Origin: Candidatus Electronema halotolerans
GTDB taxonomy: Bacteria; Desulfobacterota; Desulfobulbia; Desulfobulbales; Desulfobulbaceae
NCBI GenBank assembly: GCA_942493095.1
Contig: OW818675.1
Span: 750,001-782,000 of the forward strand
Length of the DNA: 32,000 nucleotides
Direction: 5' to 3'
Part shown: positions 1-32,000 of the stretch, piece after piece
How positions within the stretch are numbered: the stretch's first letter is position 1
Layout: each line of letters opens with the position of its first letter
Program-made: the position numbers and the translations under genes
The notes under the pieces: model-generated
What the model was told of the DNA's origin: nothing
Seen by the model: only the letters and a program-made list of their open reading frames with translations
Databases searched by the model: none

Positions 1-764
1 AACACATCGGTATTCATGAGCAGTTTTTCGACTGCTTCCGTTGAAGGACGCACGCATCCGCAAAGCTCTTCCGATGCCTTCAGCAGCGAACCCTCGGAGA
101 CGGAATGCCCGGTCAGGTCTTCGATAATCTGCGCAGCCCGTTCAAGCGGAATATGATGCTGGTTCGCGAAATATGCCGCCCAAGTTTTCACCCCCGTGCC
201 GTAACGGATGCCCTGTCCGACGTTTTCCGGGAATTTGCCTCTGTTTTCCGTGCCGCAGCCGGGACAGATTTTTATTTCCGCTCGATGCGAGGTCACTTCA
301 ATCCGAATCGCCGGAATATCATAAACCTGCCGTTCCTCCTCTCCGACAGCGACGACATCCGCAAGCGACATTTTGCAAGCCGCGCATTCCTCGGGTTTAT
401 ACCTCTCCGTAGAATCCGGTGCCGCAGACCGCTCAAGAGTATGCCCTTGATGACCTGGCTGGCCGCCGTTCGGCTTCCTGCCGGACTCTCTCAGACTTTC
501 CGTTCGCTTCGCTTTACCGTATCCATCGCTCGAAGGCGGTTTCCCGCTGTTCCGACTGTTTTTCGACAGCCGGGCCTGCAAATCCTTCAATATCTCGGAC
601 TGCTTGGCTGACTGAGCGGCGAGGTTTTCAACCTGCGCAGTTATACTGCTAAACAGGGCGACGACCGCTTCTTCGCCTTCTGCGTATGCAGCACGGACTT
701 CTTTTTCACTAGGAACACTGAAATTCATAACGGCAGCATAATCTTTACCTGTTGATTTTGTCAA
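1..764 (-). CDS. IS66-family transposase, N-terminal ~255 codons of copy B (continues beyond the left edge)
   Basis: Same frame and near-identical sequence to 1258..2021 of the 410-aa ORF. Start is TTG at 764 or ATG at 728, as in copy A. One Ser/Pro difference and no stop in the visible part. Confidence 0.75.
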   Translation of the reverse strand, partial: MTKSTGKDYAAVMNFSVPSEKEVRAAYAEGEEAVVALFSSITAQVENLAAQSAKQSEILKDLQARLSKNSRNSGKPPSSDGYGKAKRTESLRESGRKPNGGQPGHQGHTLERSAAPDSTERYKPEECAACKMSLADVVAVGEEERQVYDIPAIRIEVTSHRAEIKICPGCGTENRGKFPENVGQGIRYGTGVKTWAAYFANQHHIPLERAAQIIEDLTGHSVSEGSLLKASEELCGCVRPSTEAVEKLLMNTDV

Positions 765-792
765 GAGGCTTGGCGGATGCCTGAGTAGTTAC
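1..792 (-). mobile_element. IS66-family insertion sequence (single-ORF, ISBst12-like layout), copy B; only its left ~790 bp lie in the window
   Basis: 1..792 repeats 1258..2049 almost exactly; I find 2 mismatches (395 vs 1652, 420 vs 1677). Identity ends sharply at 792/2049, where the minus strand reads 5'-GTAACTACTCAGGCATCC. GTAA is the terminus typical of IS66-family inverted repeats. Confidence 0.8.
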
Positions 793-2021
793 GGCGGAGT
801 CTTCTTCACCCGTCCTCGTTTTTTCTCCTTAGGCGGAGTGAACGGATTGTCCGCAAAACCCCGTCGGACGATTTCATCATACCGCCGCTCAAATTCTTCG
901 ATCTTCTCCGGCGTGAAGCCGTCCCGATCCGGCTTCAGCTTTTCAGCCGCGCCTTTTATTTCAAGCAGCAGCTCGGCCATCTCGCCGGCCCAAACTTGTC
1001 CGTACTGTTTTTCTATGAACTTGAGTTCCCGGAGATGATGCGCATTGCACAGCGCATGACCGCAGTTTTCATAGCTGAAGTACGATTTCCAATGATCATG
1101 CGTCGCTGTTCCTGTGAACTTTCCAAGGATTCCCGCTGCGTCCATCGCCTCTTTTCCCCGTTTTTCATGCACCGAATAATGGGTGAGGCAGTCTGTCGAA
1201 GCGACATGCAGCCAGTGCAGCTTCCCTTTCACGCGGACTCCGCTTTCATCGGCATGTAACACATCGGTATTCATGAGCAGTTTTTCGACTGCTTCCGTTG
1301 AAGGACGCACGCATCCGCAAAGCTCTTCCGATGCCTTCAGCAGCGAACCCTCGGAGACGGAATGCCCGGTCAGGTCTTCGATAATCTGCGCAGCCCGTTC
1401 AAGCGGAATATGATGCTGGTTCGCGAAATATGCCGCCCAAGTTTTCACCCCCGTGCCGTAACGGATGCCCTGTCCGACGTTTTCCGGGAATTTGCCTCTG
1501 TTTTCCGTGCCGCAGCCGGGACAGATTTTTATTTCCGCTCGATGCGAGGTCACTTCAATCCGAATCGCCGGAATATCATAAACCTGCCGTTCCTCCTCTC
1601 CGACAGCGACGACATCCGCAAGCGACATTTTGCAAGCCGCGCATTCCTCGGATTTATACCTCTCCGTAGAATCCGGCGCCGCAGACCGCTCAAGAGTATG
1701 CCCTTGATGACCTGGCTGGCCGCCGTTCGGCTTCCTGCCGGACTCTCTCAGACTTTCCGTTCGCTTCGCTTTACCGTATCCATCGCTCGAAGGCGGTTTC
1801 CCGCTGTTCCGACTGTTTTTCGACAGCCGGGCCTGCAAATCCTTCAATATCTCGGACTGCTTGGCTGACTGAGCGGCGAGGTTTTCAACCTGCGCAGTTA
1901 TACTGCTAAACAGGGCGACGACCGCTTCTTCGCCTTCTGCGTATGCAGCACGGACTTCTTTTTCACTAGGAACACTGAAATTCATAACGGCAGCATAATC
2001 TTTACCTGTTGATTTTGTCAA
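789..2021 (-). pseudogene. IS66-family transposase, 3'-truncated at codon 410 by the nested copy
   Basis: IS66 hallmarks: CPGCG zinc ribbon, HADESG, THDHWKSY and CNAHHLRELK. The protein stops after KKRGRVKKTPP, and the TAA stop (789-791) is supplied by the GTAA terminus of copy B. Full-length IS66 transposases are about 100 aa longer and carry the last catalytic acidic residue there. Start is TTG at 2021 or ATG at 1985. Confidence 0.8.
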
Positions 2022-2049
2022 GAGGCTTGGCGGATGCCTGAGTAGTTAC
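793..2049 (-). mobile_element. IS66-family insertion sequence, copy A, truncated by insertion of copy B
   Basis: The left end at 2049 has a GTAA terminus on the minus strand. The element body stops at 793, where the terminus of copy B begins. Confidence 0.75.
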
Positions 2050-2215
2050 CAGCACTTTTCATTTACACAAACAGACCGCTGCTCGCCGATGGGGAGCCTA
2101 AATATTGAATTCCTCCCTCGAACATTTGTCAAATGGCATTTTGCAACTGAATCCGCAGTTTTTATATGCGGTCAGCTTGTCACTCACAGGAAAGGGCACA
2201 GCGGCCTGCTTCTGC

Positions 2216-3409
2216 TCACTCATGCCGGAGCGCATCAATCGGGTCAAGGCGGGCGGCTTTGAGGGCGGGAAAGTAGCCGAAGATCACGCCCACGGCGGCG
2301 GAGAAGAGGAAGGCGATGCAGATGATTTGGAGATCAGGAATAAAGGGAATGCCCATTGCTTTGGTGATCCAGAATGAAGCCGCCAAAGCTATGAGAATGC
2401 CGATCAGGCCGCCGATGGAGGACAGCACTACGGCTTCGGTCAGGAACTGTAGCAAGACTTCCTGCTCAAACGCGCCAATGGCCAGACGGATGCCGATCTC
2501 GCGGGTGCGTTCGGTCACTGAGACCAGCATGATGTTCATGATGCCGATGCCGCCGACTAAGAGACTGACTGCCGCCACCGCGCCAAGCAAGGAAGTCATG
2601 GTTTTGGTGGTGCCGGTCAGCATCGCGGCCAGCTCCTTGGTGTCCCGGATGCGGAAGTCGTCCTCCTCGCTGGCGGCCAGATGCCGACGCTTGCGCAGCA
2701 GGGCGGTCAGCTCTTTTGTCACCTGCTCGCTTGAGCCGCCGTCTGCCACGGAAAGCTGAATCGTGGCCACATCCCGATTGCCGCTGAAGCGGCGCTGCAC
2801 AGTCAGCAGCGGCATGACGATCAGGTCATCCTGATCCCGGCCCATGCTGGACTGACCTTTTTCCTGAAGCAGGCCGATCACTTGGCAGGAGACCTTGCCG
2901 AGCCGGATTTTCTGGCCCACCGGGTCTTCGCCTTGAAACAAATTCTCCCGCACCGTGCTGCCAATGACGCAGACGGCCCTGCCTGCCAGCAGCTCCACAG
3001 ATTCAAAGGTCCTGCCGCTGGCCAGCGTCCAGTTGCGGGCAATGAAAAAATCGTTGGTGCTGCCGTTGATGCTGGTTGACCAGTTGCGGTTGCCGACCAC
3101 AGCGGTGACGTTCTCGGAGCTGACCGGCGCGACCGCATTCAGCGGGCTGATTTCCTTCTGAATGGCCTGCACGTCCTGCGAAGTGAATAGAGCTGTGGAA
3201 GAAGAATGCCGCTGGCCGGGGTAGATCATCAGGAGATTGGTGCCCATGCTGGCAATCTGGGCCGCGACTTGGGCGGTGCTGCCGTTGCCGATGGTGACAA
3301 GGGTGATGACCGCGCCCACGCCGATGATAATGCCGAGCACTGTCAGCACTGAGCGCATCACGTTGCGGCGAATGGCAAGCAGAGCCAGCAGGATCGTGTT
3401 GAAGAACAT
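2216..3409 (-). CDS. MacB/FtsX-type ABC transporter permease (permease-only polypeptide)
   Basis: 397 aa. N-terminal TM helix, a large periplasmic domain, then three C-terminal TM helices. The N-terminus ([28 protein letters not shown]) and C-terminus ([19 protein letters not shown]) are typical of the MacB/FtsX family. Confidence 0.85.
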
Positions 3410-3426
3410 TTTATTAAATAATCAAG

Positions 3427-4020
3427 CTATGATCGCATAACAAGACCTGCGATTTCTTTGCGTTGCCGTCGTCTCGCCTCGCGTTCGTACCGAAACAGCA
3501 GGTGCTTGGAGATATAACGGAAAACAGCTTTGAGCATCTCATCAGGATCAAAAGGTTTTGTCATATACAAATCGGCACCCTGTTTCTTTCCCCAAAATTC
3601 ATCTGATTTTCCGTTTTTGCTGGTGAGAAGAAAGACAGGAATTTGGGCAAGCTCAGGTGTGGATTTGATTGTCCGGCAAGCTTCAAAGCCGTTCATATTC
3701 GGCATGACCACATCAAGAATGATCAAGTCCGGCTGCTCAGACAGCGCTCTTGCAACACCTGCTTCGCCGTCTGTGGCGATGATAACTTGGTAGCCGAACT
3801 TGCTGAGGAACTTTTCAAGCAGGCTCCGTTCCGTTGGAGAGTCGTCAACAATCAGAATTCGTTTTGCCTGTCCATCATACAGACGGGCATCCTGTTGCCA
3901 ACGCTCCGAGTCAGAAACAGAAAGTTCTGCTGAGGAAAACTCCTCGACCTTTCGTTTCCAGAACTGCTTGGAGAATCGCAGAAAATCATACTCCCTCGGA
4001 ATATTGCAGATTGTTTCCAT
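3427..4020 (-). CDS. Stand-alone CheY-like response regulator receiver protein with a ~70-aa N-terminal extension
   Basis: REC motifs are all present: ILIVDDSP, phospho-acceptor LIILDVVMPNMNG, FLLTSK and YMTKPF. I prefer the ATG at 4020 (METICN) because GAGGAG sits 6 nt upstream; the ORF track start at 4095 is less likely. Confidence 0.8.
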   Translation of the reverse strand: METICNIPREYDFLRFSKQFWKRKVEEFSSAELSVSDSERWQQDARLYDGQAKRILIVDDSPTERSLLEKFLSKFGYQVIIATDGEAGVARALSEQPDLIILDVVMPNMNGFEACRTIKSTPELAQIPVFLLTSKNGKSDEFWGKKQGADLYMTKPFDPDEMLKAVFRYISKHLLFRYEREARRRQRKEIAGLVMRS

Positions 4021-4069
4021 TACGTCTCCTCTGTTCTTTGTTCTGCATTGCCGTTTTCTTGAAGTTATG

Positions 4070-4085
4070 TAGAATAGATATTCTA
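4070..4085. promoter_or_regulatory. Perfect 7-2-7 palindrome TAGAATA-GA-TATTCTA upstream of the response-regulator gene
   Basis: Read directly in the 100-nt gap between the ABC ATPase stop and the regulator start. Function unknown; possibly an operator or an internal promoter element. Confidence 0.25.
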
Positions 4086-4121
4086 TTTTGCGCACCCAGA
4101 CAATAGGGCGAAAAGCTCATT

Positions 4122-4847
4122 TTACCGGGCAGCTTGCTGGTCGCTTCCATCATCTGTCGCCACGTCACCATCGACAAAATGGATGATTCGTTTCGTATAT
4201 TCAGCCATTTCCGGTTCGTGCGTGACCATGACAACAGTGATGCCCTTTTCTTGATTCAGGCCGACCAGCAGTTCCATGATTTCGTGGCTGCGGGCGGTGT
4301 CGAGATTGCCGGTCGGCTCGTCAGCAAAGAGCACTGCCGGGTTGGTGACAATGGCGCGGGCAATAGCCACCCGCTGCTGCTGGCCGCCGGACAGCTCGCC
4401 CGGCGAGTGCCGCTCCCGGCCATCCAAGCCGACAATGTGCAGGGCATGGTGGGCGAGCTGCCGCCGCTGCCGGGTCGGCGTGCCGCGATACATCAGGGGC
4501 AGCTCCACGTTTTCCAAGGCTGAGGTCCGGTTGAGCAGATTGAAGCCCTGAAAGACAAAGCCAAGATAGTAGCGGCGCAGCGTGGCCAGCTCCTTCCGGT
4601 CCATCCGGCTGACCTCCAGATTGGCGAAAAAATACTGGCCCGAAGTCGGGGTGTCCAAGCAGCCGAGAATGTTCATGCAGGTGGATTTGCCGGAGCCGCT
4701 CGGCCCCATGATCGAGACAAAATCACCCTTGGCTATGTCCAAGTCAACCCCGTGCAGGGCGTATGTCAGGGCCTGACCTATGCCGTAGGACTTGGTGATG
4801 CCCCGCAGCCGGATCAGCGACGGCGCAGTTGCCGGTTCGGCAGTCAT
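4122..4847 (-). CDS. ABC transporter ATP-binding protein (MacB/LolD-type)
   Basis: Walker [10 protein letters not shown], signature [14 protein letters not shown], Walker B VLFADEPT. Its ATG overlaps the stop of the upstream adaptor gene as ATGA at 4844-4847. Confidence 0.9.
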
Positions 4848-6151
4848 GATGCGTTCCTGTCTGTGACAAGAGCAGTGACGACCTGATCACCCGCCTTGAT
4901 TTCGCCTTCGAGAATCTGGGTATTGCTGCCGTCGCTGAGGCCAGTCTTGACCGGCACCGGCTTGGGCTGATTATTTTTGCCCAGCAGCCAGACCTGCTGT
5001 GCGTCTTGATCTTCATCTGTTTGCCGCACCCGTTTTTCCCGCTGAGGAAATCTGGGGCCGGGCTTGAGGGCATCAAAGATCGAACTTTTCCGCTCCCGTT
5101 TTTTCTGGGCCTGCGGATTGAAGCGCAGGGCCGCTGCCGGAACTATCAGGGCCTGCTCCGCCTTTTGGACAACGATTTCCGCAGTGGCTGTCATGCCGGG
5201 CCGTAAAGCCAGATCGCTGTTATCGACCATCAGCACGGTCTTATAGGTGACAACTCCGTTGGTGACAGTGGAGGCAAAGCGCACTTGGCGGATTTTGGCG
5301 GAAAATTTGCGTTCAGGGTAGGCATCAACCGTGAACTGCGCCTCCTGACCCTCGCGCACTTGGCCGATGTCCGCCTCATCCACATCAACCTGCAATTCCA
5401 TCTTGGTCAGGTCTTCAGCCAGATTGAACAGGACTGGCGCGGAAAAGGAGGCGGCCACGGTCTGGCCCGGCTCAATATTGCGACTGAGGACAATACCGTT
5501 GACCGGCGAAACAATCTCGGCCTTGCCCAAGTCCGTCAAGGTCATATCCAGCTTGGCCTGCACCTCGGCCACACCCGCTGCAGCACCGGTCTTTTCTGCT
5601 CTGGCCCGCGCCGCAGCGGCCTTGGCCGCGTCAATGTCAAATTGAGACGGGGTCTTGCCGCCGCTCAGTTTCCAAATTTTTTCGAGCTGACCGAGCTTGC
5701 TCGCTGTCTCCTGTATGGTGGCCGCCGCAGAGAGCACCTTGGCGTTGGCCGTGGCCAAGGCAGCTTGGTTCTGCTTGACCTGCGCTTGGAGTTTGGAAAC
5801 ATCCAAGCGGGCCAGCACCTGCCCGGCTTCAACCTGGTCGTTGTAATCAACCAGCACCTCGTCAATGTTGCCGGATAGCTCACTGCCGACCTCGACCTGA
5901 TTGGTGGGCTGAAGAGTGCCGGTGGCGGTCACGGTCACGGTCAAATCACCACGCCGCACCTCCTCGGTCTTATACTCGACCTGCGCTGCAGACTCTCCGC
6001 TCTCCTGCTGCTGCATATAAAAATACCCGGCAGCAGCAAGGCCGCCGAGCACCAGCAGCCAGAAGATGCAGCCCAAGCCGCTTCTCCTCTTGGGCGGATG
6101 CAGCAGCAGAGACGGATCAATCTCAGGCTGCTCTTGCGGAGGTGTTTTCAT
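4844..6151 (-). CDS. Periplasmic adaptor (membrane fusion protein, MacA/HlyD family) of the tripartite pump
   Basis: 435 aa. N-terminal TM anchor (IFWLLVLGGLAAAGYF), a coiled-coil hairpin region (LDVSKLQAQVKQNQAALATANAKV...) and beta-barrel segments typical of the HlyD_D23/MacA family. Confidence 0.85.
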   Translation of the reverse strand: MKTPPQEQPEIDPSLLLHPPKRRSGLGCIFWLLVLGGLAAAGYFYMQQQESGESAAQVEYKTEEVRRGDLTVTVTATGTLQPTNQVEVGSELSGNIDEVLVDYNDQVEAGQVLARLDVSKLQAQVKQNQAALATANAKVLSAAATIQETASKLGQLEKIWKLSGGKTPSQFDIDAAKAAAARARAEKTGAAAGVAEVQAKLDMTLTDLGKAEIVSPVNGIVLSRNIEPGQTVAASFSAPVLFNLAEDLTKMELQVDVDEADIGQVREGQEAQFTVDAYPERKFSAKIRQVRFASTVTNGVVTYKTVLMVDNSDLALRPGMTATAEIVVQKAEQALIVPAAALRFNPQAQKKRERKSSIFDALKPGPRFPQREKRVRQTDEDQDAQQVWLLGKNNQPKPVPVKTGLSDGSNTQILEGEIKAGDQVVTALVTDRNAS

Positions 6152-6173
6152 GGCGCATTGCTCAGGTCAATGT

Positions 6174-6243
6174 AAAAAAACAGTCCGTCCGCCGCGCTGA
6201 TGCAAGCCGTGCAGCAGAAGGAGAAACATGGGCGGACGGACTG
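6174..6243 (-). terminator. Long-stem hairpin followed by T7: likely rho-independent terminator after the 6249..6737 gene
   Basis: Arms 6181-6193 and 6231-6243 are perfect 13-nt complements (CAGTCCGTCCGCC / GGCGGACGGACTG). On the minus strand the stem is followed by TTTTTTT (plus-strand A-run 6174-6180). The loop is long (~37 nt), which weakens the call. Confidence 0.55.
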
Positions 6244-6248
6244 AACTG

Positions 6249-6737
6249 CTATTGCTCCAGCAGCAGATGCAGAAAGCGCATCTGTTTGCGCAGGTCATCG
6301 CCGACCAGCTCGCTCAAGCTCTGCTGGGCCGACTGGACAACAAGTCCTTCCTGTTTCAGCCGGGCCAAGATATGCTCCGGGCTGGTTTGGACAACTTGGG
6401 CCACTGTGCTCAACGGCACCTTGGCCAAGGCCCGCACCGGGGCGGCAAAATGCGGCTCATGTTCATTATCACCGAACGGAGCAAAACTGACTAACAGAAT
6501 CAGCACAAATGCGCCGAAAAGCACCTGTCCTTTGCGCTGGAGGATATACGTTTTAAAGGCGGAAAAATTGACCGCCAGATGAAAAACCACTGCTGCCAAG
6601 AAAACCCAGCTCAACCACTCGTGCATTTCTTTGGCCAAGCCGGGCGCGGCATGGAAAAACATGAAAACGCCTGTGACCGCCAGCAGCAGAAAGGCTCCGG
6701 CAGTAATCGGGGTGGTCCATTCACGTTTGATGCTCAT
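6249..6737 (-). CDS. Small 3-TM membrane protein with conserved His residues, DUF4405-like, plus a soluble C-terminal tail
   Basis: ATG at 6737 (MSIKREW) is preceded by AAGGAG. There are three hydrophobic helices with His in or near them (FFHAAPG, EMHEW, VFHLAV). The family assignment is from memory of DUF4405-type sequences only. Confidence 0.4.
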   Translation of the reverse strand: MSIKREWTTPITAGAFLLLAVTGVFMFFHAAPGLAKEMHEWLSWVFLAAVVFHLAVNFSAFKTYILQRKGQVLFGAFVLILLVSFAPFGDNEHEPHFAAPVRALAKVPLSTVAQVVQTSPEHILARLKQEGLVVQSAQQSLSELVGDDLRKQMRFLHLLLEQ

Positions 6738-6859
6738 TTTTTCTCCTTTGTGCGGATGTTGGGAAATAAGGTGTCCTGATTTTATCTGTAAAATATTATT
6801 GCCGTAATAACGAAAAACGCGCTGCTCACAACGGGCCAATACAGCAGCCTTCCGATATA

Positions 6860-7900
6860 GCGGTTTCGTATTGAACAGATATCAAACCCAGCAATGACGG
6901 AAAAACGATTTGATTGATTTTGACTTAACCGTTTTCAGAGATATATCATAAGCTTCCATCAGCTCACGCTCTGTTCTCGGCTTCAATTTTCTTATAGTGT
7001 TTTTCATTACTGACCAGCAGTATTCAATAGGGTTCAGTTCAGGACGATAAGGAGGGAGGAAAATGATCTTCGCTCCTGTACTTCTGATCAAAGCGAGAGC
7101 TTCTTTGTTTTTATGAGGACTGGCATTGTCAAGAACGACTGTCTTGCTGCTGTCAAGATATTTCAAAAGATAATTTTTTATATAGAAATAAAAGACATCT
7201 CCTGTCATGGTGCCTTTAAATTTCATGCACTTCAATATTTTTCCAAACTTTACAGCTCCTATCATGCTTATTCTTTTCCCTTTACCTGAAGGTCTTTTTG
7301 AAAAAGCTCTTGTTCCTTTTCTTGATCTTGCAAATTTTCTCGACATGTTCAAACAGCATCCTGTCTCATCAATAAAGATGAAATTCTTTTTGTCAGCCTC
7401 GATCAGGCCTGCAAGGTAATTAACTGTCTTTGCTATATTTTCCTCTTTATACGCCGCCGGATCGCGGAAAGTTTTTTTTTCCGGCTGATTTTCAGTCTGG
7501 CGAGAGTTTCGCACAGCGTGGAAGGTGCTATTTTTAAATTGAATTTCTCGTATAAGCGATCACACATCTCTTCAAGCGTAAGATCGTTCTCGTCATCAAT
7601 CATGCTGGTCAGAAAAGGCATATGAACTTCCTTGATTTTCGGAGGATTTCCGCCTTTATGAGGCTTCGGCTCAAGCGTCCCCTCAGTCTTCCATCTTTTT
7701 ACAAGACTTTGAACAAATTTATAGGAAACGTCAAGCAAATCTGCAGTTCTTCTCAATGATTTCTGTTTTTCATAAACAGACAAGACTTTCTTTCTGAAAT
7801 CAATAGAATAAATCATGGCAGACCTCCGTGTGTAAAAAAATGGAAAAAACAGACAAGTCAAGTTTAATCTTTTTCTGATAACCATACAACCTGAAACCGC
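6860..7900 (-). mobile_element. IS630-family (Tc1/mariner superfamily) insertion sequence, copy 1, 1041 bp
   Basis: Terminal inverted repeats GCGGTTTC... at both ends, flanked by TA on each side (6858-6859 and 7901-7902). About 99% identical to the inverted copy at 9300..10339. Confidence 0.9.
6882..7816 (-). CDS. IS630-family DDE transposase in two frames (orfA 7433..7816, orfB 6882..~7480), joined by a -1 shift on an A9 run
   Basis: orfA (MIYSIDFRKKVL...) is an HTH domain. orfB carries DD(35)E-type motifs: IFIDETG, VVLDNASPH and LNPIEYCW. The A9 run is the plus-strand T-run at 7472-7480. The orfB frame is -1 relative to orfA, and fusion gives ...LKISRKKKTFRDPAAYKEEN... Confidence 0.8.
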
Positions 7901-7902
7901 TA

Positions 7903-9297
7903 TATACAGTAGTTTATTTTTATATATGTTGTCATCCTTATATAAAAGCATTGACGAAACCACGAGTGCTGATAACACCATGTATGTAGTTATGTAAAAA
8001 TATTCTAAATAAAACATGCCATAAACAGCAATGTCATTCCTTGCGTTGACATGCGCAACAACAATGGCAAAAAACATTCCGCTGCACATGCTTAATAAAC
8101 TTTTTTGATCTGATTCAATAAAAATAAATGCAAAAAGCATCATATAGACAACTGTAAGTGGAACTATATTTGATATAAAAGCATTAAGAAATGCTCTCTT
8201 TGCAGAGACAAAAAAGGAAAATAAAGGAAAATTTTTTTTTGATACAGTTTCTTCTATGCCAAAGTTTGTATTGTTAATTTTATTTACAAAAACAAATCCG
8301 CTGCTTGTAATTCTCCATCCTGGCAAAAATATTTTACTATCAAGACCTGGCTTTAATGTTGAAATGATATATTTATACGACTCGAAGTCAGGGACAAGAA
8401 CAATATTATGGTTTAAATCCTTATGGGTAATTTTAAGAAAGAACTTACTGTTATCTATAGGGTATTTCGAGTAATCAACATCATCTCTTATGGAAGCAGA
8501 AAATGACCATCGAACTATTTCTTCATTTCTCTGCTTCTGCCTGAGAACTTCTGTAATATTTGATTCAGCAGCTCCAATAAATGTTATACCTCTTGAAATG
8601 AAATCATGATATCCTATGGTATATTTCTGCCATATATATCCTGTTAGTTCAATTTCGTTTGGATTGGCGAATTTGATTGTTTCTATATAAATACCAGTCG
8701 GCAGATAAACAGGTAATTCAAGATGATTATCTCGGCAGAGTCTGAAATAATCTTTTTTTGCCTTCTCCCGTGCGCCATAAGAGTCAATTTTTTTGATATC
8801 TTTATCAAAATATTGATAGTAATTAAAATAAATATTCCATATAAATCCTATTCCTGCTAAAAGCAGCATTGACGATGAAATGGAAAATATCCATTTCTTT
8901 TTATATTCATCTATCGGCAACGCATAAAGAGATAAAGCGCATAAAGAGATAAGAAAAAGGATTGAGCTGACAAGTATTTTTATTTCCTTCTTTTTGAGTA
9001 TATTTTTATCTATCAGGATATCCTTCTTTAAAAAAGTAACTTGAAGAGACCATCCTGTAGAAGGAACTGGTTCCCATACCAGCCAAGCAGGTTCTTGAGT
9101 TGAAACACTGATATGATTAACAAATCCACCCTTCAGTTCCTTCGCCTGCTGTGCAATTAATATCCGGTCTTTATCATTCTCTTCTTTGGCAACATCAATA
9201 ATGTTGCGCATGTTTGTAACATATTCTTTAGTTGGATGGTAAATATAGTTGCCGTTTTTAGTTGTTGCAGCGGGAAATCCATTTTGGCCGAGATCAA
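7903..9297 (-). pseudogene. Central fragment of a Cache-domain / pentameric ligand-gated ion channel (pLGIC) fusion gene
   Basis: Reading down from 9297, the order is:
- end of the Cache domain (IDLGQNGFPAATTKNGNYIYHP);
- two TM helices (ILVSSILFLISLCALSLYAL, WIFSISSSMLLLAGIGFIW);
- a ~170-aa beta-rich domain with pLGIC hallmarks (VYLPTGIYIETIKFANPNEIELTGYIWQ; Pro-loop YSKYPIDNSKFFLKI);
- pre-M1 Arg plus M1 (AKRAFLNAFISNIVPLTVVYMMLFAFIFI), then M2 and M3 (YLEYFYITTYMVLSALVV).
There is no M4; the fragment runs straight into IS630 copy 1. Confidence 0.65.
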
Positions 9298-9299
9298 TA

Positions 9300-10339
9300 G
9301 CGGTTTCAGGTTGTATGGTTATCAGAAAAAGATTAAACTTGACTTGTCTGTTTTTTCCATTTTTTCACACACGGAGGTCTGCCATGATTTATTCTATTGA
9401 TTTCAGAAAGAAAGTCTTGTCTGTTTATGAAAAACAGAAATCATTGAGAAGAACTGCAGATTTGCTTGACGTTTCCTATAAATTTGTTCAACGTCTTGTA
9501 AAAAGATGGAAGACTGAGGGGACGATTGAGCCGAAGCCTCATAAAGGCGGAAATCCTCCGAAAATCAAGGAAGTTCATATTCCTTTTCTGACCAGCATGA
9601 TTGATGACGAGAACGATCTTACGCTTGAAGAGATGTGTGATCGCTTATACGAGAAATTCAATTTAAAAATAGTACCTTCCACGCTGTGCGAAACTCTCGC
9701 CAGACTGAAAATCAGCCGGAAAAAAAACTTTCCGCGATCCGGCGGCGTATAAAGAGGAAAATATAGCAAAGACAGTTAATTACCTTGCAGGCCTGATCGA
9801 GGCTGACAAAAAGAATTTCATCTTTATTGATGAGACAGGATGCTGTTTGAACATGTCGAGAAAATTTGCAAGATCAAGAAAAGGAACAAGAGCTTTTTCA
9901 AAAAGACCTTCAGGTAAAGGGAAAAGAATAAGCATGATAGGAGCTGTAAAGTTTGGAAAAATATTGAAGTGCATGAAATTTAACGGCACCATGACAGGAG
10001 CTGTCTTTTATTTCTATATAAAAAATTATCTTTTGAAATATCTTGACAGCAGTAAGACAGTCGTTCTTGACAATGCCAGTCCTCATAAAAACAAAGAAGC
10101 TCTCGCTTTGATCAGAAGTACAGGAGCGAAGATCATTTTCCTCCCTCCTTATCGTCCTGAACTGAACCCTATTGAATACTGCTGGTCAGTAATGAAAAAC
10201 ACTATAAGAAAATTGAAGCCGAGAACAGAGCGTGAGCTGATGGAAGCTTATGATATATCTCTGAAAACGGTTAAGTCAAAATCAATCAAATCGTTTTTCC
10301 GTCATTGCTGGGTTTGATATCTGTTCAATACGAAACCGC
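9300..10339 (+). mobile_element. IS630-family insertion sequence, copy 2, 1040 bp, inverted relative to copy 1
   Basis: Same GCGGTTTC termini, with TA flanks at 9298-9299 and 10340-10341. It differs from copy 1 by a few substitutions and by one A fewer in the homopolymer (A8 at 9720-9727). Confidence 0.9.
9384..10317 (+). CDS. IS630-family transposase, copy 2 (orfA 9384..9752, orfB to 10317); here orfB is +1 relative to orfA
   Basis: Same protein as copy 1 with a few amino-acid changes (e.g. VQRLV vs VQSLV, KFNGTMTGAV vs KFKGTMTGDV). With A8 the orfA frame ends ...SRKKNFPRSGGV*. orfB needs a +1 shift or loss of one A in the mRNA, so this copy may be a frameshift mutant. Confidence 0.65.
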
Positions 10340-10341
10340 TA

Positions 10342-10971
10342 AAGAGAGCTTAAAATATTATATATTTCATCTATTGAAATAGAATTTACTATAATACCAG
10401 ATGGCTTTTCAATATCTCCATTGACGTAAAACGGAACGCTGTATGTGACAACTAACTTTTTGCTCGCTTCTCCCCAAAACGGCTCTGACCAAGCCGTTTG
10501 ATTCTGACTAAAAGCATTATAAAAAAATTTAGATTTTTTAGTATCAGCCGTATAATCATAAACCATTCCTGCATCTGTAAACTCGTATGACTTTCCAGAT
10601 CGATGAAGATATGGCCCAAATAAATAAATTTTTTTGCTGTATGCATAAGGAGCATAAAGAACACCGCTTCCCAGAAAAATTTCGTTGCTGTCCAATTCAG
10701 CGGCAAGCTGTTTTTTGATATCGGAAACAGGCGGAGTTGAATTCTTTGAAAAAGCCGCAGCCATCTTTTTTGTCCGCTCTTCCACATGTGCAACAATGGC
10801 ACCAAGCTCCTGAGCGGCTTTTTTCGTTAGCGCGACAACCTTTTCTTTTTCCTTTTCCTCGGATGAATGAACAAAATCATTATATTGACGCACCGTCCGC
10901 AGCAGTGCCGCTCCGAAAATCAGATTGACTATCAGCAGAAAACGCAATGATTTTATACCAGAAAACTTCAT
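10342..10971 (-). pseudogene. N-terminal fragment of the same Cache/pLGIC gene (signal-anchor TM plus first part of a periplasmic Cache-like domain)
   Basis: N-terminal TM (LRFLLIVNLIFGAALL), then a Cache-like sensor sequence (WSEPFWGEASKKLVVTYSVPFY...GIIVNSISIDEIYNILSSL). The TAG stop at 10339-10341 is built from the TA target duplication plus the first base of IS630 copy 2. Confidence 0.65.
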
Positions 10972-11060
10972 GACAGCCTCTTCCTTGCAATCAACGGTTC
11001 GAGTTTAATCAAGATTGCTCTGACAAGGCTGTCTCTATTTTTTCAGCAAGCGATTCAGGC

Positions 11061-11104
11061 TTGTCCGGCATGGTTCTTTTGACAGGCGGCAACATACCGG
11101 ACAA
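11061..11104 (-). other. 12-bp stem hairpin downstream of the CpxP-like gene (no U-tract)
   Basis: Arms 11061-11072 (TTGTCCGGCATG) and 11093-11104 (CATACCGGACAA) pair, with one G-U. No T-run follows on either strand, so it is not a canonical terminator. Confidence 0.3.
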
Positions 11105-11124
11105 ACGACGAAAAGTCTATTGAA

Positions 11125-11706
11125 TTATGGTTGCATCATCTTTCCGCCTTGCCCTTTACCGCCCATCGCGCAAGGCTTGCTGCCATTTCCTTGGCCGTTC
11201 ATGGCGCACGGCGCGTTGCCGCCGCGCATGGACTGCATCTGGTCAAGCTGCTCCGGGGTGAGAATTTTTTTCATGGCCAGCTTGGCCTCAGTCCGCTGCA
11301 CAGCCAGCTTGCCTTTCACGGCAGAAATTTTTTCGGTCAGTTCCACAACCGCCTTCTCATCCACCGGCTCGGCGGCAAAAGCCTGATCCATCTTCAGGCG
11401 CAGGCTGTCCAATTCGGCCCGCAGCGGCAATTCCTTCTCGCGGGTGGCAAAATCAGCCTCCTTGAGCTGCTTGACCTGCTCCGCGCTCAGTCCCAAGTTC
11501 TTCACAGCCTGTGAATTCTGCCAGATGCCAAAGTGCGAACCACCACCGCGTCCGCCTTTCATGCCGCAGTCCATGCCATAGCCGCTTCCGCCGCCGCGCC
11601 CGCCTTTGCCGCCCCGGCAGGCATCTGCTGCGGAAGGAATAAGAGCTGCGGAAAGCAGGACTGCCATAAGCACGGTGCCGATTTTCTTGCCGGTTGCTGT
11701 CTTCAT
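11125..11706 (-). CDS. Periplasmic CpxP/Spy/ZraP-family protein (LTxxQ-motif stress chaperone or metal-sensor-like), Gly/Cys-rich ends
   Basis: Signal peptide MKTATGKKIGTVLMAVLLSAALIPSAADA. Two LTxxQ-type motifs (LSAEQVKQL and LTPEQLDQM) in a helical core. Gly-rich termini with Cys, Met and His, as in ZraP-like proteins. Confidence 0.7.
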   Translation of the reverse strand: MKTATGKKIGTVLMAVLLSAALIPSAADACRGGKGGRGGGSGYGMDCGMKGGRGGGSHFGIWQNSQAVKNLGLSAEQVKQLKEADFATREKELPLRAELDSLRLKMDQAFAAEPVDEKAVVELTEKISAVKGKLAVQRTEAKLAMKKILTPEQLDQMQSMRGGNAPCAMNGQGNGSKPCAMGGKGQGGKMMQP

Positions 11707-11761
11707 GATGATTCTCCTTGATGTCTGTTTTGTCGGTCAATGGGAGCTGTTCCCGTTCTTT

Positions 11762-12100
11762 CTACCGGAAATGTACCCCATAGATGTAAAGATAGTTTGT
11801 CGATGGATAGACAAATTGTAAAGGTTTTGTAAAGCCGATGGCAAAGAACGGCTGCCTGTGCAACATTCTGCCGCTGGCAGCAGGCTGCCGCCACGGTCTT
11901 TCTCGGACGACAAAAGCCTTCCTGTGCTCCTTGACTTTCGGCGGATGGCTCGGCCTGTAGTGATGGACAATGCCAGGCCTGCTGGCATCCAGGGGGACGA
12001 AACGCTGCTGCGATCTGGTTCCGGGTTGGGCAAAAGCAGAGCCTGCGATGATCATTGTCATGCTCATTGTCAGTGTTGCTGCGAGTTTCCAAGTTTTCAT
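11762..12100 (-). CDS. Hypothetical small secreted basic protein; its signal peptide is paralogous to that of the EF-hand protein
   Basis: MKTWKLAATLTMSMTMIIAGSAFA matches MKTWKLAAALTLSMALIAGYAVA of the upstream gene, and both continue with QQRF..LD. The EF-hand loops are absent. The 3' end of the ORF reads through the promoter-like repeats, so the true end and coding status are uncertain. Confidence 0.4.
   Translation of the reverse strand: MKTWKLAATLTMSMTMIIAGSAFAQPGTRSQQRFVPLDASRPGIVHHYRPSHPPKVKEHRKAFVVRERPWRQPAASGRMLHRQPFFAIGFTKPLQFVYPSTNYLYIYGVHFR
11785..11834 (-). promoter_or_regulatory. Triple CTTTACA-type repeat (spacing 11 and 32 nt) upstream of the CpxP-like gene
   Basis: Minus-strand CTTTACA at 11828-11834, 11817-11823 and 11785-11791. 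The same architecture recurs at 12566-12615 (see findings). An inverted repeat TTTGTC-N8-GACAAA lies between the repeats. Confidence 0.4.
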
Positions 12101-12190
12101 CATATCCTCCCTCGTTTTGCTGTTGTGCAGCAGCAGAGATGCAGCTGCTGCGATTTTGTCTGCTGATTGCCGCCGGAATGTGTCAATGCC

Positions 12191-12478
12191 TCAGCGTCTT
12201 GGGCAGAATTCAGCTGCTGTCAGCAGCCCGTCTCCGTCAGCATCTTTAGCAGTGAACATCTGCCTTGCTTGGTCATCACCTCTCGGATGATCAACAGACA
12301 TGAACTCCTCAAGACTGACTTGGCCATTCTTATCGGAATCCAAGGTCGCAAAACGCTGCTGACAGCCCATTCCTCGGCCCTGACCTTTACCTGGCCCGTT
12401 GCCTGGCTGGGCAACAGCATAACCTGCGATCAGAGCCATGCTCAGGGTAAGTGCGGCGGCGAGTTTCCAAGTCTTCAT
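12191..12478 (-). CDS. Secreted EF-hand pair calcium-binding protein (95 aa)
   Basis: ATG at 12478 (MKTWKL) with a signal peptide. Two canonical EF loops, DSDKNGQVSLEE and DADGDGLLTAAE. The longer ORF-track start at 12772 reads through non-coding sequence. Confidence 0.75.
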   Translation of the reverse strand: MKTWKLAAALTLSMALIAGYAVAQPGNGPGKGQGRGMGCQQRFATLDSDKNGQVSLEEFMSVDHPRGDDQARQMFTAKDADGDGLLTAAEFCPRR

Positions 12479-12565
12479 TGCAATCTCCATGATGTAAAAT
12501 GTTATTCGAGCAAGAGGCCTGCTGCGGTTTTCTCCTTCTTCCTGACTGTAATAATACGCAAAGAA

Positions 12566-12615
12566 TGTAAAGGAAGTTTGTTGATTGCGGGCGGAATTGT
12601 AAAGGTTTCGTAAAA
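12566..12615 (-). promoter_or_regulatory. Second copy of the TTTAC-repeat promoter/operator module, upstream of the EF-hand gene
   Basis: Minus-strand TTTTACG at 12609-12615, then CTTTACA at 12598-12604 and 12566-12572. Spacing is 11 and 32 nt, identical to the module at 11785-11834. Confidence 0.4.
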
Positions 12616-12811
12616 ACGGGCCGAAAGAAAGGCGGGACCGCCGCAGTGCGTTATCCTGCCTGCTTTGGAGCGTGAATCTGGTTACGTTCTGCTTCGGTGA
12701 GGTGTGTGCAGCTGTCCGTCTGTGTTCCTCGTTCCAAATCGTGAAAGAGGAGCCAATATCGGGTCTTGACATCTATATCCATTTCAGGAAGCCTCTGTCA
12801 ACACCTTTTCA

Positions 12812-13861
12812 TCACTCAAACATATTCACCTGCTGTGTAAGCCCGCCCGGCACCTTCCTGTCGAAATGCTCATACGCTGCCGCCGTGGCCATCCGCCCCC
12901 TTGGTGTGCGCATCAGGAAGCCGGACTGGATCAAAAACGGCTCATAGACATCCTCCAAGGTGGTCTTCTCTTCGCAGACCGCTGTGGCCAAGGTGTCCAA
13001 GCCAATCGGGCCGCCCTGAAAACGGTCAATCAGGGTGAGGAGGATGCGGCGGTCCATCTCGTCAAGGCCGAAGCGGTCAACCGCCAGCATGTTCAGGGCC
13101 TGATCCGCCACCTCAGCGCAGATCGACGCATGGCCGCCGACCTCGGAGAAGTCGCGCACCCGGCGCAGGAGGCGGTTGGCAATGCGCGGCGTGCCCCGCG
13201 AGCGGCGGCCTATCTCCAGCGCGCCATTGTCGTCAATGCCGATGCCCAAAACCCTTGCCGAGCGTTTGACAATGGTCACCAGCTCTTCAGGCGAGTAAAA
13301 TTCAAGGCGGAGGAGCACCCCGAAGCGGTCGCGCAGGGGCGGGGTGAGGAGGCCGGTGCGGGTGGTCGCGCCGACCAAGGTGAAGCGGGGCAGGTCGATC
13401 TTGACCGAGCGTGCGCCCGGCCCTTGGCCAATGACGAGGTCGAGCTGATAGTCTTCCATGGCCGGATAGAGGATTTCCTCGACCGTGTGATTGAGGCGGT
13501 GAATCTCGTCAATGAAGAGCACGTCGCCTTGTTGCAGGCTGGTGAGGATGGCGGCCAAGTCCCCGGCCCGCTCAATCACCGGGCCGGACGTGCTCTTGAT
13601 GCCCGCGCCCATCTCGTTGGCAATGATGTTGGCCAGCGTGGTCTTGCCAAGGCCGGGAAAGCCGTGGAACAGGACATGGTCCAAGGCCTCGCCGCGCTGC
13701 CGGGCTGCCTCAATGAATATCCGCAGGCTGCCCTTGACCTGCTCCTGGCCGATGTACTCGTCCAGCCGCCGGGGCCGCAGGCCAAGATCAGGCTGGATTT
13801 CCTCGTCCAGCCTGCCGCCGCTCACTAACCGCTTGCCGGTCAGCTCTTCTTCGTGCTTCAA
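12812..13861 (-). CDS. ruvB: Holliday junction branch migration ATPase RuvB
   Basis: [16 protein letters not shown], Walker [12 protein letters not shown], Walker [10 protein letters not shown] and [18 protein letters not shown], plus a C-terminal winged helix. Unmistakable RuvB. Confidence 0.97.
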
Positions 13862-13935
13862 TCTGTTTCTCCTCAGCCTGTTCCTGACCGTTCCAGCAGA
13901 CGATGCCCGGAGCGCTGCTCCGGGCCTGCCGCATC

Positions 13936-14487
13936 TCAGCCGCTGAAGCTGTCCGCATAGAGCTGCTCAATGGCCGCCTTGCCCTCGTCGCTCAGGTAGC
14001 GGGTGCCGGAGCCGACATACGTGTCATAGGAAATTTTCGGTTTCTCCTCCGGCTGCCACGTGCCGTCTTTCCAAGTGAACCAGCCTGTCCGGCTCTGGTC
14101 ATAGACATGCAGAGGCCGGTTGAAGAGCTTGGCCAGCTCCACAGCCCAGCCAGTGCCGCCCTTGACTGAGTTGTCCTCCAGAATGGCGCCGATGACAAAG
14201 ACCTGATGGCCCTTGTTGACCATGTGAAAAATGGCCTGCAAGACCCGCCGGATTTTCTCGGTCTCATAGTAGGTGCGGTTCATCATCCGCGAGGCGATCT
14301 CCATGCTGATGTCGCCGCGCTGCAAGTCGTCCTCGCTCAGGGAGACCGCGTTCCGGTCGCGGTTGAGGCGGTGGCCCTCAAAGGTGAAGATCACCTCGCC
14401 CACCTCGTATTTTTCCGCCATCTCGCCGAACAGGGTTTCCGCACCCTTGAGACCGCCGTGGTACAACGTGCATTCTGCCGCCTTCAT
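13936..14487 (-). CDS. Hypothetical Rossmann-like protein, possibly SLOG/DprA-LOG superfamily
   Basis: 183 aa with backbone-like GC content. An N-terminal GG..GAE motif ([13 protein letters not shown]) and a later [21 protein letters not shown] motif resemble the two Gly-rich loops of SLOG/DprA-like folds. It is clearly a real gene; the family call is weak. Confidence 0.35.
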
Positions 14488-14522
14488 ATTGGATCACCTT
14501 GAGTTGAAAGTAAAAAAGATCA

Positions 14523-15539
14523 TTATTTCCGCCGCAGTGGGCAGGCGTGATTTTTTGGCTGCGCCTTGCCTGCCTTGAAGAATATCCGCCAGGGCGCAGG
14601 ATATCCCTCTATTGTACGGGCGGGATTCTTTTTGTCAATAAAATCATGATAGGATTCAAAAACCATCCAGTCTGTCCGCCGCTGCTCATCGCTGCTCATT
14701 GGGTGCTGGCAGAAGCATTCCACATCGGTGAAACCGGCCCGGAGCAGCCAGTTATGGAGGCAGGCGGCAGTGGGGACAAACCAGGTGCCCGGCACCTTGG
14801 CATACGTTTTCTCCGGGAACAGGGCTACTGACTCCTCGCCGCTGATGGCCTGCGATTCGAGCAGGAGGCAGCCGCCCGGCTTGAGGGCCATGTGCAGCTC
14901 GCGCAGGGCCTCCACAGGCGAGGGCCGGTGATAGATCACGCCCAGACAGAAAATGACATCAAAGGAGTCAGGAAAAAGGTTGAGATGCTCAATACCGAGC
15001 AGGTCAATGAAGAGATTGTCCAGCTCGGCAAAGCGGTTGAGGGCGGTGAAGGCGAAGTAATGCTGGGCATACGGTTCAAAGCCGAGCACCATTTTCGGCG
15101 AATGAGCAGCCATGCGGAACATGTAATAGCCGTTGTTGCAGCCCACATCGGCAATCACCTTGTCTTTCAGGTCAGGCATGGCAGGCAGGAGGCGGTTCCA
15201 CTTGCGCCAGCTCTGCCATTCCGCGTCAATTTCCGTGCCAAAGATGGAGAACGGCCCCTTGCGCCACGGCATCAAGGTTTTCAGAAGCTGGAAGACCTGT
15301 TCCTGCTCGCTGTCGCTGAGATCAGCCCGGCTGCCAATGCGCACCACGTCACCGCTCAAGTCAAGGCTGGAGGCCCGTAAGTGTCTGACCGCCTCCAGCG
15401 GCTCCCGGTAGCGGAGAAAACCTTTTTTCGGCTGATTGATCCAGACCTGCTTTTCCTCGTGCAGGCGGGTGATGGTGTTCTTCAGGGCAAGAGGGAGATG
15501 ATCGAGATAAGGGGGCATCTTGTTTGAGTGTTGGTGCAT
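14523..15539 (-). CDS. cmoB: tRNA U34 carboxymethyltransferase CmoB
   Basis: LMPWRKGPFSIFGTEIDAEWQSWRKW is the CmoB signature, followed by the SAM-MTase motif VIADVGCNNGYY. Start is 15539 or the ATG at 15518 (MPPYLDHL). Confidence 0.9.
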   Translation of the reverse strand: MHQHSNKMPPYLDHLPLALKNTITRLHEEKQVWINQPKKGFLRYREPLEAVRHLRASSLDLSGDVVRIGSRADLSDSEQEQVFQLLKTLMPWRKGPFSIFGTEIDAEWQSWRKWNRLLPAMPDLKDKVIADVGCNNGYYMFRMAAHSPKMVLGFEPYAQHYFAFTALNRFAELDNLFIDLLGIEHLNLFPDSFDVIFCLGVIYHRPSPVEALRELHMALKPGGCLLLESQAISGEESVALFPEKTYAKVPGTWFVPTAACLHNWLLRAGFTDVECFCQHPMSSDEQRRTDWMVFESYHDFIDKKNPARTIEGYPAPWRIFFKAGKAQPKNHACPLRRK

Positions 15540-15540
15540 A

Positions 15541-15568
15541 AGAAAAGCCCCGCCGCAAGCGGCAGGGC
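15541..15568 (-). terminator. Rho-independent terminator after the radical SAM gene
   Basis: Minus strand reads GCCCTGCCG-CTTG-CGGCGGGGC followed by TTTTCTT. The GC-rich 9-bp stem has one G-U pair. Confidence 0.7.
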
Positions 15569-15596
15569 GTGAACAAACTTCTCAGTTTCGCATGAA

Positions 15597-17096
15597 TTAT
15601 GCTGCTGAAAGCGGGGCAAGAGTGAACAGCGAGTGATCAAATGAGACTTTTTCTGACTTGCTGCCGTTTTTTTTCAACATGTCAAGCAGGCGCAGGCCTT
15701 CCAGCCGCAGCACTGCTGGAAAAAGGGCCTTGTAGATCGGACAGGCCGAGGAGGTGACAGCCAGCGGACAGCCTCCGGCGCACCAGTATTTCCAAGCGCA
15801 GTTCTTGCAGGAAGCCTTTTCCGCAACTGAGAAATGCTGAGGCCAAGCCGCCCGCAGCAGAGTCAGCGGGTTGTCATCTTGAGCCGTTGCCAGCGGCCTG
15901 TTCATCCGCATCTGGCAGGAATGCGCCTGCCCGGCACAGTCAAAGACCACATAGCTGCTGCCCGCGCCGCAGGCGTGCTTATGGGCGGCAGACAGATCGG
16001 CCCGATCCAGCAGTGAGGCCAGCAGGCTGTGGTCGGGCAGGTCAGCTTCAATCACCTTGAAGGCGGCCTGCATGCCGCTGATGATCCGCCCCTCCTCCAG
16101 CTTGGTGGCATGAGTCGGGGCGCAGGCATTGTCCCGGCAGAAGTTGAAGCTGAAAGGCAGTTTCCGTGCCAAAAGCCACTGGGTCAGCTCTGACAGTCCG
16201 TCAACACTGTCTTTGCTGACTGTCACTGAAATATCCGGGGTCAGGCCGCAGGACAGGGCCAATTCAATTGCCTCCATTGCGGCAGCAGCAGAGTCTTTTC
16301 CGGCAGCATCGCAGCGCGGCGTGTCCCGCAGTCCGTCCAAGGAAATCATCAGGCGCAGGCCGAGCTGTTGCATTAACTCAATGATTTCCTCGGTCAGCAG
16401 GGTGCCGTTGCTGAGGATCACCCCGTCCAGCTCCAGGCCGTGCCGCCCGGCTTGGTCTTGGGCATATTGGTGCAGTTCCGCAGCAAGGGGAAAACAAAGC
16501 AGCGGCTCGCCGCCCGCATACTTGAGCTTGACCCGGCAATACTGATGCGCTGCTGCTGAACGGAAAGTTGCAGCAATGGCGGCCTTGCCCGTTGCAGGCG
16601 GCATGTCAAGCGGCTGATGGGGCCGGTAGCAGTAGGCGCAGCGCAGGTTGCATCGGTCGGTGAGATGCAGCCAGACTGAGAGGGTGTCAGGGATTTCAGC
16701 AGGCGGTTCCTGCGGGCAGGCGGCAGGGGTGAGCAGGTTGAAGGCGGTCATCTGGGCCAAGGTGTCCTGCACCGCCGCTGCGCCCCAAGTGTCTTTCCAC
16801 GCGGCAGGAATATCTGCCAACCGATGCGGGTTTTGAAAATATGCGGCCATCTCCGCTGCCGGGTGGTTGAGCAGGCCGATGGCGGAATGCCGGTTGAGGC
16901 TGATCTGATAGTCAGCGTTTAAGGGCAGGAAGACTGTGCTGCTATCCACTTGGCAGAGTGTGTCCGCAGCAGGTGGAAGTACGGCGGCAGGGAGCGGCAG
17001 GGCAAGGCTGCACGCGCAGTCACATTGGGCCTGCACGGCAGCGGCGGCAGTGCGGGTGAAAAAGACTTGCGGTGCCTGCTCGTGGTTCATGCTCAT
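15597..17096 (-). CDS. Radical SAM enzyme with C-terminal SPASM domain (peptide/protein-modifying maturase type) and a ~140-aa N-terminal extension
   Basis: CxxxCxxC in LHLTDRCNLRCAYCY. The C-terminus is Cys-rich and SPASM-like (CGAGSSYVVFDCAGQAHSC...CKNCAWKYWCAGGCP). ATG at 17096 (MSMNHEQ) is preceded by GGGGGGAAG and overlaps the upstream stop as ATGA. Confidence 0.85.
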   Translation of the reverse strand: MSMNHEQAPQVFFTRTAAAAVQAQCDCACSLALPLPAAVLPPAADTLCQVDSSTVFLPLNADYQISLNRHSAIGLLNHPAAEMAAYFQNPHRLADIPAAWKDTWGAAAVQDTLAQMTAFNLLTPAACPQEPPAEIPDTLSVWLHLTDRCNLRCAYCYRPHQPLDMPPATGKAAIAATFRSAAAHQYCRVKLKYAGGEPLLCFPLAAELHQYAQDQAGRHGLELDGVILSNGTLLTEEIIELMQQLGLRLMISLDGLRDTPRCDAAGKDSAAAAMEAIELALSCGLTPDISVTVSKDSVDGLSELTQWLLARKLPFSFNFCRDNACAPTHATKLEEGRIISGMQAAFKVIEADLPDHSLLASLLDRADLSAAHKHACGAGSSYVVFDCAGQAHSCQMRMNRPLATAQDDNPLTLLRAAWPQHFSVAEKASCKNCAWKYWCAGGCPLAVTSSACPIYKALFPAVLRLEGLRLLDMLKKNGSKSEKVSFDHSLFTLAPLSAA

Positions 17097-19798
17097 TCTT
17101 CCCCCCAAGAGGTAATATCGTCACTCAGCCAGCGGGCAAAAAAGTTCAATGCTTCAGGATGGTTGTCGTCAAGCTCCCGAACTGTCCAGAAACGTTTTAA
17201 ATTTTCCGACAGATCATATATCGTTTTTCTGTTAGTTATCCTTGGCAGCACCTTTTTCTGGATGTCACGTAATTGCCCGGTAATCGTGTATGGCTCATAT
17301 CTTCCTTTTTCTGGAAGAACTATAAACGCTTTACGATACCATTCTACAGCTTTTTCCGGCTTATTGGCAAGCAGTGACAAGTCTCCCAGACAGCGTTGCA
17401 GCAAGGAAATTTGGAGATGTTGGTATTTTTTGTCATCATCTGCAAGTATAATGTTCAAATCATTGACGAACTTGTCATATTCAGCAATATTATTTTCTAC
17501 AACAGCTATTCTGGCCAGTTCTGCCAAACTGAATAACTCGTATTGAATGTTATGTGCCTGTTGACTTAGATCGTAGCTTTCTTTTAACGCATCCTTGGCA
17601 AGATCAATTTGTTTTTTCTTCAAATAAACTTTTCCAAGAATATGAAAATATTCTGGTTCATCTCGTTCAATATCAAGTTCCTTCGCGTTACCTAAGCATT
17701 CTTCAGATTTTTCTAAATATTCTTTTCCCTTTAGCCAAAATACAGTTGCCTGCCCTAAATAAACCATACTGAGATAATCAATATCATTTTCATCTGAAAA
17801 AATTTTCAAAGCCTTATCAAAATGATTCAGTGCTTGATCAAGTTCATCAAACTCAATATGGATAACTCCACGTGTGCTGTTTGCAATCCCGATTCCGCGT
17901 TTGGAATCAATTTCTTTCCAGAATTCTTCTGCTTGACGACAAAGCCGCCTTGCACTGTCCCGATCACGTTTCAACGCATAGAGATAGCTCATATTGTTGA
18001 GGAGTTTGGCAGTTTGATATTTATCTACATGATCAGTGCCAAGTTCCAATCTCAAACGATTAGCTCTTCTATAGCAAATTCCAGCCTCATCGAACTTGCC
18101 CATGAGACGGTAATTGTATCCCTTGCCGATTAAAATCGAAAATTGAGAATTATCCAGTTTATTTTCTACAGAAATTTCTAATGCTGTTTTAAAATTCTCG
18201 TTTCCTTTATTGCAGCAGCCTAACCGTATTTCAATATTAGCCAGTTGCACCAGCATTTCTATTTTCTGCCCAGGAGTAATTGGATGATTTAAAGTTTTAC
18301 AAATTAACTCCTTGGCTTCCTTATATTCTTTATTGTCAAAATGATGAATAATAAAACGACTATTTATCATATAATTTTCTTCAAGCCCAATTTCTTTGCA
18401 AAAAAATATTATTTTTCTTGTAATTTCATCTCGATATCCCCATAGATAAATTTTACCAAGCATGTCAAATAATTCAGCAAAGTCCTTTGTTCCTTTTTTT
18501 ATATCAATCCGCAACAGGTAGTTGATCTGAAATCTTTTTAAGATCAGAAGGTTGTGTGTCAACGAACTCTTTTGCAAAGACAAATTGGCTATCTCTTGTT
18601 CTGTTGCTGCTGCAAGTTTATTAAGTTTAGCTATCTCTAATTCAATATTTTTGCATTGATGTTCCCGGAACTCTGCTGCTGTCATGCAATATTCATTACG
18701 ATATTCCCGATCAGGATCTGCTTCTGGCCAGACATATTCATTGACCATCCGTTGCATCTCGTCATGCAATTTCACTTGTCCGTCCGGCAGAGACTTGACA
18801 AAGACATATTCCTTTGATCTTTCAAGCAAACTTTTAGCATCATCTTGGTTGATTTTGAACAAGGCCGCTGTCATCGGCACGTCTATCGGATAGATAACAG
18901 CCATCGCCAATATCAGCCGTTCAACTTTATCCCGCATCTGGGCAAGACGGCAGACAAGCCGCTTTTCAAACTCTTTGCGCCGCTGTTGAGAAATATTTTT
19001 CAGCGATGCAATCGGCTCATCAGTCAGCCAAGACAAAGAAATGCCCCGTGAACACCATTCCACAGCCAGATCAATAATGATAGGCCTCCCGTCCGCTATG
19101 CAGAGAATTTTCTCGGTTAAGTCTGGTGAAAATGAAATGTGCAATAATTTTTGTTTTTGTTTTAGATAATAATTACTTGCTTTTTCCTCTAATGGCTGAA
19201 GGTCAATGCACTCGACAGGAAGTTTTTTTTGTAGAATTTCTTCTCCGATTTTGCGGGCATCACGACCGGCAATAAGGAGCAAATAATTCTTAACCTCTTC
19301 TAAACCAATATTTGCAAATTCCTTCCACCATTGTTCGTTTTCTGACAAAGCATCAGTCGTATCTAAAAACCAAATCACACGCTTTTTTGACGAAGCAATA
19401 TTAAAACCTTCAGTAAAACTGCGCTTTACTTCCTGTTCTTTTTTAATAATTCCTGATTGGCTAATTCCTACTTCACGCATTCTTCTTAGATCATTCAGGC
19501 AGGTCAGATAGCTGCCAAAACAAGTATCATCAAACTGCCTCACTGTGTACTCGATAACAGAATCTACAACATGGAAATCAGGATTGTCAAAATCGGCAAT
19601 TTCAAGCACCTGTATCGATTTACCGCTTTCTGCAAGATGCCGCTGCCGTACTTCCTGAAGAAGGCGTGTTTTGCCGATTCCACCAGGGGCATTGATGCAC
19701 ATAATATGTGGCTGATTCCATTCGTCGATCAATCTCCTAATTTGAGACAGTTCATTCTCCCTATTTATAAATGGAACTTGTTTAGGCATCTTTTTCAT
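17093..19798 (-). CDS. STAND-type P-loop NTPase with a long C-terminal TPR array and no effector domain
   Basis: 901 aa. FINRENELSQI, Walker A APGGIGKT (37-44), Walker B VIWFLDTTD (141-149), a GxP-like motif ADGRPIIIDLA, winged-helix KLHDEMQRMV, then ~400 aa of TPR-like helical repeats. No signal peptide or TM helix. Confidence 0.8.
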   Translation of the reverse strand: MKKMPKQVPFINRENELSQIRRLIDEWNQPHIMCINAPGGIGKTRLLQEVRQRHLAESGKSIQVLEIADFDNPDFHVVDSVIEYTVRQFDDTCFGSYLTCLNDLRRMREVGISQSGIIKKEQEVKRSFTEGFNIASSKKRVIWFLDTTDALSENEQWWKEFANIGLEEVKNYLLLIAGRDARKIGEEILQKKLPVECIDLQPLEEKASNYYLKQKQKLLHISFSPDLTEKILCIADGRPIIIDLAVEWCSRGISLSWLTDEPIASLKNISQQRRKEFEKRLVCRLAQMRDKVERLILAMAVIYPIDVPMTAALFKINQDDAKSLLERSKEYVFVKSLPDGQVKLHDEMQRMVNEYVWPEADPDREYRNEYCMTAAEFREHQCKNIELEIAKLNKLAAATEQEIANLSLQKSSLTHNLLILKRFQINYLLRIDIKKGTKDFAELFDMLGKIYLWGYRDEITRKIIFFCKEIGLEENYMINSRFIIHHFDNKEYKEAKELICKTLNHPITPGQKIEMLVQLANIEIRLGCCNKGNENFKTALEISVENKLDNSQFSILIGKGYNYRLMGKFDEAGICYRRANRLRLELGTDHVDKYQTAKLLNNMSYLYALKRDRDSARRLCRQAEEFWKEIDSKRGIGIANSTRGVIHIEFDELDQALNHFDKALKIFSDENDIDYLSMVYLGQATVFWLKGKEYLEKSEECLGNAKELDIERDEPEYFHILGKVYLKKKQIDLAKDALKESYDLSQQAHNIQYELFSLAELARIAVVENNIAEYDKFVNDLNIILADDDKKYQHLQISLLQRCLGDLSLLANKPEKAVEWYRKAFIVLPEKGRYEPYTITGQLRDIQKKVLPRITNRKTIYDLSENLKRFWTVRELDDNHPEALNFFARWLSDDITSWGEE

Positions 19799-22002
19799 CC
19801 TCTTGGTTCTTTATAGAATTTTTCAATTTGTTTGCACAGTTGTTCATAAGGTTCCTCATTGAACTGCTCTCCGCGCAGGCAAAAATTGACCATGAAACGA
19901 AATTCCCATTCTCTTTTTTCATCTTCCAATCTGCTCTTTAAATTGATGATATTGTCTACCCCATCAGGATATTTAATAAGCAGCTCTAAATAATTACGTA
20001 AAATTCCATCATCGGCAAAAAAATGGCAGTACAATTTCTCTCGATTGGCAGGATTATCAGAGCATCCTAATTGCAATTCTTGATACATCCCTTCAATGGC
20101 GATAATCTCCGGTCGTGAGATAGAATTCTGTAAATCTGCTTGATATATGTCTCTGGCGCACCAGCATAGATCAAGAAAACATTCGTTTTCTTCCAAACGC
20201 AGACGAATAGCCAACAAGCGGCGTACGATTTCATCTTGAATAAAACCATTTTTTCTTTTAACTAGATAGGTTGATGTTAAGGCATCTTCTAACTCGTTCA
20301 CATCATCTTGCCATTCAATCAAATTAAATTTAATAATTTCTTTTAAAATACGATGATTATATCGACGAAAAACACTTAATACATCAAATATATTTTTAAG
20401 TTTATCAGGGATTGATTTTCTAATTTCACGTGCACTTTCTAAAATTTGCTCTTCATGACATTTTTGAAATACTGCAATCGGATCTGACTTAAATATATCT
20501 TGGTTAATAATCTGCGCCATCAGCCTTGGATGGCCTCCAGTAATGTGCATAATTTGTGCAGCAAAAAGATCAAGTGCTGTCTCATTTTTTTCCGAAAAAT
20601 ACGGTTGAACCGTAGCTCGCACATGTCGAAATTGAAATGGGCTTAATGGACGAACAAGAAGAGGAATTTCTCTTGCCTTGCCATCCCATATTCCACCTAT
20701 ATATCGTCCGGCCATCCGCACCCGAAAATTAGGAAGCACACGTTGCATAGTTGGTAAAGACTTATTTAAAAATGAATCTATTTCTTCGATAGGAAATTTT
20801 TCTATGTTATCAATAATAAAAATAATTCTGTGATTTAATTTAAAACGGTCGCTGAAATCTTCAGAAACAACATTCTCAATAAACTTAACTAACTCTTTTT
20901 GATCATCAATACATTCTGCAAGCGAATAAATTAAATCCATAACTGATAATTTTTTTATATGAATACAACACCATCCAGCTTTAGCATGCTCATGCTCGAT
21001 TGCTCTCAAAAGTTCTGTTTTTCCATATCCAGCAGGTGCATCAAAAAGGATATACTGAGCTGCATTATTTCCACATGCTTCAGAACGTTCATCCTTTCTA
21101 TTTACAAAATTAAATAGATACTTATCAGGCAGAATAATTTTCTTGTATATACTAATATAATAATTATCCTTAATCCAGTTAACCAAATTATAAATTTCAT
21201 CTCCACTCCGTGCCCATTTTAAAAAATTCATGCTCATATCTTCCAGTGATGTACATTTCGGTAATTCAAAGAATGGCAACGAGTTATAAAAATCTGTAAA
21301 TGGTTCATTAAATAATATTCCTTCTATATGTTCAAGCTGTCTGATTATATATTCCTTATGCAAAAAAAATTGAACATATAAATACAGTTCTCCTATCTTT
21401 TCAATTGGCACAGCGAAAGGAATTGTCTCTTCTCTTGTTTCGTTAACATATCTCTCTGAAATAATACCAACAACTCTTCCTGATGCTTCATGATACACAG
21501 GAGAGCCGCTCATCCCTCCTCGAAGTGTCTGCTTTCCAATGGCCTCCGACTCAAGTTGCAGCAGCTCAACACCGCTGCTGACGAGAGTGACATATTCCCC
21601 AATCGTGCCCGCAGCAGGCAATCCCTCAAATATACGCGATTCTCTGAATCCAAACGTTTTGAATTCACAAGATTGCTGCTTGTCATAACGCCATTCTCCC
21701 AGAGGTAATACAAGTGCCTCCGATGGCTTACCATCCTTGAGACGAAGCACAGCCATATCCACTTTGTCTGCCATCTTCACTTCGTCTGGAGATGATGAAG
21801 ACGGCCATATACATTCGGCAGGATATTCCTGCTTATTGAAAACCACAGTTAATGATTTTATCGGCCTACCTCTTTCTTGATCTTTAACTAAATGAAAACA
21901 AGTCAGCAGTGTTCCGTCATTGTCAATAAAAAAGGCGGTGCCAGCTTCAAAACCAGTGCCGACACCCTTGACACATGCTACAGCGTTCCGCAGTTCAACC
22001 AT
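19795..22002 (-). CDS. Trypsin-like serine protease fused to a STAND-type P-loop NTPase
   Basis: 735 aa. Catalytic triad His37 (LTCFHLV), Asp82 (VDMAVLRL) and Ser165 (GGMSGSPVY). Walker A APAGYGKT (322-329), Walker B IIFIIDN (Asp398), NB-ARC-like ITGGHPRLM (488-494), and a helical C-terminus without obvious repeats. ATGA overlap with the next gene at 19795-19798. Confidence 0.8.
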   Translation of the reverse strand: MVELRNAVACVKGVGTGFEAGTAFFIDNDGTLLTCFHLVKDQERGRPIKSLTVVFNKQEYPAECIWPSSSSPDEVKMADKVDMAVLRLKDGKPSEALVLPLGEWRYDKQQSCEFKTFGFRESRIFEGLPAAGTIGEYVTLVSSGVELLQLESEAIGKQTLRGGMSGSPVYHEASGRVVGIISERYVNETREETIPFAVPIEKIGELYLYVQFFLHKEYIIRQLEHIEGILFNEPFTDFYNSLPFFELPKCTSLEDMSMNFLKWARSGDEIYNLVNWIKDNYYISIYKKIILPDKYLFNFVNRKDERSEACGNNAAQYILFDAPAGYGKTELLRAIEHEHAKAGWCCIHIKKLSVMDLIYSLAECIDDQKELVKFIENVVSEDFSDRFKLNHRIIFIIDNIEKFPIEEIDSFLNKSLPTMQRVLPNFRVRMAGRYIGGIWDGKAREIPLLVRPLSPFQFRHVRATVQPYFSEKNETALDLFAAQIMHITGGHPRLMAQIINQDIFKSDPIAVFQKCHEEQILESAREIRKSIPDKLKNIFDVLSVFRRYNHRILKEIIKFNLIEWQDDVNELEDALTSTYLVKRKNGFIQDEIVRRLLAIRLRLEENECFLDLCWCARDIYQADLQNSISRPEIIAIEGMYQELQLGCSDNPANREKLYCHFFADDGILRNYLELLIKYPDGVDNIINLKSRLEDEKREWEFRFMVNFCLRGEQFNEEPYEQLCKQIEKFYKEPRG

Positions 22003-22004
22003 TC

Positions 22005-22343
22005 TCAGCTATCCTTCCGCTTCCATGTGAGATTGACTTTCAATGCCGCTTCAACACCAGACTGAACCAACACCACGCCCGCATCAGATTTAACCGCCAA
22101 ACTGAATTCCAATGAGGCTTCATCTGGACTGGCCTTCTTGATCGCATCCTTGAAGCCGTTGGCCAATGTGCCAATCGTAACGGACATCTGATCAAAAACT
22201 TTTTCTGTAACATCGGCTGCTTTCTGGGCTTGTTCCCTTATTCCCATTTTCTGAAACCCGCCGCCCTGAGCAGGTTCAAAAGGCTCCACAGCAATTTTGA
22301 TTTCACCATCTCCAACAGGAACAGTAAGATAACGAATACTCAC
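22005..22343 (-). CDS. Small soluble protein resembling the trypsin-co-occurring domain 2 (Trypco2) family
   Basis: 112 aa. GTG start at 22343 with AAAGGAG 7 nt upstream; stop lies 2 nt before the protease ATG. The layout is an N-terminal strand region with Gly (IKIAVEPFEPAQGGG), a central helix, then PDEASLEFSLAVKSDAGVVLVQSGVEAALKVNLTWKRK. This matches my memory of Trypco2-type sequences; it was not verified by HMM. Confidence 0.5.
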   Translation of the reverse strand: MSIRYLTVPVGDGEIKIAVEPFEPAQGGGFQKMGIREQAQKAADVTEKVFDQMSVTIGTLANGFKDAIKKASPDEASLEFSLAVKSDAGVVLVQSGVEAALKVNLTWKRKDS

Positions 22344-22533
22344 AAGTCACTCCTTTTGCTGAAAATTCAATTAGTTCGGCATCTATCACATCTCTTTTCC
22401 CGCAGCAGTTTTCTCGAACATACCTGAATCAGGACAGCAGCTCAAGCAAAATCAGATGGTTGTCAAAGGAAAAATCATGCAGGTTGCTGTTTCAGTCAAA
22501 CTGCCCCAGCAGCTCTGAACTGATAAGCAGGCA

Positions 22534-23199
22534 TCACTCCATATCCTCCAGCAGGCCGAGTTTGGCTGCATAACGGACCAGATCAGCGGTGCTGTGCAGG
22601 TCTAATTTGCTGAGAATATTGGCCCGGTGGTTGGTCACAGTTTTCGCGCTGATGCAGAGCTGTTCAGCAATTTCCTTCACTGACTCGCCGTGGGCCAGCA
22701 GCCGGAGCACTTCCTGCTCCCGCCCGGTCAGATTGCCGTAGGTGGCATCAGCAATGTCCATCACTTCGGCTGTTTCCAAGAGCCGGGGCGCGATTTCCTG
22801 CGACAGGGCCGCATCAAGATAATGCTCATCACGCAGGGCCGCTTCCAGCGCGTCGCGCAGACAGGCCGAGACCGACTCCTTGATCAGATAGCCCAGAGCG
22901 CCAGCTCGGAGCGCGCCGAGAATGTAGTCAATCTTTGAGTGCATGCTGACAATGACAATCCTCGTTTCCGGGGCTGCGCTCCGCAAGGTGCGGGTGAGCT
23001 GAATGCCGCTTCGGTCTGGCAGAGACAGGTCAATCACGGCCACGTCCGGCTTGATTCTGCGCACCGCCGCCTCGCCCTGGCGCGAGTCCGCCGCCTCATC
23101 AGCAATGACAAAGCCCGGACAGCGGCTGATGATCTGCCGGAGGCTGGCCCGGAAGGTGTCATGATCGTCAATAATCACTATCTGCTTCTGCGTGCTCAT
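22534..23199 (-). CDS. NarL/FixJ-family response regulator (REC + LuxR-type HTH)
   Basis: IVIIDDHDTFR, phospho-acceptor VAVIDLSLPD, and HTH LTGREQEVLRLLAHGESVKEIAEQLCISAKTVTNHRANILSKL. Confidence 0.9.
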   Translation of the reverse strand: MSTQKQIVIIDDHDTFRASLRQIISRCPGFVIADEAADSRQGEAAVRRIKPDVAVIDLSLPDRSGIQLTRTLRSAAPETRIVIVSMHSKIDYILGALRAGALGYLIKESVSACLRDALEAALRDEHYLDAALSQEIAPRLLETAEVMDIADATYGNLTGREQEVLRLLAHGESVKEIAEQLCISAKTVTNHRANILSKLDLHSTADLVRYAAKLGLLEDME

Positions 23200-24745
23200 T
23201 ATCCGCCTCCCTCTGCGGTTCCGCCTGATCCTCCTGCGGGCTGATCAGGCTGGGAAATTCAATAAATATCTTCACGCCTTCGCCCGGAGCTGACTGAAGG
23301 CGGAAAGTGCCGTTCATCACCCGGACCCGCTCCTGCATGCCAAGCAGGCCAAAACGCTTTTTCTCTCTGACCTTGCGGCAAATTTCTTCCACAGCAAAGC
23401 CGCTGCCATTGTCCTCAATGCGGAGAATGACATTGGCCCCGGACGCAATCAGCCGGACATCGGCCTGACTTGCCTGCGCATGTTTGCCAATGTTGTTCAG
23501 GGCCTCCTGCACCAAGCGGTAGATGTTGATAGCGTGCTCGGCAGCAAGCGGCAGCTTGTCCGCGCCAGCCTTGGAGAATCTGACCGGAATGCCGCTTTTG
23601 CGGGCAAAGGCCCGGCAGCAGTCGGCCAGCGCGCTCGCCAAGCCGATCTGCTCCAGACCGGGTGGCCGCAGGTTGTAGGACAGCTCGCGCACGGTCTTGA
23701 TGCAGCGGTCAATCTGCCTGCCCCAGTCGTGCCGGGCTTGAGTCAGGGCCAGCTCATCCTCAACCGGCTCGCTGAAAAAGGAGTCGCCCGCAATTTTGAG
23801 CGAGGACAGTTCCTGGGCCACCTGATCATGCAGATAAAGGGCGATCTGCTGCCGCTCATTTTCCTGCACGGCCAGTAGCTGCTGAGTGAGATGATGGACC
23901 TGCTCCTCAGCCCGGCGCAGCTCGGCATTGGCCTGCACCAGCTCCTCTGTCCGCTCCTGCACCTTGGCATCCAAGTCCTCGTGATAGCAGGTGAGCTGCT
24001 CGGCCATTTTCTCAAACTCTTGAGCAAGAAACTCGAATTCATCGCCGGAATGAATGCCCAAGCGGTGCTGAAGATTGCCTGCCCCGATCTGCCGGGTGCC
24101 CTCCTCAAGGATGCGCACCGGCCCCAGCACTGAGCGCAGCATCAGAACAAAGACCGCCACGGTCAGCAGCACTGCGACCGCACTGGTCAGGGCGACCACG
24201 ATCAGGGTGTGCTGATACTTCTCCGTGACAAAGGCTTCAGTCTTGGTCAGTTCCTGCAAATGGAGATGAAGATGCTCGTCAATCACGGCCTCCATCTTTT
24301 TCAGCTCCTCGCGCACCACCACGGCAATTTGGGCAAACTCCTCCTCTGGCCAGCCTTGGGCGGATTCCTCAAGAATATATTGCGACAAGGTCATGGCAAG
24401 AATGCTGTGATGAAGCATCTCATGCGCGGCCAAGGATGCCGGGTCAGTGTTCTGATGGCTGTGCCGGGCATTGTGCTTGGTGATCAGCTCCTTGAGCTGG
24501 GCCGCCTTGGCCGTGATGCTCCTCCGGTCAATGTGCTTTTCCCGCAGTCCTGCCTCAAGGGAGAGCAGCAGCTTTTTCAGCTCCAGCATGGCCGAGACAT
24601 TGAAGGCCACGTCCTGCTGCATTTTGTGGAACTGGCTGTGAATGCTGGAAAAAGTGCAGATGCAGAACAGGCTGAGTGCGAAGATGACCGCAATCAGCGG
24701 GGAGAAATAGAGAATGAAGCGGTTGCGGAGGCTGAGTTGCAGCAT
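23168..24745 (-). CDS. Membrane sensor histidine kinase (2 TM, HAMP, HisKA_3, HATPase_c; NarX/LiaS-like)
   Basis: HAMP (VRILEEGTRQIGAGNLQHRLGIHSGDEFEFLAQEF), H-box ALYLHDQVAQELSSL, N-box EALNNIGKHA, and G-boxes DNGSGF and GLLGMQERV. Overlaps the regulator gene by 32 nt. Confidence 0.9.
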   Translation of the reverse strand: MLQLSLRNRFILYFSPLIAVIFALSLFCICTFSSIHSQFHKMQQDVAFNVSAMLELKKLLLSLEAGLREKHIDRRSITAKAAQLKELITKHNARHSHQNTDPASLAAHEMLHHSILAMTLSQYILEESAQGWPEEEFAQIAVVVREELKKMEAVIDEHLHLHLQELTKTEAFVTEKYQHTLIVVALTSAVAVLLTVAVFVLMLRSVLGPVRILEEGTRQIGAGNLQHRLGIHSGDEFEFLAQEFEKMAEQLTCYHEDLDAKVQERTEELVQANAELRRAEEQVHHLTQQLLAVQENERQQIALYLHDQVAQELSSLKIAGDSFFSEPVEDELALTQARHDWGRQIDRCIKTVRELSYNLRPPGLEQIGLASALADCCRAFARKSGIPVRFSKAGADKLPLAAEHAINIYRLVQEALNNIGKHAQASQADVRLIASGANVILRIEDNGSGFAVEEICRKVREKKRFGLLGMQERVRVMNGTFRLQSAPGEGVKIFIEFPSLISPQEDQAEPQREADNEHAEADSDY

Positions 24746-24944
24746 CGGAACTTGGGCATGGGTTCAAAAAAACACTGCGCAGTTGTCCGGCTGAACATAC
24801 AGGAAAAGGAGGGATTTGCCCAGTCTCTTTGCAAGGGATGGGCGGAGAAAATGTTTTTTTGGCGTGTTGAAACCAAGAGATTTCCTTGCAGGAGGTATTG
24901 GCGCATGCAGCCCGTTCGTATTTTCATTAAGTCCTTGCTTTCAA

Positions 24945-25112
24945 TAGCCGAGGCCAGGCCGTTCCTTCTGATTCGCCAAAATCAGGTCGTGACGGATGCC
25001 TGCTGCTCGCCGTGATCAACACGCAGATTTCAGCCGCGAGGCGATGGAAAAACGGATGGTCTCCAAAGCGCGCACCGTTCCCCTTTGCCTGTCAAAGGGA
25101 TGCGCACATCGT
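24945..25112 (-). pseudogene. Mosaic remnant of a second copy of the YgiQ radical SAM gene (three internal blocks, same orientation as the intact gene)
   Basis: Three blocks align to the intact gene, each with scattered mismatches or small indels:
- 24945-25001 resembles 29807-29857;
- 25002-25028 resembles 29917-29943;
- 25029-25112 resembles 30178-30267.
The intervening ~59 and ~234 bp of the intact gene are missing. Confidence 0.7.
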
Positions 25113-25173
25113 GTGCTGAATCTGATGTGCCACAGAAGAAAGCACTGTCACAGGCTATTTCTTAGCAGTGTAC

Positions 25174-26081
25174 GACAATTTTGGGTAATGGTGAATCGTG
25201 AGTGATGGGTTGAAAATATGTTGAAATTGCTGGAAAATATAATATACTGGCGGCAAGGGATGCTCTCTGTCCCATCGGCTCTTCGTCGGATGCGCATGTC
25301 AAGCCGTCATTATGAAAAAAACAAACATGGAGAAGAAAGCTGTGCAATGCCCAAGATGTGGTTCATCAGTCATTGTGAAAAATGGCTCCAATGCGAATGG
25401 GAAAAAGAAATTTTTATGTAAGGACTGCTCACGTCAATTCGTTGAGAATCCTCAGAACAAAACAATATCTGATGCTGAATGGCGCATAGTTGATAAGCTT
25501 CTTGTTGAAAGAATCTCCTTGGCTGGGATTGCGAGAGCCGTTTCCATCTCAAAAAGATGGCTTCAGGAATATGTTAAAAAAAAACGAAATGAAGTCAAAA
25601 AAGAGGCTTTCAATATGTCCCGCAACGGAAAAATCTTCATCGAAGCCGATGAAATGTGGACTTTCGTTGGTGACAAGGAAAATGATATTTGGATATGGCT
25701 TGCTGTCGAGAGAAGAACAAAGCTTATTGTCGGATATCATGTTGGAAAAAGAGATAATGCAGGAGCAGCCGCCTTGTGGGACTCCCTTTCTGAAGATTGC
25801 AAAAAGAACGGAATATTTTTTACGGATGGACTCGCCGCTTATTCGAGCGTGTTTCCAGCTGAAAGGCATAGAATTGTCAGCAAAGGAAGCGGAAAAACAA
25901 GTCATATCGAAAGGCTCAATTTGACATTCAGACAAAGATTGTCTGCACTTGTCAGAAAGACCATTTCATTTTCGAGAAGCATCGAAAATTTAACTGCATC
26001 TGTCTGGAGGTTCATTCAAGATTATAATAATAATCTTTTGTTTAATTGATCACTCACAGTTCACCATCACCCAATTTTGTC
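25174..26081 (+). mobile_element. IS1-family insertion sequence (~908 bp, single fused transposase ORF)
   Basis: Imperfect ~33-bp terminal inverted repeats: GACAATTTTGGGTAATGGTGAATCGTGAGTGAT on the left and GACAAAATTGGGTGATGGTGAACTGTGAGTGAT on the right (reverse complement). I see no flanking direct repeat. Confidence 0.8.
25312..26049 (+). CDS. IS1-family transposase (InsAB-like, single frame)
   Basis: N-terminal zinc finger CPRCGS...CKDC, an HTH region, and DDE motifs IFIEADEMWTFVG, FFTDGLAAY and HIERLNLTFRQ. Start is 25312 or 25327 (MEKKAVQ). Confidence 0.9.
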   Translation: MKKTNMEKKAVQCPRCGSSVIVKNGSNANGKKKFLCKDCSRQFVENPQNKTISDAEWRIVDKLLVERISLAGIARAVSISKRWLQEYVKKKRNEVKKEAFNMSRNGKIFIEADEMWTFVGDKENDIWIWLAVERRTKLIVGYHVGKRDNAGAAALWDSLSEDCKKNGIFFTDGLAAYSSVFPAERHRIVSKGSGKTSHIERLNLTFRQRLSALVRKTISFSRSIENLTASVWRFIQDYNNNLLFN

Positions 26082-27154
26082 AATTCATACCTGTGGCGCA
26101 GAGAATCTTCAGTAAGGGGAACAGTATAATATAATGTGCTATAAAGATTAAAACCTATTTTGGTTAGGCAATTATTTTTTTTTGAAAAATCATTTATCGC
26201 CTTTTTTGTTTCATCATCTATGAAATTTGTCAATCTAACTTTTTTATACCCATGCAAGAAAAGCAATTCCTGCACTTTATTTATTTTTGTTTTCTCATCA
26301 ATCTGGTAATTCCATTGTTTTTTTACATAGTACTCTACTGTAGGATCAGGCTGTGCACCATCTAATAGCCTCCAATATGGCAGATCAAGATATTTTCCAA
26401 TAAGTTGGATAACACTTGTCTGAACAAGCAAGCGTAAGGCAGCATGTCTTCCTTCAACCTTTTTAACTTCCCCTTTCAGGCCAAGGGTTGGCCCAAGTAT
26501 TGTAAAACCAAGTTCTTTTTTGCCGATTCCCTTATGCACCTGCATAGTATTAGATGTCTGAATACGAGGAAGTCCGCTCATTGTATCAATATTCAGCATG
26601 TTTAAATCAATAGTTATCCTTGCAGTGCTTGTTTTTTCACCCTGCATATACTCAATGCCAAAAGGAGCTTGTTGTCCAAAATCATCAGTTTCATAACCTA
26701 AATTTGTAGAATCTTCTTTGGTTTCCATACCTCTGTCGAATTCAGTAATACCTCCTATTATAATAGCAGCAGGAACAAGTTTATTTTGTAAATTATTATA
26801 CCCTAAATTTTTCAGGTTAAGAACAATATCAGGACGATAAGGAATAAAAAGAATATTTCCTCCAATCGCATTCAACGCGCTTACGGTCATTTCTGTGATA
26901 TCATAGGGTATTTCTGCTTTTGTATGTTCTGCTGTTCCTGTGTTGTCACTGATTTTGTCAATCATAATTCTTGATCTCACTCCATAGATCTCAGCCATTT
27001 TGCCAAGATCCTTGAGAACATGACTTAATTCTGTTTTATTAACTTCTATGACTCCAGAAGGAATTTCTATATCAACTTGGCGCGGATCTATCTTAGCGCA
27101 TCCTAAAAAAAGCAGTGCCAAAAAAAAATATACCAATATTTTGATAATAGACAT
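26054..27154 (-). CDS. CsgG-family outer-membrane secretion lipoprotein with a C-terminal peptidoglycan-binding-like domain; extreme 3' end replaced by IS1
   Basis: ATG at 27154 (MSIIKILVYFFLALLFLGCA, with lipobox Cys). Three segments line up with E. coli CsgG as I remember it:
- IDKISDNTGT...MTVSALNAIGGNILFIPYR (cf. IQDETGQ...LVTALKDSRWFIPLER);
- AAIIIGGITEFD;
- RITIDLNMLNIDTMSGLP.
The tail VQELLFLHGYKKVRLTNFIDDETKKAINDFSKKNN looks like PG_binding_1. The last 9 codons and the stop lie inside the IS1 inverted repeat. Confidence 0.7.
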   Translation of the reverse strand: MSIIKILVYFFLALLFLGCAKIDPRQVDIEIPSGVIEVNKTELSHVLKDLGKMAEIYGVRSRIMIDKISDNTGTAEHTKAEIPYDITEMTVSALNAIGGNILFIPYRPDIVLNLKNLGYNNLQNKLVPAAIIIGGITEFDRGMETKEDSTNLGYETDDFGQQAPFGIEYMQGEKTSTARITIDLNMLNIDTMSGLPRIQTSNTMQVHKGIGKKELGFTILGPTLGLKGEVKKVEGRHAALRLLVQTSVIQLIGKYLDLPYWRLLDGAQPDPTVEYYVKKQWNYQIDEKTKINKVQELLFLHGYKKVRLTNFIDDETKKAINDFSKKNNCLTKIGFNLYSTLYYTVPLTEDSLRHRYELTKLGDGEL

Positions 27155-27175
27155 TATGCGCAACAAATACTTTTT

Positions 27176-27210
27176 AAATAAAAAATCCGCCTTTTGAAAA
27201 GGCGGATTTC
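27176..27210 (-). terminator. Strong rho-independent terminator between the small secreted protein gene and the CsgG-like gene
   Basis: Perfect palindrome AAATCCGCCTTTT-G-AAAAGGCGGATTT (27183-27209). On the minus strand it runs into TTTTTTATTT. Confidence 0.75.
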
Positions 27211-27230
27211 ACAAAAATTTCAAGAAAAAA

Positions 27231-27575
27231 CTATTTCATGGATATGGCCGCCTTGTCCCCCTGAGACTGATCAATAATTATGATATCACCATGAATATTA
27301 CTCCCTGAACCAACTATTACTGAGTTGACAGAAATATTTTTTGCTGTTCCATTCGCATCGTCAATAACAACATCGTCGCTGCTCATAGATGTATATGATT
27401 TACTGATAGAATTAAGAACAATGTAACTTATATTCTTCTGCATTTTGCCTAACTCGTGATAATCAGTTATAGAATCATCTATATCAATGCCATCGTCTAT
27501 ATCCAAGGCAAGACATGAATTGATGATTGATACTGATATGGTTATTATAAGCAGTAAAATTTTCATAGTTTTCAT
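27231..27575 (-). CDS. Small secreted protein (114 aa), Asp/Ile/Ser-rich, unknown family
   Basis: ATG at 27575 (MKTMKILLLIITISVSIINSCLA) or 27566, with a signal peptide. The C-terminal half (NISVNSVIVGSGSNIHGDIIIIDQSQGD) looks beta-strand rich. The ORF-track 5' extension to 27713 overlaps the upstream gene and is rejected. Confidence 0.5.
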   Translation of the reverse strand: MKTMKILLLIITISVSIINSCLALDIDDGIDIDDSITDYHELGKMQKNISYIVLNSISKSYTSMSSDDVVIDDANGTAKNISVNSVIVGSGSNIHGDIIIIDQSQGDKAAISMK

Positions 27576-27617
27576 AATAATTGACACCTGTGTTTTTTCT
27601 TCCTTACTTAAAGGAGT

Positions 27618-27645
27618 CAGGGAGTCAACATAAATTGACTCCCTG
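27618..27645 (-). other. 11-bp perfect stem hairpin just downstream of the repeat-protein gene
   Basis: CAGGGAGTCAA-CATAAA-TTGACTCCCTG. On the minus strand the T-run lies 5' of the stem rather than 3', so this is not a canonical terminator. It could be an RNA stability or processing element. Confidence 0.35.
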
Positions 27646-27663
27646 AAAAAACGCTGATCGTTG

Positions 27664-28506
27664 TTACTGGATGGCAACACCACCTGCAACAGCGGTTGCT
27701 CCTCCAGTTGCAACAGCAGTCACATCATCAGCATCAACTTTGTTGTTCACATTACCGACGGTAACCCCCCATTTAAGAGATATTCCGCCTGCGACGGCTG
27801 TTGAATATTCACCTTTAGCTACAGCAGTGATGTCATCAGCCTTAACATTGTTGTTTAGATTGCCAACACCATCAACAAAATCAGTGACGGTAATCCCTCC
27901 CGCAGCTGCTGTGGCATCACCTTTAGCCACAGCAGTGATGTCATCAGCCTCAACATTATTGTTTATATTGCCGATATTGTAGGCATCACGAAGACTAATT
28001 CCGCCTGCAGCGGCAGCCGCCCCTAAACCTTCAGCTACAGCAGTAATATCATCAGCATCAACCTTGTTGTTCACGTTGCCAATGTTATGAGATCCTGAAC
28101 CCTTTATATCGATACCACCTGCCGCAGCACTTGCGCCCCACGGTCCCTTTGCGACAGCAGTCACATCATCGGCATTAACATTATTGTTCACATTGCCAAT
28201 GGGACCTGATTCTCTGATGTTGATGCCTGCCGCAATCGCACTTGAGCCATCCTCAGATCCAGCTCCCTTTGCGACAGCAGTCACATCACCAGCCTCAACC
28301 TTGTTATTAACATTACCATAGTCATAAGAATTCTCAATGCTGATGCCGGCCGCTGTCGCTGTCACTGTCCCTTCTCCTGGTCCTCCATGCTGTTTAGCAA
28401 CAGCAGTAATGTCGTCGGCATCAACCTTGTTATTCACATTGCTCGCAAAAGCACTTCCTGCGCACATAATAACAGATACTGCTACGATAATTGCTGTCTT
28501 GTTCAT
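27664..28506 (-). CDS. Secreted repeat protein (280 aa): signal peptide plus seven imperfect 30-42 aa repeats built around GNVNNKVDADDITAVAKG...AAGGI
   Basis: ATG at 28506 (MNKTAIIVAVSVIMCAGSAFA) with AAGGAG upstream. The repeats are read directly from the translation. The protein is rich in Asn, Ala, Gly, Val and Asp. Apart from one Cys in the signal peptide it has no Cys, and there are almost no aromatic residues in the repeat cores. Confidence 0.75.
   Translation of the reverse strand: MNKTAIIVAVSVIMCAGSAFASNVNNKVDADDITAVAKQHGGPGEGTVTATAAGISIENSYDYGNVNNKVEAGDVTAVAKGAGSEDGSSAIAAGINIRESGPIGNVNNNVNADDVTAVAKGPWGASAAAGGIDIKGSGSHNIGNVNNKVDADDITAVAEGLGAAAAAGGISLRDAYNIGNINNNVEADDITAVAKGDATAAAGGITVTDFVDGVGNLNNNVKADDITAVAKGEYSTAVAGGISLKWGVTVGNVNNKVDADDVTAVATGGATAVAGGVAIQ
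27711..28446 (-). repeat. Seven degenerate ~100-127 nt tandem coding repeats within the repeat-protein gene
   Basis: The plus-strand core ACAGCAGT(C/G/A)A(C/T)(A/G)TCATC(A/G)GC(A/C)T(C/T)AAC(A/C/T)TT(G/A)TT(G/A)TT recurs near 27713, 27821, 27921, 28033, 28151, 28271 and 28398. Confidence 0.8.
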
Positions 28507-28533
28507 GTCGATCTCCTTTGTTGGGGATTGAGT

Positions 28534-28572
28534 AAAAAAACTTCCTGCTGAGTTTCTTTCTACAGCAGAAAG
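28534..28572 (-). terminator. Rho-independent terminator/attenuator between the DUF2807-like gene and the repeat-protein gene
   Basis: Minus strand reads CTTTCTGCTG-(12 nt loop)-CAGCAGGAAG followed by TTTTTTT. The stem is 10 bp with one G-U. Only ~27 nt separate it from the repeat-protein ATG. Confidence 0.6.
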
Positions 28573-28591
28573 ATTTGAAAAGCCAATTGAG

Positions 28592-29317
28592 TCACTCTGC
28601 GGCATCCACTCTGCCAGCACCTGTTGTTTCAGATATTACAACAGGATGTCCTGCATAAACAACATGTCCTGCGCCGAATGCTTTGGCTGTCAATTTTTTT
28701 CCGGCATTAACAGTGGCTCTGCCACTGCCACTTACAGACACAAAAGCCTCTTCAGAGAAGAGTTTTTCACATTGCAATTTCCCGGCTTCAGATATGACCG
28801 CCGTTATTTTCTCGATGTTTCCTTGCGCTGCTACAGAAGCAGCACCACTGACATCAATGTTGAAATTTTCAACATTGCGTATGTCTTCAATCATAACTTC
28901 CGCCGCGCCATCAACTGAAATGGATGAAATACTTTTCACCTGCACATCCAGCTTCACGGGGCGCAATGTTGAAATATTTTTTTTCACCCCTATTTTCAAC
29001 ACGTCCCCCTCCACCTTTGTTTTTATCAAAGGAACAACAGAGCTGTCCGCTGAGATAAAAACAATATTTTCCTGTCCAAACTTGATATGAATTTTTCCAG
29101 CAAAATTTCTTATATCAATCTGGCAAAAATCTGGGAGCACTCTTCTCTCTTGTTTAAGAACTCCTGTGTCAAGAGTTGCTCCTGGAGACAAGGCATGTCC
29201 ATTGATCACAATACCGCCTGCCACAGCTTGACTGCCTTGCTTGACAACTGAAGCAGCTATTGTGCGAAAAGTCATAACAGACAAAAGGAATATTGCAGCG
29301 GCAAAAATTAACTTCAT
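28592..29317 (-). CDS. Secreted DUF2807 / GIN-domain (adhesin-head-like beta-helix) protein
   Basis: Signal peptide MKLIFAAAIFLLSVMTFRTIAA. The periodic pattern is typical of DUF2807: IHIKFGQENIVFISAD...GDVLKIGVKK...ISVDGAAEV...IDVSGAASV...VSVSGSGRATV...AFGAGHVVYAGHPVVISETTGAGRV. Confidence 0.6.
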   Translation of the reverse strand: MKLIFAAAIFLLSVMTFRTIAASVVKQGSQAVAGGIVINGHALSPGATLDTGVLKQERRVLPDFCQIDIRNFAGKIHIKFGQENIVFISADSSVVPLIKTKVEGDVLKIGVKKNISTLRPVKLDVQVKSISSISVDGAAEVMIEDIRNVENFNIDVSGAASVAAQGNIEKITAVISEAGKLQCEKLFSEEAFVSVSGSGRATVNAGKKLTAKAFGAGHVVYAGHPVVISETTGAGRVDAAE

Positions 29318-29387
29318 ATTTTATGTCTAACATGTTTTATGTTACCTGTCAAATATTTTTTTGCAAAAAAATAAATGAGAATAATTA

Positions 29388-31100
29388 TTATTGACCATTG
29401 TGCAGCATTGCCCCTTTCTGCCGCTCCCGCTGTTTCGTGTTCTGTTCAACAAAGCAAGGCTGACCGGTGAAGGGATTTTCGCCTGTCCAATACATCACGG
29501 TTGACCAAGTTGAAGGCGTGGGGGTAAAAATCTGCACCTGCTTGGGCAGCAGCTTCAGCTCGCGCAAACAGAAGCGGCGCAGGGCCTCCATGTCCTGCTG
29601 TCGGCAGCCAGGATGGGCGGCAATCAGGTAATAGGTGAGGAACTGCGGCAGTTCCTCCTCCTTGCTGATTTGGTTGAACAGCTTGCGGAAGCGGAGCAGG
29701 CTTTCCATCCCCGGCTTGCCCATGCAGGCCAAGACTTGCGGCTGGCAGTGCTCAGGCGCGGCCTTCATCTGGCCGGAGACATGATGCCGGATCACTTGCC
29801 GCAGGTAGCTGAGGCCGTTCTTCTGATCCGCCAAAATCAGATCGTGACGGATGCCTGATGCAACAACCGCCTGCTTCACGCCCTTCAGCGAACGCAGTGC
29901 CTCCAGCAAGGCCGTCTGCTCGCTGTGATCAACTCGCAGATTCTTGCAGACGGTCGGATAGAGGCAGCGGCGGTCAGGGCAGCTCCCCTTGGTCAGCTTT
30001 TTTTGGCATTCGATGCCGTACATATTGGCGGTCGGCCCGCCCACGTCATGGATGCGGCCCTTGAAGCCCGGGCTTTCCGCCAGCCGTCGGGCCTCGGCCA
30101 AAATTGACTGCCTGCTCCGCCACGTGACAGTGCGGCCCTGATGCACAGCAATGGCGCAGAAGTTGCATTCGCCATAGCAGCCGCGATGCGAGGCGATGGA
30201 AAAACGGATGGTCTCCAAGGCGCGCACCTTTCCTTTTTGCCTGTCAAAGGGATGCGCGTCATGCTGATAATCCAAGCTGTGGACCTGATCCAGTTCTGCC
30301 TGACTGAGGGGCGGCTGGGGCGGATTATGAATCAGCCAGCGTGAACCGTGCTGCTGGGCCAGTCCCTGCGCGGTGATCGCATCATTGTTGGCATAGAAAA
30401 GGCGGAACATTTCGGTAAAGGCCTTTTTCTCCGCAGGCGAGCTGCCAGCAACCTCCTCGTAAGATGGCAAAGTAAGATATGTTTCCGGTTTTGCCTTGGC
30501 CGCATAGCAGAGACCGCGAATCTGATGCGCATCTCCACCGTCGCGCAGGGCTTCAGCCAATTCAACCACACTGCGTTCGGCCATGCCATAGAGCAGATAA
30601 TCCGCCTTGGCATCAAGGAGAATGGAACGGCGCACCGCATTTGACCACCAGTCATAATGGGCAATGCGGCGCAGGCTGGCCTCAATGCCGCCGAGCACGA
30701 TTGGGCAGGTCTTTTTGAAATGGGCGCGGATCAGATTGGCATAAACAAGCACGGCCCGGTCAGGACGGCGGTTGTTGAGACCGCCGGGCGTGTGATCGTC
30801 CTGCTTTCGTTTTTTTCCTGAAGCCGTGTAGTTGGCGACCATCGAATCCACGCAGCCGCTGCTCACGCCCCAGAAGAGGCGCGGCTCGCCAAGACGGCGG
30901 ATGTCATCGCTGCGCAGGTCTGGCTGGCTGATGATGCCGACCCGGAAGCCTGCCGCCTCCAGCACCCGACCAATCACAGCAGCACCGGCAAAGGGTGAGT
31001 CTATGTATGCGTCGCCATTGACAAGGATGACATCCAAGCCGTCCCAGCCGCGCTGGCGCAGCTCCTGCCGGGTCGTGGGCAGGAAAAGATTTTCAGGCAT
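29388..31100 (-). CDS. ygiQ: YgiQ-family (UPF0313) radical SAM protein
   Basis: N-terminus MPENLFLPTTRQELRQRGWDGLDVILVNGDAYIDSPFAGAAVIGRVLEAAGFRVGIISQPD is characteristic of YgiQ. The radical SAM cluster motif is SHRGCYGECNFCAI. ATG at 31100 overlaps the upstream gene by 8 nt; the ORF-track extension to 31229 is rejected. Confidence 0.9.
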   Translation of the reverse strand: MPENLFLPTTRQELRQRGWDGLDVILVNGDAYIDSPFAGAAVIGRVLEAAGFRVGIISQPDLRSDDIRRLGEPRLFWGVSSGCVDSMVANYTASGKKRKQDDHTPGGLNNRRPDRAVLVYANLIRAHFKKTCPIVLGGIEASLRRIAHYDWWSNAVRRSILLDAKADYLLYGMAERSVVELAEALRDGGDAHQIRGLCYAAKAKPETYLTLPSYEEVAGSSPAEKKAFTEMFRLFYANNDAITAQGLAQQHGSRWLIHNPPQPPLSQAELDQVHSLDYQHDAHPFDRQKGKVRALETIRFSIASHRGCYGECNFCAIAVHQGRTVTWRSRQSILAEARRLAESPGFKGRIHDVGGPTANMYGIECQKKLTKGSCPDRRCLYPTVCKNLRVDHSEQTALLEALRSLKGVKQAVVASGIRHDLILADQKNGLSYLRQVIRHHVSGQMKAAPEHCQPQVLACMGKPGMESLLRFRKLFNQISKEEELPQFLTYYLIAAHPGCRQQDMEALRRFCLRELKLLPKQVQIFTPTPSTWSTVMYWTGENPFTGQPCFVEQNTKQRERQKGAMLHNGQ

Positions 31101-32000
31101 CCTCACGCAGCAGGAGGAAGAGACCGGCAGCAGCCACGGTGAGATGAATGGAAAGGGCTGCGGCCAAGGGATTGAGATAATCCGCCTTGGCCAAGGATTG
31201 CAGAATCGCCCATATTCCCCAGCAGACAAAGGCCATGCCGCAGCTCACCGGCACAGCTAAGGACAGGTCGCGGCCCCATTTTTGATAGACTGTGAGCAGC
31301 AGGGGCAGGCCGAGCAGGAGCAGGGGCAGGCCGAGCAGGATATACGATATTCGGCCATAGAACTGCGCCCAGGCAAGTGCCCGGTCTTCTGGACTCTGCT
31401 TGCCGCGCAGGGCCTCCCGGTACAGCTCCAGCAGGGACAGCTCATAATTGCGATACTGAGGAACGAAAAAATCAGCGGGTTTCTGCGGAAACCTGAAACC
31501 ACGGCTGCTGAAGACTTCACTGCGGAAGCCGCCGCCGTCCTTGGCCACTTGCGCCTGCCCATTAAGTAGAATCCATGCGCCGTTCTGCCAGAAAGCAAGT
31601 TCTGCCGCAACCAAGGTGCGCAGCTCATACTTTTTATTCCACGTGGCGTAGGAAAAAAAAGCAAATTCATTGCTGCGCGGATCAGGGCGGGCAAAGGAGT
31701 AAAAGGTGTCATCGCCCTGATAATAATAGCGGCCATTGCGGTAAATGCCGAGCGGCACCTTGCCCTTGACCTCCTTGTTCCAGATTCGGTTGGTCTGGGC
31801 CGCAGTTTTTGGCAGGACAAACTGGGACAGGGCCATGAGCAGCAGGGTGGCGATGATGCCGCCGCCAATGATCGGCGCAGTGATCTGCTTGAGGGAAACT
31901 CCGCCCGCCTTGAGCGCGGTCAGCTCGTTGGAATGATTGAGCACTCCCAGCGTGACCACTCCGGCCAGCAGAATGCAGACCGGCCCCATCTGCTCGATGA
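31093..32000 (-). CDS. LptF/LptG-family (YjgP/YjgQ) LPS export permease, C-terminal ~300 aa (N-terminus beyond the right edge)
   Basis: LTALKAGGVSLKQITAPIIGGGII, a periplasmic beta-jellyroll-like segment (YYYQGDDTFYSFARPD...) and three C-terminal TM helices. The frame stays open to position 32000. Confidence 0.8.
   Translation of the reverse strand, partial: IEQMGPVCILLAGVVTLGVLNHSNELTALKAGGVSLKQITAPIIGGGIIATLLLMALSQFVLPKTAAQTNRIWNKEVKGKVPLGIYRNGRYYYQGDDTFYSFARPDPRSNEFAFFSYATWNKKYELRTLVAAELAFWQNGAWILLNGQAQVAKDGGGFRSEVFSSRGFRFPQKPADFFVPQYRNYELSLLELYREALRGKQSPEDRALAWAQFYGRISYILLGLPLLLLGLPLLLTVYQKWGRDLSLAVPVSCGMAFVCWGIWAILQSLAKADYLNPLAAALSIHLTVAAAGLFLLLREDA

Follow-up and report, generated by a model that had tools for sequence, protein, structure and literature searches.

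The cable-bacterium locus examined here is a four-gene operon on the minus strand of the window (the whole 32,000-nucleotide stretch of Candidatus Electronema halotolerans DNA that was analysed), and the three-gene block of a preliminary description lies at its front. Filamentous bacteria share a conserved and apparently undescribed system for immunity or cell death, of which we regard this copy as a rare variant with fused components. Gene 1 (22005..22343, 112 aa, GTG start), gene 2 (19795..22002, 735 aa) and gene 3 (17093..19798, 901 aa) have exactly the coordinates given in that description, and its 2-nt gap between genes 1 and 2 (TGA-GA-ATG) and ATGA overlap between genes 2 and 3 (19795-19798) were confirmed from the sequence. 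The fourth gene (15597..17096, 499 aa) encodes a radical SAM/SPASM enzyme, referred to simply as rSAM, and its start shares a further ATGA overlap with the gene 3 stop (17093-17096). All four ORFs are uninterrupted. On the same strand, a Shine-Dalgarno-like AAAGGAG (22350..22356) was read from the sequence 7 nt 5' of the gene 1 GTG.

The rSAM gene was included in the operon because of its ATGA overlap, its synteny with genes 2 and 3 elsewhere and a hairpin that comes after it. This terminator-like hairpin (15547..15568, minus strand; a 9-bp stem with 8 GC pairs, then TTTTCTT) starts 29 nt past the rSAM stop and is the strongest terminator-like site of the region. Such sites were in total no more numerous here than in shuffled sequences, and it is only the strength and position of this one that are suggestive; it is probably the operon end. 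No hairpin comparable to it was found between gene 3 and the rSAM gene. When 67 genome loci seeded with the rSAM were inspected, a gene-3-like STAND-TPR gene was immediately upstream in 58, and in 47 of the 67 a gene-2-like NTPase was present further upstream as well. The rSAM follows gene 3 in all seven trypsin-fused loci that reach past gene 3 (the window, L001, L003, L004, L090, L091 and the ZnUZn_02 contig), with an overlap of 4-28 nt between the two in six of the seven gene calls. Drawing the boundary after three genes was therefore wrong, since the conserved radical SAM/SPASM gene belongs to the operon.

Base composition was then compared across this boundary. Genes 1-3 are AT-rich (GC 0.37-0.47, GC3 0.28-0.44) relative to the flanks (GC 0.57-0.61, GC3 0.69-0.83), as had been described. 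GC3 steps from 0.35 to 0.69 exactly at the gene 3/rSAM junction, the rSAM being host-like, and the nearest relatives of the window rSAM differ from those of genes 2 and 3. The operon looks compositionally chimeric, and its components may therefore be poorly adapted to one another. The idea that the AT-rich block was acquired horizontally as a unit is thus only partly right: it suits the composition of genes 1-3, but the conserved fourth gene is host-like, and the system runs on across the GC break, earlier taken for its end, into the GC-rich rSAM ORF. The same GC3 break and the differing relatives would suit a self-contained, horizontally acquired three-gene system beside an unrelated host gene. 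We consider this most improbable: in each homologous locus of sufficient length, gene 3 is directly followed by an orthologous rSAM, as also in the 58 of 67 rSAM-seeded loci; junctions in this family usually take the form of an ATGA overlap; the strong terminator-like hairpin stands after the rSAM and not before it; and it is implausible that a chance neighbour would be of exactly the conserved-partner rSAM family.

Residues 1-205 of gene 2 (21388..22002) constitute an HtrA/DegS-like trypsin-fold serine protease with His37, Asp82 and Ser165. The domain matched Trypsin_2 with 44.1 bits (cut-off 27.6; 4.6e-11), and its predicted structure matched HtrA1, DegS and MucD in Foldseek, with a target TM of about 0.7 (0.67-0.74 for HtrA1 and DegS). 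The triad was conserved in homologs wherever the protease domain is present. The N-terminus of gene 2 thus combines the chymotrypsin fold with the His-Asp-Ser triad of the S1/HtrA-like proteases. Residues 206-735 (19795..21387, including the stop) comprise a helical linker and a STAND NTPase, with an all-helical domain at the C-terminus. The NTPase carries a Walker A (322-329, APAGYGKT), a Walker B aspartate (D398), R427/R433 and GGHP (489-492, in GGHPRLM), of which GKT, D398 and GGHP are invariant columns in the family alignments. In the AF2 model (pLDDT 83, pTM 0.70), the STAND part gave Foldseek matches to CED-4, Apaf-1, MalT, Avs3, NRC3 and archaeal ATPase_2 proteins. By its motifs and structural matches, gene 2 is a STAND NTPase. 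None of the Pfam NTPase models reached its cut-off (nSTAND3 13.0 vs 27.2; NACHT 12.1 vs 26.7), which indicates a clade that has no existing model; the clade has 543 representatives among 1.84 billion proteins. The preliminary description had proposed a complete trypsin-fold protease fused to a STAND NTPase, and the Trypsin_2 and Foldseek matches, together with the conservation of the triad and Walker residues it had cited, bear this out. Its further statement that gene 2 has no repeat sensor was essentially right, except that the AF2 model shows a confident all-helical C-terminal domain of ~140 aa (594-731).

Gene 3 is a second STAND NTPase, with a TPR array. Its NTPase module (residues 1-420, 18539..19798) contains Walker A 37-44 and D146, and both this Walker A and the VIWFLDTTD stretch, correctly noted before, are conserved in homologs. 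The remainder (about residues 421-901, 17093..18538, including the stop that overlaps the rSAM start) is a TPR array and a putative sensor; TPR_12 was matched at 4.7e-17, TPR_2, TPR_1 and TPR_8 also passed their cut-offs, and a bacterial kinesin-light-chain-like TPR was the PDB profile match (2.9e-07). The window NBD was below threshold for ATPase_2 and AAA_16; the Nostoc ortholog of gene 3 cleared both Pfam NACHT (35.9 vs 26.7) and nSTAND1 (28.9 vs 27.1). On alignment of the two families by hhalign (98.8%, E 9e-17, 324 columns), the gene 2 and gene 3 NTPases are paralogs. The sensor-like and effector-like modules reside on two separate but related ATPases, in agreement with what had been suggested.

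We surveyed what is attached to the gene-2 NTPase in other genomes. Among 43 sequences, the N-termini were Trypsin_2 (12), EAD7 (10), EAD9 (8) and TIR_2 (3), and more rarely EAD8 (2), PNP_UDP (2), SEFIR (1) and a ParA-like domain (1). A TRADD-N-like N-terminus and a bDLD1 neighbour were also seen in this context. In Nostoc, Trypco1, Trypsin-EAD9 and EAD9-NTPase take the place of the direct protease-NTPase fusion; having an effector either fused or recruited through matching EADs follows the 'EAD principle' set out by Kaur et al. (PMC7159879). Judged from these neighbourhoods, the conserved core is the gene-2-type NTPase (with an effector or an adaptor at its N-terminus), gene 3 and the rSAM, in place of the trio previously taken as the unit, and Trypco1 plus trypsin appears as one of several swappable effector modules, with which the core can dispense. 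Identity was highest for the rSAM (43-56%), followed by the gene-2 NTPase (26-46%) and gene 3 (24-36%); the lowest identity being that of gene 3 fits a fast-evolving sensor. The rSAM is present in about 371 species genomes; most of the sampled ones are Nostocales and Chloroflexota, which account for 76 of the 80 best loci.

Gene 1, which had been called Trypco2-like, belongs to a different family. It matched Pfam Trypco1 (PF19493) with 57.9 bits (cut-off 24.6; E 1.7e-15) over profile positions 3-98 of 98, and NCBIfam CU044_2847_fam at 3.4e-13. Like the Trypsin_2 and TPR_12 matches of genes 2 and 3, the Trypco1 match is far better than chance would give. No match to Trypco2 (PF19631) was obtained even at E <= 10, and hhalign against SsPepco, itself a Trypco2 (5e-18), gave a probability of 0.06%. 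The Trypco2 identity is hence ruled out, similarity to the characterised Trypco2 being undetectable. The protein is Cys-free and has amphipathic beta-strand and helix segments with moments 2-3 sd over shuffles. It ends in ...K-V103-N-L-T-W-K-R-K-D-S, and a C-terminal [VI]x[LF]xW[KR] motif is kept in its operon homologs. Between the conserved V/I (V103) and the end of the protein there are 9 residues, and just 5 come after the conserved Trp; a long disordered tail is absent.

Work of 2025 established that a member of the sister family, Trypco2/Pepco, is a pore activated by a protease (bioRxiv 10.1101/2025.11.14.688446). It is a pre-formed beta-barrel toxin activated by the neighbouring trypsin-Avs4, activation coming with the removal of its C-terminal tail after a conserved Ile (10.1101/2025.11.14.688446). 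By analogy, gene 1 is a candidate protease-activated toxin, which weakens the earlier claim that no terminal toxin is present. The proposal that the small protein is the protease substrate agrees with these later experiments, although for a Trypco1 it would hold only by analogy. Trypco1 also adjoins the protease gene in L003, L004, L091, the ZnUZn_02 contig and Nostoc. Within the trypsin-fused subtype it is missing in two of nine loci and disrupted in two of nine, so that the protease may have other substrates.

The Pepco (Trypco1/Trypco2)-protease module (Evans et al., 10.1101/2025.11.14.688446) resembles the front of the operon in that a protein of ~110-120 aa is encoded directly upstream of a trypsin-STAND (here 2 nt separate the end of gene 1 from the gene for the protease-STAND) and in that the module can be exchanged for other effectors. 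The two differ in several respects. SsPepco has a 20-residue cleavable tail after Ile97, whereas the Trypco1 here is almost tail-less. The Avs4 to which SsPepco is attached is a single chain that includes a sensor, whereas the protease-STAND here lacks a repeat sensor. Moreover, two extra conserved genes, STAND-TPR and rSAM, are found here.

The rSAM begins with a tail, and has an RRE-like domain (about residues 45-125), a CxxxCxxC motif (C149/C153/C156) and seven SPASM cysteines; these three and the seven C-terminal Cys are invariant in homologs. Radical_SAM was matched at 5.1e-17, one homolog cleared TIGR04085 SPASM (48 vs 27 bits), and the PDB profile match was CteB (3e-34), with an alignment that includes the RRE. 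The AF2 model (pLDDT 84.6, pTM 0.86) gave Foldseek matches to TigE, CteB, ChlB, anSME, SkfB and SuiB. With its CxxxCxxC, SPASM and RRE, gene 4 is a member of the radical SAM/SPASM peptide maturase superfamily. All 65 matches to NCBIfam equivalogs were below cut-off; the nearest models were PapB (the best, 106.2 vs 340 bits), nif11, QhpD and DynA, all far below. The named maturase families (PapB, QhpD, nif11-type, DynA, anSME) are ruled out by these scores. So is prokaryotic viperin (NCBIfam viperin 55.6 vs 180), RRE and SPASM being present instead; PADLOC pVip aligned with the generic rSAM core only (residues 141-274 vs 2-120 of 257 profile positions).

The best matches are the thioether-forming enzymes CteB, PapB, QhpD and SkfB, in which the RRE, the radical SAM barrel and the auxiliary-cluster Cys of the SPASM domain occur as in gene 4. 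These enzymes act on Cys together with acidic or other residues. Gene 4 differs from them in its lack of a separate precursor gene, its STAND operon setting, its scores and a unique N-terminal extension of ~45 residues with Asp-Cys repeats. Residues 25-29 (17010..17024) carry a C-D-C-A-C motif, in which, across the rSAM alignments, D26 never varies and conservation of the Cys reaches at least 90%. In a survey of 82 loci this N-terminal CDCxC motif was near-invariant, with 1 to about 4 copies; it opens the truncated rSAM of L090 too and was lost in one homolog, that of L004. The variable Asp-Cys repeats suggest a self-made cross-linked peptide. That the enzyme acts on its own N-terminal tail is nevertheless doubtful, and the Cys motif could be a metal site instead of a substrate.

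We weighed the possibility that the operon is a decaying, non-functional remnant, i.e., a recombinant operon in a region rich in IS elements, with parts that have ceased to cooperate. IS630 and IS1 elements lie 7-10 kb off, the window rSAM has a 9-residue deletion in its SPASM region, the composition is chimeric and Trypco1 is disrupted in some relatives. Against these stand four intact ORFs despite the high frequency of stop codons in AT-rich DNA, the retention of every invariant catalytic, Walker and Fe-S Cys residue, and the preserved RBS and tight gene junctions. We find a remnant very hard to credit.

A rival reading replaces the immune system by a RiPP-type biosynthetic or signalling cluster, in which the rSAM would mature a peptide, the protease would remove its leader and the STAND ATPases would be regulators (LAL/MalT/AfsR-like). 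The rSAM has an RRE and is closest to true RiPP maturases (PapB, nif11-type, DynA, CteB, ChlB, SuiB), and the TPRs of gene 3 are weakly similar to those of HaaT, FxsT and AfsR. In one locus (L005) the NTPase pair is retained beside a non-orthologous rSAM-SPASM, and small Cys/acidic ORFs and a C39-like peptidase lie on either side of this enzyme gene. Kaur et al. (PMC7159879) allow that such peptides may be 'toxin or signal'. However, profile search detected no HTH or other DNA-binding domain in gene 2 or gene 3, and neither a transporter nor a separate precursor-peptide gene was found in the window. The N-termini borne by the gene-2 NTPase are classic immune/death modules (TIR, SEFIR, PNP, EAD7/8/9 and TRADD-N-like, with bDLD1 as a neighbour), and the core does without protease and Trypco1. 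A RiPP-type cluster is thus rather improbable.

There are repeated instances of AP-ATPase-TPR proteins being coupled with modules of a peptide plus an rSAM-SPASM (PMC7159879, section 24). The FxSxx-COOH systems (Haft & Basu 2011; Kaur et al. 2020) likewise couple an rSAM-SPASM to a STAND(AP-ATPase)-TPR, and an AP-ATPase bearing TIR or a ParA-like domain occurs there too. The present operon has no zincin metallopeptidase, no FxSxx/RxD/acidic precursor gene and no vWA-MoxR-VMAP context, and its candidate 'core' motif is on the N-terminus of the rSAM itself. FxSxx-COOH identity was rejected (FxsB 40.7 vs 370 bits, FxsT 25.1 vs 300 bits), and no ORF ending in FxSxx or operon metallopeptidase was found at the locus.

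A PADLOC profile search of the operon matched zero system models, in line with the earlier view that this is not a recognised named defence system. Apart from the pVip alignment to the rSAM core, matches were limited to the protease domain (LmuA, RT-protease, PDC-M35A) and generic TPR, and no Avs/NACHT model was matched at E <= 1. No experimental test of any member of the system was found in the searchable literature. Avs and bacterial NACHT proteins have the same logic of N-terminal effector, STAND and C-terminal TPR-type sensor, with protease, TIR and PNP effectors common to both and structural similarity to Avs3, but they are single chains. Here effector and sensor are split over two paralogous STANDs with an obligate rSAM neighbour; Avs/AVAST membership is ruled out by this split and by the lack of an Avs model match.

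The operon family shows the NTPase core, paired EADs and multicellular bias of the NTPase-centred conflict systems of Kaur et al. 2020, and the assignment to that class made in the preliminary description is supported by the EAD9 pairing and by the EAD7/8, TIR and PNP variants. In EAD-coupled NTP-dependent conflict systems (PMC7159879; PMC8195603), a common NTPase core is combined with fused or EAD-recruited effectors (EAD7/8/9, bDLD1, TRADD-N-like); trypsin with Trypco1 and enrichment in filamentous bacteria are common to those systems and this one. Those published are ternary systems of the MoxR-vWA-VMAP/iSTAND, FtsH and GTPase types and the like, whereas paired STANDs and an rSAM are found here. 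A core of two paralogous STANDs with an rSAM/SPASM is not described in the searchable text of the two papers.

From the domain identities, motif conservation, NTPase paralogy, four-gene synteny, effector swapping and taxonomic distribution observed here, we lean towards an NLR-like system of four genes that falls within the class of conflict systems predicted by Kaur et al. 2020 and acts in abortive infection or programmed cell death. For a conflict system that has a protease/Trypco1 arm the case is, in our judgement, reasonably good. We infer that the TPR-STAND (gene 3) would sense a trigger and then oligomerise with its paralog, gene 2. The gene 2/gene 3 oligomer would bring the protease domains together and activate them, and the activated protease, by analogy with Pepco, would cut Trypco1 to give a membrane-damaging oligomer and cell death. 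Such a sensor/helper division of labour between the two STANDs is plausible, although we stop short of calling it probable. The plant paired sensor/helper NLRs (NRC network) offer an analogy: there too, two related NLR-type ATPases are encoded together, one with recognition repeats and the other with an executioner domain. The plant pairs arose independently, however, and nothing in them corresponds to the rSAM component.

The same genes might serve developmental or kin-directed cell death or the control of filament integrity rather than phage defence; damaged cells, for example, would be sacrificed upon an endogenous modified-peptide signal. Almost all carriers are filamentous or multicellular (Nostocales, Chloroflexota, Ca. 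Vecturithrix and the cable bacterium of the window). The window locus, between a two-component system and cmoB, is among housekeeping genes, as are many Nostoc loci, and no classical defence island was found around it; an obligate peptide-modifying enzyme suggests an endogenous ligand. But Kaur et al. ascribe the same taxonomic bias to infection risk in multicellular forms (PMC7159879). Moreover, some homologs adjoin defence genes (PglZ/DUF87 or HEPN-MNT/Schlafen-like), and antiviral STANDs use the same TIR, PNP and protease effectors that are swapped here. We consider this alternative purpose unlikely.

Within the conflict system that we favour, the rSAM would probably install a peptide cross-link, most likely a Cys-based thioether. 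Among candidate substrates, the Asp-Cys repeat tail at the enzyme's own N-terminus ranks first, and the cross-linked product would regulate or license the TPR-STAND. In its fullest form, the proposal would be that a self-peptide made by the radical SAM enzyme licenses a bacterial 'paired NLR' that serves as a receptor in immunity or cell death; we regard this as a long shot. The rSAM N-terminus would then be a leader-plus-core (PxI[IL]... followed by 1-4 Asp-Cys repeats) cross-linked by the enzyme itself. The product, tethered or released, would be the endogenous ligand for the TPR-STAND, which would control the paralogous helper STAND that deploys the swappable effectors. If this is true, a maturase-fused RiPP-like element would be an immune regulator or guardee, and the self-peptide may report SAM, Fe-S or redox status, or may signal between the cells of a filament.

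Three minus-strand ORFs were confirmed at 22005–22343 (gene 1, 112 aa), 19795–22002 (gene 2, 735 aa) and 17093–19798 (gene 3, 901 aa) in Candidatus Electronema halotolerans, a filamentous cable bacterium; these coordinates are exactly those of the preliminary description. Its 2-nt gap between genes 1 and 2 and its ATGA overlap between genes 2 and 3 were also read from the sequence. Gene 1 starts with GTG, with AAAGGAG ahead of the start, and gene 2 is identical (100%) to GCAAIG_03555. The residues previously assigned to gene 2 (H37, D82, S165, Walker A 322–329, D398, GGHPRLM) and to gene 3 (Walker A 37–44, VIWFLDTTD) were all found in place. With motifs and ORFs all intact, it is highly improbable that the operon is a decaying remnant. 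Directly upstream, on the same strand and 190 nt from gene 1, lies a GC-rich pair consisting of a LuxR-type response regulator (22534–23199) and a histidine kinase (23168–24745).

The operon had been described as a three-gene system, and this boundary was not borne out, as an orthologous radical SAM (rSAM) gene succeeds the STAND-TPR gene in homologous contigs. In the window, this gene 4 occupies 15597–17096 on the minus strand, its ATG overlapping the gene 3 stop (GAAGAATGAGC). In the contigs holding the closest gene 2 homologs, a Radical_SAM gene of ~500 aa lies directly 3′ of the STAND-TPR gene; at the homologous locus L090, the contig stops just past the rSAM start, with the N-terminal motif of the rSAM already visible. 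Of the terminator-like hairpins in the region, the strongest is located 29 nt past the rSAM stop, and none was found between gene 3 and the rSAM. Since the number of terminator-like sites in the region is not above that of shuffled sequence, the hairpin is only suggestive. A purely three-gene system is contradicted by the synteny and is regarded as very improbable.

The rSAM family was far larger than the protease-NTPase family (2397 versus 29 protein matches), and a scan for the rSAM using one genome per species gave 371 loci. Synteny was sampled at 67 rSAM loci with at least 5.5 kb of upstream sequence. A gene-3-like gene was directly upstream of the rSAM in 58 of the 67, and in 47 of these 58 it was immediately preceded by a gene-2-like NTPase. 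The gene-2-type NTPase was always C-terminal in its protein, while the N-termini (n = 43) varied: Trypsin_2 (12), EAD7 (10), EAD9 (8) and TIR_2 (3), and more rarely EAD8 (2), PNP_UDP_1 (2), SEFIR (1) and a ParA/CbiA-like domain (1). Therefore, the conserved unit is the gene-2-type NTPase, the gene-3-type NTPase with its TPRs and the rSAM. Trypsin plus Trypco1 is one of several effector modules. Among nine loci of the trypsin-fused subtype, Trypco1 was intact in five, disrupted in two and absent in two. In Nostoc, the operon runs Trypco1, Trypsin-EAD9, EAD9-NTPase, STAND-TPR, rSAM; at locus L025 it spans 4259–11485 and is uniform in composition. This order is the adaptor-coupled counterpart of the direct protease-NTPase fusion in the window, and it obeys the 'EAD principle' of Kaur et al. 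(PMC7159879).

It may be noted that some homologous loci carry additional genes. One in Chloroflexaceae (L028, 1387–14135) has a second gene-3-like STAND-TPR upstream and, past the rSAM, further AAA and TIR-NTPase genes, which suggests a locally expanded receptor set. Some homologous systems have neighbours of defence type, namely PglZ-like and DUF87 genes at L002 (1–7185), and a HEPN/nucleotidyltransferase, SLFN_AlbA_2, AAA-ATPase_like and a bDLD1 protein at L007 (3200–9001).

The protein of gene 2 matched Trypsin_2 in Pfam (4.6e-11), with every P-loop model under its own cut-off. An AlphaFold2 model (pLDDT 83, pTM 0.70) was structurally matched by HtrA1, DegS and MucD over the N-terminal 200 residues, and by CED-4, Apaf-1, MalT, Avs3 and NRC3 over the remainder. 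In alignments of the gene 2 family, the Walker A GKT and D398 were invariant, and R427, R433 and GGHP were invariant or nearly so. The NTPase clade is small: at the 50% identity level, 1.84 billion proteins yielded 543 representatives. For gene 3, the TPR matches were solid and the NTPase match was sub-threshold; its Nostoc ortholog scored above the NACHT and nSTAND1 cut-offs. Sequence searches of the PDB returned no matches for gene 2 and TPR proteins only for gene 3. When the two were compared profile to profile, they aligned over 324 columns (98.8%, E 9e-17). Judged by this alignment, the two NTPases are paralogs across the NBD, helical and winged-helix regions. A MalT/LAL-type transcription regulator was considered for the STANDs and dropped because the HTH domain is absent.

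Gene 1 had been called Trypco2, wrongly; its Pfam family is Trypco1 (57.9 bits, cut-off 24.6). The protein is made up of strand and helix segments and is strongly amphipathic. Evans et al. (bioRxiv 10.1101/2025.11.14.688446), whose name Pepco covers both Trypco1 and Trypco2, reported that Pepco forms SDS-resistant 9–10-mer beta-barrels and is toxic once an adjacent trypsin-Avs4 cuts off a 20-residue C-terminal tail after Ile97. Their SsPepco is a Trypco2 (supplementary legends; Pfam 5e-18), and when it was aligned to Trypco1 to transfer the cleavage site, similarity was undetectable. In contrast to the 20-residue cleavable tail of Pepco, gene 1 ends only 5 residues past a conserved Trp, in a [VI]x[LF]xW[KR] motif (V103). 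Given the undetectable similarity and the short C-terminus, likening gene 1 to a protease-activated pore is reasonable as an analogy, short of demonstrated homology. The earlier statement that the operon has no toxin needs correcting all the same, as gene 1 may be such a pore. One Trypco1 homolog (L004, another homologous locus, 2048–2413) weakly matched the separate Pfam family 'Pepco' (PF24393; 8.9e-05, below cut-off).

Gene 4 is a radical SAM/SPASM enzyme. It matched Radical_SAM at 5.1e-17, and its nearest NCBIfam models, all far under their cut-offs, were the peptide/protein maturases PapB, nif11-type, QhpD and DynA. The best PDB profile match was the thioether-forming CteB (3e-34), with the RRE of CteB within the alignment. 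The AlphaFold2 model (pLDDT 84.6, pTM 0.86) was closest to TigE, CteB, ChlB, anSME, SkfB and SuiB. Viperin-like nucleotide chemistry was rejected because an RRE and a SPASM are present and the match is confined to the core. The window rSAM has all the invariant cysteines; at about residues 445–450, its SPASM region lacks nine residues (consensus TYRATGRYD) that are kept in the other aligned full-length family members.

A tail of about 45 residues precedes the RRE-like domain (about residues 45–125) of the rSAM. Within it, a conserved PxI[IL]-type motif, the P and two hydrophobics being present near positions 11–14 in the majority, is followed by C25-D26-C27-x-C29, in which D26 never varies and conservation of the three Cys is 90% or more. 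The copy number of the Asp-Cys unit differs by locus, from one CDCAC unit to two to four [ED]DCAC units, the latter in some Chloroflexi; QCDCAC and CDCDCDCAC also occur, and Nostoc tails have CDCDGGDCAC. QCDAC was seen at the homologous loci L076 and L078, and the acidic Cys motif is lost at L004. The motif was surveyed across loci L009–L088 (e.g., L088, L083, L060, L062, L075 and L080). A varying repeat number is atypical for a structural metal site and typical for RiPP core motifs. The closest enzyme families, PapB, QhpD and CteB, form Cys thioether links, the partner in PapB and QhpD being Asp or Glu.

A separate precursor peptide gene was sought in 15300–22700 (FxSxx-COOH end, Cys-rich, DCxC, intergenic), and nothing convincing was found. 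Conserved Cys motifs were also sought in genes 2 and 3 as rSAM substrate, and the family alignments contained no invariant Cys. At another homologous locus, L005 (GCA_964651475.1, 9001–19530), the NTPase pair is retained as an EAD7-NTPase and a 1252-aa TPR protein. The rSAM-SPASM there (422 aa) is non-orthologous, with 22% identity and an RRE-like C-terminal segment. Its flanking genes are 65-aa and 76-aa ORFs, the former bearing DC and QCE motifs, and a BtrH_N/C39-like peptidase; further on are EAD9/EAD7 small proteins and then an nSTAND1 protein. Taken together, the repeat variation, the thioether-forming relatives and the small ORFs of L005 suggest that the NTPase pair may need a Cys/acidic peptide modified by the rSAM. 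That the rSAM's own N-terminus is this peptide in the main family is a tentative proposal, with the chances clearly against it. A RiPP or signalling cluster is considered improbable, as an HTH and a transporter are absent and the effectors are of immune type.

The operon is chimeric in composition. The block of genes 1–3 had been described as AT-rich, and its GC was indeed 0.37–0.47 versus about 0.57–0.61 for the flanks. GC3 was 0.28 for gene 2 and 0.35 for gene 3 (range for genes 1–3, 0.28–0.44), and 0.69 for the rSAM, which is host-like (neighbouring host genes, 0.72–0.83). Composition changes over no more than about 100 nt from the ATGA junction of gene 3 and the rSAM, and GC3 was uniform among the operon genes of seven other loci. 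The closest relatives of genes 2 and 3 are at loci L001 and L091, and the window rSAM is nearest to another clade (L009–L011, L013). The composition break, the uniform homologous operons and the differing nearest relatives suggest a cassette exchange inside the operon. Most simply, genes 1–3 were swapped ahead of an rSAM that had long been resident, or vice versa. Therefore, a composition-based boundary missed gene 4; the compositional edge here cuts through an operon, and GC breaks are unsafe system boundaries.

Two further AT-rich regions were noted. At 6882–10317 there are two inverted copies of an IS630-family transposase, each with HTH_Tnp_IS630 and DDE_3 split across two ORFs; a 592-aa ORF (7433–9211) has about 465 N-terminal residues without a family match. 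The third AT-rich island (25312–29317) begins with an IS1-type transposase (25312–26049, plus strand), followed by minus-strand ORFs at 26054–27166, 27231–27713, 27664–28620 and 28592–29317; the first three had no convincing Pfam family.

Kaur et al. (PMC7159879) described modules of a zincin peptidase and a small FxSxx-, RxD- or acidic-type peptide, sometimes with an rSAM-SPASM, always coupled to an AP-ATPase-TPR protein, and proposed the peptide as toxin or signal. Such a system was rejected for the window, FxsB and FxsT scores being far under cut-offs and the operon having neither a metallopeptidase nor a separate precursor ORF. With PADLOC, the four proteins and their Nostoc orthologs drew no system match, the matches being generic ones to proteases, TPRs or the rSAM core, and NCBIfam held an equivalog for no component. 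No description of a two-STAND and rSAM core was found in the literature that could be searched, a 2026 survey of bacterial STANDs among it. The conserved paired-STAND and rSAM/SPASM core appears to be undescribed. The parts of the system are of familiar types, namely the Trypco-protease module, STAND NTPases and, from multicellular bacteria, EAD-coupled systems.

As the least conserved component (24–36% identity, versus 43–56% for the rSAM), the TPR-bearing gene 3 is taken as the putative sensor. Once activated, it would co-oligomerise with its paralog gene 2, whose clustered protease domains would cut Trypco1, with the site predicted near V103 or among the first 30 residues, into a product that attacks membranes and is lethal. 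The rSAM product would serve the TPRs as endogenous ligand, licence or guardee. A sensor/helper division of labour between the two STANDs is plausible, if somewhat short of an even chance. The system is present in about 371 species-level genomes, the sampled ones being almost all filamentous bacteria; Nostocales or Chloroflexota account for 76 of the best 80 genome loci. A system for developmental or kin-directed death within filaments is one possible reading, which we hold to be unlikely. A conflict system with a protease/Trypco1 arm is the probable one, and the preliminary description was broadly right in this respect.

In every domain of life, immunity relies centrally on STAND/NLR-type receptors. 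To our knowledge, those characterised in bacteria consist of one chain each and bind phage proteins directly. Here, the roles are split between two paralogous STANDs, one sensor-like and one effector-bearing, with a peptide-modifying rSAM as obligate third partner. If the proposed mechanism is true, the system would be a bacterial counterpart to sensor/helper NLR pairs, would give RiPP-type radical chemistry a role within an immune or cell-death switch, and would test whether Trypco1 is a protease-gated pore like Trypco2.

Follow-up and report, generated by a model that had tools for sequence, protein, structure and literature searches.

A candidate curli-like secretion and assembly module for a beta-solenoid repeat protein on an apparently mobile island of Candidatus Electronema halotolerans

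What could a protein resembling CsgG, the curli export channel, be exporting in Candidatus Electronema halotolerans if its cargo is not a curlin? The question is raised by four genes, g1 to g4, that lie co-oriented on the minus strand between positions 29317 and 26054 of the 32,000-nt stretch of DNA analyzed here (the window). g1 (28592-29317) encodes a secreted 241-aa protein with a DUF2807 (GIN-type beta-helix) domain, g2 (27664-28506) a protein of 280 aa from its ATG that consists of a signal peptide and seven tandem repeats, g3 (27231-27575) a secreted protein of 114 aa counted from MKTMK, and g4 (26054-27166) a lipoprotein of 370 aa if translation begins at a TTG, or of 366 aa if it begins at an ATG at 27154. 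The mechanical ORFs of g2 and g3 are longer, reaching a GTG at 28620 and a start at 27713, respectively. ORF translation bore out all four genes, and the GC content of the cluster is 0.40 vs 0.50 in the remainder of the window, which contains two further AT-rich islands as well as high-GC stretches of 0.55-0.60; the AT-rich island of four co-oriented genes described in the initial annotation is thus confirmed. Signal peptides had been proposed for all four products and were found on all four when the N-terminal sequences were judged by eye: a K/R n-region precedes a hydrophobic core 12 or more residues long, which is followed by an AxA-type site, with cleavage expected at TIA/AS in g1, AFA/SN in g2 and CLA/LD in g3, or by a lipobox, LFLG/C, in g4.

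The case for export begins with g4, a putative outer-membrane channel. The initial annotation called its product clearly CsgG-like, a description that stands for fold and profile comparison and for the sequence segments it quoted, which are present, but not at the level of curated HMMs. The Pfam CsgG model (PF03783) gave E 0.2 (11.4 bits vs a cut-off of 20.8, not reached) and matched at E<=0.1 in only 6 of 40 g4 relatives (best 0.02). NCBIfam HfaB (NF037935) was the best curated-model match, below threshold (19.4 bits vs a cut-off of 300, over the 64 residues 39-102), and CsgG was not found when the g4 family profile was compared with PDB sequences. The kinship is established only by fold and profile comparison. 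In a Foldseek search of the PDB with the AF2 monomer model (pLDDT 77), the top 25 matches were all CsgG (E 4e-8 to 3e-5), with a probability of 1.0 and a TM of about 0.5 on the target. An hhalign comparison with E. coli CsgG (E 9e-5, 222 columns) was collinear from the lipobox cysteine to the C-terminal helix and paired FIPYR, GGITEFD and RITIDLNMLNI of g4 with WFIPLER, EGSIIGYE and QIAVNLRVVNV of CsgG. The lipobox residue Cys23, which pairs with that of CsgG, is invariant in the 40 relatives. On the predicted fold and these alignments, we take g4 to be a genuine but remote CsgG-fold lipoprotein whose CsgG-like domain spans residues ~24-270 (26357-27097, minus strand).

The segments equivalent to the CsgG hairpins are residues ~154-173 (TM1) and ~219-237 (TM2); in CsgG these two amphipathic beta-hairpins build a nonamer's 36-stranded barrel. 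Alternating hydrophobic positions are conserved across 40 diverse family sequences in both TM1 (F/L156, V/Y158, F163; I/F169, V/I171, Y173) and TM2 (L219, F221, I223; F/L228, L230, V234), and pore-forming hairpins are plausible on this pattern. The TM1-equivalent exceeds TM1 of CsgG in length and polarity, and residues 150-176 have pLDDT <50 in the monomer model. The constriction residues of CsgG, Y51/N55/F56, are absent from g4 in the hhalign comparison, where the loop of g4, TGTAEHTKAEIPYD, falls 5 residues short of its CsgG counterpart; at this position the g4 family conserves E85, I86, P87, D89, T91 and E92.

Following the CsgG-like domain is a C-terminal helical domain of the PG_binding_1/2-like type (residues ~275-367; 26066-26344, minus strand), modeled with pLDDT >90. 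The suggestion that g4 carries an extra peptidoglycan-binding-like tail finds its support in the family, given that PG_binding_1 (PF01471) matches 29 of the 40 members (best E 3e-6); in g4 itself PG_binding_2 (PF08823) is sub-threshold (E 0.07, 13.8 bits vs 21.1). The family profile also matched 5tv7, a PG-binding protein in the PDB, at E 0.11, and some g4 relatives contain DUF4384. g4 probably binds peptidoglycan.

A protein of this kind could also serve the envelope without a translocation pore. We considered that g4 might be a CsgG/TolB_N-fold ring or adaptor in the periplasm, anchored in the outer membrane and bound to peptidoglycan, and that g2 and g3, with g1, might form periplasmic beta-solenoid structures such as an outer membrane-peptidoglycan spacer or an envelope-stress structure. 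The PG-binding domain, the polar, low-confidence TM1-equivalent and the unconserved constriction are consistent with this view, as are the non-pore proteins FlgT (E 7e-4) and GNA1162 (E 3e-3) lower in the Foldseek list; CsgG/TolB_N-fold lipoproteins that form no pore (Vibrio FlgT, Neisseria GNA1162/DUF799, and others from Helicobacter and Chlamydia) share the fold of g4 at lower significance. The window cluster has no flagellar context. The gene neighbors of relatives point in the same direction. An LPP20-domain gene, absent from the window cluster, lies downstream of g4 in non-cable relatives, and the LPP20 family includes the ring-forming FlgP; a weakly BamE-like gene is next to g4 in both loci of Methylococcales type that were examined (L077 and L085), and in L077 an OmpA-family gene is as well. 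In addition, beta-helix domains that have been considered in connection with PSP envelope-stress systems include DUF2807. On the other hand, the E-value of FlgT, which ranks first among the non-pore relatives, trails that of CsgG by some four orders of magnitude (7e-4 vs 4e-8), the CsgG alignment covers the complete domain with its two hairpin segments, and dyad hydrophobic alternation is kept in those segments in the 40 diverse sequences. A cysteine-free, repeats-only protein of variable repeat number, such as g2, would also be typical of exported fiber or surface proteins. We regard a purely periplasmic scaffold as the less likely reading, and the export channel remains our preferred reading of g4.

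The presumed cargo of this channel is g2, in which seven tandem Asn/Gly/Ala-rich repeats, each 36-42 aa long, take up the entire protein from the signal-peptide site (AFA/S) to the C-terminus. The repeats follow the consensus GN[VIL]NN[KN]V.A.D[IV]TAVA.G..[ST]A.A.G[IV].[IVL] and are visible in the DNA as 7 copies spaced 108-126 nt apart. The protein is free of cysteine and of His-rich metal-binding motifs, and no N-terminal targeting segment was detectable apart from the repeats. A beta-solenoid had been suspected at the outset, and the AF2 model is indeed a confident all-beta repeat stack (pLDDT 88, pTM 0.84) with three strands in each of the seven repeats. A match of g2 to a known family with an unrelated export route had been named as a point against a new pathway; we found no credible family in Pfam or NCBIfam and no significant fold match in the PDB (Foldseek; best E 0.31). 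Comparison with CsgA and FapC structures gave no match (Foldseek E ~3; CsgA 8c50, E 3.1), the hhalign probability against CsgA was 0.5%, and Curlin_rpt (Pfam) was not matched at E<=1 in g2 or 23 relatives. In some of the relatives, weak Pentapeptide matches were obtained (26 bits vs an NCBIfam equivalog cut-off of 125). Like pentapeptide-repeat and other beta-solenoid proteins, g2 is repeat-stacked and all-beta, but it repeats every 36 aa, not every 5 or 20, and it is secreted, whereas the characterized pentapeptide-repeat proteins are, as far as is known, cytoplasmic. g2 is presumed to be an exported beta-solenoid subunit that may be of amyloid or fiber nature and may be exported in a CsgG-dependent way.

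Even with g4 as a channel, g2 could act outside the cell as a monomeric surface beta-helix, for example in adhesion or in the binding of ice, minerals or polysaccharides, with g1 and g3 as extra cargo or anchors. The closed seven-rung stack is confidently predicted as a monomer, and the structures that it weakly matches by fold, namely those of TPS domains, ice-binding proteins and tailspikes, are beta-helices that exist as monomers. The repeat count in the family ranges from 2 to 25, which could tune length without polymerization, and the same repeats form a C-terminal module in FecR-domain proteins. However, the repeats fill g2 from the mature N-terminus to the C-terminus with no capping elements, which favors end-to-end stacking, and some operons contain two g2 paralogues, a pairing that recalls a major and a minor subunit. 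A partial repeat at the N-terminus of the DUF2807 protein of cable bacteria further suggests templating: residues 27-39 of g1 (QGSQAVAGGIVIN) are faintly like the second half of the g2 repeat (repeat HMM iE 0.008-0.011, and 2e-8 to 3e-8 in the Ca. Electrothrix laxa orthologue). We consider the monomeric role unlikely.

The tightest genomic partner of g4 is g3, which lies directly upstream of it in ~95% of loci. In the g3 family the mature N-terminus is acidic and conserved (D-[LI]-D-D-G-I..DDSI), the linker that follows it is variable, and the C-terminal part contains the motif NSV..G.G....GDIIIID.S.GDK; 69 clusters of the family were found among the 1.84 billion representative proteins searched. 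No match to g3 was found in Pfam or the PDB, and Pfam, NCBIfam and hhalign detected no similarity to CsgE or CsgF; with the same tools, the reported lack of any CsgA, CsgB, CsgE or CsgF homologue was confirmed. g3 may act as a nucleator, as was initially suggested. The identification of g1 as a GIN-domain beta-helix protein was upheld by Pfam DUF2807 (PF10988; E 5.5e-24, 85.4 bits vs 24.2, profile positions 12-181 of 181), which also matches the g1 orthologues in loci L001, L002, L003 and L066. In the g3-g4 intergenic spacer lies a terminator-like hairpin (27182-27210, minus strand) with a 13-bp stem followed by a T-run (-17 kcal/mol, z -3.9). Hairpins occur at the equivalent position in locus L006, with a different sequence, and in L001, making three loci in total; this element is possibly an attenuator giving a high subunit:channel ratio.

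The core of the module is carried by about 200 bacterial species, mostly anaerobic, and thus is not specific to the source organism. In 79 loci that span Desulfobacterota, Nitrospirota and Gammaproteobacteria, the order g2-g3-g4 is kept, with g3 in ~95% and g2 in 86%. The initial annotation had staked its proposal on the genes being syntenic elsewhere, and synteny was found across these three phyla; neither this point nor the family search on g2 refuted the proposal. Its four-gene unit held in part: the trio g2-g3-g4 is conserved, but DUF2807 is variably linked, in about one third of cases (13/40 loci with wide flanks), and in non-cable relatives it lies downstream, beyond three more conserved genes that include the one for the LPP20-domain protein. 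The view that the pathway is undescribed agrees with our finding that no curated family and no paper matched the conserved core in the searches made.

The curli system of E. coli (csgDEFG/csgBAC), with its CsgG channel, CsgE, CsgF and the subunits CsgA and CsgB, is the reference for such a module. Common to both are a lipoprotein of the CsgG fold, collinear from lipobox to C-terminal helix with both hairpin segments; a Sec-dependent, cysteine-free protein of imperfect repeats with conserved Asn/Gly/Ala, which for g2 is predicted to be stacked and all-beta; a small secreted protein whose gene immediately precedes that of the channel, as csgF does; and, in some operons of the module, two cargo paralogues, as with CsgA and CsgB. 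The differences are equally clear. By sequence and profile, g2 is not similar to CsgA nor g3 to CsgE/CsgF, and no csgE, csgF or curlin genes are associated with g4. The g2 repeat is 36-42 aa with three strands, whereas the curlin repeat is ~22 aa with two strands and follows the motif S-x5-Q-x-G-x-x-N-x-A-x3-Q, which g2 lacks along with any Curlin_rpt match. g4 misses the Pfam CsgG cut-off, does not have the Y51/N55/F56 constriction and has an added PG_binding domain (with DUF4384 in some relatives), and the accessory genes of the module (DUF2807, LPP20 and others) are not known in curli. CsgG-type proteins export CsgA, and the Caulobacter holdfast surface proteins HfaA and HfaD depend on HfaB for their surface localization (PMC6707917). 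The Caulobacter HfaA/HfaB/HfaD system is similar to the module in that the gene for a CsgG-like lipoprotein accompanies genes for surface proteins that are small or contain repeats, but here we found no HfaA- or HfaD-like proteins and no holdfast polysaccharide context. HfaB is not known to have a PG-binding tail.

With a probability of roughly 0.45, we propose that the products of the cluster secrete and assemble a new beta-solenoid cargo in a curli-like (type VIII-like) manner. Judging from the signal peptides, all four products would cross the inner membrane by Sec. g4 would then be lipidated and sorted to the outer membrane, where its CsgG-fold domain would oligomerize into a ring, the two amphipathic hairpins would form a beta-barrel and the C-terminal PG_binding domain would tie the ring to the cell wall. 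g2 would be threaded unfolded through this channel and would fold outside into a stacked beta-solenoid, acting as a surface protein or an end-to-end polymer. At the channel, g3 could be an adaptor, plug or coupling factor that is analogous, not homologous, to CsgE/CsgF, and g1, whose presence varies with lineage, could anchor, cap or template g2. The g3-g4 hairpin would hold channel expression below subunit expression. Within this picture, the gene content, the repeats, the CsgG homology at the level of fold, the predicted all-beta stack, the synteny and the signs of island mobility are observed, and pore formation by an oligomer, g2 export, polymerization and the parts played by g3 and g1 are inferred. 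In support of this module we counted the CsgG-first Foldseek ranking, the collinear hhalign result, the hairpin hydrophobicity, the invariant lipobox cysteine, the PG_binding family matches, the pure-repeat g2, synteny, mobility as a unit and the positional hairpin. Counted against it were the missed CsgG and HfaB models, the absent constriction, the polar TM1, the lack of a distinct g2 targeting segment, the failure of g2 to match CsgA or FapC in structure, FlgT and GNA1162 in the fold list and the LPP20 gene in non-cable relatives. A broader claim, which we advance only tentatively, is that the trio g2-g3-g4 represents an unrecognized CsgG-type (type VIII-like) branch with a PG-tethered pore, a non-CsgE/CsgF partner and Asn-ladder beta-solenoid fiber subunits of 2-25 repeats. 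If true, this would add to curli and Fap a third family of functional-amyloid-like fibers in Gram-negative bacteria; the branch would occur widely in sulfate reducers, methanotrophs and Nitrospirota, and among cable bacteria it would move horizontally.

The nearest g4 relatives are all from Ca. Electrothrix or Ca. Electronema, and cable bacteria form a clade in which the gene order is distinct and g4 is shorter, which could suggest a function specific to cable bacteria, as part of the periplasmic conductive fibers or of cell-cell junction structures. An identical protein was also found in sequencing runs that are near, by accession number, a run with a Ca. Electrothrix laxa homologue. We consider such a function very improbable: the core module is present in about 200 non-cable species of three phyla, g2 does not have the Cys or His-rich motifs of a metal-binding protein, the genes sit on an AT-rich mobile island at varying loci and not in the core gene set, and a literature search found no paper linking the module to cable bacteria.

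The island in cable bacteria is apparently mobile, and the cluster was found in different genomic neighborhoods in different cable bacteria. In the window, it lies directly 3' of a ygiQ-type radical-SAM gene (29388-31229, minus strand; Pfam Radical_SAM_N, E 4e-118), and in L001 the cluster is flanked by 112-nt direct repeats, 96% identical, of the 3' end of the ygiQ gene. An IS1-family element (25181-26074, plus strand; transposase ORF 25312-26049) has inserted into the last codons of g4. Its transposase scores 191 bits vs a cut-off of 100 (NCBIfam NF033558), and its 26-nt terminal inverted repeats are at 25181-25206 and 26049-26074. Homology of the island to L001 stops at 26072, and the last ~six codons of g4 are supplied by the IS1 end. 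Beyond the island and the IS1 lies a second ygiQ 3' region, a patchy remnant at 24956-25105 on the minus strand (direct repeat D3), which consists of three blastn segments with 92-94% identity to 29812-30257.

The cluster consists of four minus-strand genes, all recovered in an ORF listing of 24000-32000 as four co-oriented genes, just as the initial annotation had claimed. They encode a DUF2807 protein (g1; 29317-28592, 241 aa), a seven-repeat protein (g2; 28506-27664, 280 aa counted from ATG), a small secreted protein (g3; 27575-27231, 114 aa) and a CsgG-like lipoprotein (g4; 27166-26054, 370 aa from TTG). Starting at the ATG at 27154 gives a 366-aa form of g4, which is the version seen in public data (P0001). 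Signal sequences were judged by eye: the N-termini of g1 to g3 carry a K/R n-region and a hydrophobic core, then an AxA-type site, whose place in g4 is taken by a lipobox (LFLG|C). The best-supported reading of the cluster is a curli-like two-step export system, to which we assign a probability of roughly 0.45. Sec would carry all four products into the periplasm. The lipidated g4 would oligomerize to form a CsgG-type pore in the outer membrane, tied to the peptidoglycan. Unfolded, cysteine-free g2 would then cross the pore and fold or stack outside, with g3 working at the pore and the DUF2807 protein serving as a lineage-variable anchor or template.

The closest relatives of g4 (60 to 91% identity) belong to Ca. 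Electrothrix and Ca. Electronema or were found in related metagenomes. At the loci L001, L002, L003/L007 and L006, the order is constant, with DUF2807, one or two repeat proteins, the small protein and the CsgG-like lipoprotein, even though the flanking genes differ. With one genome scanned per species, g4 relatives turned up in 206 species, covering Desulfobulbaceae, Desulfobacterales, Desulfuromonas, Nitrospirota/Thermodesulfovibrionia, Methylococcales and Chromatiaceae. Given so wide a spread of the module, a function particular to cable bacteria is unlikely. Synteny was counted by running g1-g3 HMMs on six-frame ORFs from 83 non-redundant loci. By a strict script, the gene immediately upstream of g4 is a g3 homologue in 70 of 79 loci, and discounting ORF starts that were over-extended raises this to about 75 of 79. 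Upstream repeat proteins of the g2 type occur in 56 of 65 loci. The initial annotation had made its hypothesis depend on synteny of all four genes; only 13 of 40 loci have DUF2807 within 6 kb, and the conserved unit is the trio g2-g3-g4.

In many relatives outside the cable bacteria, the operon runs on downstream of g4 before reaching DUF2807 (L066 8326-11162; L029 4641-7115; L044, L057, L040, L079 and others). The order there is a secreted protein of about 120 to 200 aa with the motif AGNK..MV...EMD..NKQ, a protein of about 250 aa with an LPP20 domain (E 5e-9), an N-terminally membrane-anchored protein of about 100 aa (PPPNYGRFQISSW) and then DUF2807. Two Methylococcales-type loci (L077 and L085) have a weakly BamE-like gene after g4 instead, and L077 also has an OmpA-family gene. 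These LPP20, OmpA-family and weakly BamE-like neighbours favour the main rival explanation, that g4 is a non-pore, peptidoglycan-bound periplasmic ring organizing periplasmic solenoid proteins, which we regard as rather unlikely overall.

The initial statement that g4 is clearly CsgG-like held up by fold search and profile alignment but not by curated models: g4 scored E 0.2 and 11.4 bits against Pfam CsgG (cut-off 20.8) and 19 bits against NCBIfam HfaB (cut-off 300). CsgG was not found among PDB sequences by phmmer with g4 alone or by hmmsearch with a 40-sequence profile. An AlphaFold2 (AF2) model of g4 built with 40 homologues (pLDDT 77, pTM 0.73) gave a Foldseek list whose top 25 entries are all CsgG (4uv2, 6l7a, 4uv3 and 6si7; E 4e-8 to 3e-5), and the non-pore lipoproteins FlgT (7e-4) and GNA1162 (3e-3) rank below. 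The hhalign alignment of the g4 family with E. coli CsgG (E 9e-5, probability 59%, 222 columns) is collinear from the lipobox Cys through the C-terminal helix. In it the segments quoted originally as CsgG-like do pair with CsgG: FIPYR with FIPLER, GGITEFD with EGSIIGYE and RITIDLNMLNI with QIAVNLRVVNV. Two g4 segments fall where CsgG has its barrel hairpins TM1 and TM2, and their alternating hydrophobic residues are kept family-wide. The TM1-equivalent is 13 to 19 residues longer than that of CsgG, more polar, and modelled with pLDDT below 50 in the monomer; the constriction loop is five residues shorter and has no Y51, N55 or F56. Both the polar TM1-equivalent and the missing CsgG constriction argue for the periplasmic ring. 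The C-terminal 100 residues or so of g4 are helical (pLDDT above 90). The extra peptidoglycan-binding-like domain proposed for this tail has support at the family level, with PG_binding_1 matches at this position in 29 of 40 relatives (best E 3e-6), but the window protein itself stays below threshold (PG_binding_2).

Under the export reading, g2 would be the cargo. Beyond its signal peptide it has seven tandem repeats of 36 to 42 aa and no other region: repeat 1 begins at the predicted mature N-terminus and repeat 7 runs to the stop codon. The repeat, GN[VIL]NN[KN]V.A.D[IV]TAVA.G...[ST]A.A.G[IV].[IVL], is also visible as seven copies in the DNA, and the protein has no cysteine. No credible Pfam or NCBIfam family was found for g2, Curlin_rpt included; matches to Pam16 and DUF1659 in Pfam were dismissed as compositional (signal peptide and Ala/Gly-rich stretches). 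The AF2 model of mature g2, made from a 7-row alignment, is all-beta (pLDDT 88, pTM 0.84), with one long strand of 15 to 18 residues and two short strands in each of the seven repeats. This pattern points to a seven-rung beta-solenoid, a geometry we count as inferred because it was read from the strands rather than from coordinates. Foldseek of the model against the PDB gave no significant match (best E 0.31), and the weak matches are nearly all beta-helix or solenoid proteins. The amyloid proteins CsgA (8c50) and FapC (9u4u) appear at E of about 3, and there is no significant CsgA similarity by Foldseek or hhalign, so that g2 was rejected as a curlin. A variant that keeps g4 as a pore and makes g2 a monomeric surface beta-helix seems improbable to us. 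Among g2 relatives collected from the loci around g4 relatives, members are always pure repeat (consensus GAVINKSNVKNAANVAIGKGNTANMGSVNIKGSNVK). The shortest has 2 repeats (93 aa) and the longest 25 (972 aa), and a long and a short paralogue are often adjacent.

Elsewhere, three proteins (P0123, P0125 and P0126) have an N-terminal FecR domain followed by three C-terminal copies of a 36-aa g2-type repeat and end in ..GSV.IE/K, as g2-type proteins do; the repeat therefore also serves as a module on other secreted proteins. P0121 (244 aa, on an 888-bp contig), in which a short-chain dehydrogenase N-terminus is joined to four g2-type repeats, is probably an assembly or gene-calling chimera and not a real fusion.

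The partner g3 has no family in Pfam or NCBIfam and no relative in the PDB. It was rejected as a CsgE or CsgF homologue (hhalign probability below 1%), which, together with the result for g2, agrees with the original statement that no CsgA, CsgB, CsgE or CsgF homologue is present. Its C-terminus was also rejected as a g2 half-repeat (repeat HMM E>=0.18 on g3 proteins). In an alignment of 36 relatives, the mature N-terminus is acidic and strongly conserved (D-[LI]-D-D-G-I..DDSI..Y). Behind it come a short amphipathic stretch, then a variable Lys/Gly/Ser linker, and at the C-terminus the conserved motif NSV..G.G....GDIIIID.S.GDK. The family is small, with 69 clusters at E<=1e-3 in a search of 1.84 billion representative proteins. 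No broad-family member matches an NCBIfam model. The fourth protein, g1, is a clear DUF2807/GIN beta-helix protein in Pfam (85 bits, cut-off 24). The DUF2807 protein of Ca. Electrothrix laxa (L003 3425-4234) carries one N-terminal g2-type repeat at residues 41-65 (VSSGKITEVAKGKDSQAVAGGISIS, iE 2e-8), which is the single hint of templating. The window g1 has a weak half-repeat at residues 27-39 (iE 0.008), and the signal is likewise weak in L001 and L002. We rejected the idea that all DUF2807 partners carry such a repeat, since it is significant in Ca. Electrothrix laxa only; the broad-family repeat HMM found none at the N-terminus of DUF2807 proteins.

To our knowledge, CsgG-type pores, the workhorse of nanopore sequencing, are the only outer-membrane channels dedicated to amyloid-subunit export, and cargoes are assigned only for curli and, less firmly, for the Caulobacter Hfa anchor. 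The module would add a third class of cargo, whose repeats have a different geometry, together with a new accessory protein and a variant pore that is tethered to the cell wall and differs in its constriction. Its hosts include anaerobes of environmental importance (Desulfobulbaceae, cable bacteria among them, Desulfobacterales, Desulfuromonas and Thermodesulfovibrionia), and little is known of their surface and biofilm matrix proteins. Given that the cluster comprises four genes in 3.3 kb, the proposal is directly testable by heterologous expression. Curli and Hfa both combine a lipoprotein of the CsgG type with a cargo that is repetitive or amyloid-like (PMC6707917; on curli diversity, PMC3521004), and the module, which likewise pairs such a lipoprotein with a repeat protein, would work like both. 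It differs from curli in that g4 falls below the Pfam CsgG threshold, lacks the constriction residues and adds a peptidoglycan-binding domain, and in having cargo and partner unrelated to those of curli, with no CsgA, CsgB, CsgE or CsgF homologues. A literature search found no paper connecting CsgG-like lipoproteins, DUF2807, DUF4384, LPP20 or cable bacteria; a recent structural catalogue describes CsgG-like pores as taxonomically broad and notes nothing further (PMC13397529).

The GC content of the cluster is 0.40, against a mean of 0.50 for the remaining window (two further AT-rich islands included) and 0.55-0.60 in its high-GC stretches. In cable-bacterial loci the cluster lies 5 to 21 points under its flanks (10 to 21 in the window, L001, L002 and L006; about 5 in L003), and the dip is not seen in Desulfobulbus and other relatives. 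L001, which shares 82% DNA identity with the window and 91% identity in the g4 protein, has 112-nt direct repeats (295-406 and 3770-3881; 96% identical) that bracket the four genes and duplicate the 3' end of a neighbouring ygiQ-type radical-SAM gene; they form an att-like signature of island insertion. In the window there are an intact ygiQ (29388-31229) and patchy fragments of a second copy (24956-25105, matching 29812-30257); no integrase is present. The fragments lie beyond an IS1-family element (25181-26074; transposase 191 bits, cut-off 100; 26-nt terminal inverted repeats) that sits in the last codons of g4 and swaps about nine native C-terminal codons for about six. The end of g4 (..KLGDGEL) is IS-derived, given that homology to L001 ends at 26072. 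This tail is not conserved in the family, and the clipped protein is therefore probably still functional.

The g3-g4 spacer holds a strong terminator-like hairpin on the minus strand (27210-27182; 13-bp stem then a T-run; -17 kcal/mol, z -3.9). L006 (6955-6981) and L001 (~2605-2625) have hairpins at the same position that differ in sequence, and none is present in L002. The hairpin suggests attenuation, by which the subunit genes would be expressed above the channel gene. The spacer is about 780 bp with no called gene in Ca. Electrothrix laxa (L003 6220-7001) and 50 to 80 bp in other loci.

Of the two other AT-rich regions, the stretch at 6882-10317 contains two copies of IS630-family transposase genes (DDE_3 plus HTH), which lie on opposite strands; in one case the HTH part is fused to a 592-aa ORF whose long N-terminal region has no assignment. 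The island at 17093-22500 (GC 0.33-0.40) carries genes for a Trypsin_2 peptidase-domain protein of 735 aa and an ATPase/TPR (STAND-like) protein of 901 aa. Identical contigs in public data have a Trypco1-domain gene called right after the response-regulator gene, adjoining the peptidase gene, and the island resembles a conflict or defence-type system.
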